From an uncultured Verrucomicrobiae bacterium (GTDB lineage Bacteria > Verrucomicrobiota > Verrucomicrobiia > Limisphaerales > JAFGQR01), in the NCBI GenBank assembly GCA_963788655.1, contig CAWBHS010000103.1, forward strand, positions 1 to 39,719: a stretch of 39,719 nt of DNA, written 5' to 3'. Position numbers and translations under genes: made by a program. Of the stretch, positions 1 to 39,719 are shown piece by piece (position 1 is the first letter of the stretch; each line of letters begins with the position of its first letter). The notes beneath the pieces are model-generated. The model worked only from the letters and a program-made list of their open reading frames with translations, was not told where the DNA came from and did no database searches.

Positions 1-3000
1 ACCAGGCCCGACCCTCCGGATCGTTTCGATGACCTGGTACGCGACTCCCGGCTGGAACGTCCGCTTCCGCTCCGGATAACCGGCGGGTTCCTCTACGTTC
101 CCTGCCGGCAGGCTGCGCCGGCGACGCAGACGCTTCCGAGATTCCTCTGCGCTTCGCCGCCGTCTCCAGGCAGCTCCGCCTTTCACCAGCTCGCCAGCTT
201 TGCCTCTCAACTAAAGGGTGCCAGGGACCACCGTGCGGCGTCTTGGACCCAGGCTCGGGTCTTTCTGATACTCGGTGGCGAGGGCAGTGCCGAGCGTGCG
301 GAGCGCCTGCTCGCCGAGGTGGTCGCCCGCGATCCAAGACGGCCGGACAGCTTGAGTGACTGGGCGGCAGCGTTGTCGGTGGTTGCCAGCGAGCACGACG
401 ATCCTTTCGAGCTGGTGCGCGCCCTCGATGCCGCCGAACGAGCTGTTGAACTGGCACCCAGGCTGCCCGAAGCGGCTTTTAACCTGGCCTGGATCTTGGA
501 CCGCATTCAGCTTCCCGCCCGCGCCGCGGCCGCCTGGCGTCGCTACCTGCAGCTTGACGAAGCGTCACCCTGGGCCAACGAGGCGCGCCAGCGGCTCGCA
601 GCAGTGGCAGCTCCTCCTCTCCCGACACGTCAGCAGATCCTGACGGCGGCCGGCGGCCGCGGCTGCGCCACCGCCGTCGCCGACGATCCGCAGGCCGCCC
701 GTGAACTCGCCGTACGCGACTTGCTCGGCCGCTGGGCGCAAGCCCACCTCGCTGGCAATGCGAAGCAGGCAAGGATCCTCCTCGATAGGGCGTGCGCCAT
801 CGGCGAGGCGCTGGTTCGGAAAGGCGGCGACCACACGGTCGCAGAAGCCTGCGATACCATCCGCCACGCCGAGCAGGAAACCGCGGCCTGCGGCGTACCG
901 GCGCTCGCTCGCGGCCACCGCGACCTCGCTCGCGGCTTCGAGAGCTTCGAGGCGCTACGGATCGCCGAGGCGGAGGAACAGTTCAGCGCTGCGTCCGCCG
1001 ATCTCGAGGGCTGCAGCCCACCGGCTACCGAATGGGCGCGCACCGGCACCGCGGGCGTCGCCCTCTACCGCGGCGAGTCCACCATCGCCGAACGTCTCTT
1101 CACCCAGACACAGAATGCCATAGACGCCACCGCCTTTCCAGCCTTGGCCGGCCGTGCTCAGTGGGGACTGGGTCTGGTACGGATCCGGCGGGGAGACTTC
1201 GGCGGCGCCCTGCGATCGTACCGAACCGCCGCCTCCTTGTTCGAGCGCGCCGGAGAGCCCGCCAATCTCGGCGCGCTGAACACTCTGTTGGCCGAGGACC
1301 TTCATTTCCTCGGCTATTACCGGGCGGCCTGGAAGCACCGCTACCGTGCAGGCACCCTTCTGGCCGGCAGATCCGCGCCTCAACGCCTCCACAACCTCCT
1401 TTGGGAAGGCGCCCACGCCGCCCTCGATGCCGGGTTGCCGCACGCCGCCCTGGCAATGCAGGACGAAGGGGTTGGCGTCGCCGCAGCCTGGGGCGATCCG
1501 GTGATTCTCGGCGAGGCACTGCTGCGGCGCAGCCGAATCCACCTCGCGTTAGGCGATCCCGTGGCCGTACAAGTAGCGACCTCGTCCGGGCCGGAGAGCT
1601 TGCGGCGCGGGCACCGAGCCCGGAGATGCGCACCCGACTGGAGGCCGACATCCGGACGGCGAGAGGCGAGGCTCGGCTGGCCACCGATGCTGACGAAGCG
1701 GTGGCTCAGTTCGACCGAGCGATGCCTTCTACCGGCAGCGCGAACTCGTCCTAGAGCTGGCCGGCGCCTACCTCGGCCGGGCGCGTGCTTTGCTTCAGCG
1801 AGGTGCTGAGGACAGGGCCAAAGCCGACCTGTGGAGTGCTGTCCATCTGTTCGAGCGGCAGCGCTCGGCACTGCGAAACTCTGACCAACGTCGGCGCTTC
1901 GCCGAAACCGCCCAGACGCTTTTCGACGAAATTCTACGGCTGGCCACCAACTCGCCGCATCGGGCGATGGACAGCCTGGTGTCGCCGAGCGGGCAAGGCG
2001 ACTTCAGGCGCTACCGGTGGAATCGAAGGCGGCCGACGGCAACGGCGGTTCGGCAGCCGTATACGATGCGGCTCTGGCGAACCTGCCGCAGCGGCTTCGC
2101 GACCTACCGTCCGATTCGGTACTGGTCGAGTATGCGTGGCTGGAAGACCGGCTGCTCGTGTGGACGGTCCACGGTGGGCGGCTTGACCTGACGATTCGCA
2201 CGCTGCCTCGTCACGACCTGGTGGAGCTCACTCCCGCCGTCACCGCGCCAGCCTCAGTGGCACGGCACGAGCTGTAGGAGATCCGGTCGGCGATCTGGCA
2301 AGACTCCTCCTGCCGCCAGCGGTGCGCGAGCCCACCACCGGTGGACTCTTGCTCGTGGTTCCCGACAAGGCCCTCTACGACGTATCGTTTTCCACCCTGC
2401 GCAACCCTCGTGACGGACGTTTCCTCGTCGAGGGCCATCCGATCTCGGTGCTGCCGAGTGCTCTAGCGCTGTTCGCCAGCCTCGATTTCCAGAGCAACAA
2501 GCCGTCGGCCGTGCCGCTGAACGCGACTCTGGTCGGCGCCCCGGCTTTCGACACGATGGCTTTCGCTCAACTCCCGCCGCTCCCTGGATCCGCGGCTGAG
2601 ATCAGGGACATCGCTCGCCTTTATCCGCACCCCACGGAACTCGTCGGAAAAGCGGCCACCCGGGCGAGATTGCTTGCCGAGATCGACCGCCAACCAGTGC
2701 TGCACTACAGCGGGCACGCGATCCTCAATCCCCAGCGCCCCGAATACTCCCACCTGGTCCTCGCCGCTGACCCGAGCAGTGACGGCCGGGATCTCCTCTA
2801 TGCCCATGAACTCGACGCCCTGCACCTGCGGAGGCTCAGGCTCGTCGTGCTTTCGGCCTGCAACACGATCGGTGTCGAAGACTCCCGGACCGCCGGCCTC
2901 TCCGGCTTGGCGCGTTGGTTCCTGAATGCGGGCGCATCGGCAGTCCTAGGCACGCTCTGGGAAGTCGACGACCAAACTGCACGGCGCCTGACTGGTGAGT

Positions 3001-3149
3001 TCCACCGCACGTTTCTCGCCAACGGCGACGCCGCGGATGCGTTGCGGCAGGCGCAGCGCGCGATGATCGGCGACGCCGTTCCACCCTCGCGGTGGGGAGC
3101 GTTCCAGCTCGTCGGAGTCCTCAGGTGGAAGCAAGCGCAAGTGCCCTAA
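1..3149 (+). CDS. TPR-repeat + C-terminal CHAT (caspase-like Cys protease) protein; 5' end outside the window; split by several frameshifts
   Basis: Frame 1 is open from base 1 (TRPDPPDRF...RPLPLRITGGFLYVPC) into ORF 319-1809, which has TPR-like helices (LDAAERAVELAPRLPEAAFNLAWIL, AAWRRYLQLDEASPWANEA). It continues through pieces 1790-~1990, 2017-2277 (SVLVEYAWLEDRLLVW) and 2322-3149. The last piece has the CHAT motifs LLVVPDKALYDVSF, LPPLPGSAAEI, HYSGH (His 2715-2717), LVVLSACNT (Cys 2859-2861), LGTLWEVDD and WGAFQLVG. Confidence 0.85.
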
Positions 3150-3234
3150 GCGCGAAACGAGGATCAGCGACCGTCTAGTACAGAAGGACCCACCGTCACG
3201 CATATACCGCATATACCAACCAAGGAGAGACACC

Positions 3235-4107
3235 ATGCCATTTGAAGTCAGAATCCACTTCAGGGGGATCTGCTCACTCGTTCGCGATCCACAGCAAACC
3301 AAAGCGATGGTCATTTTGCCGCCGGCCTGGAGCGACGTCGTGGTCCCTTCTTCTCACCGGTCGATTGACGATAAGCCTCTCAATCGCCACCGGGCCTTTC
3401 TATCCTTCCCGACAGCATCCTTGAAGGGCTGCGAGGGTGCCCCTGCCGATGCGACCTCGATCTTCTACCTGAACGGCTACGAGCTGCCGGGAGGAGACCT
3501 CAGTTTCGTCACCACAGGGAACATCGACCCATCACAATTGATAGTAGGTGACCTTTGGCATCTGGCTAGCCGAGCTTCATCGCCCCGGGCTTGGCGACTA
3601 TCGACTCGCAGATCCTCACGCAGCAACCTGCCGACGATTCGACATTGGTTCGCATCAAGCTCCACAAGGGGTACCTCGACGCACCGAAGGGGCCACACAC
3701 TTGGGTGTTCCCGCCTATACTTAGCGGCAATGTGAAGTCCGTGAACCTCGCTCCTGAGTTCACGGTTGCCATGAAAGAAGTCGAGACATTCAAAGTGAAG
3801 ATCACGAGATTCGATGGCATCGAATCGGAGTTCCCCTTTACCGAGACCTCCAGTAAGGTCGAGATCTTCGTCAATCACCTTTGCGATCAGAACCCCCTAG
3901 ATTGGCACACAGATCACCTCTCGCTACCTCCCGATGATGATTTTCGGTGGCACTTTGATCTTCTCGACCCCGGAAATCAAGGCTGATCTGAAAGACCGAC
4001 TGAAATCTGCTCTTTCGCTACCCTTGCCGCATAGCGTGGCCGGCGCCAGCAACGGCCAAGGTGTGAACTGCTTCCCCTCGGACACTGAACCCCAGCAGGT
4101 ACCTTAA
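3235..4107 (+). CDS. Hypothetical beta-rich protein downstream of the CHAT gene; two apparent frameshifts (~3570-3590 and ~3980)
   Basis: RBS AAGGAGAG precedes ATG 3235. MPFEVRIHFRGICSLV... (ORF 3235) joins LATIDSQIL...DDDFRWHFDLLDP (ORF 3591-3986) and then ADLKDRLKSALSLPLPHSVAGASNGQGVNCFPSDTEPQQVP*, with TAA at 4105-4107 just before the next RBS. Confidence 0.6.
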
Positions 4108-4119
4108 CCTGGAGACCGC

Positions 4120-5271
4120 ATGATGAGACTCTTCGACTATCGTGGAGTGCGCTCATTGGTGATTCCTCTAGATGGGAATAGCACATTCGAACTTCTCAAT
4201 GAAGCCAATGGGGCCTCGGGGCTCCTGACACCTACGACCAGTGCTCAGACCTTTGGCGAGATCGTCATCGCCCTGCCTGACGAGCCCGGCAACAATGAAG
4301 CGGTAGCGGCAACCATCGTTCGCTTCGGACTCAATACCGTGGCTGGCCCTCCTCCGAACAAGGCGACAGACTGCTTCAGTGCTGTCACTTGTGAGCCACT
4401 GCCACTCAAACTAAGTCGCCAACCGGGGCTGGACGAGCTGAACATAACAGGTCAATTTGCCGTTCGAGCTTTCTACGCCGCCCTCTGTGATCTTCATGAC
4501 CATAAGGCGGTGGCGGACGACGTCTACGCGACTCCGACAGCGGCCTTTCTCTGCGAGATCTCGGGCACCATCAACCAGACCGAACATGGCGTGGTTTTCC
4601 TGCGAGGAAATCTCGCCATGCAACGCCGCGAGCCATCGAGCGGCCCGATCGTCTCGATCTCCCTGCCTCTACAGAACCGAGTCAGGGTACTCAGGGAAAC
4701 CACTGATGCGCTCGAAGGAACTAACCGCCTTTTGCAGGTTCAGCCGATCGCTTTCGTATCTAGGTTCTCTGACCCCCTCCATAGCGCTCAGTCACTGGAT
4801 TGTCAAGCCAAGATGGCCACGGCAATATGGAGGCGCTGCTGCGTCGACCTCCACTTCATTCCTCTCAGGACCATCGTGGATTCGACCCGCAAGACCTGCG
4901 ATCTTTCGAACGAGATCGGTCGATGCGAGGAGTACCAGAATTACCTTCGGGTGTACTTCGTTGCCGCGGATCTTCCTGACGGCGGCGCCACCACGTTTGA
5001 ACCCGGAATGTTGTCCGGGCATGTAGTCATCACGGACAATAACAAGGGGAATCCGTACCTTCTCGCCCATGAATTCGGCCACGTCCTGAACGGCAATCAT
5101 CCCAACCTCGACAACGGAACTCAGTGGCCGGGAGCATCGAAATCCATCCTCAAACCAAGTGGGTCGGCTCATAAAATGAACCGATCTCGGAACCCGATCG
5201 AGAATTGCTGCCAAGTCTGTAATTCCGGCCTCCAAACTGGTCTGAGATGCCTCATGACCCCAGATCCCTGA
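4120..5271 (+). CDS. Cys-rich protein with a C-terminal zincin/metzincin-like metallopeptidase domain
   Basis: RBS GGAGA at 4111-4115. Intact 383-aa ORF with LAHEFGHVLNGNH (HExxH plus a third His at +11), preceded by LRVYFV and VVIT strands and followed by SILKP at the Met-turn position. I count 13 Cys and see no obvious signal peptide. Confidence 0.7.
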   Translation: MMRLFDYRGVRSLVIPLDGNSTFELLNEANGASGLLTPTTSAQTFGEIVIALPDEPGNNEAVAATIVRFGLNTVAGPPPNKATDCFSAVTCEPLPLKLSRQPGLDELNITGQFAVRAFYAALCDLHDHKAVADDVYATPTAAFLCEISGTINQTEHGVVFLRGNLAMQRREPSSGPIVSISLPLQNRVRVLRETTDALEGTNRLLQVQPIAFVSRFSDPLHSAQSLDCQAKMATAIWRRCCVDLHFIPLRTIVDSTRKTCDLSNEIGRCEEYQNYLRVYFVAADLPDGGATTFEPGMLSGHVVITDNNKGNPYLLAHEFGHVLNGNHPNLDNGTQWPGASKSILKPSGSAHKMNRSRNPIENCCQVCNSGLQTGLRCLMTPDP

Positions 5272-5410
5272 TGTCGCTCAGACTCAGCGCCGGTCTCGAC
5301 TCTGGGTCAACGCCGATTCAACGGCCCGGCCCGGGCGTTCGTAGGAACCGGTAGACTGGCGGCATCCGTGCGGCCGCCGGCACGTCGCCAACGTCGTCCC
5401 CGGAGGTCCC

Positions 5411-6650
5411 ATGGCACCGCACCGTTCGTCCCGTGCGCCCGTCGTACCGCTCGCCGTCCTCGTCCTCGCCTTCATCGCCGCCGTGGCGGTCGCTCCGCCA
5501 GCCCACGCCGCCCCGTGGCGGCTGGTCGGACCCGAGGGCGGCTCGGTGCGCGCCATCGCCCGCGCCGCCGAGCGGCCGCGGCGCGTCTTCGCAGCGGCCC
5601 GCCACGGCGGCGTCTTCCGCTCGGACGACGGCGGCGCCAGCTGGTCCGTGGTGCTGCCACTCGGCGAGCTGAACGGCTCTGGGCCCTCGCCGTCGACGCC
5701 GCGGGCGACCGGGTGCTCGCCGCCAACCTCCACACGGTCCACCGCAGCGACGACGGCGGCGCCACCTGGCAAACCGTCAACACGACCGTGCTGACGGTGA
5801 GCGACCTGGCCCTGGCGCCGTCCGATCCGGACGTCGCCTACGCCGTCGGCCTGCGGCTCGCCCGCAGCGACGACGGCGGCGCCACCTGGCACTCGATCGA
5901 CGCCGGCTTCCCGGTCCACGGTGCCCTCGCCATCGCGGTCCACCCCACCGACCCGGACACCGCCTGGGTGGCGACCGACGACCACGGCGCCTGGCGCACC
6001 ACCGACGGCGGCGGGCACTGGCATCGGGTGCTGCCCCCGACGGGACCTACCTGCAGGACGTGGCGGCGGACCCGCACAGCCCCGGCACGGTGTACGTCAG
6101 CTCCAACCTCGGGCTGCGGGTGAGCCACGACGGCGGCGACACCTGGACCCAGGTTTCCGGAGCCGGGAGGGGCCGGTTGGCGGTCGACCCGGACACCTCC
6201 GGCGCCCTCTACGCCGTCGACGTGGTCTATACGGGCAACGCAATCGGCGGCTACGACTGGCAGCTCTACCGTTCGACGGACGCCGGCGTCTCGTTGCAGC
6301 TGCTGCACACGTTCCTCGGCCCGGTGCTCGACGTCGCTCCGCCGGTGGCCGGCGAGCCGTTGCTCGCCGCCGAGGACCTGGTGGGCGTCGAGGTGAGCGA
6401 CGACGGCGGCGACTCCTGGCGCACGGCCACCGCCGGCCTGCACGCCACCGGCGCCACCGCCATCGCCCTGTCTCCGGCCGAGCCCTCGACCGTCCACGCC
6501 GCGGTCCTCGACCCCTTGCTGTCCATGCGCAGCCCGGACGGCGGCATCCACTGGCCCTCCACGCAACTCGCCTTCAGCTTCGGGGCGGCCACCCGCATCG
6601 TCGCCCACCCCACCGACCCGGAACGGGCCTTCGTGCTCTACCCCGGTGGC
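5411..6650 (+). CDS. Secreted Asp-box/BNR-repeat beta-propeller protein; frameshifted (~5670, ~6050) and truncated at ~6650
   Basis: RBS GGAGG at 5402-5406 and a signal peptide ending PAHA|APW. Asp-box repeats: RSDDGGASW, RSDDGGATW twice, RTTDGGGHW, VSHDGGDTW, VSDDGGDSW, RSPDGGIHW. Very high GC. Confidence 0.75.
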
Positions 6651-8906
6651 TTCAATGCCTACGGAACGGTGACCAGTGAAGTAGCCAACCTGACGGTGAC
6701 GCCGGTAACTCCAGTGTTTGACCTTTCAGCGGACTATTCCTTGGCTTCCAATCCCAACGGGGCTTGGAGCTACGGCTGGGAAGTTGGTTTGGACAGTGCG
6801 TTGCACCTCTTGGAATACTCCAGCACTTTTCACGCGGATAACGGGGTGCCCATTGCCGCCTGGCAGTATAACGCGGCTACCGGGCCGGTGGTAAACCGGG
6901 TGAAGGGTCCGGGGACCGCGGTGTCGAAGGGTGGAGCGTTTGTCGGGCCGGAAAGGTACGGTCATTTTGCTCCCGGATCGGTGGGAACCGACCGCAACTT
7001 TGGGGTGGTGCGGTTTACCTCGCCAGCCAGCGGAGAGTACCGGGTGGAAACGGTGGCCTTGCCCTTGTTCGATGGCGAATTGTCGGCCGACTGTGACTTT
7101 CATTTAGTCCTCAACGGACAGGAACTGTTCGGGCAGTACCTGGGGCCTAACGAAGGCACCGGTTACACCAACCAACTAAGCTTGTCCAGTGGCGACACGT
7201 TGGACTGGGCGATTGGGCGTGGAACCGACGGAAGCCTACAGACGGGCTTGAAGCTGGCGGTGCGGGTGGTGCAACTGGGCGTGGGGGTGGAACCACCGCA
7301 AATTGTCGTCCAACCCCAAAGCCAGAGCGTGGCAGTGGGAGGCAACGTAACCTTTGCGGTGGAAGCTACCGGCGTGGAACCGCTGAGTTATCAATGGTGG
7401 TTCAACGAGAATCCTGTGCCGGAGGCCACCAATCCGGTCTTGGAACTGCGTCAAGTACCAACCCAAGCAGGGGATTATTGGGTGACCGTAGCGAATGAAG
7501 TCGGCTCGGTAACCAGTCATGTCGCTTCATTGACTGTGACAGAGCCGCGCGTGTTGGTGGCGGCCGATCCGCCGGACGCGGTCCAAGGCCAGTTGGTGTC
7601 CATCCCGCTGGTGTTGACCAGCCCGGGCGATGTCAGCGGCATGACCTTCGTGCTGCGGTATGATCCGGCTTACCTTTCCATGCCAGAAGTTGTGTGGGCA
7701 CTCGGTCTTGAGGACGCCTTCCGTGAGGTCAACAGCGGTGGGCAAGGCGAAGTGCGCTGCGTTTTTGCGCTGCCGCAAGCCACCATGCCGGCCGGAGTGG
7801 TGGCCGTCGCCGCGGTGAATTTCCGGGCGCGCACCGTGTTGGAAGAGGTCACCACGCACGTGGCCGTTGAGGTGTTGGATGTGTCGGGACTGGACGGACA
7901 ACCATTGTCCGGCGCGGACGGCCAGGGCGCGCAAGTGCGCATTCAAGGAGGGGGCAACATGCTGGCCGACAACAATGCCAACGGACGGATCGACATCGGG
8001 GACGCCACCTTGTTGATGCGGTTGTTGGCGCAGTTGGACTCCACCCGCGATTGGGACATCCCGCGTAATGACTTGAATCAAAGCGGTGCCTTGGATAGCG
8101 GGGATACGATTAAGCTCCTGCGCATCGTAGCGGGCACTGATCCCTATCCCGAGCCCATCATGCTGGCGGCCTTGCCTATGGAAGGGGATGGAGGCCCAAG
8201 TATCTTCACCGTGGCGGCGGAGGGAGGAATGCCGACTACCGGTCAGGCCGTCCTAAGTCCGGATCGGATACGGGGCTTGCCAGGCGAACAAGTCACCGTG
8301 CAAGTGCGATTGGAGCGGTTGACCATCAGCGCTGGCTGGGGCGCGGTTTACGTTGCGCTATCCGGCGCGGGCCTTGCGGTTGGTGGAAACCCGGCCATAT
8401 CGCATCGGCTCCCTGGTGCCGGCCAACGCCGTGGCGGTGTGGAACGTTGCTCTCAGACGCCGGCAGCAGGAGACTCATCCGTCGGGCAGGTCACCTTGGC
8501 CGTCAGTAGCGCCACTCCCTGGACCACCCAGGAAGGGGTGCTGGCCGAGTTGACTTTCGATGTCCTGGCTCCCGCCACCGAACAGTACCTGTGGCCCGTG
8601 GTGTTGTCTGAGGTTGAGACGACTGCCAGTGGCTATGAGCGGTTGGCCATGGCCGGGAGCGCCATGGAATTGGTGGGACACGAGGCGCGGCCCGCACAAT
8701 TGAGCCTGCCGGCGCTTGAGAATGGCCAATTTCGGTTGTCGATCAGCGGCGACATGGGGGCAAGCTATCAGTTGGAAATGTCCACCAACCTGGTGGATTG
8801 GCTGCCGCTGCGAACCGTGGTGATCGACGCGGACTCGGTGCCCATTGTGGATGCCGATGCCGGACAGAATGGACGGCGCTTTTATCGGGCGGTGCCGCTG
8901 GAATAA
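6651..8906 (+). CDS. C-terminal part of a large extracellular protein: Ig tail, beta-sandwich, Ig domain, cohesin, dockerin, second cohesin, C-terminal beta domain
   Basis: NAYGTVTSEVANLTV is an Ig C-terminal strand. A full Ig follows at ~7290-7540 (PPQIVVQPQSQSV...PLSYQW...AGDYWVTVANEVGSVTSHVASLTV). Cohesin-like VSIPLVLTSPGDVSGMTFVLRYDPAYL. Paired EF-hand dockerin loops DNNANGRIDIGD and NDLNQSGALDSGD. C-terminal GQFRLSISGDMGASYQLEMSTNLVDW...RFYRAV. A local compensating frameshift at ~8335-8455 puts LRYPARALRL...GSLVPANAVAVWNV in another frame. Confidence 0.75.
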   Translation, partial: FNAYGTVTSEVANLTVTPVTPVFDLSADYSLASNPNGAWSYGWEVGLDSALHLLEYSSTFHADNGVPIAAWQYNAATGPVVNRVKGPGTAVSKGGAFVGPERYGHFAPGSVGTDRNFGVVRFTSPASGEYRVETVALPLFDGELSADCDFHLVLNGQELFGQYLGPNEGTGYTNQLSLSSGDTLDWAIGRGTDGSLQTGLKLAVRVVQLGVGVEPPQIVVQPQSQSVAVGGNVTFAVEATGVEPLSYQWWFNENPVPEATNPVLELRQVPTQAGDYWVTVANEVGSVTSHVASLTVTEPRVLVAADPPDAVQGQLVSIPLVLTSPGDVSGMTFVLRYDPAYLSMPEVVWALGLEDAFREVNSGGQGEVRCVFALPQATMPAGVVAVAAVNFRARTVLEEVTTHVAVEVLDVSGLDGQPLSGADGQGAQVRIQGGGNMLADNNANGRIDIGDATLLMRLLAQLDSTRDWDIPRNDLNQSGALDSGDTIKLLRIVAGTDPYPEPIMLAALPMEGDGGPSIFTVAAEGGMPTTGQAVLSPDRIRGLPGEQVTVQVRLERLTISAGWGAVYVALSGAGLAVGGNPAISHRLPGAGQRRGGVERCSQTPAAGDSSVGQVTLAVSSATPWTTQEGVLAELTFDVLAPATEQYLWPVVLSEVETTASGYERLAMAGSAMELVGHEARPAQLSLPALENGQFRLSISGDMGASYQLEMSTNLVDWLPLRTVVIDADSVPIVDADAGQNGRRFYRAVPLE

Positions 8907-8962
8907 AGATGATTGCACAAGTAATTGCCTGGATCTGCCAACGTCAAAAAGCGCTGCCTAAC

Positions 8963-9029
8963 GCCTCGTGAGGGCACGCGGCCTACAACGCCATCGAGTT
9001 GGCCAGTAGGCCCGGTGCCCCAACGGGCG
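8963..9029. repeat. REP-like inverted pair (GTAG-type)
   Basis: GCCTCGTGAGGGCACGCGGCCTAC (8963-8986) is an imperfect inverted copy of GTAGGCCCGGTGCCCCAACGGGCG (9006-9029). Confidence 0.6.
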
Positions 9030-9043
9030 CAGCCCCCTTGGTC

Positions 9044-9113
9044 GGAGCGCGGACACTCTTGTCCGCCTTCGGTTGGCGCCGGGCGGGCAGGCGGACAAGA
9101 ATGTCCGCGCTCC
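9044..9113. repeat. REP-like inverted pair
   Basis: GGAGCGCGGACACTCTTGTCCGCC (9044-9067) and GGCGGACAAGAATGTCCGCGCTCC (9090-9113) are reverse complements at 23 of 24 positions; each arm is itself a hairpin. Confidence 0.8.
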
Positions 9114-9126
9114 AATTCAATTCCGC

Positions 9127-9328
9127 CTTAGCCGTATCAATTCAGTGGCTGGTGCTGCGGTGAGGCAGTTCGGCGAGGTAGGACAGGCGTCTCGCCTGTC
9201 TCGAATAGCCCAAGGCATCCTCACCGTTTGGTGACATAGAAACACTCGCGGCGCCGTGATACAAGTTGTTGGTTTGCACTCGTTCGGGACAGGCGGGACG
9301 CCTGTCCTACTGAATAGTCACGGCTTAG
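9127..9328. repeat. MITE-like/REP composite: ~200 bp unit with imperfect 20-bp terminal inverted repeats enclosing a GTAG REP pair
   Basis: CTTAGCCGTATCAATTCAGT (9127-9146) and ACTGAATAGTCACGGCTTAG (9309-9328) match at 16 of 20 as inverted repeats. Inside are GTAGGACAGGCGTCTCGCCTGTC (9178-9200) and GACAGGCGGGACGCCTGTCCTAC (9288-9310). Confidence 0.6.
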
Positions 9329-9650
9329 TCTCAACTTGAAAGCAAAATGGAATTACCCGCTTTGACGCTGGCCTCGCCATGCGAATTACTGAAAAGCTCA
9401 CTGGATACACTGCTAGGATAATTGCCTGTTTCTTTGGCAAAGCAGGTTTGTAAAGTCAGCACTATGCTGGTGGCGGAACTTCTTCAAAAGGTATGCCCCG
9501 CTAACGGGCTTGATGGTTTGGTTGGCCTCATCAACTTCCGACAACTCAAAGCCCACGTGAGGAGCAACTCCAGCTTACCCTCGAACTTGGCGCCGAACCT
9601 CCCCAAGCGCAGAATTCGAACTCCGTAAAGAGGGCAAGATACGAGTAAAC

Positions 9651-10385
9651 TCAAGCTTCATTCTTGTGGGAACGCCAGAGGTCCAATCTAACCGATTCAT
9701 CGGAGATATAAACCGAGTCGTTTTCCTTGTGAGAGATTACGATTACCGTATGGCTCCATGAAGGGAAAAAACTTGCCAGGGCGGAGCCAAATTCACCAAT
9801 CTTAGGAAAGAAAAAAGCGCTGCCGATGGCTTGCTCTACAACAAAGGCATGGTTCTGCAAAGCGATTTTGATGGTGCGCAGGGTGAAGTCGCGGAAATGC
9901 ACGGCACGATACCTGGCCGCATACATCGGGGGCAGATCACAAAACAACATCATCGCCAGCGACAAAACCGTGCGGATATTGGGAAACGTCAGGATGAAGA
10001 GCCCGCCTGGTTTCAAAACCCGGTTTATTTCGGAAAGCATCCAATCCGTGTCCACATGATGCTCGATGACTTCACCGCAAAAAACCACGTCGAACATCTT
10101 GTCAGCGTAAGGCAACGGGTTGGTTTCCAAGTCGAGTGGTCTGGCAATGAGCCCAGCCTGAATGGCCATTGCCACCATGGCTTCCGAAATGTCCACCCCA
10201 TGGATTTCATGAGTTTTGGTCAACGGACCAAGATTCATCCCATTGGCGCATCCAACATCGAGCACCAATTGCTTGCTGGTGAACCGTTGAAAAAGTCGGC
10301 GGACTTTTTCGGCCCGGGGACCTTCGCTATCGTAGATGTCCGCCGTTCGCTCGGCGGCCATGTGTTGCAATTTCGACGGATTCAT
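9651..10385 (-). CDS. Class I SAM-dependent methyltransferase (Methyltransf_11-like)
   Basis: Motifs VLDVGCANG, IHGVDIS, LPYADKMFDVVFCGEVIEH and EINRVLKPGGLFILTFPN. The likely start is ATG 10385 (MNPSKLQH); the ORF track extends to 10478. Confidence 0.9.
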   Translation of the reverse strand: MNPSKLQHMAAERTADIYDSEGPRAEKVRRLFQRFTSKQLVLDVGCANGMNLGPLTKTHEIHGVDISEAMVAMAIQAGLIARPLDLETNPLPYADKMFDVVFCGEVIEHHVDTDWMLSEINRVLKPGGLFILTFPNIRTVLSLAMMLFCDLPPMYAARYRAVHFRDFTLRTIKIALQNHAFVVEQAIGSAFFFPKIGEFGSALASFFPSWSHTVIVISHKENDSVYISDESVRLDLWRSHKNEA

Positions 10386-10683
10386 GCTGGAACTGGCTGC
10401 GCTTATTAGTTTGTGTCGAATTAAATGCTCTGGAAATGCACCCGCGCAGCCATCGTTGCCCGCAGAAATGCCATCCACTCAAATCAAGTCGGGCCACTCT
10501 AAGAAGCAAGGTTTCCGTCGTCAAGATTTCGTGCTTTCCAAAGCTCAGGCCTCCACACCTTCGGCCGGTGGCAGTTGTGGCCCACTGGCTAGATATGCGT
10601 TGGCTTCTCGCTGGCTTTTCCTTATGTTCCCGATCCGCAATGAACACGCTACAAAGAACCAACTGCATCACGGAAGGTCGCGC

Positions 10684-13294
10684 ATGACTACAAACAAGAA
10701 AGCTATTGACGCTTACCGCCGATCGACCTGGCAACCGTTTATTGTATTCGGCGGCTGCCTGCTGGTTTTCCTATGTTTGGTGTTCTATCGAAGTTTTCTG
10801 CCAGGTAGAGCACTTTTTTCCAACGACAAGCCTTTGGGGGTCGTTAAGCCTATGGCAGAGCACCTGATCACACGATTTGTCGGGCGTTGGCAGGATCTGA
10901 ACTGGGTTGGTGGTCCGGCTGGAGCCGCGTATTTCGAGTGACGTACCTCTTGTTGCTGCTTGTCGGCGCGGTCGGCTACTCCAAGTTTTACGCTCCGTTT
11001 GCGCTGCTGCTCCTGGGGGCTTGGGGGCCTGGTTCTTTTTTCGCCAATTCAAACTGGCGCCCGTGGCGTGCGTGCTGGGTGGGCTGGCGGCGGTGCTGAA
11101 TTCCGACTTCTTTTCCGTAGCGTGCTGGGGCGTGGCCGGACAATGCATCACTTTCGGCATGAGCTACGTCGCGGCAGGTTTGCTCCTGGAGGACACCTCC
11201 CGCCATCGCTGGTTCATGGTGGTGCTGGCCGGTATGGCGGTGGGCATGGGGCTGATGGAGGGCGCCGATATCGGGGCCATTTTCAGTCTGTGCGTGGCGG
11301 CGTTTGTGATGTATCAGGCCGTCATCCGGCCGGAGAACGTTGGCCAACGAATTTTTAAGGGCGTCCTGCGCACCGCCGTGGTGGCGGTGTTTGCAGGGCT
11401 GATTGCGGCGCAGTTTATCGTCGTGATGTTCAAAACGCAGATCCAGGGCGTAGCCGGTGCTCAGCCGGAAACGCAGACCCAGGAACAACATTGGGATTGG
11501 GCGACCCAATGGAGCCTGCCCAAGGCCGAAACGTTCAGCCTCCTGGTGCCGGGCTTGTTCGGGTATCGCATGGACACCCCGGATGGGGGCCAGTATTGGG
11601 GGACGATTGGGCGGATGCCTGGATGGCGGCCGGAGTTCGGCCCCAATAACGCGCGACAGTCTGGCGGGGGCATCTACGCGGGAATCCTGGTATTGTTGGT
11701 CGCGTTTTGGGCGCTGTTCCAGTCATTTCGCAACCAGGGTTCGCCCTTCACTTGGCATGACCGTCGTTGGATCTGGTTTTGGAGCGGCCTGGCGTTGATC
11801 TCGCTGTTGCTGGCTTACGGCCGCCACGCGCCGTTTTACCGATTCATCTATGCGTTGCCCTATTTTTCCAATATCCGAAATCCGGCCAAGTTCATCCATT
11901 GTTTCAATTGGGCGGTGGTGGTGCTGTTCGCGTACGGCGTCCACGGCCTGATGAAAAGCTACGTGGGCGAATCGTTGAAGAACGCCCGGAAATGGTTCAC
12001 CGGCTTCGAGAAAAAATGGACGCTGGGCATGCTGGGATTCGTCGGCCTTTGCCTTGTGGGCGCCGTCTTCTACGCCAGCCGGGGCCGGGCGCTGGAGAAC
12101 TACCTGACCCAAAATGCCTTCAATCTTACGGAAGCCCGCGAAATCGTCACCTTTAGCAACGAACAGGTGCAGGTGTTCATTCTCTTCCTCGTCATCGCCG
12201 TCGTGGCGCTGATCTTACTGCAACGCCGCACGTTCGTTGGCCAGCGCGCCCGGTGGGCGGGGATCGTGCTGGGCATCGTCCTGGTCGTGGACATGGTCCG
12301 GGCCAACGAACCATGGATCCAGTATTACGATTACCGGGACCGCTACGCCAGCAATCCCGTGGTGAACTTCCTACGCCAGCAACCTTACGAACACCGGGTG
12401 GCCATCCTGCCCTTTCGGGTGAACCAAGCCATGGGAGTTCTGCAACAAATCTATTACAGCGATTGGCTGCAGCACTCGTTGCCGTACTACGGCATCCAAT
12501 CCATCGACATCATCCAGGAATCGCGAACGTTGGTGGAAAACCAACAGTATCGAGCGCTGTGGACCGACACCAACGTGATCAGCCAGTGGCTTCCCGGCAA
12601 TCCCATCGTGCGCCAATGGCAACTGGCCAACGTGGAATATTTACTCGGGGTAGCCGGCGTCGCTGATCTGTTGAACCGCCAGCTTGATCCGAAACAACAG
12701 CGGTTCCGCGAGGTGTTCGATTTTGAATTACCCAATCTAAACCAGCAGGATTTTGCCACGGTGCGCACCAACACCACCGGGCCCTTTGCAATGATCGAGT
12801 TCGCCGGGGCCCTGCCCCGCGCCAGGCTGTATGCCCAATGGCAATCCAGCACGAATGATCAGGCGACTTTGCAGCAACTGGCCGATCCGCAATTCGATCC
12901 CACCCAAACCGTGCTGGTCGCCGAGGAAATCGCGGGGCCGCCGCCCGGACAATCAGCCACCAACCGGACGCTGAAGCCGGTGGAATTCGTGGCCAACGAA
13001 TATGCGCCCAAACAAGTCGTGCTGCGCACGGACGCTGACGTGCCCACGGTGCTGCTGCTGACCGATAAATACGATCCGGACTGGAAAGTCACCGTCGATG
13101 GCCAGGCCGGGCGAGTTCTACGCTGCAATTTCCTGATGCGCGGCGTCGCCCTGCCCGCGGGCAAACATGAAGTGCGCTTTAATTACGCGCCGTCTGCCGC
13201 CGCCTTCTACGTCAGCCTGCTGGCCGAGGCGCTGGCGTTGGGGTTGGGCGGATTCCTCGCGTGGTCCTCCATCCGCCGCATACCACCTCCGTAG
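10684..13294 (+). CDS. YfhO-like polytopic membrane protein (putative GT-C glycosyltransferase); two frameshifts near 10935-11030
   Basis: The N-terminus MTTNKKAID...FYRSFLPGRALFSNDKPLG...WQDLNWVG joins VTYLLLLLVGAVGYSKFYAPFALLLLG and then GLGAWFFFRQF. Many TM helices. YfhO-type motifs: WSLPKAETFSLLVPGLFG, YAGILV, LPYFSNIRNPAKF, ALPRA and LLLTDKYDPDWKVTVDG...NFLMRGVALPAGKHEVRFNYAP plus a final TM helix. Confidence 0.8.
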
Positions 13295-13837
13295 GACCGC
13301 GCGTCCCGCCGGTCCCGAACGACCAAGGGACGCCCATCATTCCAGCAATTCTCATTATGGCTTTGCCATTTCCCGGGATGAGGGAACCCGGCCTACATCG
13401 TCGCAAAACGGCCTTCTTGTGAGCCGGGAGACCTTACCCAACGTCCCAATCTGGTCCATAATTAGAATTGCTAGCTGAGCCAACGTAACTTGACGCAGTA
13501 AACATCACAATTTGGTTTCTTCCGGAAAGTTCAGGGGAAAAATCATTGGGGAATTATGCATCGTTGGACTCAGCCGACTTGGCCCTGATCGAGTCGAGTC
13601 CGTAACGTTTGCCAACCAGTCGGAGACTCGAAGCCCGTCGCCGCTGCTTGCTGGCCTGCCCGAATAAACGACGCGACAACGTCTGTTGAACAACGAAGCA
13701 AAAGTGTCGCCCAAAGGCTCCGATAGACGCCAAAAACACACACAAAGCTTGACTCAATTCGGACACTCTTTTATGAATTCAACCCAAACGTTGCTCTACT
13801 CCGAGAAACTGTCCGGATTGGTCCGAAATGTGCAACT

Positions 13838-14130
13838 ATGAACAAACACGAAAATAACGAACCAGAGCCTTTTTCTGTATGGAAGGAATTCGGGATGGCT
13901 GCCGTGTCATTCATATTGATAATAACGGGATTGGGGGGGGCACTCTATATCATTGGGCAACACCTCGAAATCGGCTACACTGGCAACGGCGGGTCAGAAT
14001 CATGGATTCAGAGCGCAAATCAACGAATCCGCCAGTGGATCAATTACTGCATCTCCCCGATGTTTGTTTTGGGTGGAATTTGGTTCCTAAAGAGACGCCT
14101 TACGGCCTCGCCGCATAATATACAAACTTT
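13838..14130 (+). CDS. Small hypothetical membrane protein; 3' end uncertain
   Basis: ATG 13838 with two hydrophobic segments (FGMAAVSFILIITGLGGALYIIG and WINYCISPMFVLGGIWFL) in a lower-GC patch. The ORF track runs to 14278, but its 3' part overlaps the FkbM-like frames. Confidence 0.4.
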
Positions 14131-14837
14131 GGTTGCATTGCGTGTGGACGCTGGAAGGTTTGCCATACCTGTTTCGCAAGCTGCCGCCTTCTTTTGGGTT
14201 GTATGTGTGGCTATCGGCCCCAACGGCGTGTCGCCTGATAGAGGCATGGCAGAAGCATTTTATCAAACCACCAGCTAATTGGTGGATGTTGGGGCGAGCA
14301 ATAACGAATTGGCAGTATGGCTGAAAAAAGGCATGGCCCGCGTTAGATGTTGTGTCAGTAGAGCCCGATCCGGATTGCCCGTCCAATTGGAAGGCTATTC
14401 CAAGCGATTTAATGATTCAGCGGAACTGGCAATCTAGAACGCCGCTGGACTGGGGTCGCATATTGTCGATCACGACACCGGGCTCGCGGTTAAAATAATC
14501 AAATCGGTTCGACTCCCTTCCGATACGAACGTAAAGGAGGGGGACGATTGCAAAAATTGACGCTGAAACACACACCCTGAAAGCCCTGCGTGGATTCGGA
14601 GAACGCATAGCTTTGTTTGACATGGTGGTATTAGAGTTATGGAATAATCAACAGGTGGAAATCTGGAAATGGATACTTGCACACGGCTTTAATCAGGCCG
14701 AGGTAATAGCCTCCACCTGCGTCTCATCGCAGTGGGCGATTTATGATGTTGCGTTTATTAATGGAGCAAGCGGCCTCATGGGGCGCAAAAACGATCGGCG
14801 AGTGCCCGGATGCAATGCGCCAAACGAAGCGAAATAG
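14130..14837 (+). pseudogene. FkbM-family methyltransferase, frameshifted (pseudogene or sequencing errors); start uncertain
   Basis: Reading across frames from 14282 gives VDVGASNNELAVWLK/KAWPALDVVSVEPDP (motif I plus EP). Later comes IAKIDAETHTLKALRGFGERIALFDMVVLELW, matching the FkbM KID.E...L.G...lE pattern. Stop at 14837. Confidence 0.65.
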
Positions 14838-14985
14838 AGGCGATTCGCAAAATGAATAACCAAACCAAACCAAGCTCCGTGTAAAAAATGTGTATTAGCT
14901 TCGTTCTTCTTCGCCGCTTTCACCATAGCTGGACTGTGGTTAGTTGGCAATACGCTGTGGCACATGCTGGGACGTTAAGCTGCCA

Positions 14986-16323
14986 ATGAAAAGCTACGTG
15001 GGCGAATCGTTGAAGAACGCACGGAAATGGTTCACCGGCTTCGAGAAAAAATGGACGCTGGGCATGCTGGGGATTCGTCGGCCTTTGCCTTGTGGGCGCC
15101 GTCTTCTACGCCAACCGGGGCCGGGCGCTGGAAAACTACCTAACCCAAAATGCCTTCAATCTTACGGAAGCTCGCGAAATCGTCACCTTCAGCAACGAGC
15201 AGGTGCAGGTGTTCATTCTCTTCCTCCTCATTGCCGTCGTGGCGCTGATACTTCTGCAACGCCGCACGTTCGTTGGCCAGCGCGGCCGGTGGGCGGGGAT
15301 CGTGCTGGGCATCGTCCTGGTCGTGGACATGGTCCGGGCCAACGAACCGTGGATTCAGTATTACGATTACCGGGACCGCTACGCCTGCAATCCCGTGGTG
15401 AATTTCCTACGGCAACAACCCTATGACACCGGGTGGCCATCCTGCCTTTCGGGTGAACCAGGCCATGGGAGTGCTGCAACAAATCTATGACAGCGATTGG
15501 CTGAAGCACTCGTTGCCGTAGATGGAATCCAATCCATCGACATCATCCAGGAATCGCGCACGTTGGTGGAAAACCAACAGTATCGATCGCTATGGACCGG
15601 CACCAATGTGATCAGCTAGTGGCTTCCCGGCAATCCCATCGTGCGCCAATGGCAACTGGCCAACGTGGAATATTTACTTGGGGTAGCCGGCGTCGCTGAT
15701 CTGTTGAACGGCCAGCTTGATCCGAAACAACAGCGGTTCCGCGAGGTGTTCGATTTTGAATTACCAATCGAAACCAGTGAGGATTTTGCCATGGTGTAAA
15801 CCAAGACGAAGGGTCCTGCAATGATGGGTTTCGGCGAGACCCTGCCCCGCGCCGGCCTGTATGCCCAGGGCAATCCAGAACGAATGATCAGGCGCTGGCA
15901 GCAACTGGCCGATCCGCAAGTCGATACCACGCAAACCGTGCTGGTCTCCGAGGATATCGCGGGGCCGCCGCCCGACAATCAGCCACCAACCGCGACGCTG
16001 AGGCCGAAGGAATTCGAGGCCAACGAATATGCGCCCAAACAAGTCGTGCTGCGCACGGACGCGAACGTGACCAGCGAGCTGCTGCAAACCGATAAATGCG
16101 ATCCGGACTGTAAAGTCACCGTCAATGACCAGGGGGCGAGTTCGGGGCAGGAATTTCCTGATGCGCGGCGTGGCCCTGCCGGCGGGTAAAGATGAATGTG
16201 CACTTTAACAACGCGACATTTGCAGAGACGCCTTCTACATCAGCCTGCTGGCCGAAGCGCAGGAATTGGAGTTGGGGCGGATTCCACGCTTGGTCCAACA
16301 TCCGCCGCTTACCACCCATCTGA
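14986..16323 (+). pseudogene. Degenerate direct duplicate of the 3' half (11951-13294) of the YfhO-like gene
   Basis: ATGAAAAGCTACGTGGGCGAATCGTTGAAGAACGC occurs at both 11951 and 14986. The copies are colinear to the end of the gene (ATCCGCCGC.TACCACC). The second copy has indels, internal stops and divergence that rises towards its 3' end. Confidence 0.9.
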
Positions 16324-16366
16324 AGTCGGGAATTCTACGCCGTCATAGGCGCAAGCGGATGACGAC

Positions 16367-16801
16367 TCAAACTGACGCTCTGACGTGCGGGGCGTCGGAT
16401 ACCAGGGAAGTCTCGGCTTCGGTCAGGGGCAACTGATCGATTTTAGCGGCGAGCAAGGCCGCAGCGGCATACACGGCGGGCAGATAGTCGGTCGCGTGAG
16501 CGTAATGTTCGCGAGTCATTGATGATCCCACCAGGCTCCAAAACACCTCGTTGTGCAGGAGGTTTTCCACGAAGGCCTCCTGACAAAGGCTGTGCAGGAA
16601 CTCGGGCAGGCCGCGCTGCTCCCGGGCATAGAGGTCGAGCACCCGTTTCCACAGCGCCAAGTGTTGTGGCTTGCCAAGGGGAAGCACTTTTTCGAGGTTG
16701 GCCGCGACAGCATACATGAAAGGTTCTTGATGAGCCCATGCGGTGCAGGTTGGACGCATTACCTCGTCTGTGGCCTGCTGCTCTGATTCAATCATAAGCA
16801 A
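16367..16801 (-). CDS. Hypothetical helical protein
   Basis: 144-aa ORF with protein-like composition that fills an otherwise empty gap. No motif recognised; start uncertain. Confidence 0.45.
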   Translation of the reverse strand: MLMIESEQQATDEVMRPTCTAWAHQEPFMYAVAANLEKVLPLGKPQHLALWKRVLDLYAREQRGLPEFLHSLCQEAFVENLLHNEVFWSLVGSSMTREHYAHATDYLPAVYAAAALLAAKIDQLPLTEAETSLVSDAPHVRASV

Positions 16802-17041
16802 ATAAAGTTAGATGCTTGCTTTAGCCAAGTTAAACCACGTTGACCCCTGCATATTGGGGTTCGATCTTCATGCCATACAACAACTGGATACCCGACCGAC
16901 CATCTCTGGTCAAGCGATTCGGTTCCGCCAGTGCTGGTACCGGTGAACGCAGCATTGTTGGAACCAGTCGCAACGCAACGGGAAAATCGCTCATGCTCCC
17001 CGTACGGGGCTGAAGCGCCAAGCCGTATCCATGCAGAAAAG

Positions 17042-17194
17042 AACCACGAATGAACGAATCGACACGTATAGCTGGAAAAACAGAGCTTTTGGTACATTAC
17101 GGTGAGAGTCACCGTTTGGTGACCATTCATTTTCATTCGGCGCGCGATCAAAGCTGCGGTCTGCATTCGTGTTGATTCGTGTCCATTCGTGGTT
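17042..17194. repeat. Inverted pair of CACGAAT-type short-repeat elements
   Basis: AACCACGAATGAACGAATCGACACGTAT (from 17042) is an imperfect reverse complement of ATTCGTGTTGATTCGTGTCCATTCGTGGTT (17165-17194), which has 10-bp periodicity. Confidence 0.65.
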
Positions 17195-17336
17195 GAATCG
17201 AATTGACACGGATTAAAAAGTCACAGCCGAAGTCCCGAACCTCCGGGAACCGCAAACACTGTTTGACGCCGCCGGCAAAGGTGGATAAGAGTCCCTCCCG
17301 ACACAATGATTGATGCCGTCCAATTCAGCCTGGCTC

Positions 17337-17963
17337 ATGAGTATCTCCGTCTCCATCGTTGAAGACAGCAATCAGGTGCGCAACACCCTGGCGCGATTGA
17401 TCGCTCGGGCCGAAGGATTTCGGTGTGCCAACCAATATGCGAATGCGGAAGATGCCCTGGTGGCCTTGCCCAAGGAACGGCCGGACGTGGTGTTGATGGA
17501 CATCAATCTGCCGGGCATGAACGGCGTGGAATGCGTCCGGCAATTAAAACAAGTCGCGCCGGAGATTCAAATCGTGATGCTCACCGTGTATGAAGATACC
17601 GAGAGTATTTTCAGTGCCTTGGCGGCGGGAGCTTCCGGTTACCTGCTCAAGCGCACCCCGCGGGCCGAGTTGCTCGCCGCCATCCGGGAGGTCTGTCAAG
17701 GCGGTTCCCCGATGACCACCCACATCGCGCGCAAAGTGGTCCAGTCCTTTCAACAAGCCGGTGCGTCACCGCAACCCACCGAGAACTTGTCGCCCCGGGA
17801 ACAAGAGGTGCTCGATCTGCTCAGCCAGGGATTTCTCTACAAGGAGATTGCCGACAAACTCGGCATCAGCTACGAAACCGTCCACACTTACATCCGCCGG
17901 ATTTACGAGAAACTCCAGGTGCGCACCCGGACGGAAGCGGTGGCCAAGTTCCTGCGACGCTGA
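17337..17963 (+). CDS. NarL/LuxR-family response regulator (REC + HTH)
   Basis: IVED, PDVVLMDINLPGMNG, VMLT, GASGYLLK and LSPREQEVLDLLSQGFLYKEIADKLGISYETVHTYIRRIYEKLQV. Likely start ATG 17337. Confidence 0.95.
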   Translation: MSISVSIVEDSNQVRNTLARLIARAEGFRCANQYANAEDALVALPKERPDVVLMDINLPGMNGVECVRQLKQVAPEIQIVMLTVYEDTESIFSALAAGASGYLLKRTPRAELLAAIREVCQGGSPMTTHIARKVVQSFQQAGASPQPTENLSPREQEVLDLLSQGFLYKEIADKLGISYETVHTYIRRIYEKLQVRTRTEAVAKFLRR

Positions 17964-18133
17964 CGGGGCACGCATTGCCGCTCGGCGCCTCAATGATCCC
18001 AATGCTTGGTGGTAATTTCGCGGTCTATAGGAGGTCTGTAATCCCTCACCAGTCGAAGCGACTGAACCTTGTTCGGCCTCCGTTCGTCGTCGGCTGCCGC
18101 CGGTGAGGAAAGCCTGAAATATCCAGGGCCGAA

Positions 18134-18937
18134 TCAAGGAGCGGGGCAGAACCGTCGCAGATACTTGAGCGCCACGTTCAGGTCGTTGGGCCAGAGAGCG
18201 GTAATCTTGATATCGACGCCGGTCACCGGGTGCGGAAAGGCCAGTTGCTCGGCGTGCAAGGCTGGCCGGGACAGCAACGGCTTTTCAATCCGACCCGGTT
18301 TGAGCCGATACCCCGGTTTGAGTTTCGAAAGCAGCAGTGGTCGCCCGCCATAGGACGAATCACCGGTCAACGGCAGCCGGGCGACCTGGAGATGAATCCG
18401 GATCTGGTGAGTGCGGTCGGTCAGGGGCTGGCACTGCAGCAGCGTATAGCCGGCCAGCGGCTCCCGCACTTCGAAACGCGTGATCGAACGTTTGCCGCCC
18501 CGAGAATTCACCCGCATAACCCCATGCCGCATGGGATGGGGGGCCAGTTTGGCATCAATCTCGAACCGGGTGTGGGCCGGCGCTCCTTGTACCAGGGCCA
18601 CGAACGTTTTCAGCGGTTTTTCCGCATTGAACAAATTCGCCAGGGCCACCAGCACCGCTTTACGTTTGGCGAGCAGGAACACCCCGCTGGTTTCGCCGTC
18701 CAGCCGGTGGGAATTCAGGAGATAGCTTAACTGCCGGCCGGTCGCCCAGGCTGCCCCGCGCTCGATATCCCCGTGCAACAGTTGGATCAGGCTTGGACGC
18801 TCCGGAGCAAAACGGTCGGGGACAGTCAGCAAGCCGGCCGGTTTATTCAGCGCCAGCAAGTCATCGTCCTCGTACAAGACGGGGAGTTCCCAAAACTCGT
18901 GCGTGGCGCGGGAAGATAGTTTAATGACATCCGTCAC
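18134..18937 (-). CDS. RluA-family RNA pseudouridine synthase
   Basis: VLYEDDDLLALNKPAGL, catalytic HRLDGETSGV, TDRTHQIRIHL, GDSSYG and LHAEQLAFPHPVTG. Likely start GTG 18937. Confidence 0.92.
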   Translation of the reverse strand: MTDVIKLSSRATHEFWELPVLYEDDDLLALNKPAGLLTVPDRFAPERPSLIQLLHGDIERGAAWATGRQLSYLLNSHRLDGETSGVFLLAKRKAVLVALANLFNAEKPLKTFVALVQGAPAHTRFEIDAKLAPHPMRHGVMRVNSRGGKRSITRFEVREPLAGYTLLQCQPLTDRTHQIRIHLQVARLPLTGDSSYGGRPLLLSKLKPGYRLKPGRIEKPLLSRPALHAEQLAFPHPVTGVDIKITALWPNDLNVALKYLRRFCPAP

Positions 18938-19010
18938 GTCAAACGTGTCAACGTCTCGCCCATCCGCCGCTCGCCATTTCACCAAGGCGACGGCAGAAGC
19001 ACCCGAGCCA

Positions 19011-20723
19011 CTAGCGTTTGCCCGGCCCTTTGCCGGGAGTAGCTCCCCGAGCCGGCGCGGTAACCGCTTCGCGTTGGGGAATGACCAACTGGGCCAACTC
19101 GACTTGTTTGCGCAGCCAACCATTGAAGATGTCGCTAAACCGGGCATTGCGCATGGTGGCCATGAAGTCCGGCAAGGCCTCTTTGACCTGCGATTCCGGC
19201 ACCGGCAACCGGTCCTCGAGATAGACAATGATGCCTCCATCCTGAGTCCGGGCAAACGGGCTGGCTTCGCCCTTTTTCAAGTCCAGGGCATGTTGCTGGA
19301 GCAAACGCAGGTTCAGCCGCTCATCCAGATTGGTTAGCGACCGCGTGCTGGCGGAAAATGGCGGGGGACTCAGGGTGGTGACTTTTCGCTCCGCGCACAG
19401 CGCCTTGAAGGATTTCTCTTGCGCCAGACCATTGGTCAAAAACTGGTAGAAACTCCGTCCCGCCATCAGCGCCATTTGCATCGATTGATCGCGCCGGTAA
19501 TCCGCGGTCACCTTCTCCTTTACCTGCTCAAACACCGGCGGTTGGCTGGGCAAATTGGTTTTCAGCGCCAGGACGTACACCGCCTTATCCCCGACGATGG
19601 GCATAAAATGAACCGGATTGGAGCGGGTCAACTTCAACGCGGCGCTCCGGAACTCCTGGGGGAACTTGTCTTCGTCCAAGCCCTCGGAATAACTGAAGGG
19701 CGGCGTTGTATGCACTGCCAGCTTCTCTTTGGCTGCGACCTCGATCAAATTGGTGGCCTCGTTGGGATCGGGCAGGTCATAGAGGACCGTCCCAAACGCG
19801 CTGGCTTTCTTCCGCCCTTCGACCAGGGCGAATTGCTCGCGGATATCCTCCTTGATCTTGGCCTTGGCCTGCTCCGCGGATAAGACGACTCCGTTGGTGT
19901 CCGTGAACGTGTTGGTGCCCTGTTTGTAGTATTCGTCTTCGATGGCCGCGTTGAGATTCGTGCGCTCCGCCATCAACGTGTCAGCCTGCGCCAGATAATT
20001 GGAGGCGGGAAACTCCACGTAATTGACCACCACGCGCGGTGGGGTTCGATAGAAAGCTTCGCGATTGGTGAAGTAGGCGTGGATCTGTTCCGGCGTGACC
20101 TTCACCTGGTCCAGGAAGTTGGTGGCCCAAAAGGCCGCCACCTCGGTTTTGACTTCCTGATTGTCCTGGCGGTAGAGCACTTCGGCTTCGGGGGCACTGA
20201 TCAACAGCGCCGGCGTGGTAACCACCGAGGCCAATTGCTGAATCACGGTTTCGTCGTGGGCAAACCGTTCAAAATCCGCCGACGACAATCCGGCCGGTTT
20301 CAGCACTTGTTCGACAAATTTGGGATACGGATAATCGCCCAGGCGGCGGAGCGTCATGTGGGCGACGGCTTCGGGACTGACGTGAATGTCCAGGTCTTTG
20401 GCGCGTTTGATCAACAGCAGGCGGTACAAGGTGTCCGCCTCGAGGCGGCGTTTGGCGTTCTCGTCCGTCTCCGGCCATTTGCCGGAACGGATGAAATAGA
20501 ACAGCGTGGTTTCCTTGTAAGTCTTTTCAAACTCATCGTGGGAAATCTGCTTGCCAAACATCGTCACCGGCCGGCCGCTGGCGGGGCTGACGTACGTGCC
20601 GGTCCCGCCCTGTGCCGGCCCCAAACCCGTATTGGGAGAAAAGAAGACGACAAAGCTGACGACGGTGCCGGCGATAATAATGCCCCACAACCAAGTCTTG
20701 TGTTTCCGAATCGTGCCAAACAT
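19011..20723 (-). CDS. SurA N-terminal-domain / PpiD-like membrane-anchored periplasmic chaperone
   Basis: MFGTIRKHKTWLWGIIIAGTVVSFVVFF is a PpiD-like anchor. Also LLIKRAKDLDIHVSPEAV, VTPEQIHAYF...FYRTPPRVVVNYV and PVFEQVKEKVTADY. Confidence 0.8.
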   Translation of the reverse strand: MFGTIRKHKTWLWGIIIAGTVVSFVVFFSPNTGLGPAQGGTGTYVSPASGRPVTMFGKQISHDEFEKTYKETTLFYFIRSGKWPETDENAKRRLEADTLYRLLLIKRAKDLDIHVSPEAVAHMTLRRLGDYPYPKFVEQVLKPAGLSSADFERFAHDETVIQQLASVVTTPALLISAPEAEVLYRQDNQEVKTEVAAFWATNFLDQVKVTPEQIHAYFTNREAFYRTPPRVVVNYVEFPASNYLAQADTLMAERTNLNAAIEDEYYKQGTNTFTDTNGVVLSAEQAKAKIKEDIREQFALVEGRKKASAFGTVLYDLPDPNEATNLIEVAAKEKLAVHTTPPFSYSEGLDEDKFPQEFRSAALKLTRSNPVHFMPIVGDKAVYVLALKTNLPSQPPVFEQVKEKVTADYRRDQSMQMALMAGRSFYQFLTNGLAQEKSFKALCAERKVTTLSPPPFSASTRSLTNLDERLNLRLLQQHALDLKKGEASPFARTQDGGIIVYLEDRLPVPESQVKEALPDFMATMRNARFSDIFNGWLRKQVELAQLVIPQREAVTAPARGATPGKGPGKR

Positions 20724-21151
20724 AATTTAATCAATAATTGGAGCGCGCACCCTAACTGGCCCCGCCAACGGTGGTCAAACGCAAAAACACACCGGCGATC
20801 GCTTCCTCGCGGCAGCCCGAACCGGGAATCCCGCCGTTTCCAGCATACCGGGGAATCGGCCGCGGGGCGGCAAGCCTTGAGGGGAGGTTGAAAGAAAAGC
20901 GGGTTTTGGCGCGCACACAGTTTCCCACCAAAACCCGCCGACCGCTCTGGCGAGCAGTCAATCGTTTCGTCACACCGCTGAGCCGGTTCTCAGCCCAACC
21001 AACCATGACGATAGCAGCATACCCGCGACCGCCGAACCGCGCAACCGGCCACCGCTTGCTTCCTGACCGCGGGCGGCCCGTCGCGCCGCTAATGGCAGCC
21101 AACCTCAAACAGCATTGAAGAAACGCCCGTCCCCCGGTAAGCTCCCGGCCA

Positions 21152-23170
21152 GTGAACATTTCTGGAACGGACGCAAGCGGACTGAAAACGAAGACTCCCA
21201 TCCTGGACAACTTCAACGTCCAGCCACCGGGAACGCCCCCGGAATGGACGCGCTCCCGCTACGGGCTGGCGCTCCGGTTGTTCCTGACCCTGGTGGTGCT
21301 TTACTTCGCCTTGCGGATGACACTGTACATCAGTTTTGGATTGGATGTGCTCGTACCGTTCTCCGACATCGTCAAGGGTTTCCTGGTCGGCCTGTTTCGG
21401 GACACGTTTGTCGCCCTGATCCTGACCGTTCCCCTGCTCTTTTGGTTTTGGATCTTTCCCGAACGCTGGTTCCCCAAACGCGGTCATCGCTGGTTGCTAA
21501 CCGGGGGGCTCTTTCTCTTTTGGATGGTGCAACCGTTCCTGCTGGCAGCGGAATATTTTTTCTTCGAGGAATTCCTGTCCCGTTTTAACAACGTGGCCGT
21601 GGATTACCTGATCTATCCCACCGAGGTCTTTGTCAACATCTGGGATGAATACCCGGTGATGTGGGTGATCCTCGGCTGCGCCCTGTTCAGCGCGGCCTGG
21701 CTATTTCTCGCCTACAACTCCTGCTCGGACCTTTGGCGCTGCTCGTTCTCGCATCGGTCCCGGTTCGCCCATTTTGGCGCCGTGTTGTTGGCGGTCATCG
21801 TGGCGGCGCCCGCCGTGGGTCTCAAAGAGGTTCACTTCAGCCAGGAGCGTTTGCTGAATGAACTGGCGGACAACGGTGACATCTCTTTTGTCCGGGCGGC
21901 CTGGACCCATGACATGGATTACGCTCCGTTCTACAAGACCATGCCCAAGGCAGAGGCGTACGAGCGCGCCCACCGAATGTTGACCGAGCCCAACACGGAA
22001 TTCGTGGGGAACGTTTACAGCCCCCGGCGGCATGTCCTGGGCGACACCAACCGCCCTCGTCTGAATGTCATCCTGATTCTTGAGGAAAGCTTTGGTTCGG
22101 AATTCTGGGGTTCGCTCGGCCGCCCGGGCCCCACCTTGACGCCGGAAATGGATCACCTGGCCGCCACCGAGGGCCTGTTGTTCGTCAACCTGTATGCCTC
22201 CGGCAATCGCACAGTGCGCGGCTTCGAAGGCGTGCTCTCGAGCTTCCCGCCGCTGCCCAGCGACTCCATCGTCAGACGGGATCGCTCCGAGAACGTGGAA
22301 TCCCTTGCCCGCATTTTGAAACGCGACGGCTACAACACCCTGTTTTTGTACGGTGGCCGTGGCCTGTTTGACGGCATGCGTTCTTATGCGCTGAACAATG
22401 GCTATGACCGATTCATCGAACAAAAGCATTTCGAGAATCCTACGTTCGCCACGATCTGGGGCGTGTGCGACGAAGACCTGTTCCATCGCGGCCTGGATGA
22501 ATGCCAGGCCCTGGCCCAAACCGGTCAGCCGTTTTTCGCCACCATGCTTACGGTGTCCAACCACAAACCCTATACTTATCCCCAAGGCCGGATTCAAGAA
22601 GACCCTGACGAGCGCAAACGGGAGAATGCCGTGAAATACACCGACTTCGCCCTCGGTGAGTTATTTCGTCGGGCCAAAACGGAACCCTTCTGGACCAACA
22701 CCATTTTCGTGGTGGTGGCCGATCACGGCGCGCGCGTGTATGGCAGCCAAAGCATCCCCATTCACTCCTACGAAATCCCGCTGCTGATTGCCGGCCCGGC
22801 GGCAGTCAAGGCGCCAACGCGCATCGCCTACCTGGGCTGTTCCCTCGACGTGGGCCCAACCATCCTGGGCCTGATCGGACGCCCCTACGACACCCTGTTC
22901 TTTGGCCGGGACTTGCTGCACAGTCCGCCGGAGCAAAACCGCGTGTTCCTCAATCACAACCACGACAGCGGCATGTACCGCGACGAACGCCTGATCGTGC
23001 TGGGCTTGAAGAAGAGCGTGGACTTCTACCAAGGCGACCCCAAGAAAATTGATCTCCAACCCATCGCCAAGCCTTCGGCGTCCGACCTGGAACTTGAGAA
23101 AGACACCATCGCAATCTACCAAGTCGCTGACGAACTCTACATGAATCGGGCCTACCGGATTGATGAGTGA
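21152..23170 (+). CDS. LTA synthase / phosphoglycerol transferase family (sulfatase fold) membrane protein
   Basis: About five N-terminal TM helices, then NVILILEESF, GNRTVRGFE (Thr nucleophile region), WGVCDEDLF, LTVSNHKPY, KYTDFALG and TIFVVVADHG. Confidence 0.9.
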   Translation: MNISGTDASGLKTKTPILDNFNVQPPGTPPEWTRSRYGLALRLFLTLVVLYFALRMTLYISFGLDVLVPFSDIVKGFLVGLFRDTFVALILTVPLLFWFWIFPERWFPKRGHRWLLTGGLFLFWMVQPFLLAAEYFFFEEFLSRFNNVAVDYLIYPTEVFVNIWDEYPVMWVILGCALFSAAWLFLAYNSCSDLWRCSFSHRSRFAHFGAVLLAVIVAAPAVGLKEVHFSQERLLNELADNGDISFVRAAWTHDMDYAPFYKTMPKAEAYERAHRMLTEPNTEFVGNVYSPRRHVLGDTNRPRLNVILILEESFGSEFWGSLGRPGPTLTPEMDHLAATEGLLFVNLYASGNRTVRGFEGVLSSFPPLPSDSIVRRDRSENVESLARILKRDGYNTLFLYGGRGLFDGMRSYALNNGYDRFIEQKHFENPTFATIWGVCDEDLFHRGLDECQALAQTGQPFFATMLTVSNHKPYTYPQGRIQEDPDERKRENAVKYTDFALGELFRRAKTEPFWTNTIFVVVADHGARVYGSQSIPIHSYEIPLLIAGPAAVKAPTRIAYLGCSLDVGPTILGLIGRPYDTLFFGRDLLHSPPEQNRVFLNHNHDSGMYRDERLIVLGLKKSVDFYQGDPKKIDLQPIAKPSASDLELEKDTIAIYQVADELYMNRAYRIDE

Positions 23171-23247
23171 GAGCGGTCGCAGCGGGCACGGCCGCACCGA
23201 TCCCCTGCCCTGCCCGCCTCAAGCCAAGGGAGCACCGGCATTTTGTG

Positions 23248-24537
23248 TCATCCCGACGCGGCGAGGTCGAGGAACACGATGATCGAGGGATTACCAACTG
23301 GCGTGTAATGGCCGGTGAAGGCCAGTCGGCCGGTGCTGCGGTCCACGCGGAACACTGCCACATTGTCGCCCCGCTGGTTGCAGGAATAAAGAAACCGGCC
23401 CGTGGGATCGAAATTGAAGCTTCGTGGATAATTTCCCCGCGTCCATTCCTCGCCCACGAAGGTTAGCTCCCCGGTATCACCAACCGCGAAAATCCCAATG
23501 CTGTCATGCAAGCGGTTGCCGGCATACACGAACCGTCCATCACGGGAAACCATGATTTCCGAACAGAAATTGCTGCCGGCGAAACCGGGCGGCAGGCTGG
23601 TGATGGTCTGCCGCGCAGTCAACCGCCCCGTGGCAGCAAGGTAATCGAACAAGACGATGTTGGATCCCTCCTCCTGCAGGGAGTAGCACCAGTGTCCGTT
23701 GGGGTGGAAACAGAAGTGCCGCGGCCCATCCCCCGGCGGCAGCGCCACCGCGGGCGGATCATTGGGGGCCAGCACCCCGCGGCGCGCATCAAATTTCCAG
23801 ACAAATATCCGGTCCAGTCCCAAATCGACGTGCAACACGAAACGCCCCGAGGCATCGGCCCGAATCATGTGCGCGTGCGTTCGGTCGTGGCCACTGAAGG
23901 CAAAGCTTCCGGGCGGCGCATTGGTGGCCTGGCTCGGTCCCACCGGGCCAACGTCTCGCTTGATATCCGTGGCAGTTCCCAGGCGACCGTCCGGTAAAAT
24001 CGGCAGCACTGCCACCGAGCCGCCAAAGTAATTGGCCACCAGCACGAATCTTCCAGACGGATGAAGGCTCAGGTATGTGGGACCCGCCCCGCCGGAACGA
24101 ACCGTGTTGAGCCGGGTCAACTGCCCGTCAGTCCGATTAATCACGAAGGCGCTGACCGTGCCTTCCTTGCCTTCGCCCACCCGGTCCGTCTCATTGGTGG
24201 AATACAAGCGAGTGCCGGCGGTATTCAACACCAGGCAACTCGGGCTGGTTCCCAATTCAAAGACCCCGCTGGGTGTCAAAGCCCCAGTGGTGCGATCCAC
24301 CTGATACAAGTGAATGCCGCGGCCATTGCCCGGTGGCAAATCGATTTGGGTCGGCAGCACATCGTGGAGCGGAGAGCTGAACGTGCCCACGTATGCCATG
24401 AGCGGTGCCGATCCTTCGGCTGCCGGCGCGTTGATCGCTCCCGCCCAAAACGGAGCGCTCCCCCCGAACACGGCGGCGGCTTTCAAAAACGAGCGACGGG
24501 AAAGTTCCGGTGAATTTGGATGGACTGGAGATTGCAT
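23248..24537 (-). CDS. Tat-exported lactonase family beta-propeller (6-phosphogluconolactonase Pgl/YbhE-like)
   Basis: Twin-arginine signal SRRSFLK; AYVGT, VLVANYFGGSV, HAHMI, DLGLDRI, GDGPRHF, YAGNRLHDSI, PRSFNFDPTG. Confidence 0.9.
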   Translation of the reverse strand: MQSPVHPNSPELSRRSFLKAAAVFGGSAPFWAGAINAPAAEGSAPLMAYVGTFSSPLHDVLPTQIDLPPGNGRGIHLYQVDRTTGALTPSGVFELGTSPSCLVLNTAGTRLYSTNETDRVGEGKEGTVSAFVINRTDGQLTRLNTVRSGGAGPTYLSLHPSGRFVLVANYFGGSVAVLPILPDGRLGTATDIKRDVGPVGPSQATNAPPGSFAFSGHDRTHAHMIRADASGRFVLHVDLGLDRIFVWKFDARRGVLAPNDPPAVALPPGDGPRHFCFHPNGHWCYSLQEEGSNIVLFDYLAATGRLTARQTITSLPPGFAGSNFCSEIMVSRDGRFVYAGNRLHDSIGIFAVGDTGELTFVGEEWTRGNYPRSFNFDPTGRFLYSCNQRGDNVAVFRVDRSTGRLAFTGHYTPVGNPSIIVFLDLAASG

Positions 24538-24731
24538 ACTTATTCGACGGCCTCGTTAAAAGGCAGGTTGGGTTCGTGGTGCGGTTTCCAGTTCTTCAGA
24601 TGCTCGGTGAGACGGAGAATTGGTTCTCGTTTACGCTCATATCCGTTGAGGCTACGCCGTCGTGCCGGATAATGGAAAGTGCATTTTGAACGCCGCTTGA
24701 TTCCCCGACGGGTCGCGCCTACCATTCATGC

Positions 24732-25787
24732 ATGATCAAAACGCGCAGCAGTTTGGTGGGTGCCTGCATACTTCTCTTGGGCTTGGTGGCCCCCAACGTA
24801 AACGCCGCCGAGCCTTACACGGAGAATCCCGGCTCGGATGGCGATGGCCATTTCACCATCGGTCCCGAATACCAAATGGATCGTGACCTCACCGACCGCG
24901 GCAATCCCAAGGGCAAATACTTCGAATTCACCATGCGGTTGGCCGACAGCAAAATCTTCCCTGGCGACGACCCCACCCTTGAGCCGGCGAAGAAGCCCGT
25001 GCGAACCGAGCGACAGATTTATGTCTATGTCCCGGCGGCCTATCGGGACGGCACGGCGGCGCCCTTTCTGATCATCCACGATGGCCCCAGCCAACTGAAT
25101 CTCATCCGCAACGCGCTCGATAACCTCACGATTTCAACCGATCCGCATCGCCAGTTACCGCCGTTTATTGCGATCGCCGTCCAAAACGGCGGCAACGATG
25201 GCAAGAACAGCGAACGCGGGCTTGAATACGACACGATGTCCGACCGGCTCGCCCGCTTCATCAACGACGAAGTGTTGCCGGCGGTGCTGGCCAACGCGGA
25301 AATCAAAGCCGCCTATCCGAAACTGGCCCTGACCCAAAATCCTTGGGGACGCGCCGTCATCGGGTGCAGTTCCGGCGGCGCGGCGGCGCTGACGATGGGC
25401 TGGTTTCGCCCGGACTTGTTCCGCCGCGTGATCGCTTATTCCGGCACGTTTGTCGATCAGCAGGATGACGACGCCCCGGAGGAAGCGAAATACCCGCTCG
25501 GCGCCTGGGAATATCACTCGGGTATGAAACTCATCGAAACGAGTGCGAAGAAACCGCTGCGCATTTTTACGCACGTTTCTGAAAACGATCTGCGCCCCAA
25601 TGATCCGGAAGCCACGCATCACAACTGGGTGATGGCCGGTCAACGCACCGCGACCGCGCTGGAAGCCAAGGGTTTCCATCACCGGTTTGTGTTCAGCCGC
25701 GGCACGCGCCACTGTGACCGCCGGGTATTTGAGCAGACCTTGGCCGACACCCTCGTCTGGATTTGGCGCGGCTATCACGCCGAGTGA
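24732..25787 (+). CDS. Secreted alpha/beta hydrolase (Fes/enterochelin-esterase-like)
   Basis: Signal peptide; RQIYVYVPAAY, IIHDG, ERGLEYDTMSD, nucleophile elbow GCSSGGAAA, RPDLFRRV and a C-terminal His (GTRHC). Confidence 0.85.
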   Translation: MIKTRSSLVGACILLLGLVAPNVNAAEPYTENPGSDGDGHFTIGPEYQMDRDLTDRGNPKGKYFEFTMRLADSKIFPGDDPTLEPAKKPVRTERQIYVYVPAAYRDGTAAPFLIIHDGPSQLNLIRNALDNLTISTDPHRQLPPFIAIAVQNGGNDGKNSERGLEYDTMSDRLARFINDEVLPAVLANAEIKAAYPKLALTQNPWGRAVIGCSSGGAAALTMGWFRPDLFRRVIAYSGTFVDQQDDDAPEEAKYPLGAWEYHSGMKLIETSAKKPLRIFTHVSENDLRPNDPEATHHNWVMAGQRTATALEAKGFHHRFVFSRGTRHCDRRVFEQTLADTLVWIWRGYHAE

Positions 25788-26149
25788 CCAGCCGGAAGAC
25801 ATTGTTCATCGGCTGCTCCCCACGTCGAACTGATTGGCAAGTTGCAACAAAAGTGCCTGCCGGCTGCTCGGCCCCAACTGCAAAAGGTTTGGACCGCTCC
25901 ATTTCACCGCAAAGCGGCTCAACCCGTTCTCTGCTGAGCTCTTCGTGACTTGGCGGTGAATCCGGTCATCGCTCACCACCAGGACTTTCGAAGTTGATAT
26001 TCGCGTCCTGTGGATTGCGACTCGCTGGTCGATAACACGTGAAATTGCCAGCAAGCGACGACGAAGGCTCTGCCACTTCAACGCTTCAACGAAGTTGGCT
26101 CCGGCTCGGCCGTGCGGCCATCGTTGCGTTCGAACTGGTGCGTTTACGC

Positions 26150-29100
26150 TCATTCCGCTTCCGGCTTCCATTGCGGGATTCGGCCCGGAGTCCACGGCGC
26201 GCCGGCGGCATCAAGCTTCGCATTCAACGCGGCGAGGTCTTTATCCGTCAACGTACGGAATTTGGCCAAGACTGTGCCGAACGCCTCCGCGGCGTCGCGA
26301 TAGGAGTCCTTTTGGGTCTGGGTTGGCGGGGAAGTCACATGCCACTGGCTGCCCACAATGTCCTCGACGCGCGACTGAATCGACGACACCTGCGGTTCCT
26401 GCTGTTTGGCGAGGGTCTGATCGCCACGGAGTTGCGTAAGGATTTTGGTCAACTGGTCCTCGATGCTTTCCTCGGTGGCTAGCATCGCGGTGTCCACCGT
26501 GGGTGTATTCAGGATGGCTTGACGGATATATTTGAGCCGGTCTTGCGCATCTTTGGCGGCGCGGACGGTGCCTTCGACGGCACGCTGGAGCCGGGCGACC
26601 TTCAAATCGAATTTGAGCGCCGCTTCCTTGTCTTTCGCCGCAAAGGTGGCGAGTTCCAGCGGAATCACTTTGAAGGGAACCGGCTCGTTCAACCGAGTCA
26701 ATTTGCCAGCGACTTCCTTGGTCAGGGTCACCGAGTAATTCCCCGGCAGGGCGAGTGGGCCGGAGGGCAAGTCTTCCCATGGCGGCAGTTCTTTGTTTTC
26801 CTTGAGTTCAATGGGCTTGGCCGATGGATAACGCAAATCCCAGGGCACGCGATGGATGCCCTTGTCGCGCGAACCGGGCAGTTTGCGAACCACGGTGCCT
26901 TGGTCGTTACGAACCACGAGTTGGACTTCCGGCTCTGGTTCTTGATCCTCGGCGCGCAATTCCGCGATCGTTGGATAAGCGATTGGTTTACCTTCCTTGT
27001 GCGCCTTTTTTTCCGCTGCTTTGCGCTGCTCATGCGTGGTCATAAGTTTGTCCTTCAAATGATACGTGAACACGGCGCCAAAGGGTGGATTGGGCGCCGC
27101 GTAGAAACTGGCGCCTTGCGAGCCCCGACCGTCGCGATCGCCGAGCCGGCTGCGTTGGACGTAGCGCAAGGCGTCCTTCACTGGAAACACAAACGCGTCC
27201 TGCTTCAGCACTTCCCGCGTGGCGTGCCGCAGCGGCGTGTAATCATCGAGGACGTAAATGCTCCGGCCAAACGTGCCGATCACCAGATCGTTCTCTCGGC
27301 GCTGCACCTCCAGATCGCGCACGGCAACCGTAGGCAGCCCGCTGATCTTAATCCAGTTCGTCCCGCCATCGAGGGTGAAATAGGCGCCGAACTCAGTGCC
27401 GGCGAACAGCAGATTCGGTTTCACACCGTCTTCTTGGATCGAATAAACGACGTTGCGCGACGGCAAATCACCGGCAACGGAAACCCAGCTTTTGCCACGA
27501 TCGGCGCTCTTGAGCAGATACGGTTTGAAATCGCCGTTCTTGTGGTTGTCGAAGCTGGCATACACGGTGTCGGCTTGGTGACGCGATGCCGTCAGGCAAC
27601 TAACGTACGTCATGTCCGGCACGCCTGGGAATACCGCGATCTTGCGCCAATGCTGGCCCCCATCCTCGGTCACCTGCACCAATCCGTCGTCGGTGCCCAC
27701 GTAGATGAAGCCCTCGACGAGGGGCGATTCGGTCAGCGAAACGGAGTTACCAAAGAAGGACGTGGATTCCCCCTTGGCCACGGCTTCCGGCAGTTGAATC
27801 CGGCCCAGGATCGGCAACGTGTTGCGATTGATGCCGCGCGTGAGATCGCCACTGATGGCCTTCCAACTGTTGCCGCGGTCGTCCGAACGAAAGAGCCGGT
27901 TGGCTCCGAAATAAAGCCGTTCGTAGTTAAACGGACTAAGGATCAGGGGCGAATCCCAGTTCCATTTCAACGGTGGTTCGCCGGGCGCAGTGGTCGGTTT
28001 GATATCGACCATTTCACCGCTGCGGCGGTCATAACGGACGAGGCCGCCGTATTGCCACATACAATAAATGAGGTTCGGATCATCCGGATCCACGACCGAC
28101 TCGTAGCCGTCGCCGCCCACGGTCACGAACCAATCCGCTGATGTGATGCCCGCGCGGTCGGTCGTCTGCGCGGGGCCGCCTTGCGAGTTGTTGTCCTGGG
28201 TGCCGCCATAAACGTAATAGAACGGCTTCGAAGTATCCGCGCTGACGCGGTAGAACTGCGTGATGGGAAGATTCGGTTTGAAACCCCAGTTTTGTCCCCG
28301 GTCAAAGGTTTCGTAAACACCGCCGTCGCAGCCCACGAGGAGATGTTCATTGTTCGTGGGATCGATCCACAGCGCGTGATCATCGACGTGTCGGTTCTTG
28401 CGCGGAACCCGTTCGAAATTCTTCCCGCCGTCTTCGGTAACGCGCATGAACGTGTCCAAAGCGTACACCCGGTCCACCTTGATGGGATCAGAAATGATTT
28501 CATTGAAATACTGGGGACTGGTCGTCATGTAATCGCTGCGTTTTTCCCAGGTTTCCCCACGGTCGAGTGAACGGAAAAATCCGCCTTTGTCCTCGGCAGC
28601 TTCGATGATCGCATAGATCACATCGGGGTTGACTGGCGAAATCGCCAGTCCAATTCGACCTTTGTCCACGTCCGGAATGCCGTTGGTGAGCTGGCGCCAG
28701 TGCTTGCCCGCGTCGGTGGATTTGTAGATGGCCGACTCCGGCCCGCCGTCGATCAACGTCCACACGTGCCGCCGGCGCTGATACGCGGAAGCATAAAGCA
28801 CGTTGGGATCGCGCGGATCGAGATGCACCTCGTTGGCGCCGGTGTTCTCGCTGATGGGCAGAACACACTTCCAGGTTTTGCCGCCGTCGATGGTCTTGTA
28901 CACGCCGCGGTCCCCGCCGGCGCGCCAGAGCGGGCCTTGCGCAGCCACATACACGATCTCCCCATTCTTCGGATGGACGGCAATCATGCCGATGTGCTCG
29001 GAATTCGTCAGCCCCACATTGGTCCAATGCGTTCCGTCATCCAGGGAACGATACACTCCGTCGCCGAAGCCGACGCTGCGTTGACTGTTGTTTTCGCCGG

Positions 29101-29482
29101 TGCCCACCCAAACGTCGTTCGGGTTTTGCGGATTCAGGGCTACGCACCCAATCGAGTACGAACCTTCCTGGTCGAACACTGGAATCCACGTGATGCCGGC
29201 ATCCTTCGTCTTCCAAACGCCCCCGGAGCATACGGCCACGAAATAGTGCGAATGATCGCGCGCGTCCACGGCGAAATCGCCCACCCGTCCAGACATTAGC
29301 GCGGGCCCGATCGACCGAACCTTCAGGCCGTCAAAGAAACCGGCCGGAATGCTCTCAGCCTCGGTCGTGGTCTTAATGGTTCGATTGGTTTGGTCGTCCG
29401 GGATTGGTTCAGCGGCCAGGGCCGTTTGGTTCAACCCGACGAGCCACCCGATTCCAGTGAGCAGCAGGACAATTGTTTTCAC
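26150..29482 (-). CDS. Large secreted BNR/Asp-box (VPS10/sortilin-like) beta-propeller protein, putative glycosyl hydrolase
   Basis: RSIGPALMSGRVGD, many S/T-x-D-x-G-x-x-W repeats, WVGTGE, HVDDHALWIDP, GGTQDN, GGDGY and a C-terminal coiled region. Likely start GTG 29482 (VKTIVLLL signal peptide). Confidence 0.88.
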   Translation of the reverse strand: MKTIVLLLTGIGWLVGLNQTALAAEPIPDDQTNRTIKTTTEAESIPAGFFDGLKVRSIGPALMSGRVGDFAVDARDHSHYFVAVCSGGVWKTKDAGITWIPVFDQEGSYSIGCVALNPQNPNDVWVGTGENNSQRSVGFGDGVYRSLDDGTHWTNVGLTNSEHIGMIAVHPKNGEIVYVAAQGPLWRAGGDRGVYKTIDGGKTWKCVLPISENTGANEVHLDPRDPNVLYASAYQRRRHVWTLIDGGPESAIYKSTDAGKHWRQLTNGIPDVDKGRIGLAISPVNPDVIYAIIEAAEDKGGFFRSLDRGETWEKRSDYMTTSPQYFNEIISDPIKVDRVYALDTFMRVTEDGGKNFERVPRKNRHVDDHALWIDPTNNEHLLVGCDGGVYETFDRGQNWGFKPNLPITQFYRVSADTSKPFYYVYGGTQDNNSQGGPAQTTDRAGITSADWFVTVGGDGYESVVDPDDPNLIYCMWQYGGLVRYDRRSGEMVDIKPTTAPGEPPLKWNWDSPLILSPFNYERLYFGANRLFRSDDRGNSWKAISGDLTRGINRNTLPILGRIQLPEAVAKGESTSFFGNSVSLTESPLVEGFIYVGTDDGLVQVTEDGGQHWRKIAVFPGVPDMTYVSCLTASRHQADTVYASFDNHKNGDFKPYLLKSADRGKSWVSVAGDLPSRNVVYSIQEDGVKPNLLFAGTEFGAYFTLDGGTNWIKISGLPTVAVRDLEVQRRENDLVIGTFGRSIYVLDDYTPLRHATREVLKQDAFVFPVKDALRYVQRSRLGDRDGRGSQGASFYAAPNPPFGAVFTYHLKDKLMTTHEQRKAAEKKAHKEGKPIAYPTIAELRAEDQEPEPEVQLVVRNDQGTVVRKLPGSRDKGIHRVPWDLRYPSAKPIELKENKELPPWEDLPSGPLALPGNYSVTLTKEVAGKLTRLNEPVPFKVIPLELATFAAKDKEAALKFDLKVARLQRAVEGTVRAAKDAQDRLKYIRQAILNTPTVDTAMLATEESIEDQLTKILTQLRGDQTLAKQQEPQVSSIQSRVEDIVGSQWHVTSPPTQTQKDSYRDAAEAFGTVLAKFRTLTDKDLAALNAKLDAAGAPWTPGRIPQWKPEAE

Positions 29483-29692
29483 ACTCGGTTTGTTGTTCGG
29501 ATTTGGTTCGCGACGCACGGCAGGAGGATAGGATTGTGGCGCCGCGTTATTCAAGACTTGCCGGTAATGAATAAACGGCTCGGCTGACCTCAGCACAAGC
29601 GGATCCTGTGGCACTCAGATCTCCCCACGGTAACCGAACTACGCATTTGGATCATGAATCCAATAGAAGTGTCGTTGGACGCGACAGCGCCG

Positions 29693-29767
29693 TGGACTGC
29701 GGCAGTCCTCTGCCGCTTTAGAAACGCTCGAATATTGTCAAAAGCGCCAGAGGGCTGGCGCAGTCCA
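29693..29767. repeat. REP-like inverted pair
   Basis: TGGACTGCGGCAGTCCTCTGCCGCTTT (29693-29719) and AAAGCGCCAGAGGGCTGGCGCAGTCCA (29741-29767) are imperfect reverse complements, each with an internal hairpin. The pair lies just 3' of the PL6 gene. Confidence 0.75.
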
Positions 29768-29791
29768 AAACCTTGCGGTAATTCGATCGGT

Positions 29792-32164
29792 TCAGGGAAA
29801 GGGGTGAGAATGTTCCGAGCCTGCCCTAACTGAAGCCTGTGTGGTGTGGCTGCAATTCGACGGAATTCGCAGACTGAAACTCAGTGGTGAGGCGGCCATA
29901 ACCGTTAGGATGCCTGGACCATAGCTTGCGGCCAGGATTTGAGCTTGCACGTCAGCCATTTCTCGCGCGATTGGACCGTCGATGAATTCCAACCCCGTAT
30001 TCGTGTCGGCAACATGCGGCAATGCCAGCAAAGCAAGGCTGATAATTTCCTGCGTGCCCGGCGCAAAGGTGCTCCCGGGTGGCAGCGCCAATGCCACGCC
30101 CACCTTGCCGGCGGAAAGCGCGTTGGTATTGACCAACAAAGCTGCTGCGGCGGAGGCAGCAGTCGGCTTGGCTCCGACGAATCTCACCATGGCCGGATCA
30201 AACGAGAGCGTGAAGCCGGCGGCGTTTTCGTTGCCGCTCGCCTTCAGCACCACTGCCACCGATTTGGTCGTGCCCGCCGCCATCATTGTGTCCCTCACCC
30301 GCAGGAACCGGCCTGTGCCATCTCCGCGGCTGGCCAATGCCGACACGGACTTACCGGGATTGATTGCGGAGGCGATGGGCGCGGTGGGGCCGCCGACGGG
30401 TTTCACCGGATCCAGACCGCTCGCGTAACGTCCGGCCTGAACCCAATCGGCGATGCTCAGCGCGCCGTTGCCCAGCGTAGCGGACGGAGCGCAATCCGCG
30501 CGTTGAAACTCGCCTCCCTCCACAGGTTGGTCCAACGCGGCCGCAAACCGGCCCGCTTGCACCCAATCCGTGATGGTGACAGTGCCGTTCGTGCTGCCAT
30601 GGGGACGGGGTTGCACATCGGCTTCATAACTCACGGTGTCCGATGGCCGCATCCAGAGTGGTCCTACGTCAGCCGGCGTCAACGGCGGATACACGGCGAT
30701 GGCCGAAGACGCTTGATCGCAACCAACATCTTTGGTCACGGGCCGGGTGGTTCCATCAATGTCTTCTGTCACAAAATCGTAATTGCCTTGCGCCGCGCCG
30801 AGAACCGGGCTGTTGGTAGCGGGACGCCACAAACCATCCGCCGCCGGCAATAACTGCGGATCGGTTTGCCAGATTCCGCTGTTGGTCGCAATGCCCAGCG
30901 AAGTGCCATACATGATATTGCCTTCCCAGGTCAGGTTCACCGGCGTAATCCGTTGATCAACCAGTTTGCCGCTGCTGGTAAGCACGATGTTGTTGGCGAT
31001 GACGCAATCCTCCGGCGGCAACGTGGTTACCTGCGGGGTGCCGCTGTAGGTGCCGGGCAGGCCGATGACCAGGCTGTTTTGGCAATTGACGAACGTGTTG
31101 AACGCCACGACGGCGCGTTTGACCTGGAAATAGCCGTTGAGCGGGCTGTTCTCCAGGCCCTGCATGATGGTCAACGCCGACCGACCGCTGGTGCCGGTCA
31201 GTTCCCCAAAATAGTTGTTGAACACTTGGTGGTCCTCGCCGATGACCCGCACGCCACCGGTGAGCGGTTTGAGGTGCCCAAAGAAATAGTTGGCGGCCAC
31301 CACGCACCGGTTCCCGTGCCGCAAGGTCAACGTCCCCTCGCACTCGACGAACGTGTTGTGCCGATAAACATTCTCACACGACTTATTGGAGATGATTTCA
31401 ATCTCGCCGTTGCAACGTTCGAAATAGTTGCGCTCAACCAGGGTGCCGGAACGGTTCATCGACACCTCGCTGGTGCCGACGCGGATGGTTTCCCCGCCAT
31501 TGACGCCCAAGTCGGATCGCGGGCCGAAATAATTGTGATCGAGGCGATGGCCATTCGGCTGATCCGGTTGGCTGGACACCCACACGACCAGCGTGGTACC
31601 GGCGTTGGTTTTGCCCGCGAAATAGCAATTGTCCACCCGGTTGCTGACGCCATAAAGCGAAACCCACTTGGTGTCGATAAGCCCGCTCGGCGGATTGTAG
31701 TCAATGATGGCGCATTCGGTCAGCCGGCAATGGTTGGCTGGTGCGTCATCGGCATCGCGGAATTCGACCACCGCGTCCGAGGTGACATAACCGTTCGTGA
31801 ATTGCAGACCGGAAACCACCAGGAAGCTGCCGGCCAGCCGCAGCCGTGACGTGCCGCTGAGCGTGACTTGGCCGGGGACTTGGGCTTGCAAGGTGATGGG
31901 CTGGGTGGCGGTACCGTTGCCTTTGAATGTGATGTCGGCATTTTGCCAGACGCCGGTGGCCATGATCAGCGTGTCTCCCGGTTGGACAGTCTGCATCGCC
32001 GCCGTGATTTCCGACACGCTCGCAACCAATTGGCTGTCGGCCAGCACGGGAGTTGTCCCGCTCAACAGCATCAACCCAACGCCCAACCCTCGCGTCGGCG
32101 AAAGCAATCGGCCACACCAATTTTGGCGGCATCCGCGGCTCATCTTGATTTGTGCCGGTGGCAC
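29792..32164 (-). CDS. Polysaccharide lyase family 6 (alginate lyase/chondroitinase B beta-helix) with C-terminal dockerin-like and cohesin domains
   Basis: QPGDTLIMATGVW, GTATQPITLQAQVPGQV, NRVDNCYFAGK, NGGETIRVGTS, GEIEIISNKSCEN, LTLRHGN and GGVRVIGEDHQVFNNYF. Then a duplicated DWVQAGR(F/Y) repeat (~30630-30410) and cohesin-like GNENAAGFTLSFDP (~30310-29900). Confidence 0.88.
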   Translation of the reverse strand: MPPAQIKMSRGCRQNWCGRLLSPTRGLGVGLMLLSGTTPVLADSQLVASVSEITAAMQTVQPGDTLIMATGVWQNADITFKGNGTATQPITLQAQVPGQVTLSGTSRLRLAGSFLVVSGLQFTNGYVTSDAVVEFRDADDAPANHCRLTECAIIDYNPPSGLIDTKWVSLYGVSNRVDNCYFAGKTNAGTTLVVWVSSQPDQPNGHRLDHNYFGPRSDLGVNGGETIRVGTSEVSMNRSGTLVERNYFERCNGEIEIISNKSCENVYRHNTFVECEGTLTLRHGNRCVVAANYFFGHLKPLTGGVRVIGEDHQVFNNYFGELTGTSGRSALTIMQGLENSPLNGYFQVKRAVVAFNTFVNCQNSLVIGLPGTYSGTPQVTTLPPEDCVIANNIVLTSSGKLVDQRITPVNLTWEGNIMYGTSLGIATNSGIWQTDPQLLPAADGLWRPATNSPVLGAAQGNYDFVTEDIDGTTRPVTKDVGCDQASSAIAVYPPLTPADVGPLWMRPSDTVSYEADVQPRPHGSTNGTVTITDWVQAGRFAAALDQPVEGGEFQRADCAPSATLGNGALSIADWVQAGRYASGLDPVKPVGGPTAPIASAINPGKSVSALASRGDGTGRFLRVRDTMMAAGTTKSVAVVLKASGNENAAGFTLSFDPAMVRFVGAKPTAASAAAALLVNTNALSAGKVGVALALPPGSTFAPGTQEIISLALLALPHVADTNTGLEFIDGPIAREMADVQAQILAASYGPGILTVMAASPLSFSLRIPSNCSHTTQASVRAGSEHSHPFP

Positions 32165-32288
32165 GATTTCATTTCCATCATCTTAACCTTAAACATCGTC
32201 GAAAGCGGCTCCCGACTACAATTTGCCGGCATTTTGCACTGGTTTCTTGTGCTCGGACAGGCTTGTATCATGGCCAAACCATAACGTG

Positions 32289-32966
32289 ATGAAATTACTT
32301 TTGGTGGAAGATTCACCGCGGTTGCAGCGTTCGCTCGCCGAAGGGTTGCGCCACGCCGGCTACGTCCTGGATATCACAGGCGATGGCGCGGAAGGACTGT
32401 GGTTGGCGAAGTCGAACGGTTACGACGTGATCATTCTCGACATCATGTTGCCGGGCTTGGACGGGTTGGCGGTGCTCGAACGCTTGCGCGCCCAGGGAAA
32501 GGAAACCCACGTATTGATGCTCACAGCGCGGGATGCGGTCGAGGACCGCGTGCGCGGATTGCAAATGGGGGCGGACGACTATCTGGTCAAGCCGTTTGCT
32601 TTCGAGGAACTGCTGGCGCGCATCCAGGTCTTGTGCCGTCGCGGGTATGGTAACAAGAATCCGGTCATCCGCGCCGGTGACCTGGAATTGGATCAGGCCA
32701 GCCGGGCGGTGAAACGGAGCGGCACGGCGATTGAATTGACTGCCCGCGAATATGCCCTCCTCGAATATCTGGCGCTGCGCCGCGGACAAGTCGTGTCCCG
32801 CACCGAAATTGAGACCCACATTTACGATGACCAGGCCGATCCCATGAGCAATGTGGTGGACCGCACCGTGTGCGTGCTGCGCCGAAAACTCGGTCGGCCC
32901 GGCTCGGCGCCGTTGATCCATACCCGGCGTGGGCAAGGCTATTTGCTCGAACCCGATCCGGCATGA
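32289..32966 (+). CDS. OmpR/PhoB-family response regulator
   Basis: MKLLLVED, YDVIILDIMLPGLDG, LMLTARD, GADDYLVKPFAFEELLARI, LTAREYALLEYL and IHTRRGQGY. Start ATG 32289. Confidence 0.95.
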   Translation: MKLLLVEDSPRLQRSLAEGLRHAGYVLDITGDGAEGLWLAKSNGYDVIILDIMLPGLDGLAVLERLRAQGKETHVLMLTARDAVEDRVRGLQMGADDYLVKPFAFEELLARIQVLCRRGYGNKNPVIRAGDLELDQASRAVKRSGTAIELTAREYALLEYLALRRGQVVSRTEIETHIYDDQADPMSNVVDRTVCVLRRKLGRPGSAPLIHTRRGQGYLLEPDPA

Positions 32967-34492
32967 AATCTATTCGCCACCAATTAACGCTCAGTCTGCT
33001 GCTGGGTTTCGCCCTGTTGCTCGGGGCCGGCGGCGTGGCGGTCTATTGCTCAGCCCGGGCCGGTTTGTATCGTGAGTTTGACAACGGACTCCGCCTTAAA
33101 GCTCTAGCCATCGCCGCCCTGACCAGACGTACGCGCGAAGGGGTCAGGTTTGAATTTCGTGATCGGCTCCAGCCAACCAACAATTCCCAGCTTGCCATCG
33201 ATTACTACCAATTGTATGCCCGCCACGGAGATTCGCTGGAACGTGCTCCCTTGCTGGGTCAAACGAACCTGCCACCGCGGTTCGGTTCCTTGACGGAGCC
33301 AACGTTCTTCAATCTCGAGTTGCCAGGCAAAGTGCCCGGACGCGCAGTGGGTTTGGAATTCGTCGTCAAGCAACGCAACCGGAAAGCTGTGCGAGAGGAC
33401 GAGGACGAAGAAGAACCCGCAGCAAAACCTGCCACCGCTAGCAAGCCGGCCAAACAACCCTCGCCAGCGTTGCCCCCGCTGCCGGTCGGACTCGTGGTGG
33501 CAGCAGAACGAACGGCGCTGGACCATACCTTGAGGGCGCTGGCCAATCTGTTGGGACTCGCCGGCGGGGCCAGCCTGCTGGCCACGATCGGGCTTATTGC
33601 CGTGGCGCTCCGCCGGGGACTCCGGCCACTGGACCAGCTTGCCGGGCGGGCCGAGCGCATCGACGCCGCTTCGTTGCAAACCCGGTTTCCCGCCGACGGC
33701 CTGCCTGCCGAATTGACGCCCATTGCCCAGCGGCTCAACGAACTGTTGTCCCGCTTGCAAGCCGCGTTCGAACGGGAACGCCGCTTCAGTGCCGACCTCG
33801 CCCATGAACTGCGCACGCCGCTGGCGGAGTTGCGGTCCCTGGCGGAGGTCAAGCTCCGGTGCGGCAACCCGGCCGACCACGAGTCGTTTCGGGAGACGCT
33901 GGACATCGCCATCCAGATGCAATCGCTGGTAACGCGCTTGCTGGCCTTGGCGCGTTCCGAACAGCGCGACCTGCCCCTCCAAGCAGAACCGGTGGAGATC
34001 AACCGGGTGCTGGAATCCGTGTGGGAAAAGCTCCGGCCTCGGGCGGATCGCCACCAGCTTGCCGTCAAACTGGCGGTGCCACCGCCCAGCCGGATTGTTA
34101 CCGATGCGGCTTTGTTCCGCGGCATCCTGCAAAACCTGCTGGCCAATGCGGTCGATTACACGCCGCCGCAAGGAGCCTTGGCGGTTCAATTTGTGGGCAA
34201 CAACAACCATTTTGAGCTAACCATCCGAAACACGACCGCCAAATTGGAGGCGGCCGACCTGCCGCACCTCTTCGACCGCTTCTGGCGCAAGGACAGTGCC
34301 CGCACCGATTCGGCGCACAGCGGCTTGGGGCTGGCCTTGGCCCGCTCCTTTGCCGAGTTGCTCGGCATGCAACTGTCGGCGCGGTTGGAAAGCAACGGGC
34401 AATTTGTCCTCACCCTGTCCGGCCCGCTGAAGGCCGGTCCCGAACCACAACGAGGAAGCCCAGAGGCAAAAGTGAGGGAATTGATACGGTAA
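32963..34492 (+). CDS. Membrane sensor histidine kinase (HAMP-HisKA-HATPase; CusS/QseC-like)
   Basis: ATGA overlap with the regulator; two TM helices; H-box FSADLAHELRTPL, N-box NLLANAVDY, HLFDRFWRKD and G2 box HSGLGLALA. Confidence 0.93.
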   Translation: MKSIRHQLTLSLLLGFALLLGAGGVAVYCSARAGLYREFDNGLRLKALAIAALTRRTREGVRFEFRDRLQPTNNSQLAIDYYQLYARHGDSLERAPLLGQTNLPPRFGSLTEPTFFNLELPGKVPGRAVGLEFVVKQRNRKAVREDEDEEEPAAKPATASKPAKQPSPALPPLPVGLVVAAERTALDHTLRALANLLGLAGGASLLATIGLIAVALRRGLRPLDQLAGRAERIDAASLQTRFPADGLPAELTPIAQRLNELLSRLQAAFERERRFSADLAHELRTPLAELRSLAEVKLRCGNPADHESFRETLDIAIQMQSLVTRLLALARSEQRDLPLQAEPVEINRVLESVWEKLRPRADRHQLAVKLAVPPPSRIVTDAALFRGILQNLLANAVDYTPPQGALAVQFVGNNNHFELTIRNTTAKLEAADLPHLFDRFWRKDSARTDSAHSGLGLALARSFAELLGMQLSARLESNGQFVLTLSGPLKAGPEPQRGSPEAKVRELIR

Positions 34493-34506
34493 TGTTACGG
34501 TAATGT
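34485..34506 (+). promoter_or_regulatory. Perfect 11-bp tandem direct repeat, candidate OmpR/PhoB-type operator upstream of the PepM-like operon
   Basis: TACGGTAATGT|TACGGTAATGT spans the kinase stop codon and ends 47 bp before ATG 34554. An 11-bp period is typical of winged-helix regulator boxes. Function is inferred. Confidence 0.45.
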
Positions 34507-34553
34507 TGGGTTTGGGAGAGTGCAGCGCGTTAGTCGAAATATTTGTATGAACC

Positions 34554-35588
34554 ATGCGAAATAGAGAAGTCACCGCCGCGGAGGTTCCGGCAAGAAACGT
34601 CACCGCGAGCCGTGAGCGGGATGACGTCGCGCTTTTGTTTGACGGACGCTTTCAAACCGGGGTCGGCGTGTATGACGGTCTTTCCGCGTTGCTCGCGGAG
34701 AAATGGAAATTTGCCTTTGCCTGGGTGAGCAGCTTCTGCTGCTCCGCCGCCGCGGGACTTCCCGATGCGGGCATCATTGGTCCGGAAGACATTCTCAACG
34801 TGGTGCGGTGCGTGCGCCGTTGCGTTGCACTGCCCATCGTGGTGGATCTCGACTCCGGTTACGGTGACGCCATCAAGGTATTTCACGTGGTCGAAGCCAT
34901 GACCCGGGCGGGCGCGGCGGCTTTGTGCATCGAGGACAATCCCATTTCCAAACGTTGTAGCCTGTACGATGGTTATGATCGCGCGCTGGTGCCTATCGAG
35001 GAACACATCACTCGCTTGCGCGCGGCTCGGGCGGGCGTAGCGCAGGCTCATTGCACCTGCCACATTATCGCGCGGACCGAAGCGCTCGTCGCGGGGAAGG
35101 GTCTCGCCGAAGCGTTGAAGCGCGCGACGGCTTATGCCGATGCCGGAGCCGACGCCGTGTTTGTTCAATCGCTGGATACGACCGGCAATGAAGTGCTCAC
35201 GTTTGGACGCAAATGGCAACGGCGAACGCCGATCTTCATCGCGCCAACGCGGCTGCCTCACGTTACGAAGAAGGAGTTCGCCGACGCCGGAATTTCGCAC
35301 ACGATTTTTGCGAATCAGGGACTTCGCGCCGCGCACGCCGCCATGGATCGCACGTTCGGCATCTTGGCGCAGTCGCAATCCGCCACCGGGGTTGACTCGG
35401 AGATTTCCAGTATTGCCACGGTGGCGAATTTGGTCGGAGCGCAGCAGGTGGTTGAGTTGGAAGCCCAGTTGGCCCACGGAAATGGAAAGCCGGCGCCGGC
35501 ACCAACGCCACCGGGGGGAGGTTTGGTGATTCCGACGGGTGGTAAGCTGGAAACGCATGCTGCCGACCGCAGCGTACCCAACGACTAA
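34554..35588 (+). CDS. Isocitrate lyase/PEP mutase superfamily enzyme, most like phosphoenolpyruvate mutase, with a non-canonical active-site loop
   Basis: YDGLSALL, WVSSF...GLPD, IVVDLDSGYG, CIEDNPISKRCSLYDG, IIARTEALVAGKGLAEALKRATAYADAGADAVFVQS, PIFIAPT and GISHTIFANQGLRAA align with the PepM/phosphonopyruvate hydrolase branch. Confidence 0.8.
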   Translation: MRNREVTAAEVPARNVTASRERDDVALLFDGRFQTGVGVYDGLSALLAEKWKFAFAWVSSFCCSAAAGLPDAGIIGPEDILNVVRCVRRCVALPIVVDLDSGYGDAIKVFHVVEAMTRAGAAALCIEDNPISKRCSLYDGYDRALVPIEEHITRLRAARAGVAQAHCTCHIIARTEALVAGKGLAEALKRATAYADAGADAVFVQSLDTTGNEVLTFGRKWQRRTPIFIAPTRLPHVTKKEFADAGISHTIFANQGLRAAHAAMDRTFGILAQSQSATGVDSEISSIATVANLVGAQQVVELEAQLAHGNGKPAPAPTPPGGGLVIPTGGKLETHAADRSVPND

Positions 35589-35633
35589 GCTTCGTGGATT
35601 GACATTTTCCTGGTCCTGACCGTAAGGGAGAAC

Positions 35634-36824
35634 ATGCTGGCTGAACGAATGAAGGGTTTTTCCGGTTCGCGGACTTCCGGGATGCGCAACCGGGCGCGGA
35701 AACTTCGCGCCGAAGGCATTCACGTGGTGAACTTCGCCGCGGGTGAACTGGATCAGGACACCAGTCCCGGAATCAAGGCCGCGGTGCGGCAGGCGGTGGA
35801 TGCAGGCCATACGCAATACACCGACACGCTGGGCCTTCGCGAATTGCGCGAACGAGTTGCGGCGAAGATCATCCAGAAGACCGGCGTCACCTACACCGCG
35901 GAGGAAGTCGGCTTCACCGCCGGTGCCAAGCAAGCGTTGTTCAACGCGAATTTCGTACTGTTCCAACCGGGGGATGAAGTCATCATTCCGGCTCCCTATT
36001 GGGTGACGATGCCGGAGCAGGCGCGGTTGGCCGGCGCGACACCGGTTGCGCTGCCGACCGGACCCCATGGTTTTCAAATCGACGTCGGCGAACTAGCGCA
36101 AGCCATCACACCACGCACGCGGGGACTCATTCTGAACACGCCGCACAATCCGACCGGCGTGGTTTATTCGTCGGAACTGCTGAAGCAAATTGCCCAATTG
36201 GTGTTGCAACACGACCTGGTCTGCATTTTCGACGAGTGCTACGACCAATTGGTTTATGCCCCCGCCGTGCATCACAACCTCGTGCAGGTGGTTCCCGAGA
36301 TGAAAGCGCGAACCGTGCTCATCGGTTCGTTGTCGAAATCCTATTGCATGGCGGGTTGGCGGGCCGGTTATTTCGCTGCCCCGCAACCCATTGTGAAAGC
36401 GATTGCCAATCTGCAAAGTCATATCGCGTCGAATCCCTCCAACCTCGTTCAATATGCGGCTTTGAATGCCTTCGAGCCGGAGAACGACGCCTTTGTGGCC
36501 GGCAACCGCAAGCAATTGACCGCCCAGCGGGCGACGGCGCTGGAACTGATCCAAAAGATTCCCGGCCTGCCTTGTGTCGTTCCCCAAGGCGCCTTCTATC
36601 TTTTTCCCGACGTGAGCTCACTTTTTGGCAAATCATTCCAGGGCCAGCGCGTGGACAATGGGGATCGACTGGCCGAACTGCTGCTGGAACACGCTCACAT
36701 CGCCATCGTTCCCGGCTCGGCCTTTGGCGCGCCCGATCACCTGCGCATCTCCTACGCGATCCCGACCGAAGAAATCGTGACCGGGTTGACTCGCCTGGGG
36801 CAGTTTATGCAGTCGTTGTCATGA
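35634..36824 (+). CDS. PLP-dependent class I/II aminotransferase (aspartate aminotransferase-like)
   Basis: RBS GGGAG; NFAAGELD, YTDTLGLRELR, TAGAKQAL, ILNTPHNPTG, DECY, PLP-lysine motif SLSKSYCMAGWRAGY, PQGAFYLF and VPGSAFG...LRISYA. Confidence 0.95.
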   Translation: MLAERMKGFSGSRTSGMRNRARKLRAEGIHVVNFAAGELDQDTSPGIKAAVRQAVDAGHTQYTDTLGLRELRERVAAKIIQKTGVTYTAEEVGFTAGAKQALFNANFVLFQPGDEVIIPAPYWVTMPEQARLAGATPVALPTGPHGFQIDVGELAQAITPRTRGLILNTPHNPTGVVYSSELLKQIAQLVLQHDLVCIFDECYDQLVYAPAVHHNLVQVVPEMKARTVLIGSLSKSYCMAGWRAGYFAAPQPIVKAIANLQSHIASNPSNLVQYAALNAFEPENDAFVAGNRKQLTAQRATALELIQKIPGLPCVVPQGAFYLFPDVSSLFGKSFQGQRVDNGDRLAELLLEHAHIAIVPGSAFGAPDHLRISYAIPTEEIVTGLTRLGQFMQSLS

Positions 36825-38098
36825 ACGTTCCCGCCCCGAATTCAAATCCCTCCATGACGCAATCCGGCATGGTGTTGTTCCTCGGCATGGTGCGCCGTGG
36901 AGAATTTGAGAGCCTCGAAAAACGCGGCTTGCCGTTGGGTATTTTGGTGGACACGAACAGCAAGGCGCGCCTCGGCGATGTCTCGCGCTTCGTGGTCGTC
37001 GAGCGGTTCGATTTCTCGCGGCCGTTACCGGAACTGATCGAGAAGGTGCGCGCCATTCGGCAGCGGTTCGGCATCGTGTGCCTCTACAACGTCATCGAAT
37101 TCTATGTGGCCCAGACGGCCGCCGTCGCCGCCGCGCTGGGGCTACCCGGAATTGCTCCCCAATCCGCGAGATTGTGCCTCGACAAAAATCTCATGCGCCA
37201 ACGGTTTCACGAGCGGCTGGGGCCGGGCGTGGGGGCGCGTTGTCATGCGATTCATTCCGAAGCCGAATTGCTGAAGTTTGCTGACGAGCTGGGCTTCCCG
37301 TGTTTTTTGCAACCGGCGAATGTCTCCGCCAGCATGTGGGCCACGCGCAACACAAACCGCGAAATGCTGCTGGCCAATTACCGCAAAATCGTCAGTGAGG
37401 TGCCGAAATACTACGAGCGCCTGGGGAAGAAAGGCACGGCGCTGAGCGTGGTCCTGGCGGAATACCTGGAAGGGATAAACATTTCCATCGACTGTCTGAT
37501 GGACAAGAAGGGCCAGGTCTTCACGACGCCGGCGGTGGAGGTGCTGACCGGACAGGACGTTGGCCTGGACGACTTTCATCACTTTGCGCGTCTGCTTCCG
37601 GCGCGGCTCAGCGCGGAGGAGGAAGCGGAGCTGAACCGGTTGGCCATTACCGGGGTGCAGGCGCTCGACATGACGACCAGCGCTTCGCACGTCGAATTCA
37701 TCGGTTCCCGCCTCGGCGAAATCGCGGCGCGCCCCGGCGGCAACCGTCCGCGCATACTCGAAATGGCCTACGGCATGGATATGCTGTACGCCTATTACCA
37801 GATTCTTCGGGGTGAAACCCCTGATCTGCGCCCGAATCGCAACTTCGCGGCGGCCGTTGTCACGCCGTTTGCGCCGCGCGACGGTCCGCTACGCTCGATT
37901 CGTCACTTGGATCGCATTCCCCAATTGCCGGGCTATCTTTATCACGAAGTTCGCGCGCAACCCGGCCAGCCGGTCGGCCTCTCCCGGAGCGGATACCGCG
38001 CCGGATTGTATGTCGAACTGTTGTCCGACGATGCCGATGAAGTCCGCCACAGCGTGGACCAAATCGCGTCCTGGACGGATTTGTATGAACTGAACTGA
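36821..38098 (+). CDS. ATP-grasp ligase (L-amino acid ligase-like)
   Basis: Start ATG 36821 overlaps the aminotransferase stop (ATGA). Motifs AAALGLPG, CLDKNLMRQRF, LGFPCFLQP, VLAEYLEG and SHVEF...GEIAARPGG. Confidence 0.82.
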   Translation: MNVPAPNSNPSMTQSGMVLFLGMVRRGEFESLEKRGLPLGILVDTNSKARLGDVSRFVVVERFDFSRPLPELIEKVRAIRQRFGIVCLYNVIEFYVAQTAAVAAALGLPGIAPQSARLCLDKNLMRQRFHERLGPGVGARCHAIHSEAELLKFADELGFPCFLQPANVSASMWATRNTNREMLLANYRKIVSEVPKYYERLGKKGTALSVVLAEYLEGINISIDCLMDKKGQVFTTPAVEVLTGQDVGLDDFHHFARLLPARLSAEEEAELNRLAITGVQALDMTTSASHVEFIGSRLGEIAARPGGNRPRILEMAYGMDMLYAYYQILRGETPDLRPNRNFAAAVVTPFAPRDGPLRSIRHLDRIPQLPGYLYHEVRAQPGQPVGLSRSGYRAGLYVELLSDDADEVRHSVDQIASWTDLYELN

Positions 38099-39340
38099 AT
38101 GACCGGCCGGCCCGCGTTGCTCCCTTCGATTTCTCCGACCGCACGCCGGCTGTTGACGGCGCGGTTCTGGCGGAGCATCGCGCAAGGCACACTGGTGGTG
38201 GATCTGGCGCTTTACCTCAACGCCCTGCACTGGTCGGGAACGGCCATTGGCGCCGTGTTGGGCGTGGCGGGAATCGCGGGCGCCGCCTTCGGCGTGGCGA
38301 TTGGACTGGTGAGTGATCGTTTCGGACGCAAGCCGTTTTTGCTGGCCTACGAAGCACTTTGTTGTCTCTGCGGCCTCGTGGCATTTGCCACCAGCCAGAC
38401 GGCGCTGCTCGCGGCGGCCATCATGCTGGCGGGTTTTGGCCGGGGCGCAAATGGCGCGGCGGGGCCGGTGTCTCCGGCGGAAGATGCCTGGCTGGCCGAA
38501 AATGTCGAACCGCTGGCGCGCGGCTTTGTATTCAGTCTGAAATCCGCCATCGGGTTTACGGGCATGGCGATCGGCGCGTTGGCGGCGATGTTGCCCGCCA
38601 TGTGGACCACCCTCGGCCCGGCGGGAAGTTACCGCCCGATCTTTCTCATCGTGATTCTGGGCAATGCCGTCAACATATACATACTCATGGGCACCCCCGA
38701 GCAGAAACACGCGCCGGCGCGGATCGTTGATCCTGCGCCACCCAAATCGCCGGAAGAGACTCGCGCACGCGAGAATCAATTTCTGCTCCGCCTGGTGGCC
38801 CTCAATGCCTTCAACGGATTGGCTGTGGGACTCACGACGCCATTGATGTCTTACTGGTTTGCGGAGCGCTTCCACATCGGTCCCCTGCTGATCGCGCCCG
38901 TCATGGCGGCGACCTTCCTCGCCGTCGCGGTGGCCGCATTGTTCAGCGGCGGGTTGACGCGGCGCGTCGGCCTGGTCAACGTCATGGTGTGGGGACGCGG
39001 GGGTGGATTGGCGCTGCTGGTGCTTTTTCCGCTGATGCCGGTCTATGCGCTGGCGGCGTTGCTGCACATAATGCGTTCCGCGTTAAATCTCGGAACTATT
39101 GGCGCGCGGCAGGCGTTGGTGGTCAGCGCCGTGCATGACCATCGACGCGGTTTGGCCTCCAGCCTCAACACCTTCTCGGGAAGAATTCCGCAGTCCCTCG
39201 GACCGGTTGTTGCCGGCAGTCTTATCGGCGCGGGACAGTTGGTGATGCCATTCTACCTGGCCGCGGTTTTTCAAGGAGCGTACTTGTTTCTCTTTGGACG
39301 ACTTTTTCGTCAGATCGAACACAGCATGCAACAGAAGTGA
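38099..39340 (+). CDS. Major facilitator superfamily transporter
   Basis: The start directly abuts the previous stop. About 12 TM helices; motif A GLVSDRFGRK and its second-half echo GGLTRRVG. Confidence 0.92.
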   Translation: MTGRPALLPSISPTARRLLTARFWRSIAQGTLVVDLALYLNALHWSGTAIGAVLGVAGIAGAAFGVAIGLVSDRFGRKPFLLAYEALCCLCGLVAFATSQTALLAAAIMLAGFGRGANGAAGPVSPAEDAWLAENVEPLARGFVFSLKSAIGFTGMAIGALAAMLPAMWTTLGPAGSYRPIFLIVILGNAVNIYILMGTPEQKHAPARIVDPAPPKSPEETRARENQFLLRLVALNAFNGLAVGLTTPLMSYWFAERFHIGPLLIAPVMAATFLAVAVAALFSGGLTRRVGLVNVMVWGRGGGLALLVLFPLMPVYALAALLHIMRSALNLGTIGARQALVVSAVHDHRRGLASSLNTFSGRIPQSLGPVVAGSLIGAGQLVMPFYLAAVFQGAYLFLFGRLFRQIEHSMQQK

Positions 39341-39472
39341 TGTGCGCTCCCATTACCTCGGTCTCCCGAAACGCCGGACTTGCAATCTTTACGTTTCGAT
39401 TATTGCGGAAATATCTCGGCGAAACTTGACCTTGAACATCACCCCATCGTCACCGCTAACCTCTGAACCGAC

Positions 39473-39719
39473 TTGACTATTAACGCTCAAACCGAACCTA
39501 CTCAACTCAGCCCTCCCGGCAAATATTCAAGCGACTCGATTGCGTGCCGTCATGGCGTCGTGGTGTCCGTCTCGCGACCCGCGTCGGAGGTGGGAGTCTC
39601 CATTCTCAGGCGCGGCGGCAACGCGGTGGATGCCGCGGTCGCCACCGCGTTCGCCCTGGCCGTCACCTATCCCGCCGCGGGCAACATCGGCGGCGGCGGA
39701 TTCAGCAAAGACCAACGGT
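39473..39719 (+). CDS. ggt: Gamma-glutamyltransferase N-terminus, running off the window end
   Basis: Not in the ORF track because it has no stop. The frame from TTG 39473 reads ...HGVVVSVSRPASEVGVSILRRGGNAVDAAVATAFALAVTYPAAGNIGGGGF, the GGT N-terminal signature. No signal peptide. Confidence 0.85.
   Translation, partial: MTINAQTEPTQLSPPGKYSSDSIACRHGVVVSVSRPASEVGVSILRRGGNAVDAAVATAFALAVTYPAAGNIGGGGFSKDQR

What the first reader, a model, noticed from the sequence alone, without database searches (positions are those of the whole stretch)
34554..39340. Candidate phosphonoalanine-peptide (phosphonoalamide-like) biosynthetic operon in a Verrucomicrobia-like genome
Seen: four co-oriented genes with 45-bp, overlapping (ATGA) and 0-bp junctions, encoding a PepM-like enzyme, a PLP aminotransferase, an ATP-grasp ligase and an MFS transporter. 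No phosphonopyruvate decarboxylase or cytidylyltransferase is present. Established: PepM makes phosphonopyruvate and needs a coupling step; in the phosphonoalamide pathways of Streptomyces and Bacillus that step is transamination to phosphonoalanine, followed by ATP-grasp ligation, with an MFS gene in the cluster. Inference: this is a minimal cluster for an exported peptide containing a phosphono (or analogous) amino acid, in a lineage where I do not recall one being characterised.
Basis: partly seen in the sequence, partly recalled or inferred. Interest (0 to 1): 0.9.

Follow-up and report, generated by a model that had tools for sequence, protein, structure and literature searches.

The report
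Likely phosphonopeptide operon with odd mutase
A conserved five-gene operon of uncultured Verrucomicrobia probably makes and exports a small peptide built on an amino acid with a carbon-phosphorus bond, but its key enzyme lacks the sequence signature normally used to recognise such enzymes, so this branch has been overlooked.

Summary
The four genes and their junctions are as described. A fifth co-oriented gene, a gamma-glutamyltransferase (GGT) cut by the contig end, also belongs: it is present in 12 of 12 related loci with enough room.

The first enzyme has a PEP-mutase fold and is nearest to PepM and phosphonopyruvate hydrolase. It fails the field's PepM test: EDKX5NS reads EDNPISKRCS, and His190 is Gln. 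Both changes are invariant in 120 of 120 homologues.

In trees it falls in a starred clade apart from canonical PepM/PPH and from lyases. Clade members and other motif-less relatives are the only PepM-family gene beside phosphonopyruvate decarboxylase genes or Ppd-like genes (two pass NCBIfam's cut-off) or homocitrate-synthase-like genes, in 10 of 15 hand-picked loci.

Best reading (about 0.5): a non-canonical PEP mutase, an AspAT-type transaminase, an L-amino-acid-ligase-type ATP-grasp and an MFS exporter make a phosphonoalanine peptide, with GGT adding or removing a gamma-glutamyl group.

Rivals are a different 2-oxo acid, or catabolism. Nothing has been shown biochemically. I rate it a new variant of a known kind.

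The parts
32223..32966 (+). OmpR-type response regulator (the start codon is uncertain). This is context, not a conserved part of the operon.
   Evidence: Pfam Response_reg plus Trans_reg_C. A 60%-identical regulator lies next to the operon, on the opposite strand, in L007 only.
32963..34492 (+). HAMP/HisKA/HATPase sensor histidine kinase. The ORF is listed from 32870; the likely ATG is at 32963. It ends 61 bp before gene 1. This is context.
   Evidence: It is not conserved at the other loci, where the upstream genes are RND efflux genes or others.
34554..35588 (+). Gene 1: a PEP-mutase-fold enzyme of a motif-less clade. The loop reads EDNPISKRCS at residues 127-136 and Gln205 stands in place of His190. 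It is the proposed non-canonical PEP mutase.
35634..36824 (+). Gene 2: a class-I PLP aminotransferase of the aspartate-aminotransferase type. It is the proposed 2-oxo acid (phosphonopyruvate) transaminase.
   Evidence: Pfam PF00155, E 2.7e-72. The best NCBIfam match is aspartate transaminase at 337.6 bits, below the cut-off of 617. The best PDB matches are AspATs, E 3e-85. It is a dedicated paralogue: other AspAT-like genes in the genome are 41% and 34% identical.
36821..38098 (+). Gene 3: an ATP-grasp ligase of the L-amino-acid-ligase type, translationally coupled to gene 2 by an ATGA overlap.
   Evidence: The best PDB matches are BacD (E 2.3e-7) and BL00235. The Atlas neighbours are ATP-grasp_4/LAL_C2 clusters.
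38099..39340 (+). Gene 4: an MFS transporter (weak matches to drug/H+ antiporters), at a 0-bp junction with gene 3.
   Evidence: This MFS type was found by tblastn in 5 of 14 related loci with room. L033 has another MFS in the same place.
39473..39719 (+). Gene 5: the N-terminal 82 codons of a gamma-glutamyltransferase, cut by the contig end. No signal peptide is present.
   Evidence: The full-length orthologue in L006 scores 490.2 bits on TIGR00066 (cut-off 357.85). GGT is present in 12 of 12 related loci with room. The rest of the gene was not found on another contig.

Best explanation
This is a five-gene biosynthetic operon for a small exported peptide built on L-phosphonoalanine.

Step 1 (inferred): gene 1, a Mg2+-dependent PEP-mutase-fold enzyme of a motif-less clade, isomerises PEP to 3-phosphonopyruvate.

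Step 2 (inferred from family and position): the AspAT-type transaminase pulls this unfavourable equilibrium by forming phosphonoalanine, as PnaA does.

Step 3 (inferred): the L-amino-acid-ligase-type ATP-grasp enzyme, translationally coupled to the transaminase, spends ATP to ligate phosphonoalanine to another amino acid. This makes the flux irreversible.

Step 4 (inferred): the MFS protein exports the product.

Step 5 (least certain): the GGT adds a gamma-glutamyl cap to the amino acid or peptide, or removes one, as a masking or activation step.

What is shown: the genes, their coupling, their conservation as a unit, the fold, the conserved metal and substrate residues, and the genomic company kept by related motif-less enzymes. 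What is not shown: any reaction or product.
For: Fold and nearest relatives. The best PDB sequence matches are PepM 5unc (E 1.3e-46), PPH 2dua (7.4e-46) and Mytilus PepM (2.3e-39). The AF2 model (pLDDT 89.7) superposes on 5unc at 1.4 A, TM 0.93 by target.

Active-site residues. By the alignment, the Mg ligands and substrate residues are kept: D71, D98, D100, E127, K133, S136 and R174 correspond to D58, D85, D87, E114, K120, S123 and R159.

Phylogeny. The enzyme lies in a starred clade of 23 rows (SH-aLRT 98). With a sister clade that also has Gln at the His190 position, the group is 34 rows (96). This group is separate from the canonical PepM plus PPH-like clade (22 rows, 99) and from the outgroup of E. 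coli PrpB and own-genome paralogues (the same picture).

Company kept by relatives. I hand-picked 15 of the 49 loci below 60% identity for contig length and motif variety. All 15 first enzymes lack EDKX5NS. In 7 of the 15, a phosphonopyruvate decarboxylase gene or a Ppd-like gene lies within about 5 kb (directly adjacent in L068, L078, L096, L099 and L112). L078 (348 bits) and L097 (329.1 bits) exceed the TIGR03297 cut-off of 312.5. L085 scores 302.8. L068, L096, L099 and L112 carry split or half genes. Three more loci (L064, L070, L075) have homocitrate-synthase-like genes scoring 397-418 bits; L075 also has aconitase and IDH, the Frb-type set. L068 carries the same N/C/Q triad as the window enzyme, is 53% identical to it, and is followed by a Ppd-like gene and a RhiG-type aldolase.

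No second PepM-family gene lies within the fetched flanks of up to 8 kb in any of the 80 loci, apart from a small extra hit at the end of L078.

Operon partners. The partners match the phosphonoalamide logic (PMC11867202, sections 6-7 read). The genome has no canonical PepM and no Ppd.
Against: Gene 1 fails the motif that the field uses to define PepM: EDKX5NS reads EDNPISKRCS. It also has Gln for His190, one of the two residues said to hold the phosphoryl group (passages of PMC7916636). Its TIGR02320 score is 209.9 against a cut-off of 319.55.

The Asn122 position carries Cys, and Ser in clade relatives. The Asn122Thr change is what most authors hold responsible for hydrolase rather than mutase activity in PPH (PMC7916636 passage). 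K-R-C aligns with the catalytic loop KRCGH of E. coli methylisocitrate lyase.

Five of the 15 hand-picked relatives' loci showed neither a Ppd-like nor a homocitrate-synthase-like neighbour. The 15 were not a random sample.

The split Ppd-like genes score only a little better on the Ppd model than on the sulfopyruvate decarboxylase models.

A GGT has no role in any phosphonopeptide pathway that I could find. Its location differs between sub-types of the operon.

No member of the clade has been assayed, as far as my searches show.
Confidence: 0.5

Rival explanations
1. The operon is catabolic, for a phosphonoalanine-type or gamma-glutamyl compound. GGT frees the amino acid, the MFS protein imports it, the transaminase makes the 2-oxo acid, and gene 1 is a phosphonopyruvate-hydrolase-like enzyme that releases pyruvate and phosphate, as PalB/PalA do.
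For: Gene 1 scores 168.3 bits on the PPH model and matches PPH 2dua at E 7.4e-46, almost as well as it matches PepM. The Asn122 position carries a small Cys or Ser, and the hydrolase has Thr there (PMC7916636 passage). In five related loci the GGT has a lipoprotein-type signal, which suits cleavage of an external substrate. A two-component sensor lies upstream in the window.
Against: An ATP-grasp ligase, translationally coupled to the transaminase, has no role in this scheme. The enzyme is not in the PPH-like (K..T..H) branch, which nests inside the canonical clade. Clade relatives sit beside Ppd-like and synthase genes that consume phosphonopyruvate, which makes no sense for a hydrolase. The PPH model score is far below its cut-off of 374.4. 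The window's own GGT lacks a signal peptide.
Confidence: 0.2
2. The operon has the same biosynthetic logic, but gene 1 makes a 2-oxo acid other than phosphonopyruvate. This would be an oxaloacetate-like acid with another beta substituent, or a product of Cys-assisted chemistry at C3. The exported peptide would then carry a non-phosphonate antimetabolite amino acid.
For: Three residues around the phosphoryl site differ from every canonical PepM, and the changes are invariant in 120 of 120 homologues. Two positively charged or polar phosphoryl contacts are lost (Lys116 to Asn, His190 to Gln). The Cys aligns with the general acid/base of the lyases. Ppd-like neighbours of some relatives score nearly as well on the sulfopyruvate decarboxylase models.
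Against: No alternative substrate or source pathway is encoded in the operon. Two relatives with Asn116 and Gln190 (but Asn122 kept) neighbour decarboxylases that pass the curated Ppd cut-off. Motif-less relatives with Cys at the Asn122 position are fused to nucleotidyltransferase domains like those of Ppm-PntC fusions, which act on phosph(on)ates.
Confidence: 0.15
3. Gene 1 is an ordinary C-C lyase of the isocitrate lyase family (methylisocitrate or oxaloacetate-acetylhydrolase type), and the neighbouring genes are unrelated amino-acid metabolism.
For: The K-R-C loop aligns with KRCGH of E. coli PrpB. The Pfam ICL model matches weakly (E 1.5e-10) and prpB scores 145.3 bits.
Against: The prpB score is far below its cut-off of 354.4. 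The enzyme groups with the PepM/PPH radiation, not with PrpB or the genome's own paralogues. The Gly-His of the lyase loop and the Glu at the His190 position are absent. The five-gene order is conserved across about 60-85% identical homologues. The operon is sporadic: 2 of 200 other genomes of the order and 0 of 400 of the phylum sample.
Confidence: 0.05

Closest known systems
Phosphonoalamide pathway of Streptomyces (pnaABCD plus pnaT): PepM PnaD, AAT-superfamily transaminase PnaA, ATP-grasp ligases PnaB and PnaC (PMC11867202; abstract and sections 6-7 read)
   Same: A PepM-family enzyme is followed by an aspartate-aminotransferase-type enzyme, an ATP-grasp amino-acid ligase and a transporter. 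No decarboxylase is present. Transamination serves as the coupling step.
   Different: Gene 1 lacks EDKX5NS and His190 and lies in another clade. There is one ligase, not two. A GGT is a constant fifth member. The organism is from Verrucomicrobiota, not Actinomycetota or Bacillus. I had no sequences of PnaA-D, so homology to them was not tested.
Canonical PEP mutase (PepM/Ppm; TIGR02320; structures 1pym/1m1b, 5unc)
   Same: The fold, the Mg ligands, and Arg159, Lys120 and Ser123 are shared. These are the nearest solved structures.
   Different: Lys116 is Asn, Asn122 is Cys and His190 is Gln, invariant in the family. The score is below the curated cut-off.
Phosphonopyruvate hydrolase PalA (TIGR02321; 2dua)
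   Same: It has almost equal sequence and structural similarity, and a small residue at the Asn122 position.
   Different: PPH keeps the EDK Lys and His190 and has Thr, not Cys. PPH-like representatives nest in the canonical clade, away from this enzyme. The score is 168.3 against a cut-off of 374.4.
Bacilysin-type dipeptide antibiotic operons (BacD ligase, BacF aminotransferase, BacE MFS exporter); the pathway description is recalled from my own knowledge
   Same: A 2-oxo acid maker is combined with an aminotransferase, an L-amino-acid ligase and an MFS exporter. BacD is the best solved relative of gene 3.
   Different: The chemistry of the warhead is unrelated. The similarity of gene 3 to BacD is weak (E 2.3e-7 over residues 63-190).

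Membership tests
PEP mutase (PepM/Ppm) | PEP mutase / isocitrate lyase superfamily TIM-barrel fold | tested here: met
   PF13714, E 1.3e-46. The AF2 model has pLDDT 89.7. The best structural match is PepM 5unc, rmsd 1.4 A, TM 0.93 by target.
PEP mutase (PepM/Ppm) | Signature motif EDKX5NS, the field's discriminator (passages of PMC8942020, PMC6697681 and PMC12723261) | tested here: not met
   The motif reads EDNPISKRCS at residues 127-136. Asn129, Cys135 and Ser136 are invariant in 120 of 120 homologues.
PEP mutase (PepM/Ppm) | Mg2+ ligands Asp58, Asp85, Asp87 and Glu114, plus Arg159, Lys120 and Ser123 | tested here: met
   D71, D98, D100, E127, R174, K133 and S136, by the gap-free alignment to 1m1b.
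PEP mutase (PepM/Ppm) | His190 as a phosphoryl-holding residue (PMC7916636 passage) | tested here: not met
   Gln205, invariant in 120 of 120 homologues.
PEP mutase (PepM/Ppm) | Score at or above the curated cut-off of NCBIfam TIGR02320 | tested here: not met
   209.9 bits against 319.55. Many motif-bearing representatives also fall just below the cut-off, at 289-318 bits.
PEP mutase (PepM/Ppm) | Encoded next to an enzyme that consumes phosphonopyruvate (a coupling enzyme) | tested here: met
   An AspAT-type transaminase lies 45 bp downstream. It follows in 27 of 33 related loci with room. Clade relatives sit beside Ppd-like or homocitrate-synthase-like genes.
PEP mutase (PepM/Ppm) | Catalyses PEP to phosphonopyruvate | not testable with these tools
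   This needs an enzyme assay.
Phosphonopyruvate hydrolase (PalA) | Curated score on TIGR02321; Thr at the Asn122 position, with the EDK Lys and His190 kept | tested here: not met
   168.3 bits against 374.4. The residues are Cys, Asn and Gln instead. The enzyme is not in the PPH-like branch of the tree.
Isocitrate lyase-type C-C lyases (PrpB and relatives) | Catalytic loop K-(K/R)-C-G-H and Glu at the position of PepM His190; curated prpB score | tested here: not met
   K-R-C is present, but it is followed by S-L, and Gln stands for Glu, in the alignment to E. coli PrpB. TIGR02317 scores 145.3 against 354.4. PrpB is the outgroup.
Phosphonoalamide-type gene cluster | PepM, AAT-superfamily transaminase, ATP-grasp ligase(s) and a transporter, with no decarboxylase | tested here: inconclusive
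   The transaminase, one ATP-grasp and the MFS are present, and no Ppd is found in the window or genome. The PepM member is non-canonical. There is one ligase instead of two, and an extra GGT. Sequence homology to PnaA-D was not tested because no sequences were in hand.
L-amino acid ligase (ATP-grasp) | ATP-grasp domain with the LAL C-terminal domain | tested here: inconclusive
   ATP-grasp_4 scores 35 bits (cut-off 27). LAL_C2 scores 23 bits, below 29.4, and ATPgrasp_N scores 20.2, below 27. The best solved relatives are BacD and BL00235.
Gamma-glutamyltransferase (TIGR00066) | Curated score; Ntn-hydrolase proenzyme | tested here: met
   Only 82 codons lie in the window. The 78%-identical orthologue in L006 scores 490.2 against 357.85. 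The catalytic Thr was not examined.

The most novel reading that the evidence does not exclude
[quoted passage not shown] One possibility is a mechanistically different, Cys-assisted route to the C-P bond. The other is formation of a different beta-substituted 2-oxo acid. In either case this operon, and the wider motif-less clades that the EDKX5NS filter discards, would encode a so-far unseen class of antimetabolite amino acids and peptides, here handled through a gamma-glutamyl pro-form.
Probability: 0.2. Interest if true: 0.9.

Novelty: new variant of a known kind. Interest (0 to 1): 0.7.

Why it matters
Genome mining for phosphonates counts only PepM homologues that carry EDKX5NS (passages of PMC8942020, PMC6697681 and PMC12723261). 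This work shows a large radiation of PepM-fold enzymes without that motif. Many of them are the sole PepM-family gene beside phosphonopyruvate decarboxylase genes, Ppd-like genes or FrbC-like synthase genes.

If these enzymes are active mutases, C-P biosynthetic capacity is under-counted, and Verrucomicrobia of the order Limisphaerales hold an unexplored phosphonopeptide. If they are not, a new reaction awaits discovery in a well-studied superfamily.

The operon is small (about 6.5 kb with GGT) and directly testable by expression and 31P NMR. The constant GGT partner would be a new element in phosphonopeptide logic, possibly a masking or activation step.

Tried and rejected
I used genomic contexts from the metagenome scan instead.
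- The 'careful' tree did not finish in 300 s. The quick PMSF tree with SH-aLRT support is what I report.
- One row, L097, was cut in a wrong frame (branch length 10) and should be ignored.
- I looked for a hidden signal peptide or frameshift upstream of the window's GGT and found none.
- I looked for the rest of the GGT on other contigs and did not find it. The only other hit is a 42%-identical paralogue.
- The promoter and terminator scan of 32000-39719 was uninformative: 0 promoter-like sites, and 9 terminator-like sites against 10.1 expected.
- Earlier findings of this scan held nothing on this place or family.
- Literature searches for a motif-less or atypical PepM, for GGT in phosphonopeptide pathways, and for Verrucomicrobia phosphonate biosynthesis found nothing pertinent.
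- The genome-contig scan gave only 4 loci.
- I considered and rejected carboxy-PEP mutase: TIGR02319 scores 73.9 against 420.05, and no source of its substrate is present.

Full report
OBSERVATION

The window is a whole 39,719-bp contig of an 8.96-Mb, 86%-complete genome.
- 34554-35588: 344 aa, Pfam PEP_mutase, E 1.3e-46.
- 35634-36824: 396 aa, class I/II aminotransferase, E 2.7e-72.
- 36821-38098: 425 aa, ATP-grasp_4 at 35 bits against a cut-off of 27. There are sub-threshold LAL_C2 and ATPgrasp_N matches.
- 38099-39340: 413 aa, MFS_1, E 3.2e-30.

The junctions are a 45-bp gap, an ATGA overlap and a TGA-ATG abutment. A fifth co-oriented ORF starts at 39473 and runs off the contig. It is the N-terminus of a gamma-glutamyltransferase. 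Upstream on the same strand lie an OmpR-type regulator and a HAMP histidine kinase that ends 61 bp before gene 1. No phosphonopyruvate decarboxylase or nucleotidyltransferase is in the window. The genome has no match to the Ppd model above 28.6 bits and no PepM-model match over the cut-off.

THE FIRST ENZYME IS NOT A CANONICAL PepM

Its best curated-model scores are all below cut-off:
- PEP mutase: 209.9 against 319.55.
- Phosphonopyruvate hydrolase: 168.3 against 374.4.
- prpB: 145.3 against 354.4.
- CPEP mutase: 73.9 against 420.05.

Residue-by-residue alignments to PepM 5unc and 1m1b and to PPH 2dua show two things.
- The Mg ligands and Arg159, Lys120 and Ser123 are kept, as D71, D98, D100, E127, R174, K133 and S136.
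- The signature EDKX5NS reads EDNPISKRCS, so Lys116 is Asn and Asn122 is Cys. His190 is Gln205.

The field uses EDKX5NS as the filter that separates PepM from the rest of the superfamily (passages read in PMC8942020, PMC6697681 and PMC12723261). A review states that Arg159 and His190 hold the phosphoryl group. It also states that most authors ascribe the hydrolase activity of PPH to Asn122Thr (passages of PMC7916636).

Aligned to E. coli PrpB, the K-R-C of the loop matches the lyase KRCGH. The Gly-His that follows is Ser-Leu, as in PepM, and the lyase Glu at the His190 position is Gln. The loop is thus a hybrid. The AF2 model (pLDDT 89.7) is closest to PepM 5unc (rmsd 1.4 A), then Mytilus PepM, then PPH, then the lyases.

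A DEFINED, CONSERVED FAMILY

A search of 5.8 billion proteins gave 682 hits at E <= 1e-20 among the 8000 candidates scored. The 120 best are 67-100% identical and, where named, come from Verrucomicrobia/Pedosphaera-type MAGs. In their alignment Asn129, Lys133, Arg134, Cys135, Ser136 and Gln205 are invariant, 120 of 120.

The family is sporadic among species genomes.
- In 200 other genomes of the order, 2 (G111 and G198, 75% and 71% identical) carry it.
- Twenty others carry a 32-37% identical fused protein. Nineteen of these have EDK...NS and one has Ser at the Asn position.
- None of the three carriers has such a second hit.
- A same-genus genome lacks the family.
- In a 400-genome sample of the phylum, none has a hit at E <= 1e-60.

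THE OPERON IS A FIVE-GENE UNIT

I pooled 6 loci from genomes and 31 of the 80 metagenome loci, taking those whose first enzyme is at least 60% identical. Among these 37 loci:
- The aminotransferase follows in 27 of 33 with at least 600 bp of room.
- The ATP-grasp follows in 16 of 20 with at least 2.2 kb.
- The GGT follows in 12 of 12 with at least 5.2 kb.
- The window's type of MFS was found by tblastn in 5 of 14 with room.

In L033 the same slot holds another MFS (Pfam). In the other loci a gap of 1.3-1.4 kb is only presumed to hold one. Several loci are near-duplicates, so these counts overstate independence.

There are exceptions.
- L039 and L040 lack the aminotransferase.
- L057 and L062 go from the aminotransferase straight to GGT. 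L073 has an aminotransferase of the same diverged kind, but its contig ends before any GGT.
- L008 and L066 show no aminotransferase downstream.
- L009 has two small extra genes before the aminotransferase.

Flanks differ between loci (RND efflux genes, a PIN gene, a class-III aminotransferase, an aldose epimerase), so the unit ends with GGT.

The full-length GGT of L006 passes the curated model: 490.2 against 357.85. It carries a lipoprotein-like signal in L034, L036, L039, L044 and L052. It carries none in the window, L006, L047 or L051, which are the loci with the window-type MFS.

The operon's aminotransferase is of the AspAT type. The best PDB matches are AspATs at E 3e-85, and it is a dedicated paralogue. 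The ligase's best solved relatives are the L-amino-acid ligases BacD and BL00235. The Atlas neighbours agree.

WHERE THE ENZYME SITS, AND THE COMPANY ITS RELATIVES KEEP

A full HMMER search of 1.84 billion representatives gave 276 proteins at E <= 1e-30. In the best 150, the three positions show many combinations besides K/N/H.

In a quick tree of 138 rows, the window enzyme lies in a starred clade of 18 rows. A second tree of 89 rows was a quick PMSF tree, rooted on E. coli PrpB and three own-genome paralogues. In it:
- The window enzyme's clade has 23 rows (SH-aLRT 98).
- With a sister clade that keeps Asn122 but also has Asn116 and Gln190, the group is 34 rows (96).
- Canonical PepM together with the PPH-like K/T/H rows forms a separate clade of 22 rows (99).
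- The backbone is poorly resolved.

Placement among canonical mutases is not met either.

I then annotated 15 loci, hand-picked for contig length and motif variety from the 49 metagenome loci whose first enzyme is under 60% identical to the window's. All 15 first enzymes lack EDKX5NS.

Seven have a phosphonopyruvate decarboxylase gene or a Ppd-like gene within about 5 kb of the motif-less enzyme; it is the directly adjacent gene in L068, L078, L096, L099 and L112.
- L078 scores 348 bits and L097 scores 329.1 bits, both above the curated cut-off of 312.5.
- L085 scores 302.8 bits.
- L068, L096, L099 and L112 have split or half genes. These score somewhat better on the Ppd model than on the sulfopyruvate decarboxylase models.

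Three have homocitrate-synthase-like genes (L064, L070, L075; 397-418 bits). L075 continues with aconitase and isocitrate dehydrogenase, the set known from FR-900098-type pathways. That attribution is recalled, and is partly stated in PMC8942020.

L068 has the same N/C/Q triad as the window enzyme, is 53% identical to it and lies in the same starred clade. It is followed by a Ppd-like gene and a 4-hydroxy-2-oxovalerate-aldolase-like gene, the RhiG type named in PMC8942020.

Five loci (L065, L067, L072, L076, L094) showed neither kind of neighbour.

Other motif-less proteins (EDNxFPKRCSFY, His kept) are fused to MobA-like nucleotidyltransferase domains, like the Ppm-PntC fusions of PMC6697681.

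No locus of the 80 holds a second PepM-family gene within the fetched flanks, apart from a small hit at the end of L078.

Each of the three substitutions thus occurs in enzymes that appear to be the only possible source of phosphonopyruvate for a neighbouring phosphonopyruvate-consuming enzyme. This is guilt by association, on a non-random sample, but it is consistent.

INTERPRETATION

The most economical reading is that the EDKX5NS rule is too strict, and that gene 1 is a non-canonical PEP mutase. Its unfavourable equilibrium would be pulled by transamination and then locked by ATP-dependent ligation, as in the phosphonoalamide pathway (PMC11867202, sections 6-7). Export would be by the MFS.

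The GGT is the most constant partner and is unexplained by that precedent. It may cap the amino acid or peptide with gamma-glutamate, or uncap an exported pro-form. The lipoprotein forms suit the latter, and the signal-less form in the window suits the former. I hold the C-P reading at about 0.5. The broader statement that this is a biosynthetic operon for a small peptide of an unusual amino acid I hold at about 0.7.

The rivals are:
- A catabolic phosphonoalanine/gamma-glutamyl route with a PPH-like hydrolase (0.2). The coupled ligase and the clade's neighbours argue against it.
- A different 2-oxo acid product (0.15).
- An ordinary lyase (0.05).

NOVELTY

Searches of the paper library found no description of a motif-less PepM, of a GGT in a phosphonopeptide cluster, or of phosphonate natural products from Verrucomicrobia. 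This holds only for that library; supplements were not consulted.

One tangent: PMC8861647 reports 2-aminoethylphosphonate on C. difficile flagellin, although that species scored negative in a large pepM homologue screen. This shows that a source of C-P compounds outside the recognised pepM set is an open question.

I class the finding as a new variant of a known kind. The pathway logic is known. The mutase clade and the GGT partnership are not.

Noticed in passing
P0141, P0144, P0156, P0157; L096:821-3949: PepM-fold proteins with EDNxFPKRCSFY (Lys116 to Asn, Asn122 to Cys, His190 kept) are fused to MobA-like nucleotidyltransferase domains, like canonical Ppm-PntC fusions. In L096 a Ppd-like half gene follows directly. 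The motif filter used in the literature would drop them.
   Followed up: partly
L078, L085, L097, L112, L072, L094 (metagenome loci, GC about 0.7): A clade with EDNAFPKRNS and Gln at the His190 position sits in clusters with Ppd (two pass the curated cut-off), FMN-dependent dehydrogenase, NDK-like, FemAB-like/GNAT, P450 and methyltransferase genes. These look like uncharacterised phosphonopeptide-type clusters.
   Followed up: partly
P0124 (409 aa); P0143 and P0159 (801 and 623 aa): A relative in the window enzyme's clade carries an N-terminal PqqD-like (peptide-recognition) domain at 29.6 bits. Two other motif-less relatives are fused to AMP-binding adenylation domains.
   Followed up: no
L034, L036, L039, L044, L052 versus window, L006, L047, L051: The operon's GGT has a lipoprotein-type signal peptide in one sub-type and none in the other. 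The signal-less form goes with the window-type MFS.
   Followed up: partly
L018 (G021:C53): One of the 20 otherwise canonical fused PepMs of the order reads EDKLFPKTSS, with Ser at the Asn122 position.
   Followed up: no
window 21152-32164: The neighbourhood is polysaccharide-degradation-like: a sulfatase, a 7-bladed lactonase, an esterase, a BNR/sortilin repeat protein and a chondroitinase-B-like protein of 790 aa.
   Followed up: no
window 1-3149 and 9000-15000: GC is 0.66-0.69 in the first 3 kb, which includes a CHAT-domain gene at 2322-3149. It falls to 0.49-0.55 between about 9 and 15 kb, where several ORFs have no Pfam match.
   Followed up: no
G000:C38:161408-162566: The genome's closest other AspAT-like gene (41-43% identical to gene 2) matches in two pieces that are not in one reading frame. 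This may be a frameshift or an assembly error.
   Followed up: no
PMC8861647 (passages read): C. difficile flagellin carries 2-aminoethylphosphonate, although the species was negative in a large-scale pepM homologue screen. Whether a motif-less PepM-fold gene explains this was not checked.
   Followed up: no

Follow-up and report, generated by a model that had tools for sequence, protein, structure and literature searches.

A candidate PEP mutase without the EDK motif at the head of a conserved five-gene operon in Verrucomicrobiota

We asked what reaction is catalysed by an enzyme of the ICL/PEP mutase superfamily that lacks the motif by which PEP mutases are recognised in surveys. The gene lies at 34554..35588 (+ strand) of the window, that is, the whole stretch of 39,719 nucleotides analysed here (contig CAWBHS010000103.1, assembly GCA_963788655.1, from an uncultured Verrucomicrobiae bacterium), and its 344 aa product was classed as PepM-like from PF13714, PDB sequence matches and an AF2 model. 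In the available text of PMC8942020, PMC12723261 and PMC6697681, EDKx5NS acts as a hard filter for PEP mutases and, as far as that text goes, no PEP mutase without this motif is counted in surveys of phosphonate biosynthesis or in genome mining aimed at phosphonate antibiotics and herbicides. A full-text literature search, with subscription papers outside its scope, turned up neither an account of non-EDK PEP mutases nor one of the operon described below. We argue with moderate confidence that the query works as a PEP mutase and belongs to an uncharacterised subfamily without EDK (Asn129/Cys135/Gln205) that the EDKx5NS filter drops, and that it serves to make a phosphonoalanine peptide.

The gating loop of the query (34932..34973, + strand) reads EDNPISKRCSLYDG, opposite EDKLFPKTNSLHDG in Mytilus PEP mutase, so that EDNPISKRCS stands in place of EDK-x5-NS, which is absent. 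Further along the translation of 34932-35168 comes AVFVQ. The HMMER alignment to 1m1b places 'ciednpiskrcslydgy' opposite 'cledklfpktnslhdgr' and 'avfvqs' opposite 'ailmhs', which amounts to three replacements relative to the Mytilus enzyme: Lys116 by Asn (Asn129, codon AAT at 34938), Asn122 by Cys (Cys135, TGT at 34956-34958) and His190 by Gln (Gln205, CAA at 35166..35168, + strand). Glu114, Lys120, Ser123, Leu124 and Arg159 of the Mytilus enzyme are retained. The original prediction had described a hybrid active site with Gln at the His190 position and had named, from a manual alignment, the same residues as kept and as replaced; translation and HMMER alignment bear it out residue by residue. 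The equivalences extend through the active site, with Trp57, Ser59, Asp71, Asp98, Asp100, Glu127, Asp128, Lys133, Ser136 and Arg174 of the query corresponding to Mytilus Trp44, Ser46, Asp58, Asp85, Asp87, Glu114, Asp115, Lys120, Ser123 and Arg159, and all Mg2+/oxalyl-binding residues are present together with Arg159. Asn122 and His190 are reported to hold the phosphoryl group in Mytilus PEP mutase; neither is retained in the query, where Cys135 and Gln205 stand instead. When E. coli PrpB is aligned by MAFFT, the query Asn, Cys and Gln fall opposite PrpB Gln117, Cys123 and Glu188, so all three deviant positions are lyase-branch-like.

The triplet could have been a sequencing error or a chance variant, in which case homologues would carry the canonical Asn and His. 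They do not: Asn, Cys and Gln occupy the three columns in 120/120 of the best database proteins, a set made up of the query and 119 others with 67-85% identity by BLASTP (values in the MAFFT alignment go as low as 60%). This rules out both error and chance. Across 80 metagenome loci the Mg/oxalyl-site residues and Arg159 are invariant except for Asp87, which is Glu in 2 loci. The suggestion that Cys and Gln co-vary did not survive, for each also pairs with other residues (C/H 14, C/Q 9, S/Q 12 and N/Q 7 among 135 representatives), and a test on independent pairs had too few informative pairs. Inside the query clade, Cys at position 122 alternates naturally with Ser, a pattern more in keeping with a hydrogen-bond donor than with a catalytic thiol.

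We next consider which known class, if any, the query belongs to. PF13714 (PEP_mutase domain) scores 159.6 bits (cut-off 31.5) over residues 39-268, and among PDB sequences the query matches best 5unc (PEP mutase), 2dua (phosphonopyruvate hydrolase) and 1m1b (PEP mutase). The AF2 model (pLDDT 89.2) finds its best fold matches in 5unc and 1pym (TM 0.93). PEP mutases and phosphonopyruvate hydrolase thus rank above lyases as nearest solved sequences and folds. The NCBIfam models score below their cut-offs, namely TIGR02320 for PEP mutase (209.9 bits, cut-off 319.55), TIGR02317 (145.3, cut-off 354.4), TIGR02321 for phosphonopyruvate hydrolase (168.3, cut-off 374.4) and TIGR02319 for carboxy-PEP mutase (73.9, cut-off 420.05), and ICL models give <50 bits. 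TIGR02320 also misses a canonical-motif K/N/Q enzyme (L123; 300.4 bits vs 319.55) whose neighbours are the phosphonopyruvate decarboxylase Ppd (344.3 bits) and Fe-ADH. Compared with characterised PEP mutases (PepM/Ppm, EC 5.4.2.9; Mytilus edulis 1m1b and 1pym, Streptomyces platensis 5unc), the query has the same Pfam family and fold (rmsd 1.5-1.8 A, about 30-34% identity in structural alignments) and is followed by the gene of a candidate coupling enzyme; unlike them, it has Ser-Phe for Gly47-Leu48 besides EDN for EDK and the Cys and Gln replacements. Carboxy-PEP mutase was rejected on its score, far below cut-off.

An isocitrate or 2-methylisocitrate lyase was likewise rejected. The query shares the Lys-Arg-Cys loop of the K(K/R)CGH branch (PrpB and isocitrate lyases). 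It also resembles that branch at the Glu188 position, where the side chain is an amide or an acid, and has Asn where lyases have the Gln of EDQ. Unlike those enzymes, it reads KRCSL for K(K/R)CGH, has Trp for Tyr43 and Gln for Glu188, matches their fold less well (TM 0.86-0.88) and has close clade members with Ser for Cys. These observations bear on a rival reading, in which the Cys/Ser122-Gln190 clade has changed its chemistry and turns a substrate bound through Mg and an oxalyl group into some other 2-oxo acid (a different beta-substituted pyruvate, or what an enolate reaction would give), which would then be transaminated, ligated, exported and processed by a gamma-glutamyltranspeptidase (GGT). 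In its favour, the query departs from all characterised PEP mutases at three active-site positions, where it looks like the lyases (EDQ, KRC and Glu188). The loss of the lyase hallmarks (Tyr43 being Trp, Gly-His after Cys being Ser-Leu, Glu188 being Gln), the low TIGR02317 score and the interchange of Cys with Ser speak against it, and we regard it as unlikely. The original prediction had offered different chemistry as its second option; its lyase version is disfavoured by the missing equivalents of Gly-His, Tyr43 and Glu188 and by the Cys/Ser alternation, and the remainder of that option stands as this rival.

Phosphonopyruvate hydrolase (PalA) lies close by similarity. Its sequence and fold likeness to the query nearly equals that of PEP mutase (2dua, E 7.4e-46 vs 1.3e-46; TM 0.92), it too departs from PepM at the Asn122 position, and its AAT-family partner PalB forms with it a known degradative pair according to the available text of PMC8942020. 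One could therefore read the operon as catabolic in the PalB/PalA manner: a gamma-glutamyl compound would be cleaved by an outer GGT, and the amino acid so released would enter through the MFS protein. The aminotransferase would turn this amino acid into phosphonopyruvate or an analogue (sulfopyruvate, for example), whose hydrolysis by the PepM-like enzyme would yield pyruvate and an inorganic anion. By class test, however, the query was rejected as PalA: in the alignment PalA shows EDK, His190 and Thr122 against EDN, Gln and Cys in the query, and TIGR02321 failed.

The phylogeny separates the two enzymes further. In a careful tree (LG+C20 PMSF, 67 rows) the query clade comprises 19 rows with support 100/100 and stands apart, fully supported, outside the canonical EDK clade, whereas the PPH-like K/T/H sequences are nested within the canonical clade, far from the query, which counts against the catabolic reading. 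The sister of the query clade is an N/N/Q clade that holds Ppd-neighboured enzymes (support 96/95), and the same grouping was recovered in both quick trees. Ppd being a biosynthetic enzyme, this pairing again weighs against catabolism. The query clade is long-branched, and this, with its separateness, is a point in favour of changed chemistry. An arrangement of the first quick tree, in which N/C/H forms branch first beside the lyase outgroup, was dropped, the base being unresolved in the mixture-model trees.

The gene neighbourhoods of relatives bear on whether the deviant residues go together with phosphonate synthesis. N/N/Q-type enzymes L088 and L113 adjoin TIGR03297 phosphonopyruvate decarboxylases (333.3 and 329.1 bits, cut-off 312.5); at L101 and L098 the TIGR03297 scores are 302.8 and 304.4 bits, below that cut-off. 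By the gene context of relatives, the K/N/Q enzyme L123 included, Gln190 is compatible with phosphonate synthesis. Downstream of an N/C/H enzyme (L091) come genes for homocitrate-synthase-like, aconitase and isocitrate-dehydrogenase proteins, a set that follows FR-900098 logic as given in the available text of PMC8942020. Among the N/C/H- or S/C/H-type representatives tested, 4/7 are fused to NTP_transf_3 and 1/7 to TPP_enzyme_N, and L095 has the same nucleotidyltransferase fusion. Judged by these contexts and fusions, Cys122 is compatible with phosphonate synthesis as well. Such classic phosphonate contexts around the sister clade and other non-EDK clades count against changed chemistry. The examined contexts of the query's own 19/26-row clade (L080, L083, L084, L086 and close loci) contain aminotransferase, HMGL-like, NRPS, radical-SAM and aconitase genes and genes without a Pfam match, and no phosphonopyruvate decarboxylase, so that the Ppd support comes from the sister clade only; the absence of Ppd there favours changed chemistry. 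In the examined contexts the full Asn/Cys/Gln triplet was not seen beside an unambiguous phosphonate enzyme. The aminotransferase and HMGL-like partners, for their part, are phosphonopyruvate-coupling enzyme types known from the available text of PMC8942020, and the NRPS or radical-SAM type contexts around divergent members of the query clade do not suit a catabolic operon. Since the loci are metagenome contigs, a canonical PepM elsewhere in the relatives' genomes could be hidden. The conserved triplet, the phylogeny, the phosphonate contexts of relatives and the EDKx5NS filters used in surveys together support the first option of the original prediction, an unrecognised PepM subfamily lost to a motif filter.

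The genes downstream of the query fit this picture. In the window they are tightly packed or overlapping, and the order PepM-like gene, aspartate-type aminotransferase, ATP-grasp ligase, MFS transporter and GGT, with the PepM-like gene first, is conserved. The class I/II aminotransferase of aspartate-aminotransferase type (35634..36824, + strand; PF00155, 244.4 bits) begins 45 nt downstream of the PepM-like gene; its best NCBIfam model is aspartate transaminase PRK06107, at 337.6 bits below the cut-off of 617. Among unique close relatives it lies directly downstream in 28/33 evaluable loci and is absent from 5/33. By analogy it is a candidate 2-oxo acid (phosphonopyruvate) transaminase, an AAT-family transaminase being the proven coupling enzyme of the phosphonoalamide pathway in the available text of PMC11867202. 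The ATP-grasp ligase, of a distant L-amino-acid-ligase type (36821..38098, + strand; ATP-grasp_4, 35 bits, cut-off 27), starts with a 4-nt overlap of the aminotransferase stop. LAL_C2 reaches 23 bits, below its cut-off, and in the PDB only BacD (E 2e-7) and BL00235 are related to it in sequence. The catabolic reading has no place for this ligase, yet its gene is present in 17 loci of unique close relatives. The MFS transporter (38099..39340, + strand; MFS_1, 105.7 bits) begins at the base right after the ligase stop and is equally placed in relatives.

Last in the operon is the N-terminal part of a GGT gene cut by the contig end (39473..39719, + strand). Its start is uncertain (TTG at 39473, following an in-frame stop); tblastn with the GGTs of relatives gives 68-75% identity over 39485-39703, and PF01019 scores 50.7 bits over 39599-39703. 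All 12 related loci with 4.5 kb or more of downstream sequence contain a GGT, and the relatives' GGTs carry a lipoprotein signal, which would suit the external substrates of a catabolic operon. We know of no counterpart of this GGT in known phosphonate pathways, a point in favour of changed chemistry. Directly upstream of the PepM-like gene, at 32223..34492 (+ strand; Pfam), lie an OmpR-type response regulator (32223..32966) and a HAMP/HisKA histidine kinase (32870..34492), a possible regulator of the operon that also lends something to the catabolic reading. Of 37 unique related loci, 6 have an upstream response regulator with 55% identity or more, encoded there on the other strand.

A described parallel, by gene types, is the phosphonoalamide cluster pnaABCD of Streptomyces sp. 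NRRL B-2790 (PMC11867202), with which the operon shares a PepM-type enzyme, an AAT-family aminotransferase, ATP-grasp and a transporter. In the available text of that paper the minimal cluster consists of PepM, the AAT-family coupling transaminase and ATP-grasp ligases, with transporters nearby; set against it, the operon has one ATP-grasp ligase rather than two, a PepM without the canonical motif, a constant GGT in addition, and a host in Verrucomicrobiota rather than Actinomycetota. By this analogy, the first four operon genes appear to follow phosphonoalamide pathway logic. The gene order is that of a biosynthetic sequence, and with the ligase, the failed TIGR02321 test and the phylogeny it leaves the catabolic reading, in our judgement, distinctly improbable.

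Ordinary mutase chemistry is the likeliest outcome, and the five-gene operon probably serves the synthesis and export of a small phosphonate peptide. Points against this reading are the missed TIGR02320 cut-off and EDKx5NS motif, the replacement of Asn122 and His190, the lyase-like character of the three deviant positions, the contexts of the query clade without Ppd, the loci that lack the aminotransferase, and the constant GGT. We infer the substrate, the product and the roles of ligase and GGT as follows. Mg2+ and the oxalyl part of PEP would be bound by the conserved Trp57, Ser59, Asp71, Asp98, Asp100, Glu127 and Lys133, and the migrating phosphoryl group would be held by Arg174, by Gln205 in place of His190 and Cys135 in place of Asn122, and perhaps by Arg134. 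The unfavourable product, phosphonopyruvate, would be pulled on to L-phosphonoalanine by the adjacent aspartate-type aminotransferase. The ATP-grasp enzyme would join L-phosphonoalanine to another amino acid, the MFS protein would export the product, and the GGT, a lipoprotein in relatives, would process it outside the cell, where it might unmask a gamma-glutamyl-protected compound. If the chemistry had changed, the three-enzyme operon would still need a primary metabolite, and PEP is the only obvious source of a useful 2-oxo acid. In a more speculative version, to which we give little credence, the Cys/Ser122-Gln190 clade carries out an undescribed reaction on a Mg-bound 2-oxo acid or enolpyruvyl substrate, and a new kind of beta-substituted alanine then goes through ligation (perhaps to a gamma-glutamyl-masked prodrug) and export before the GGT lipoprotein removes the mask; uncultured Verrucomicrobiota would in that case have a novel pathway to an antimetabolite.

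Returning to the favoured reading, whole clades without EDKx5NS adjoin phosphonopyruvate decarboxylase, sit in FR-900098-like sets or are fused to nucleotidyltransferases. If these clades are active mutases, then phosphonate producers are undercounted in current inventories, including the Verrucomicrobiota clade of soil and freshwater, and it has to be reconsidered whether phosphoryl transfer needs Asn122 and His190. The non-EDK forms that keep a lyase-like Lys-Arg-Cys loop may then show how mutases arose from lyases. The five-gene operon, for its part, points to an as yet undescribed small peptide product with a GGT-dependent step.

Within its own genome (86% complete) no second candidate PEP mutase was found, the 3 other PF13714 genes (of 4) having short loops rather than a full gating loop, nor was a Ppd (best 28.6 bits). 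An even sample of the phylum gave close homologues in 0/400 other genomes, the best matches being canonical EDK enzymes at 31-38% identity; within the order, 6/400 other genomes have one. A search of genome contigs with the single protein returned 4 loci, and an alignment query would reach further. In metagenomes, the query clade is common among the Verrucomicrobiota of soil and freshwater.

The open reading frame at 34554..35588 (forward strand) encodes a 344-residue PepM-like protein that matches PF13714 (PEP_mutase) at 159.6 bits. Translation of 34932-35168 on the same strand gives EDNPISKRCSLYDG...AVFVQ, with Asn129 (codon at 34938), Cys135 (34956-34958) and Gln205 (35166-35168) standing at positions 116, 122 and 190 of Mytilus PEP mutase (types are written below as triplets, here N/C/Q). 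The original prediction had made this assignment by eye, and our HMMER alignment with the Mytilus structure 1m1b was identical. The protein scored below the equivalog cut-offs for PEP mutase (TIGR02320, 209.9 vs 319.55), phosphonopyruvate hydrolase (TIGR02321, 168.3 vs 374.4), methylisocitrate lyase (TIGR02317, 145.3 vs 354.4) and carboxy-PEP mutase (TIGR02319, 73.9 vs 420.05). The closest solved structures by sequence were PEP mutase 5unc (E 1.3e-46), phosphonopyruvate hydrolase 2dua (7.4e-46) and 1m1b (2.3e-39). An AlphaFold2 model built from a 48-sequence alignment had a mean pLDDT of 89.2, and 81 over residues 131-140, most of the gating loop. When Foldseek matches were ranked by TM normalized to the target, the PEP mutases 5unc (TM 0.93, rmsd 1.5 Å) and 1pym (0.93) came first, with 2dua at 0.92 and methylisocitrate lyases at 0.86-0.88.

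The most economical reading, which we consider fairly probable from sequence and by analogy, is that this protein functions as a PEP mutase, belongs to a subfamily without the canonical EDKx5NS motif and has transamination as its coupling step, like the enzyme of the phosphonoalamide pathway. Against it, the protein falls short of the curated models and lacks the motif, and both phosphoryl-site residues are substituted. Opposite Asn129, Cys135 and Gln205, the methylisocitrate lyase PrpB of E. coli has Gln117, Cys123 and Glu188, so that all three deviant residues look lyase-like. It is here that a changed chemistry, the other option in the original prediction, has to be weighed, and we hold it rather unlikely. 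The protein is mutase-like at Trp57, where lyases have Tyr43, and at Ser136-Leu137, where they have Gly-His. The C123S mutant of PrpB is inactive. PDB titles list C123S PrpB as a trapped mutant. Since Cys and Ser exchange naturally at position 122 within the clade of our protein, a lyase-type catalytic thiol is disfavoured there.

The triplet is a fixed feature of close homologues. From 8000 scored candidates, 784 proteins were found at E <= 1e-10, and the best 120 of these, our protein included, were 67-100% identical to it by BLASTP (60% at the lowest when aligned with MAFFT). Asn/Cys/Gln was present in all 120, and 101 of the 120 were identical in all 19 active-site columns. Where a source was named it was mostly Verrucomicrobiota (Pedosphaera, Limisphaerales), with three labelled Paceibacterota, Planctomycetota or Binatia. 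Distribution was patchy: within the same order, 6 of 400 further genomes carried a close copy, and a phylum-wide sample of another 400 had none, its best matches being canonical EDK...NS...H enzymes (31-38% identity).

A set of 1.84 billion representatives, searched in full with HMMER, yielded 276 proteins at E <= 1e-30. Of the top 150, we typed the 135 that were domain-complete, a sample biased towards our protein. The triplets were K/N/H (62), N/C/H (13), N/N/H (12), N/S/Q (7), N/C/Q (6) and K/N/Q (4), other combinations making up the rest. The proposed co-variation of Cys122 with Gln190 was absent: at positions 122/190, N/H occurred in 82 of the 135, C/H in 14, S/Q in 12, C/Q in 9, N/Q in 7 and S/H in 5, so each residue is found with other partners, although a formal pairs test was underpowered. 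In a careful tree (IQ-TREE, LG+C20+F+G4 PMSF, 67 rows, PrpB as outgroup) the clade of our protein (19 rows) had support of 100/100 and joined an N/N/Q-S/N/Q clade at 96/95, a union also present in quick trees at 86 (161 rows, LG+G4) and 93. Canonical EDK enzymes formed their own clade, with sequences like phosphonopyruvate hydrolase (K/T/H) nested inside. This nesting bears on a catabolic role of the PalA/PalB kind, which, for all the likeness to 2dua, we regard as quite improbable. Because the deepest branch order was not settled under the mixture model, we make no claim about the ancestral form.

A metagenome scan with an alignment of divergent Gln-type members matched 205 stretches; 111 relatives were confirmed, 80 loci were kept, and their neighbours were scanned against Pfam and NCBIfam. 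Trp44, Asp58, Asp85, Glu114, Asp115, Ser123, Arg159 and Asn235 were kept throughout the 80 loci, with rare conservative exceptions at other positions. In the N/N/Q-S/N/Q clade, the N/N/Q genes of loci L088 and L113 adjoin phosphonopyruvate decarboxylase (Ppd) genes (TIGR03297, 333.3 and 329.1 vs cut-off 312.5), N/N/Q-type L101 has a decarboxylase homologue at 302.8, and S/N/Q-type L110 is fused to a TPP_enzyme_N domain. N/D/Q-type L098 has a decarboxylase homologue at 304.4; this score and that of L101 lie slightly below the cut-off and well above the sulfopyruvate decarboxylase models. L123, with the canonical motif plus Gln (K/N/Q), sits beside Ppd (344.3), after which comes Fe-ADH. N/C/H-type L095 is fused to NTP_transf_3, as are four of seven scanned N/C/H- or S/C/H-type representatives (P0141, P0144, P0156, P0157); one (P0145) is fused to TPP_enzyme_N and two are unfused. 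Behind the N/C/H-type gene of L091 come one for an HMGL/HCS_D2 (homocitrate-synthase-like) protein, one for aconitase and one for isocitrate dehydrogenase, a set matching the FR-900098-type route in PMC8942020. From these loci and fusions, each substitution, alone or paired, occurs with hallmark phosphonate partner enzymes. Rice et al. (PMC6697681) report that their motif filter discarded 22 fused PF13714 proteins as presumed non-Ppm. EDKx5NS is a hard criterion in PMC8942020, PMC12723261 and PMC6697681, and we found no description of PEP mutases lacking it, or of the present operon, in full-text literature that leaves most subscription journals outside; earlier work is possible.

Other relatives have further contexts. 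N/N/H-type domains in L100, L102, P0143 and P0159 carry a C-terminal AMP-binding (adenylating) enzyme in fusions of 620-900 residues, an arrangement for which we found no description in the literature passages surveyed. P0124 (N/S/Q, same clade as our protein) has an N-terminal PqqD-like domain, a peptide-recognition element of RiPP pathways, a hint that certain relatives work together with machinery for peptide modification. In L086 (6980-13591) an N/S/Q-type gene precedes two conserved genes (321 and 364 residues) without Pfam or NCBIfam match and, farther on, genes for both aconitase subunits (large and small) and for a methyltransferase; L074 has the same set, and this uncharacterised context may be a chain-extension pathway. 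In L084 (835-13640) an N/C/Q-type gene lies among two radical-SAM genes and one each for an M20 peptidase, an HMGL-like protein and an AMP-binding enzyme, a set that looks biosynthetic and is distinct from the window's operon.

In that operon a class I/II aminotransferase gene starts 45 nt after the PepM-like gene (PF00155, 244.4 bits; the best NCBIfam models, aspartate transaminases, were all below cut-off). An ATP-grasp gene overlaps it by 4 nt (ATP-grasp_4, 35 bits; LAL_C2 weak), its product having BacD (2e-7) and BL00235 as sole PDB relatives. A Pfam-assigned MFS transporter gene follows with zero gap, and the start of a gamma-glutamyltranspeptidase (GGT) gene, cut by the contig end, comes last. 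In the phosphonoalamide pathway, as described in PMC11867202, the AAT-family enzyme PnaA draws the otherwise unfavourable mutase step onward, and the peptide is assembled by ATP-grasp ligases. Against the mutase reading stand the GGT, which has no explanation, and the absence of Ppd from the examined contexts of the protein's own clade. Neither Ppd nor another gating-loop PF13714 protein was found in its genome (86% complete).

We collected 39 related loci (37 unique) whose PepM-like gene reaches >= 60% identity; their counts are not independent, since some may share source populations. The aminotransferase was next in 28 of 33 loci with >= 700 bp downstream, and was not found in the other five (L003, L055, L082, L087, L114). 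ATP-grasp was present in 17 loci and GGT in 14, including all 12 with >= 4.5 kb downstream. Variant orders were PepM-like, aminotransferase, GGT (L072, L078) and PepM-like, ATP-grasp, MFS, GGT (L055/L056). In the close relative L047 (9050-9978), two inserted genes separate the PepM-like gene from the aminotransferase gene; one encodes 123 residues without a recognised family, the other has a RibD_C domain.

GGT N-termini of four relatives (L045, L046, L052, L060) carry a lipobox-like signal, and that of L093 a hydrophobic segment with no Cys. The window's GGT, within 39341-39719, is without the lipoprotein signal peptide found on related operons' GGTs; there is an in-frame TGA around 39464-39466, GGT homology does not begin until about 39485, and the final few residues differ from relatives. 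This may reflect a protein that is truncated or cytoplasmic, a pseudogene, or assembly problems where the contig ends. A second GGT gene in the same genome, on contig C86 (7280-8813), has its match to the family split over two frames (HMM positions 3-64 and 44-512), which suggests a frameshift or assembly error. Upstream of the operon (21152-32164) lie sulfatase, 7-bladed lactonase, esterase, large BNR/sortilin-repeat and chondroitinase-B-like genes. Such a neighbourhood for polysaccharide degradation is typical of Verrucomicrobiota, and it seems unrelated to the operon.
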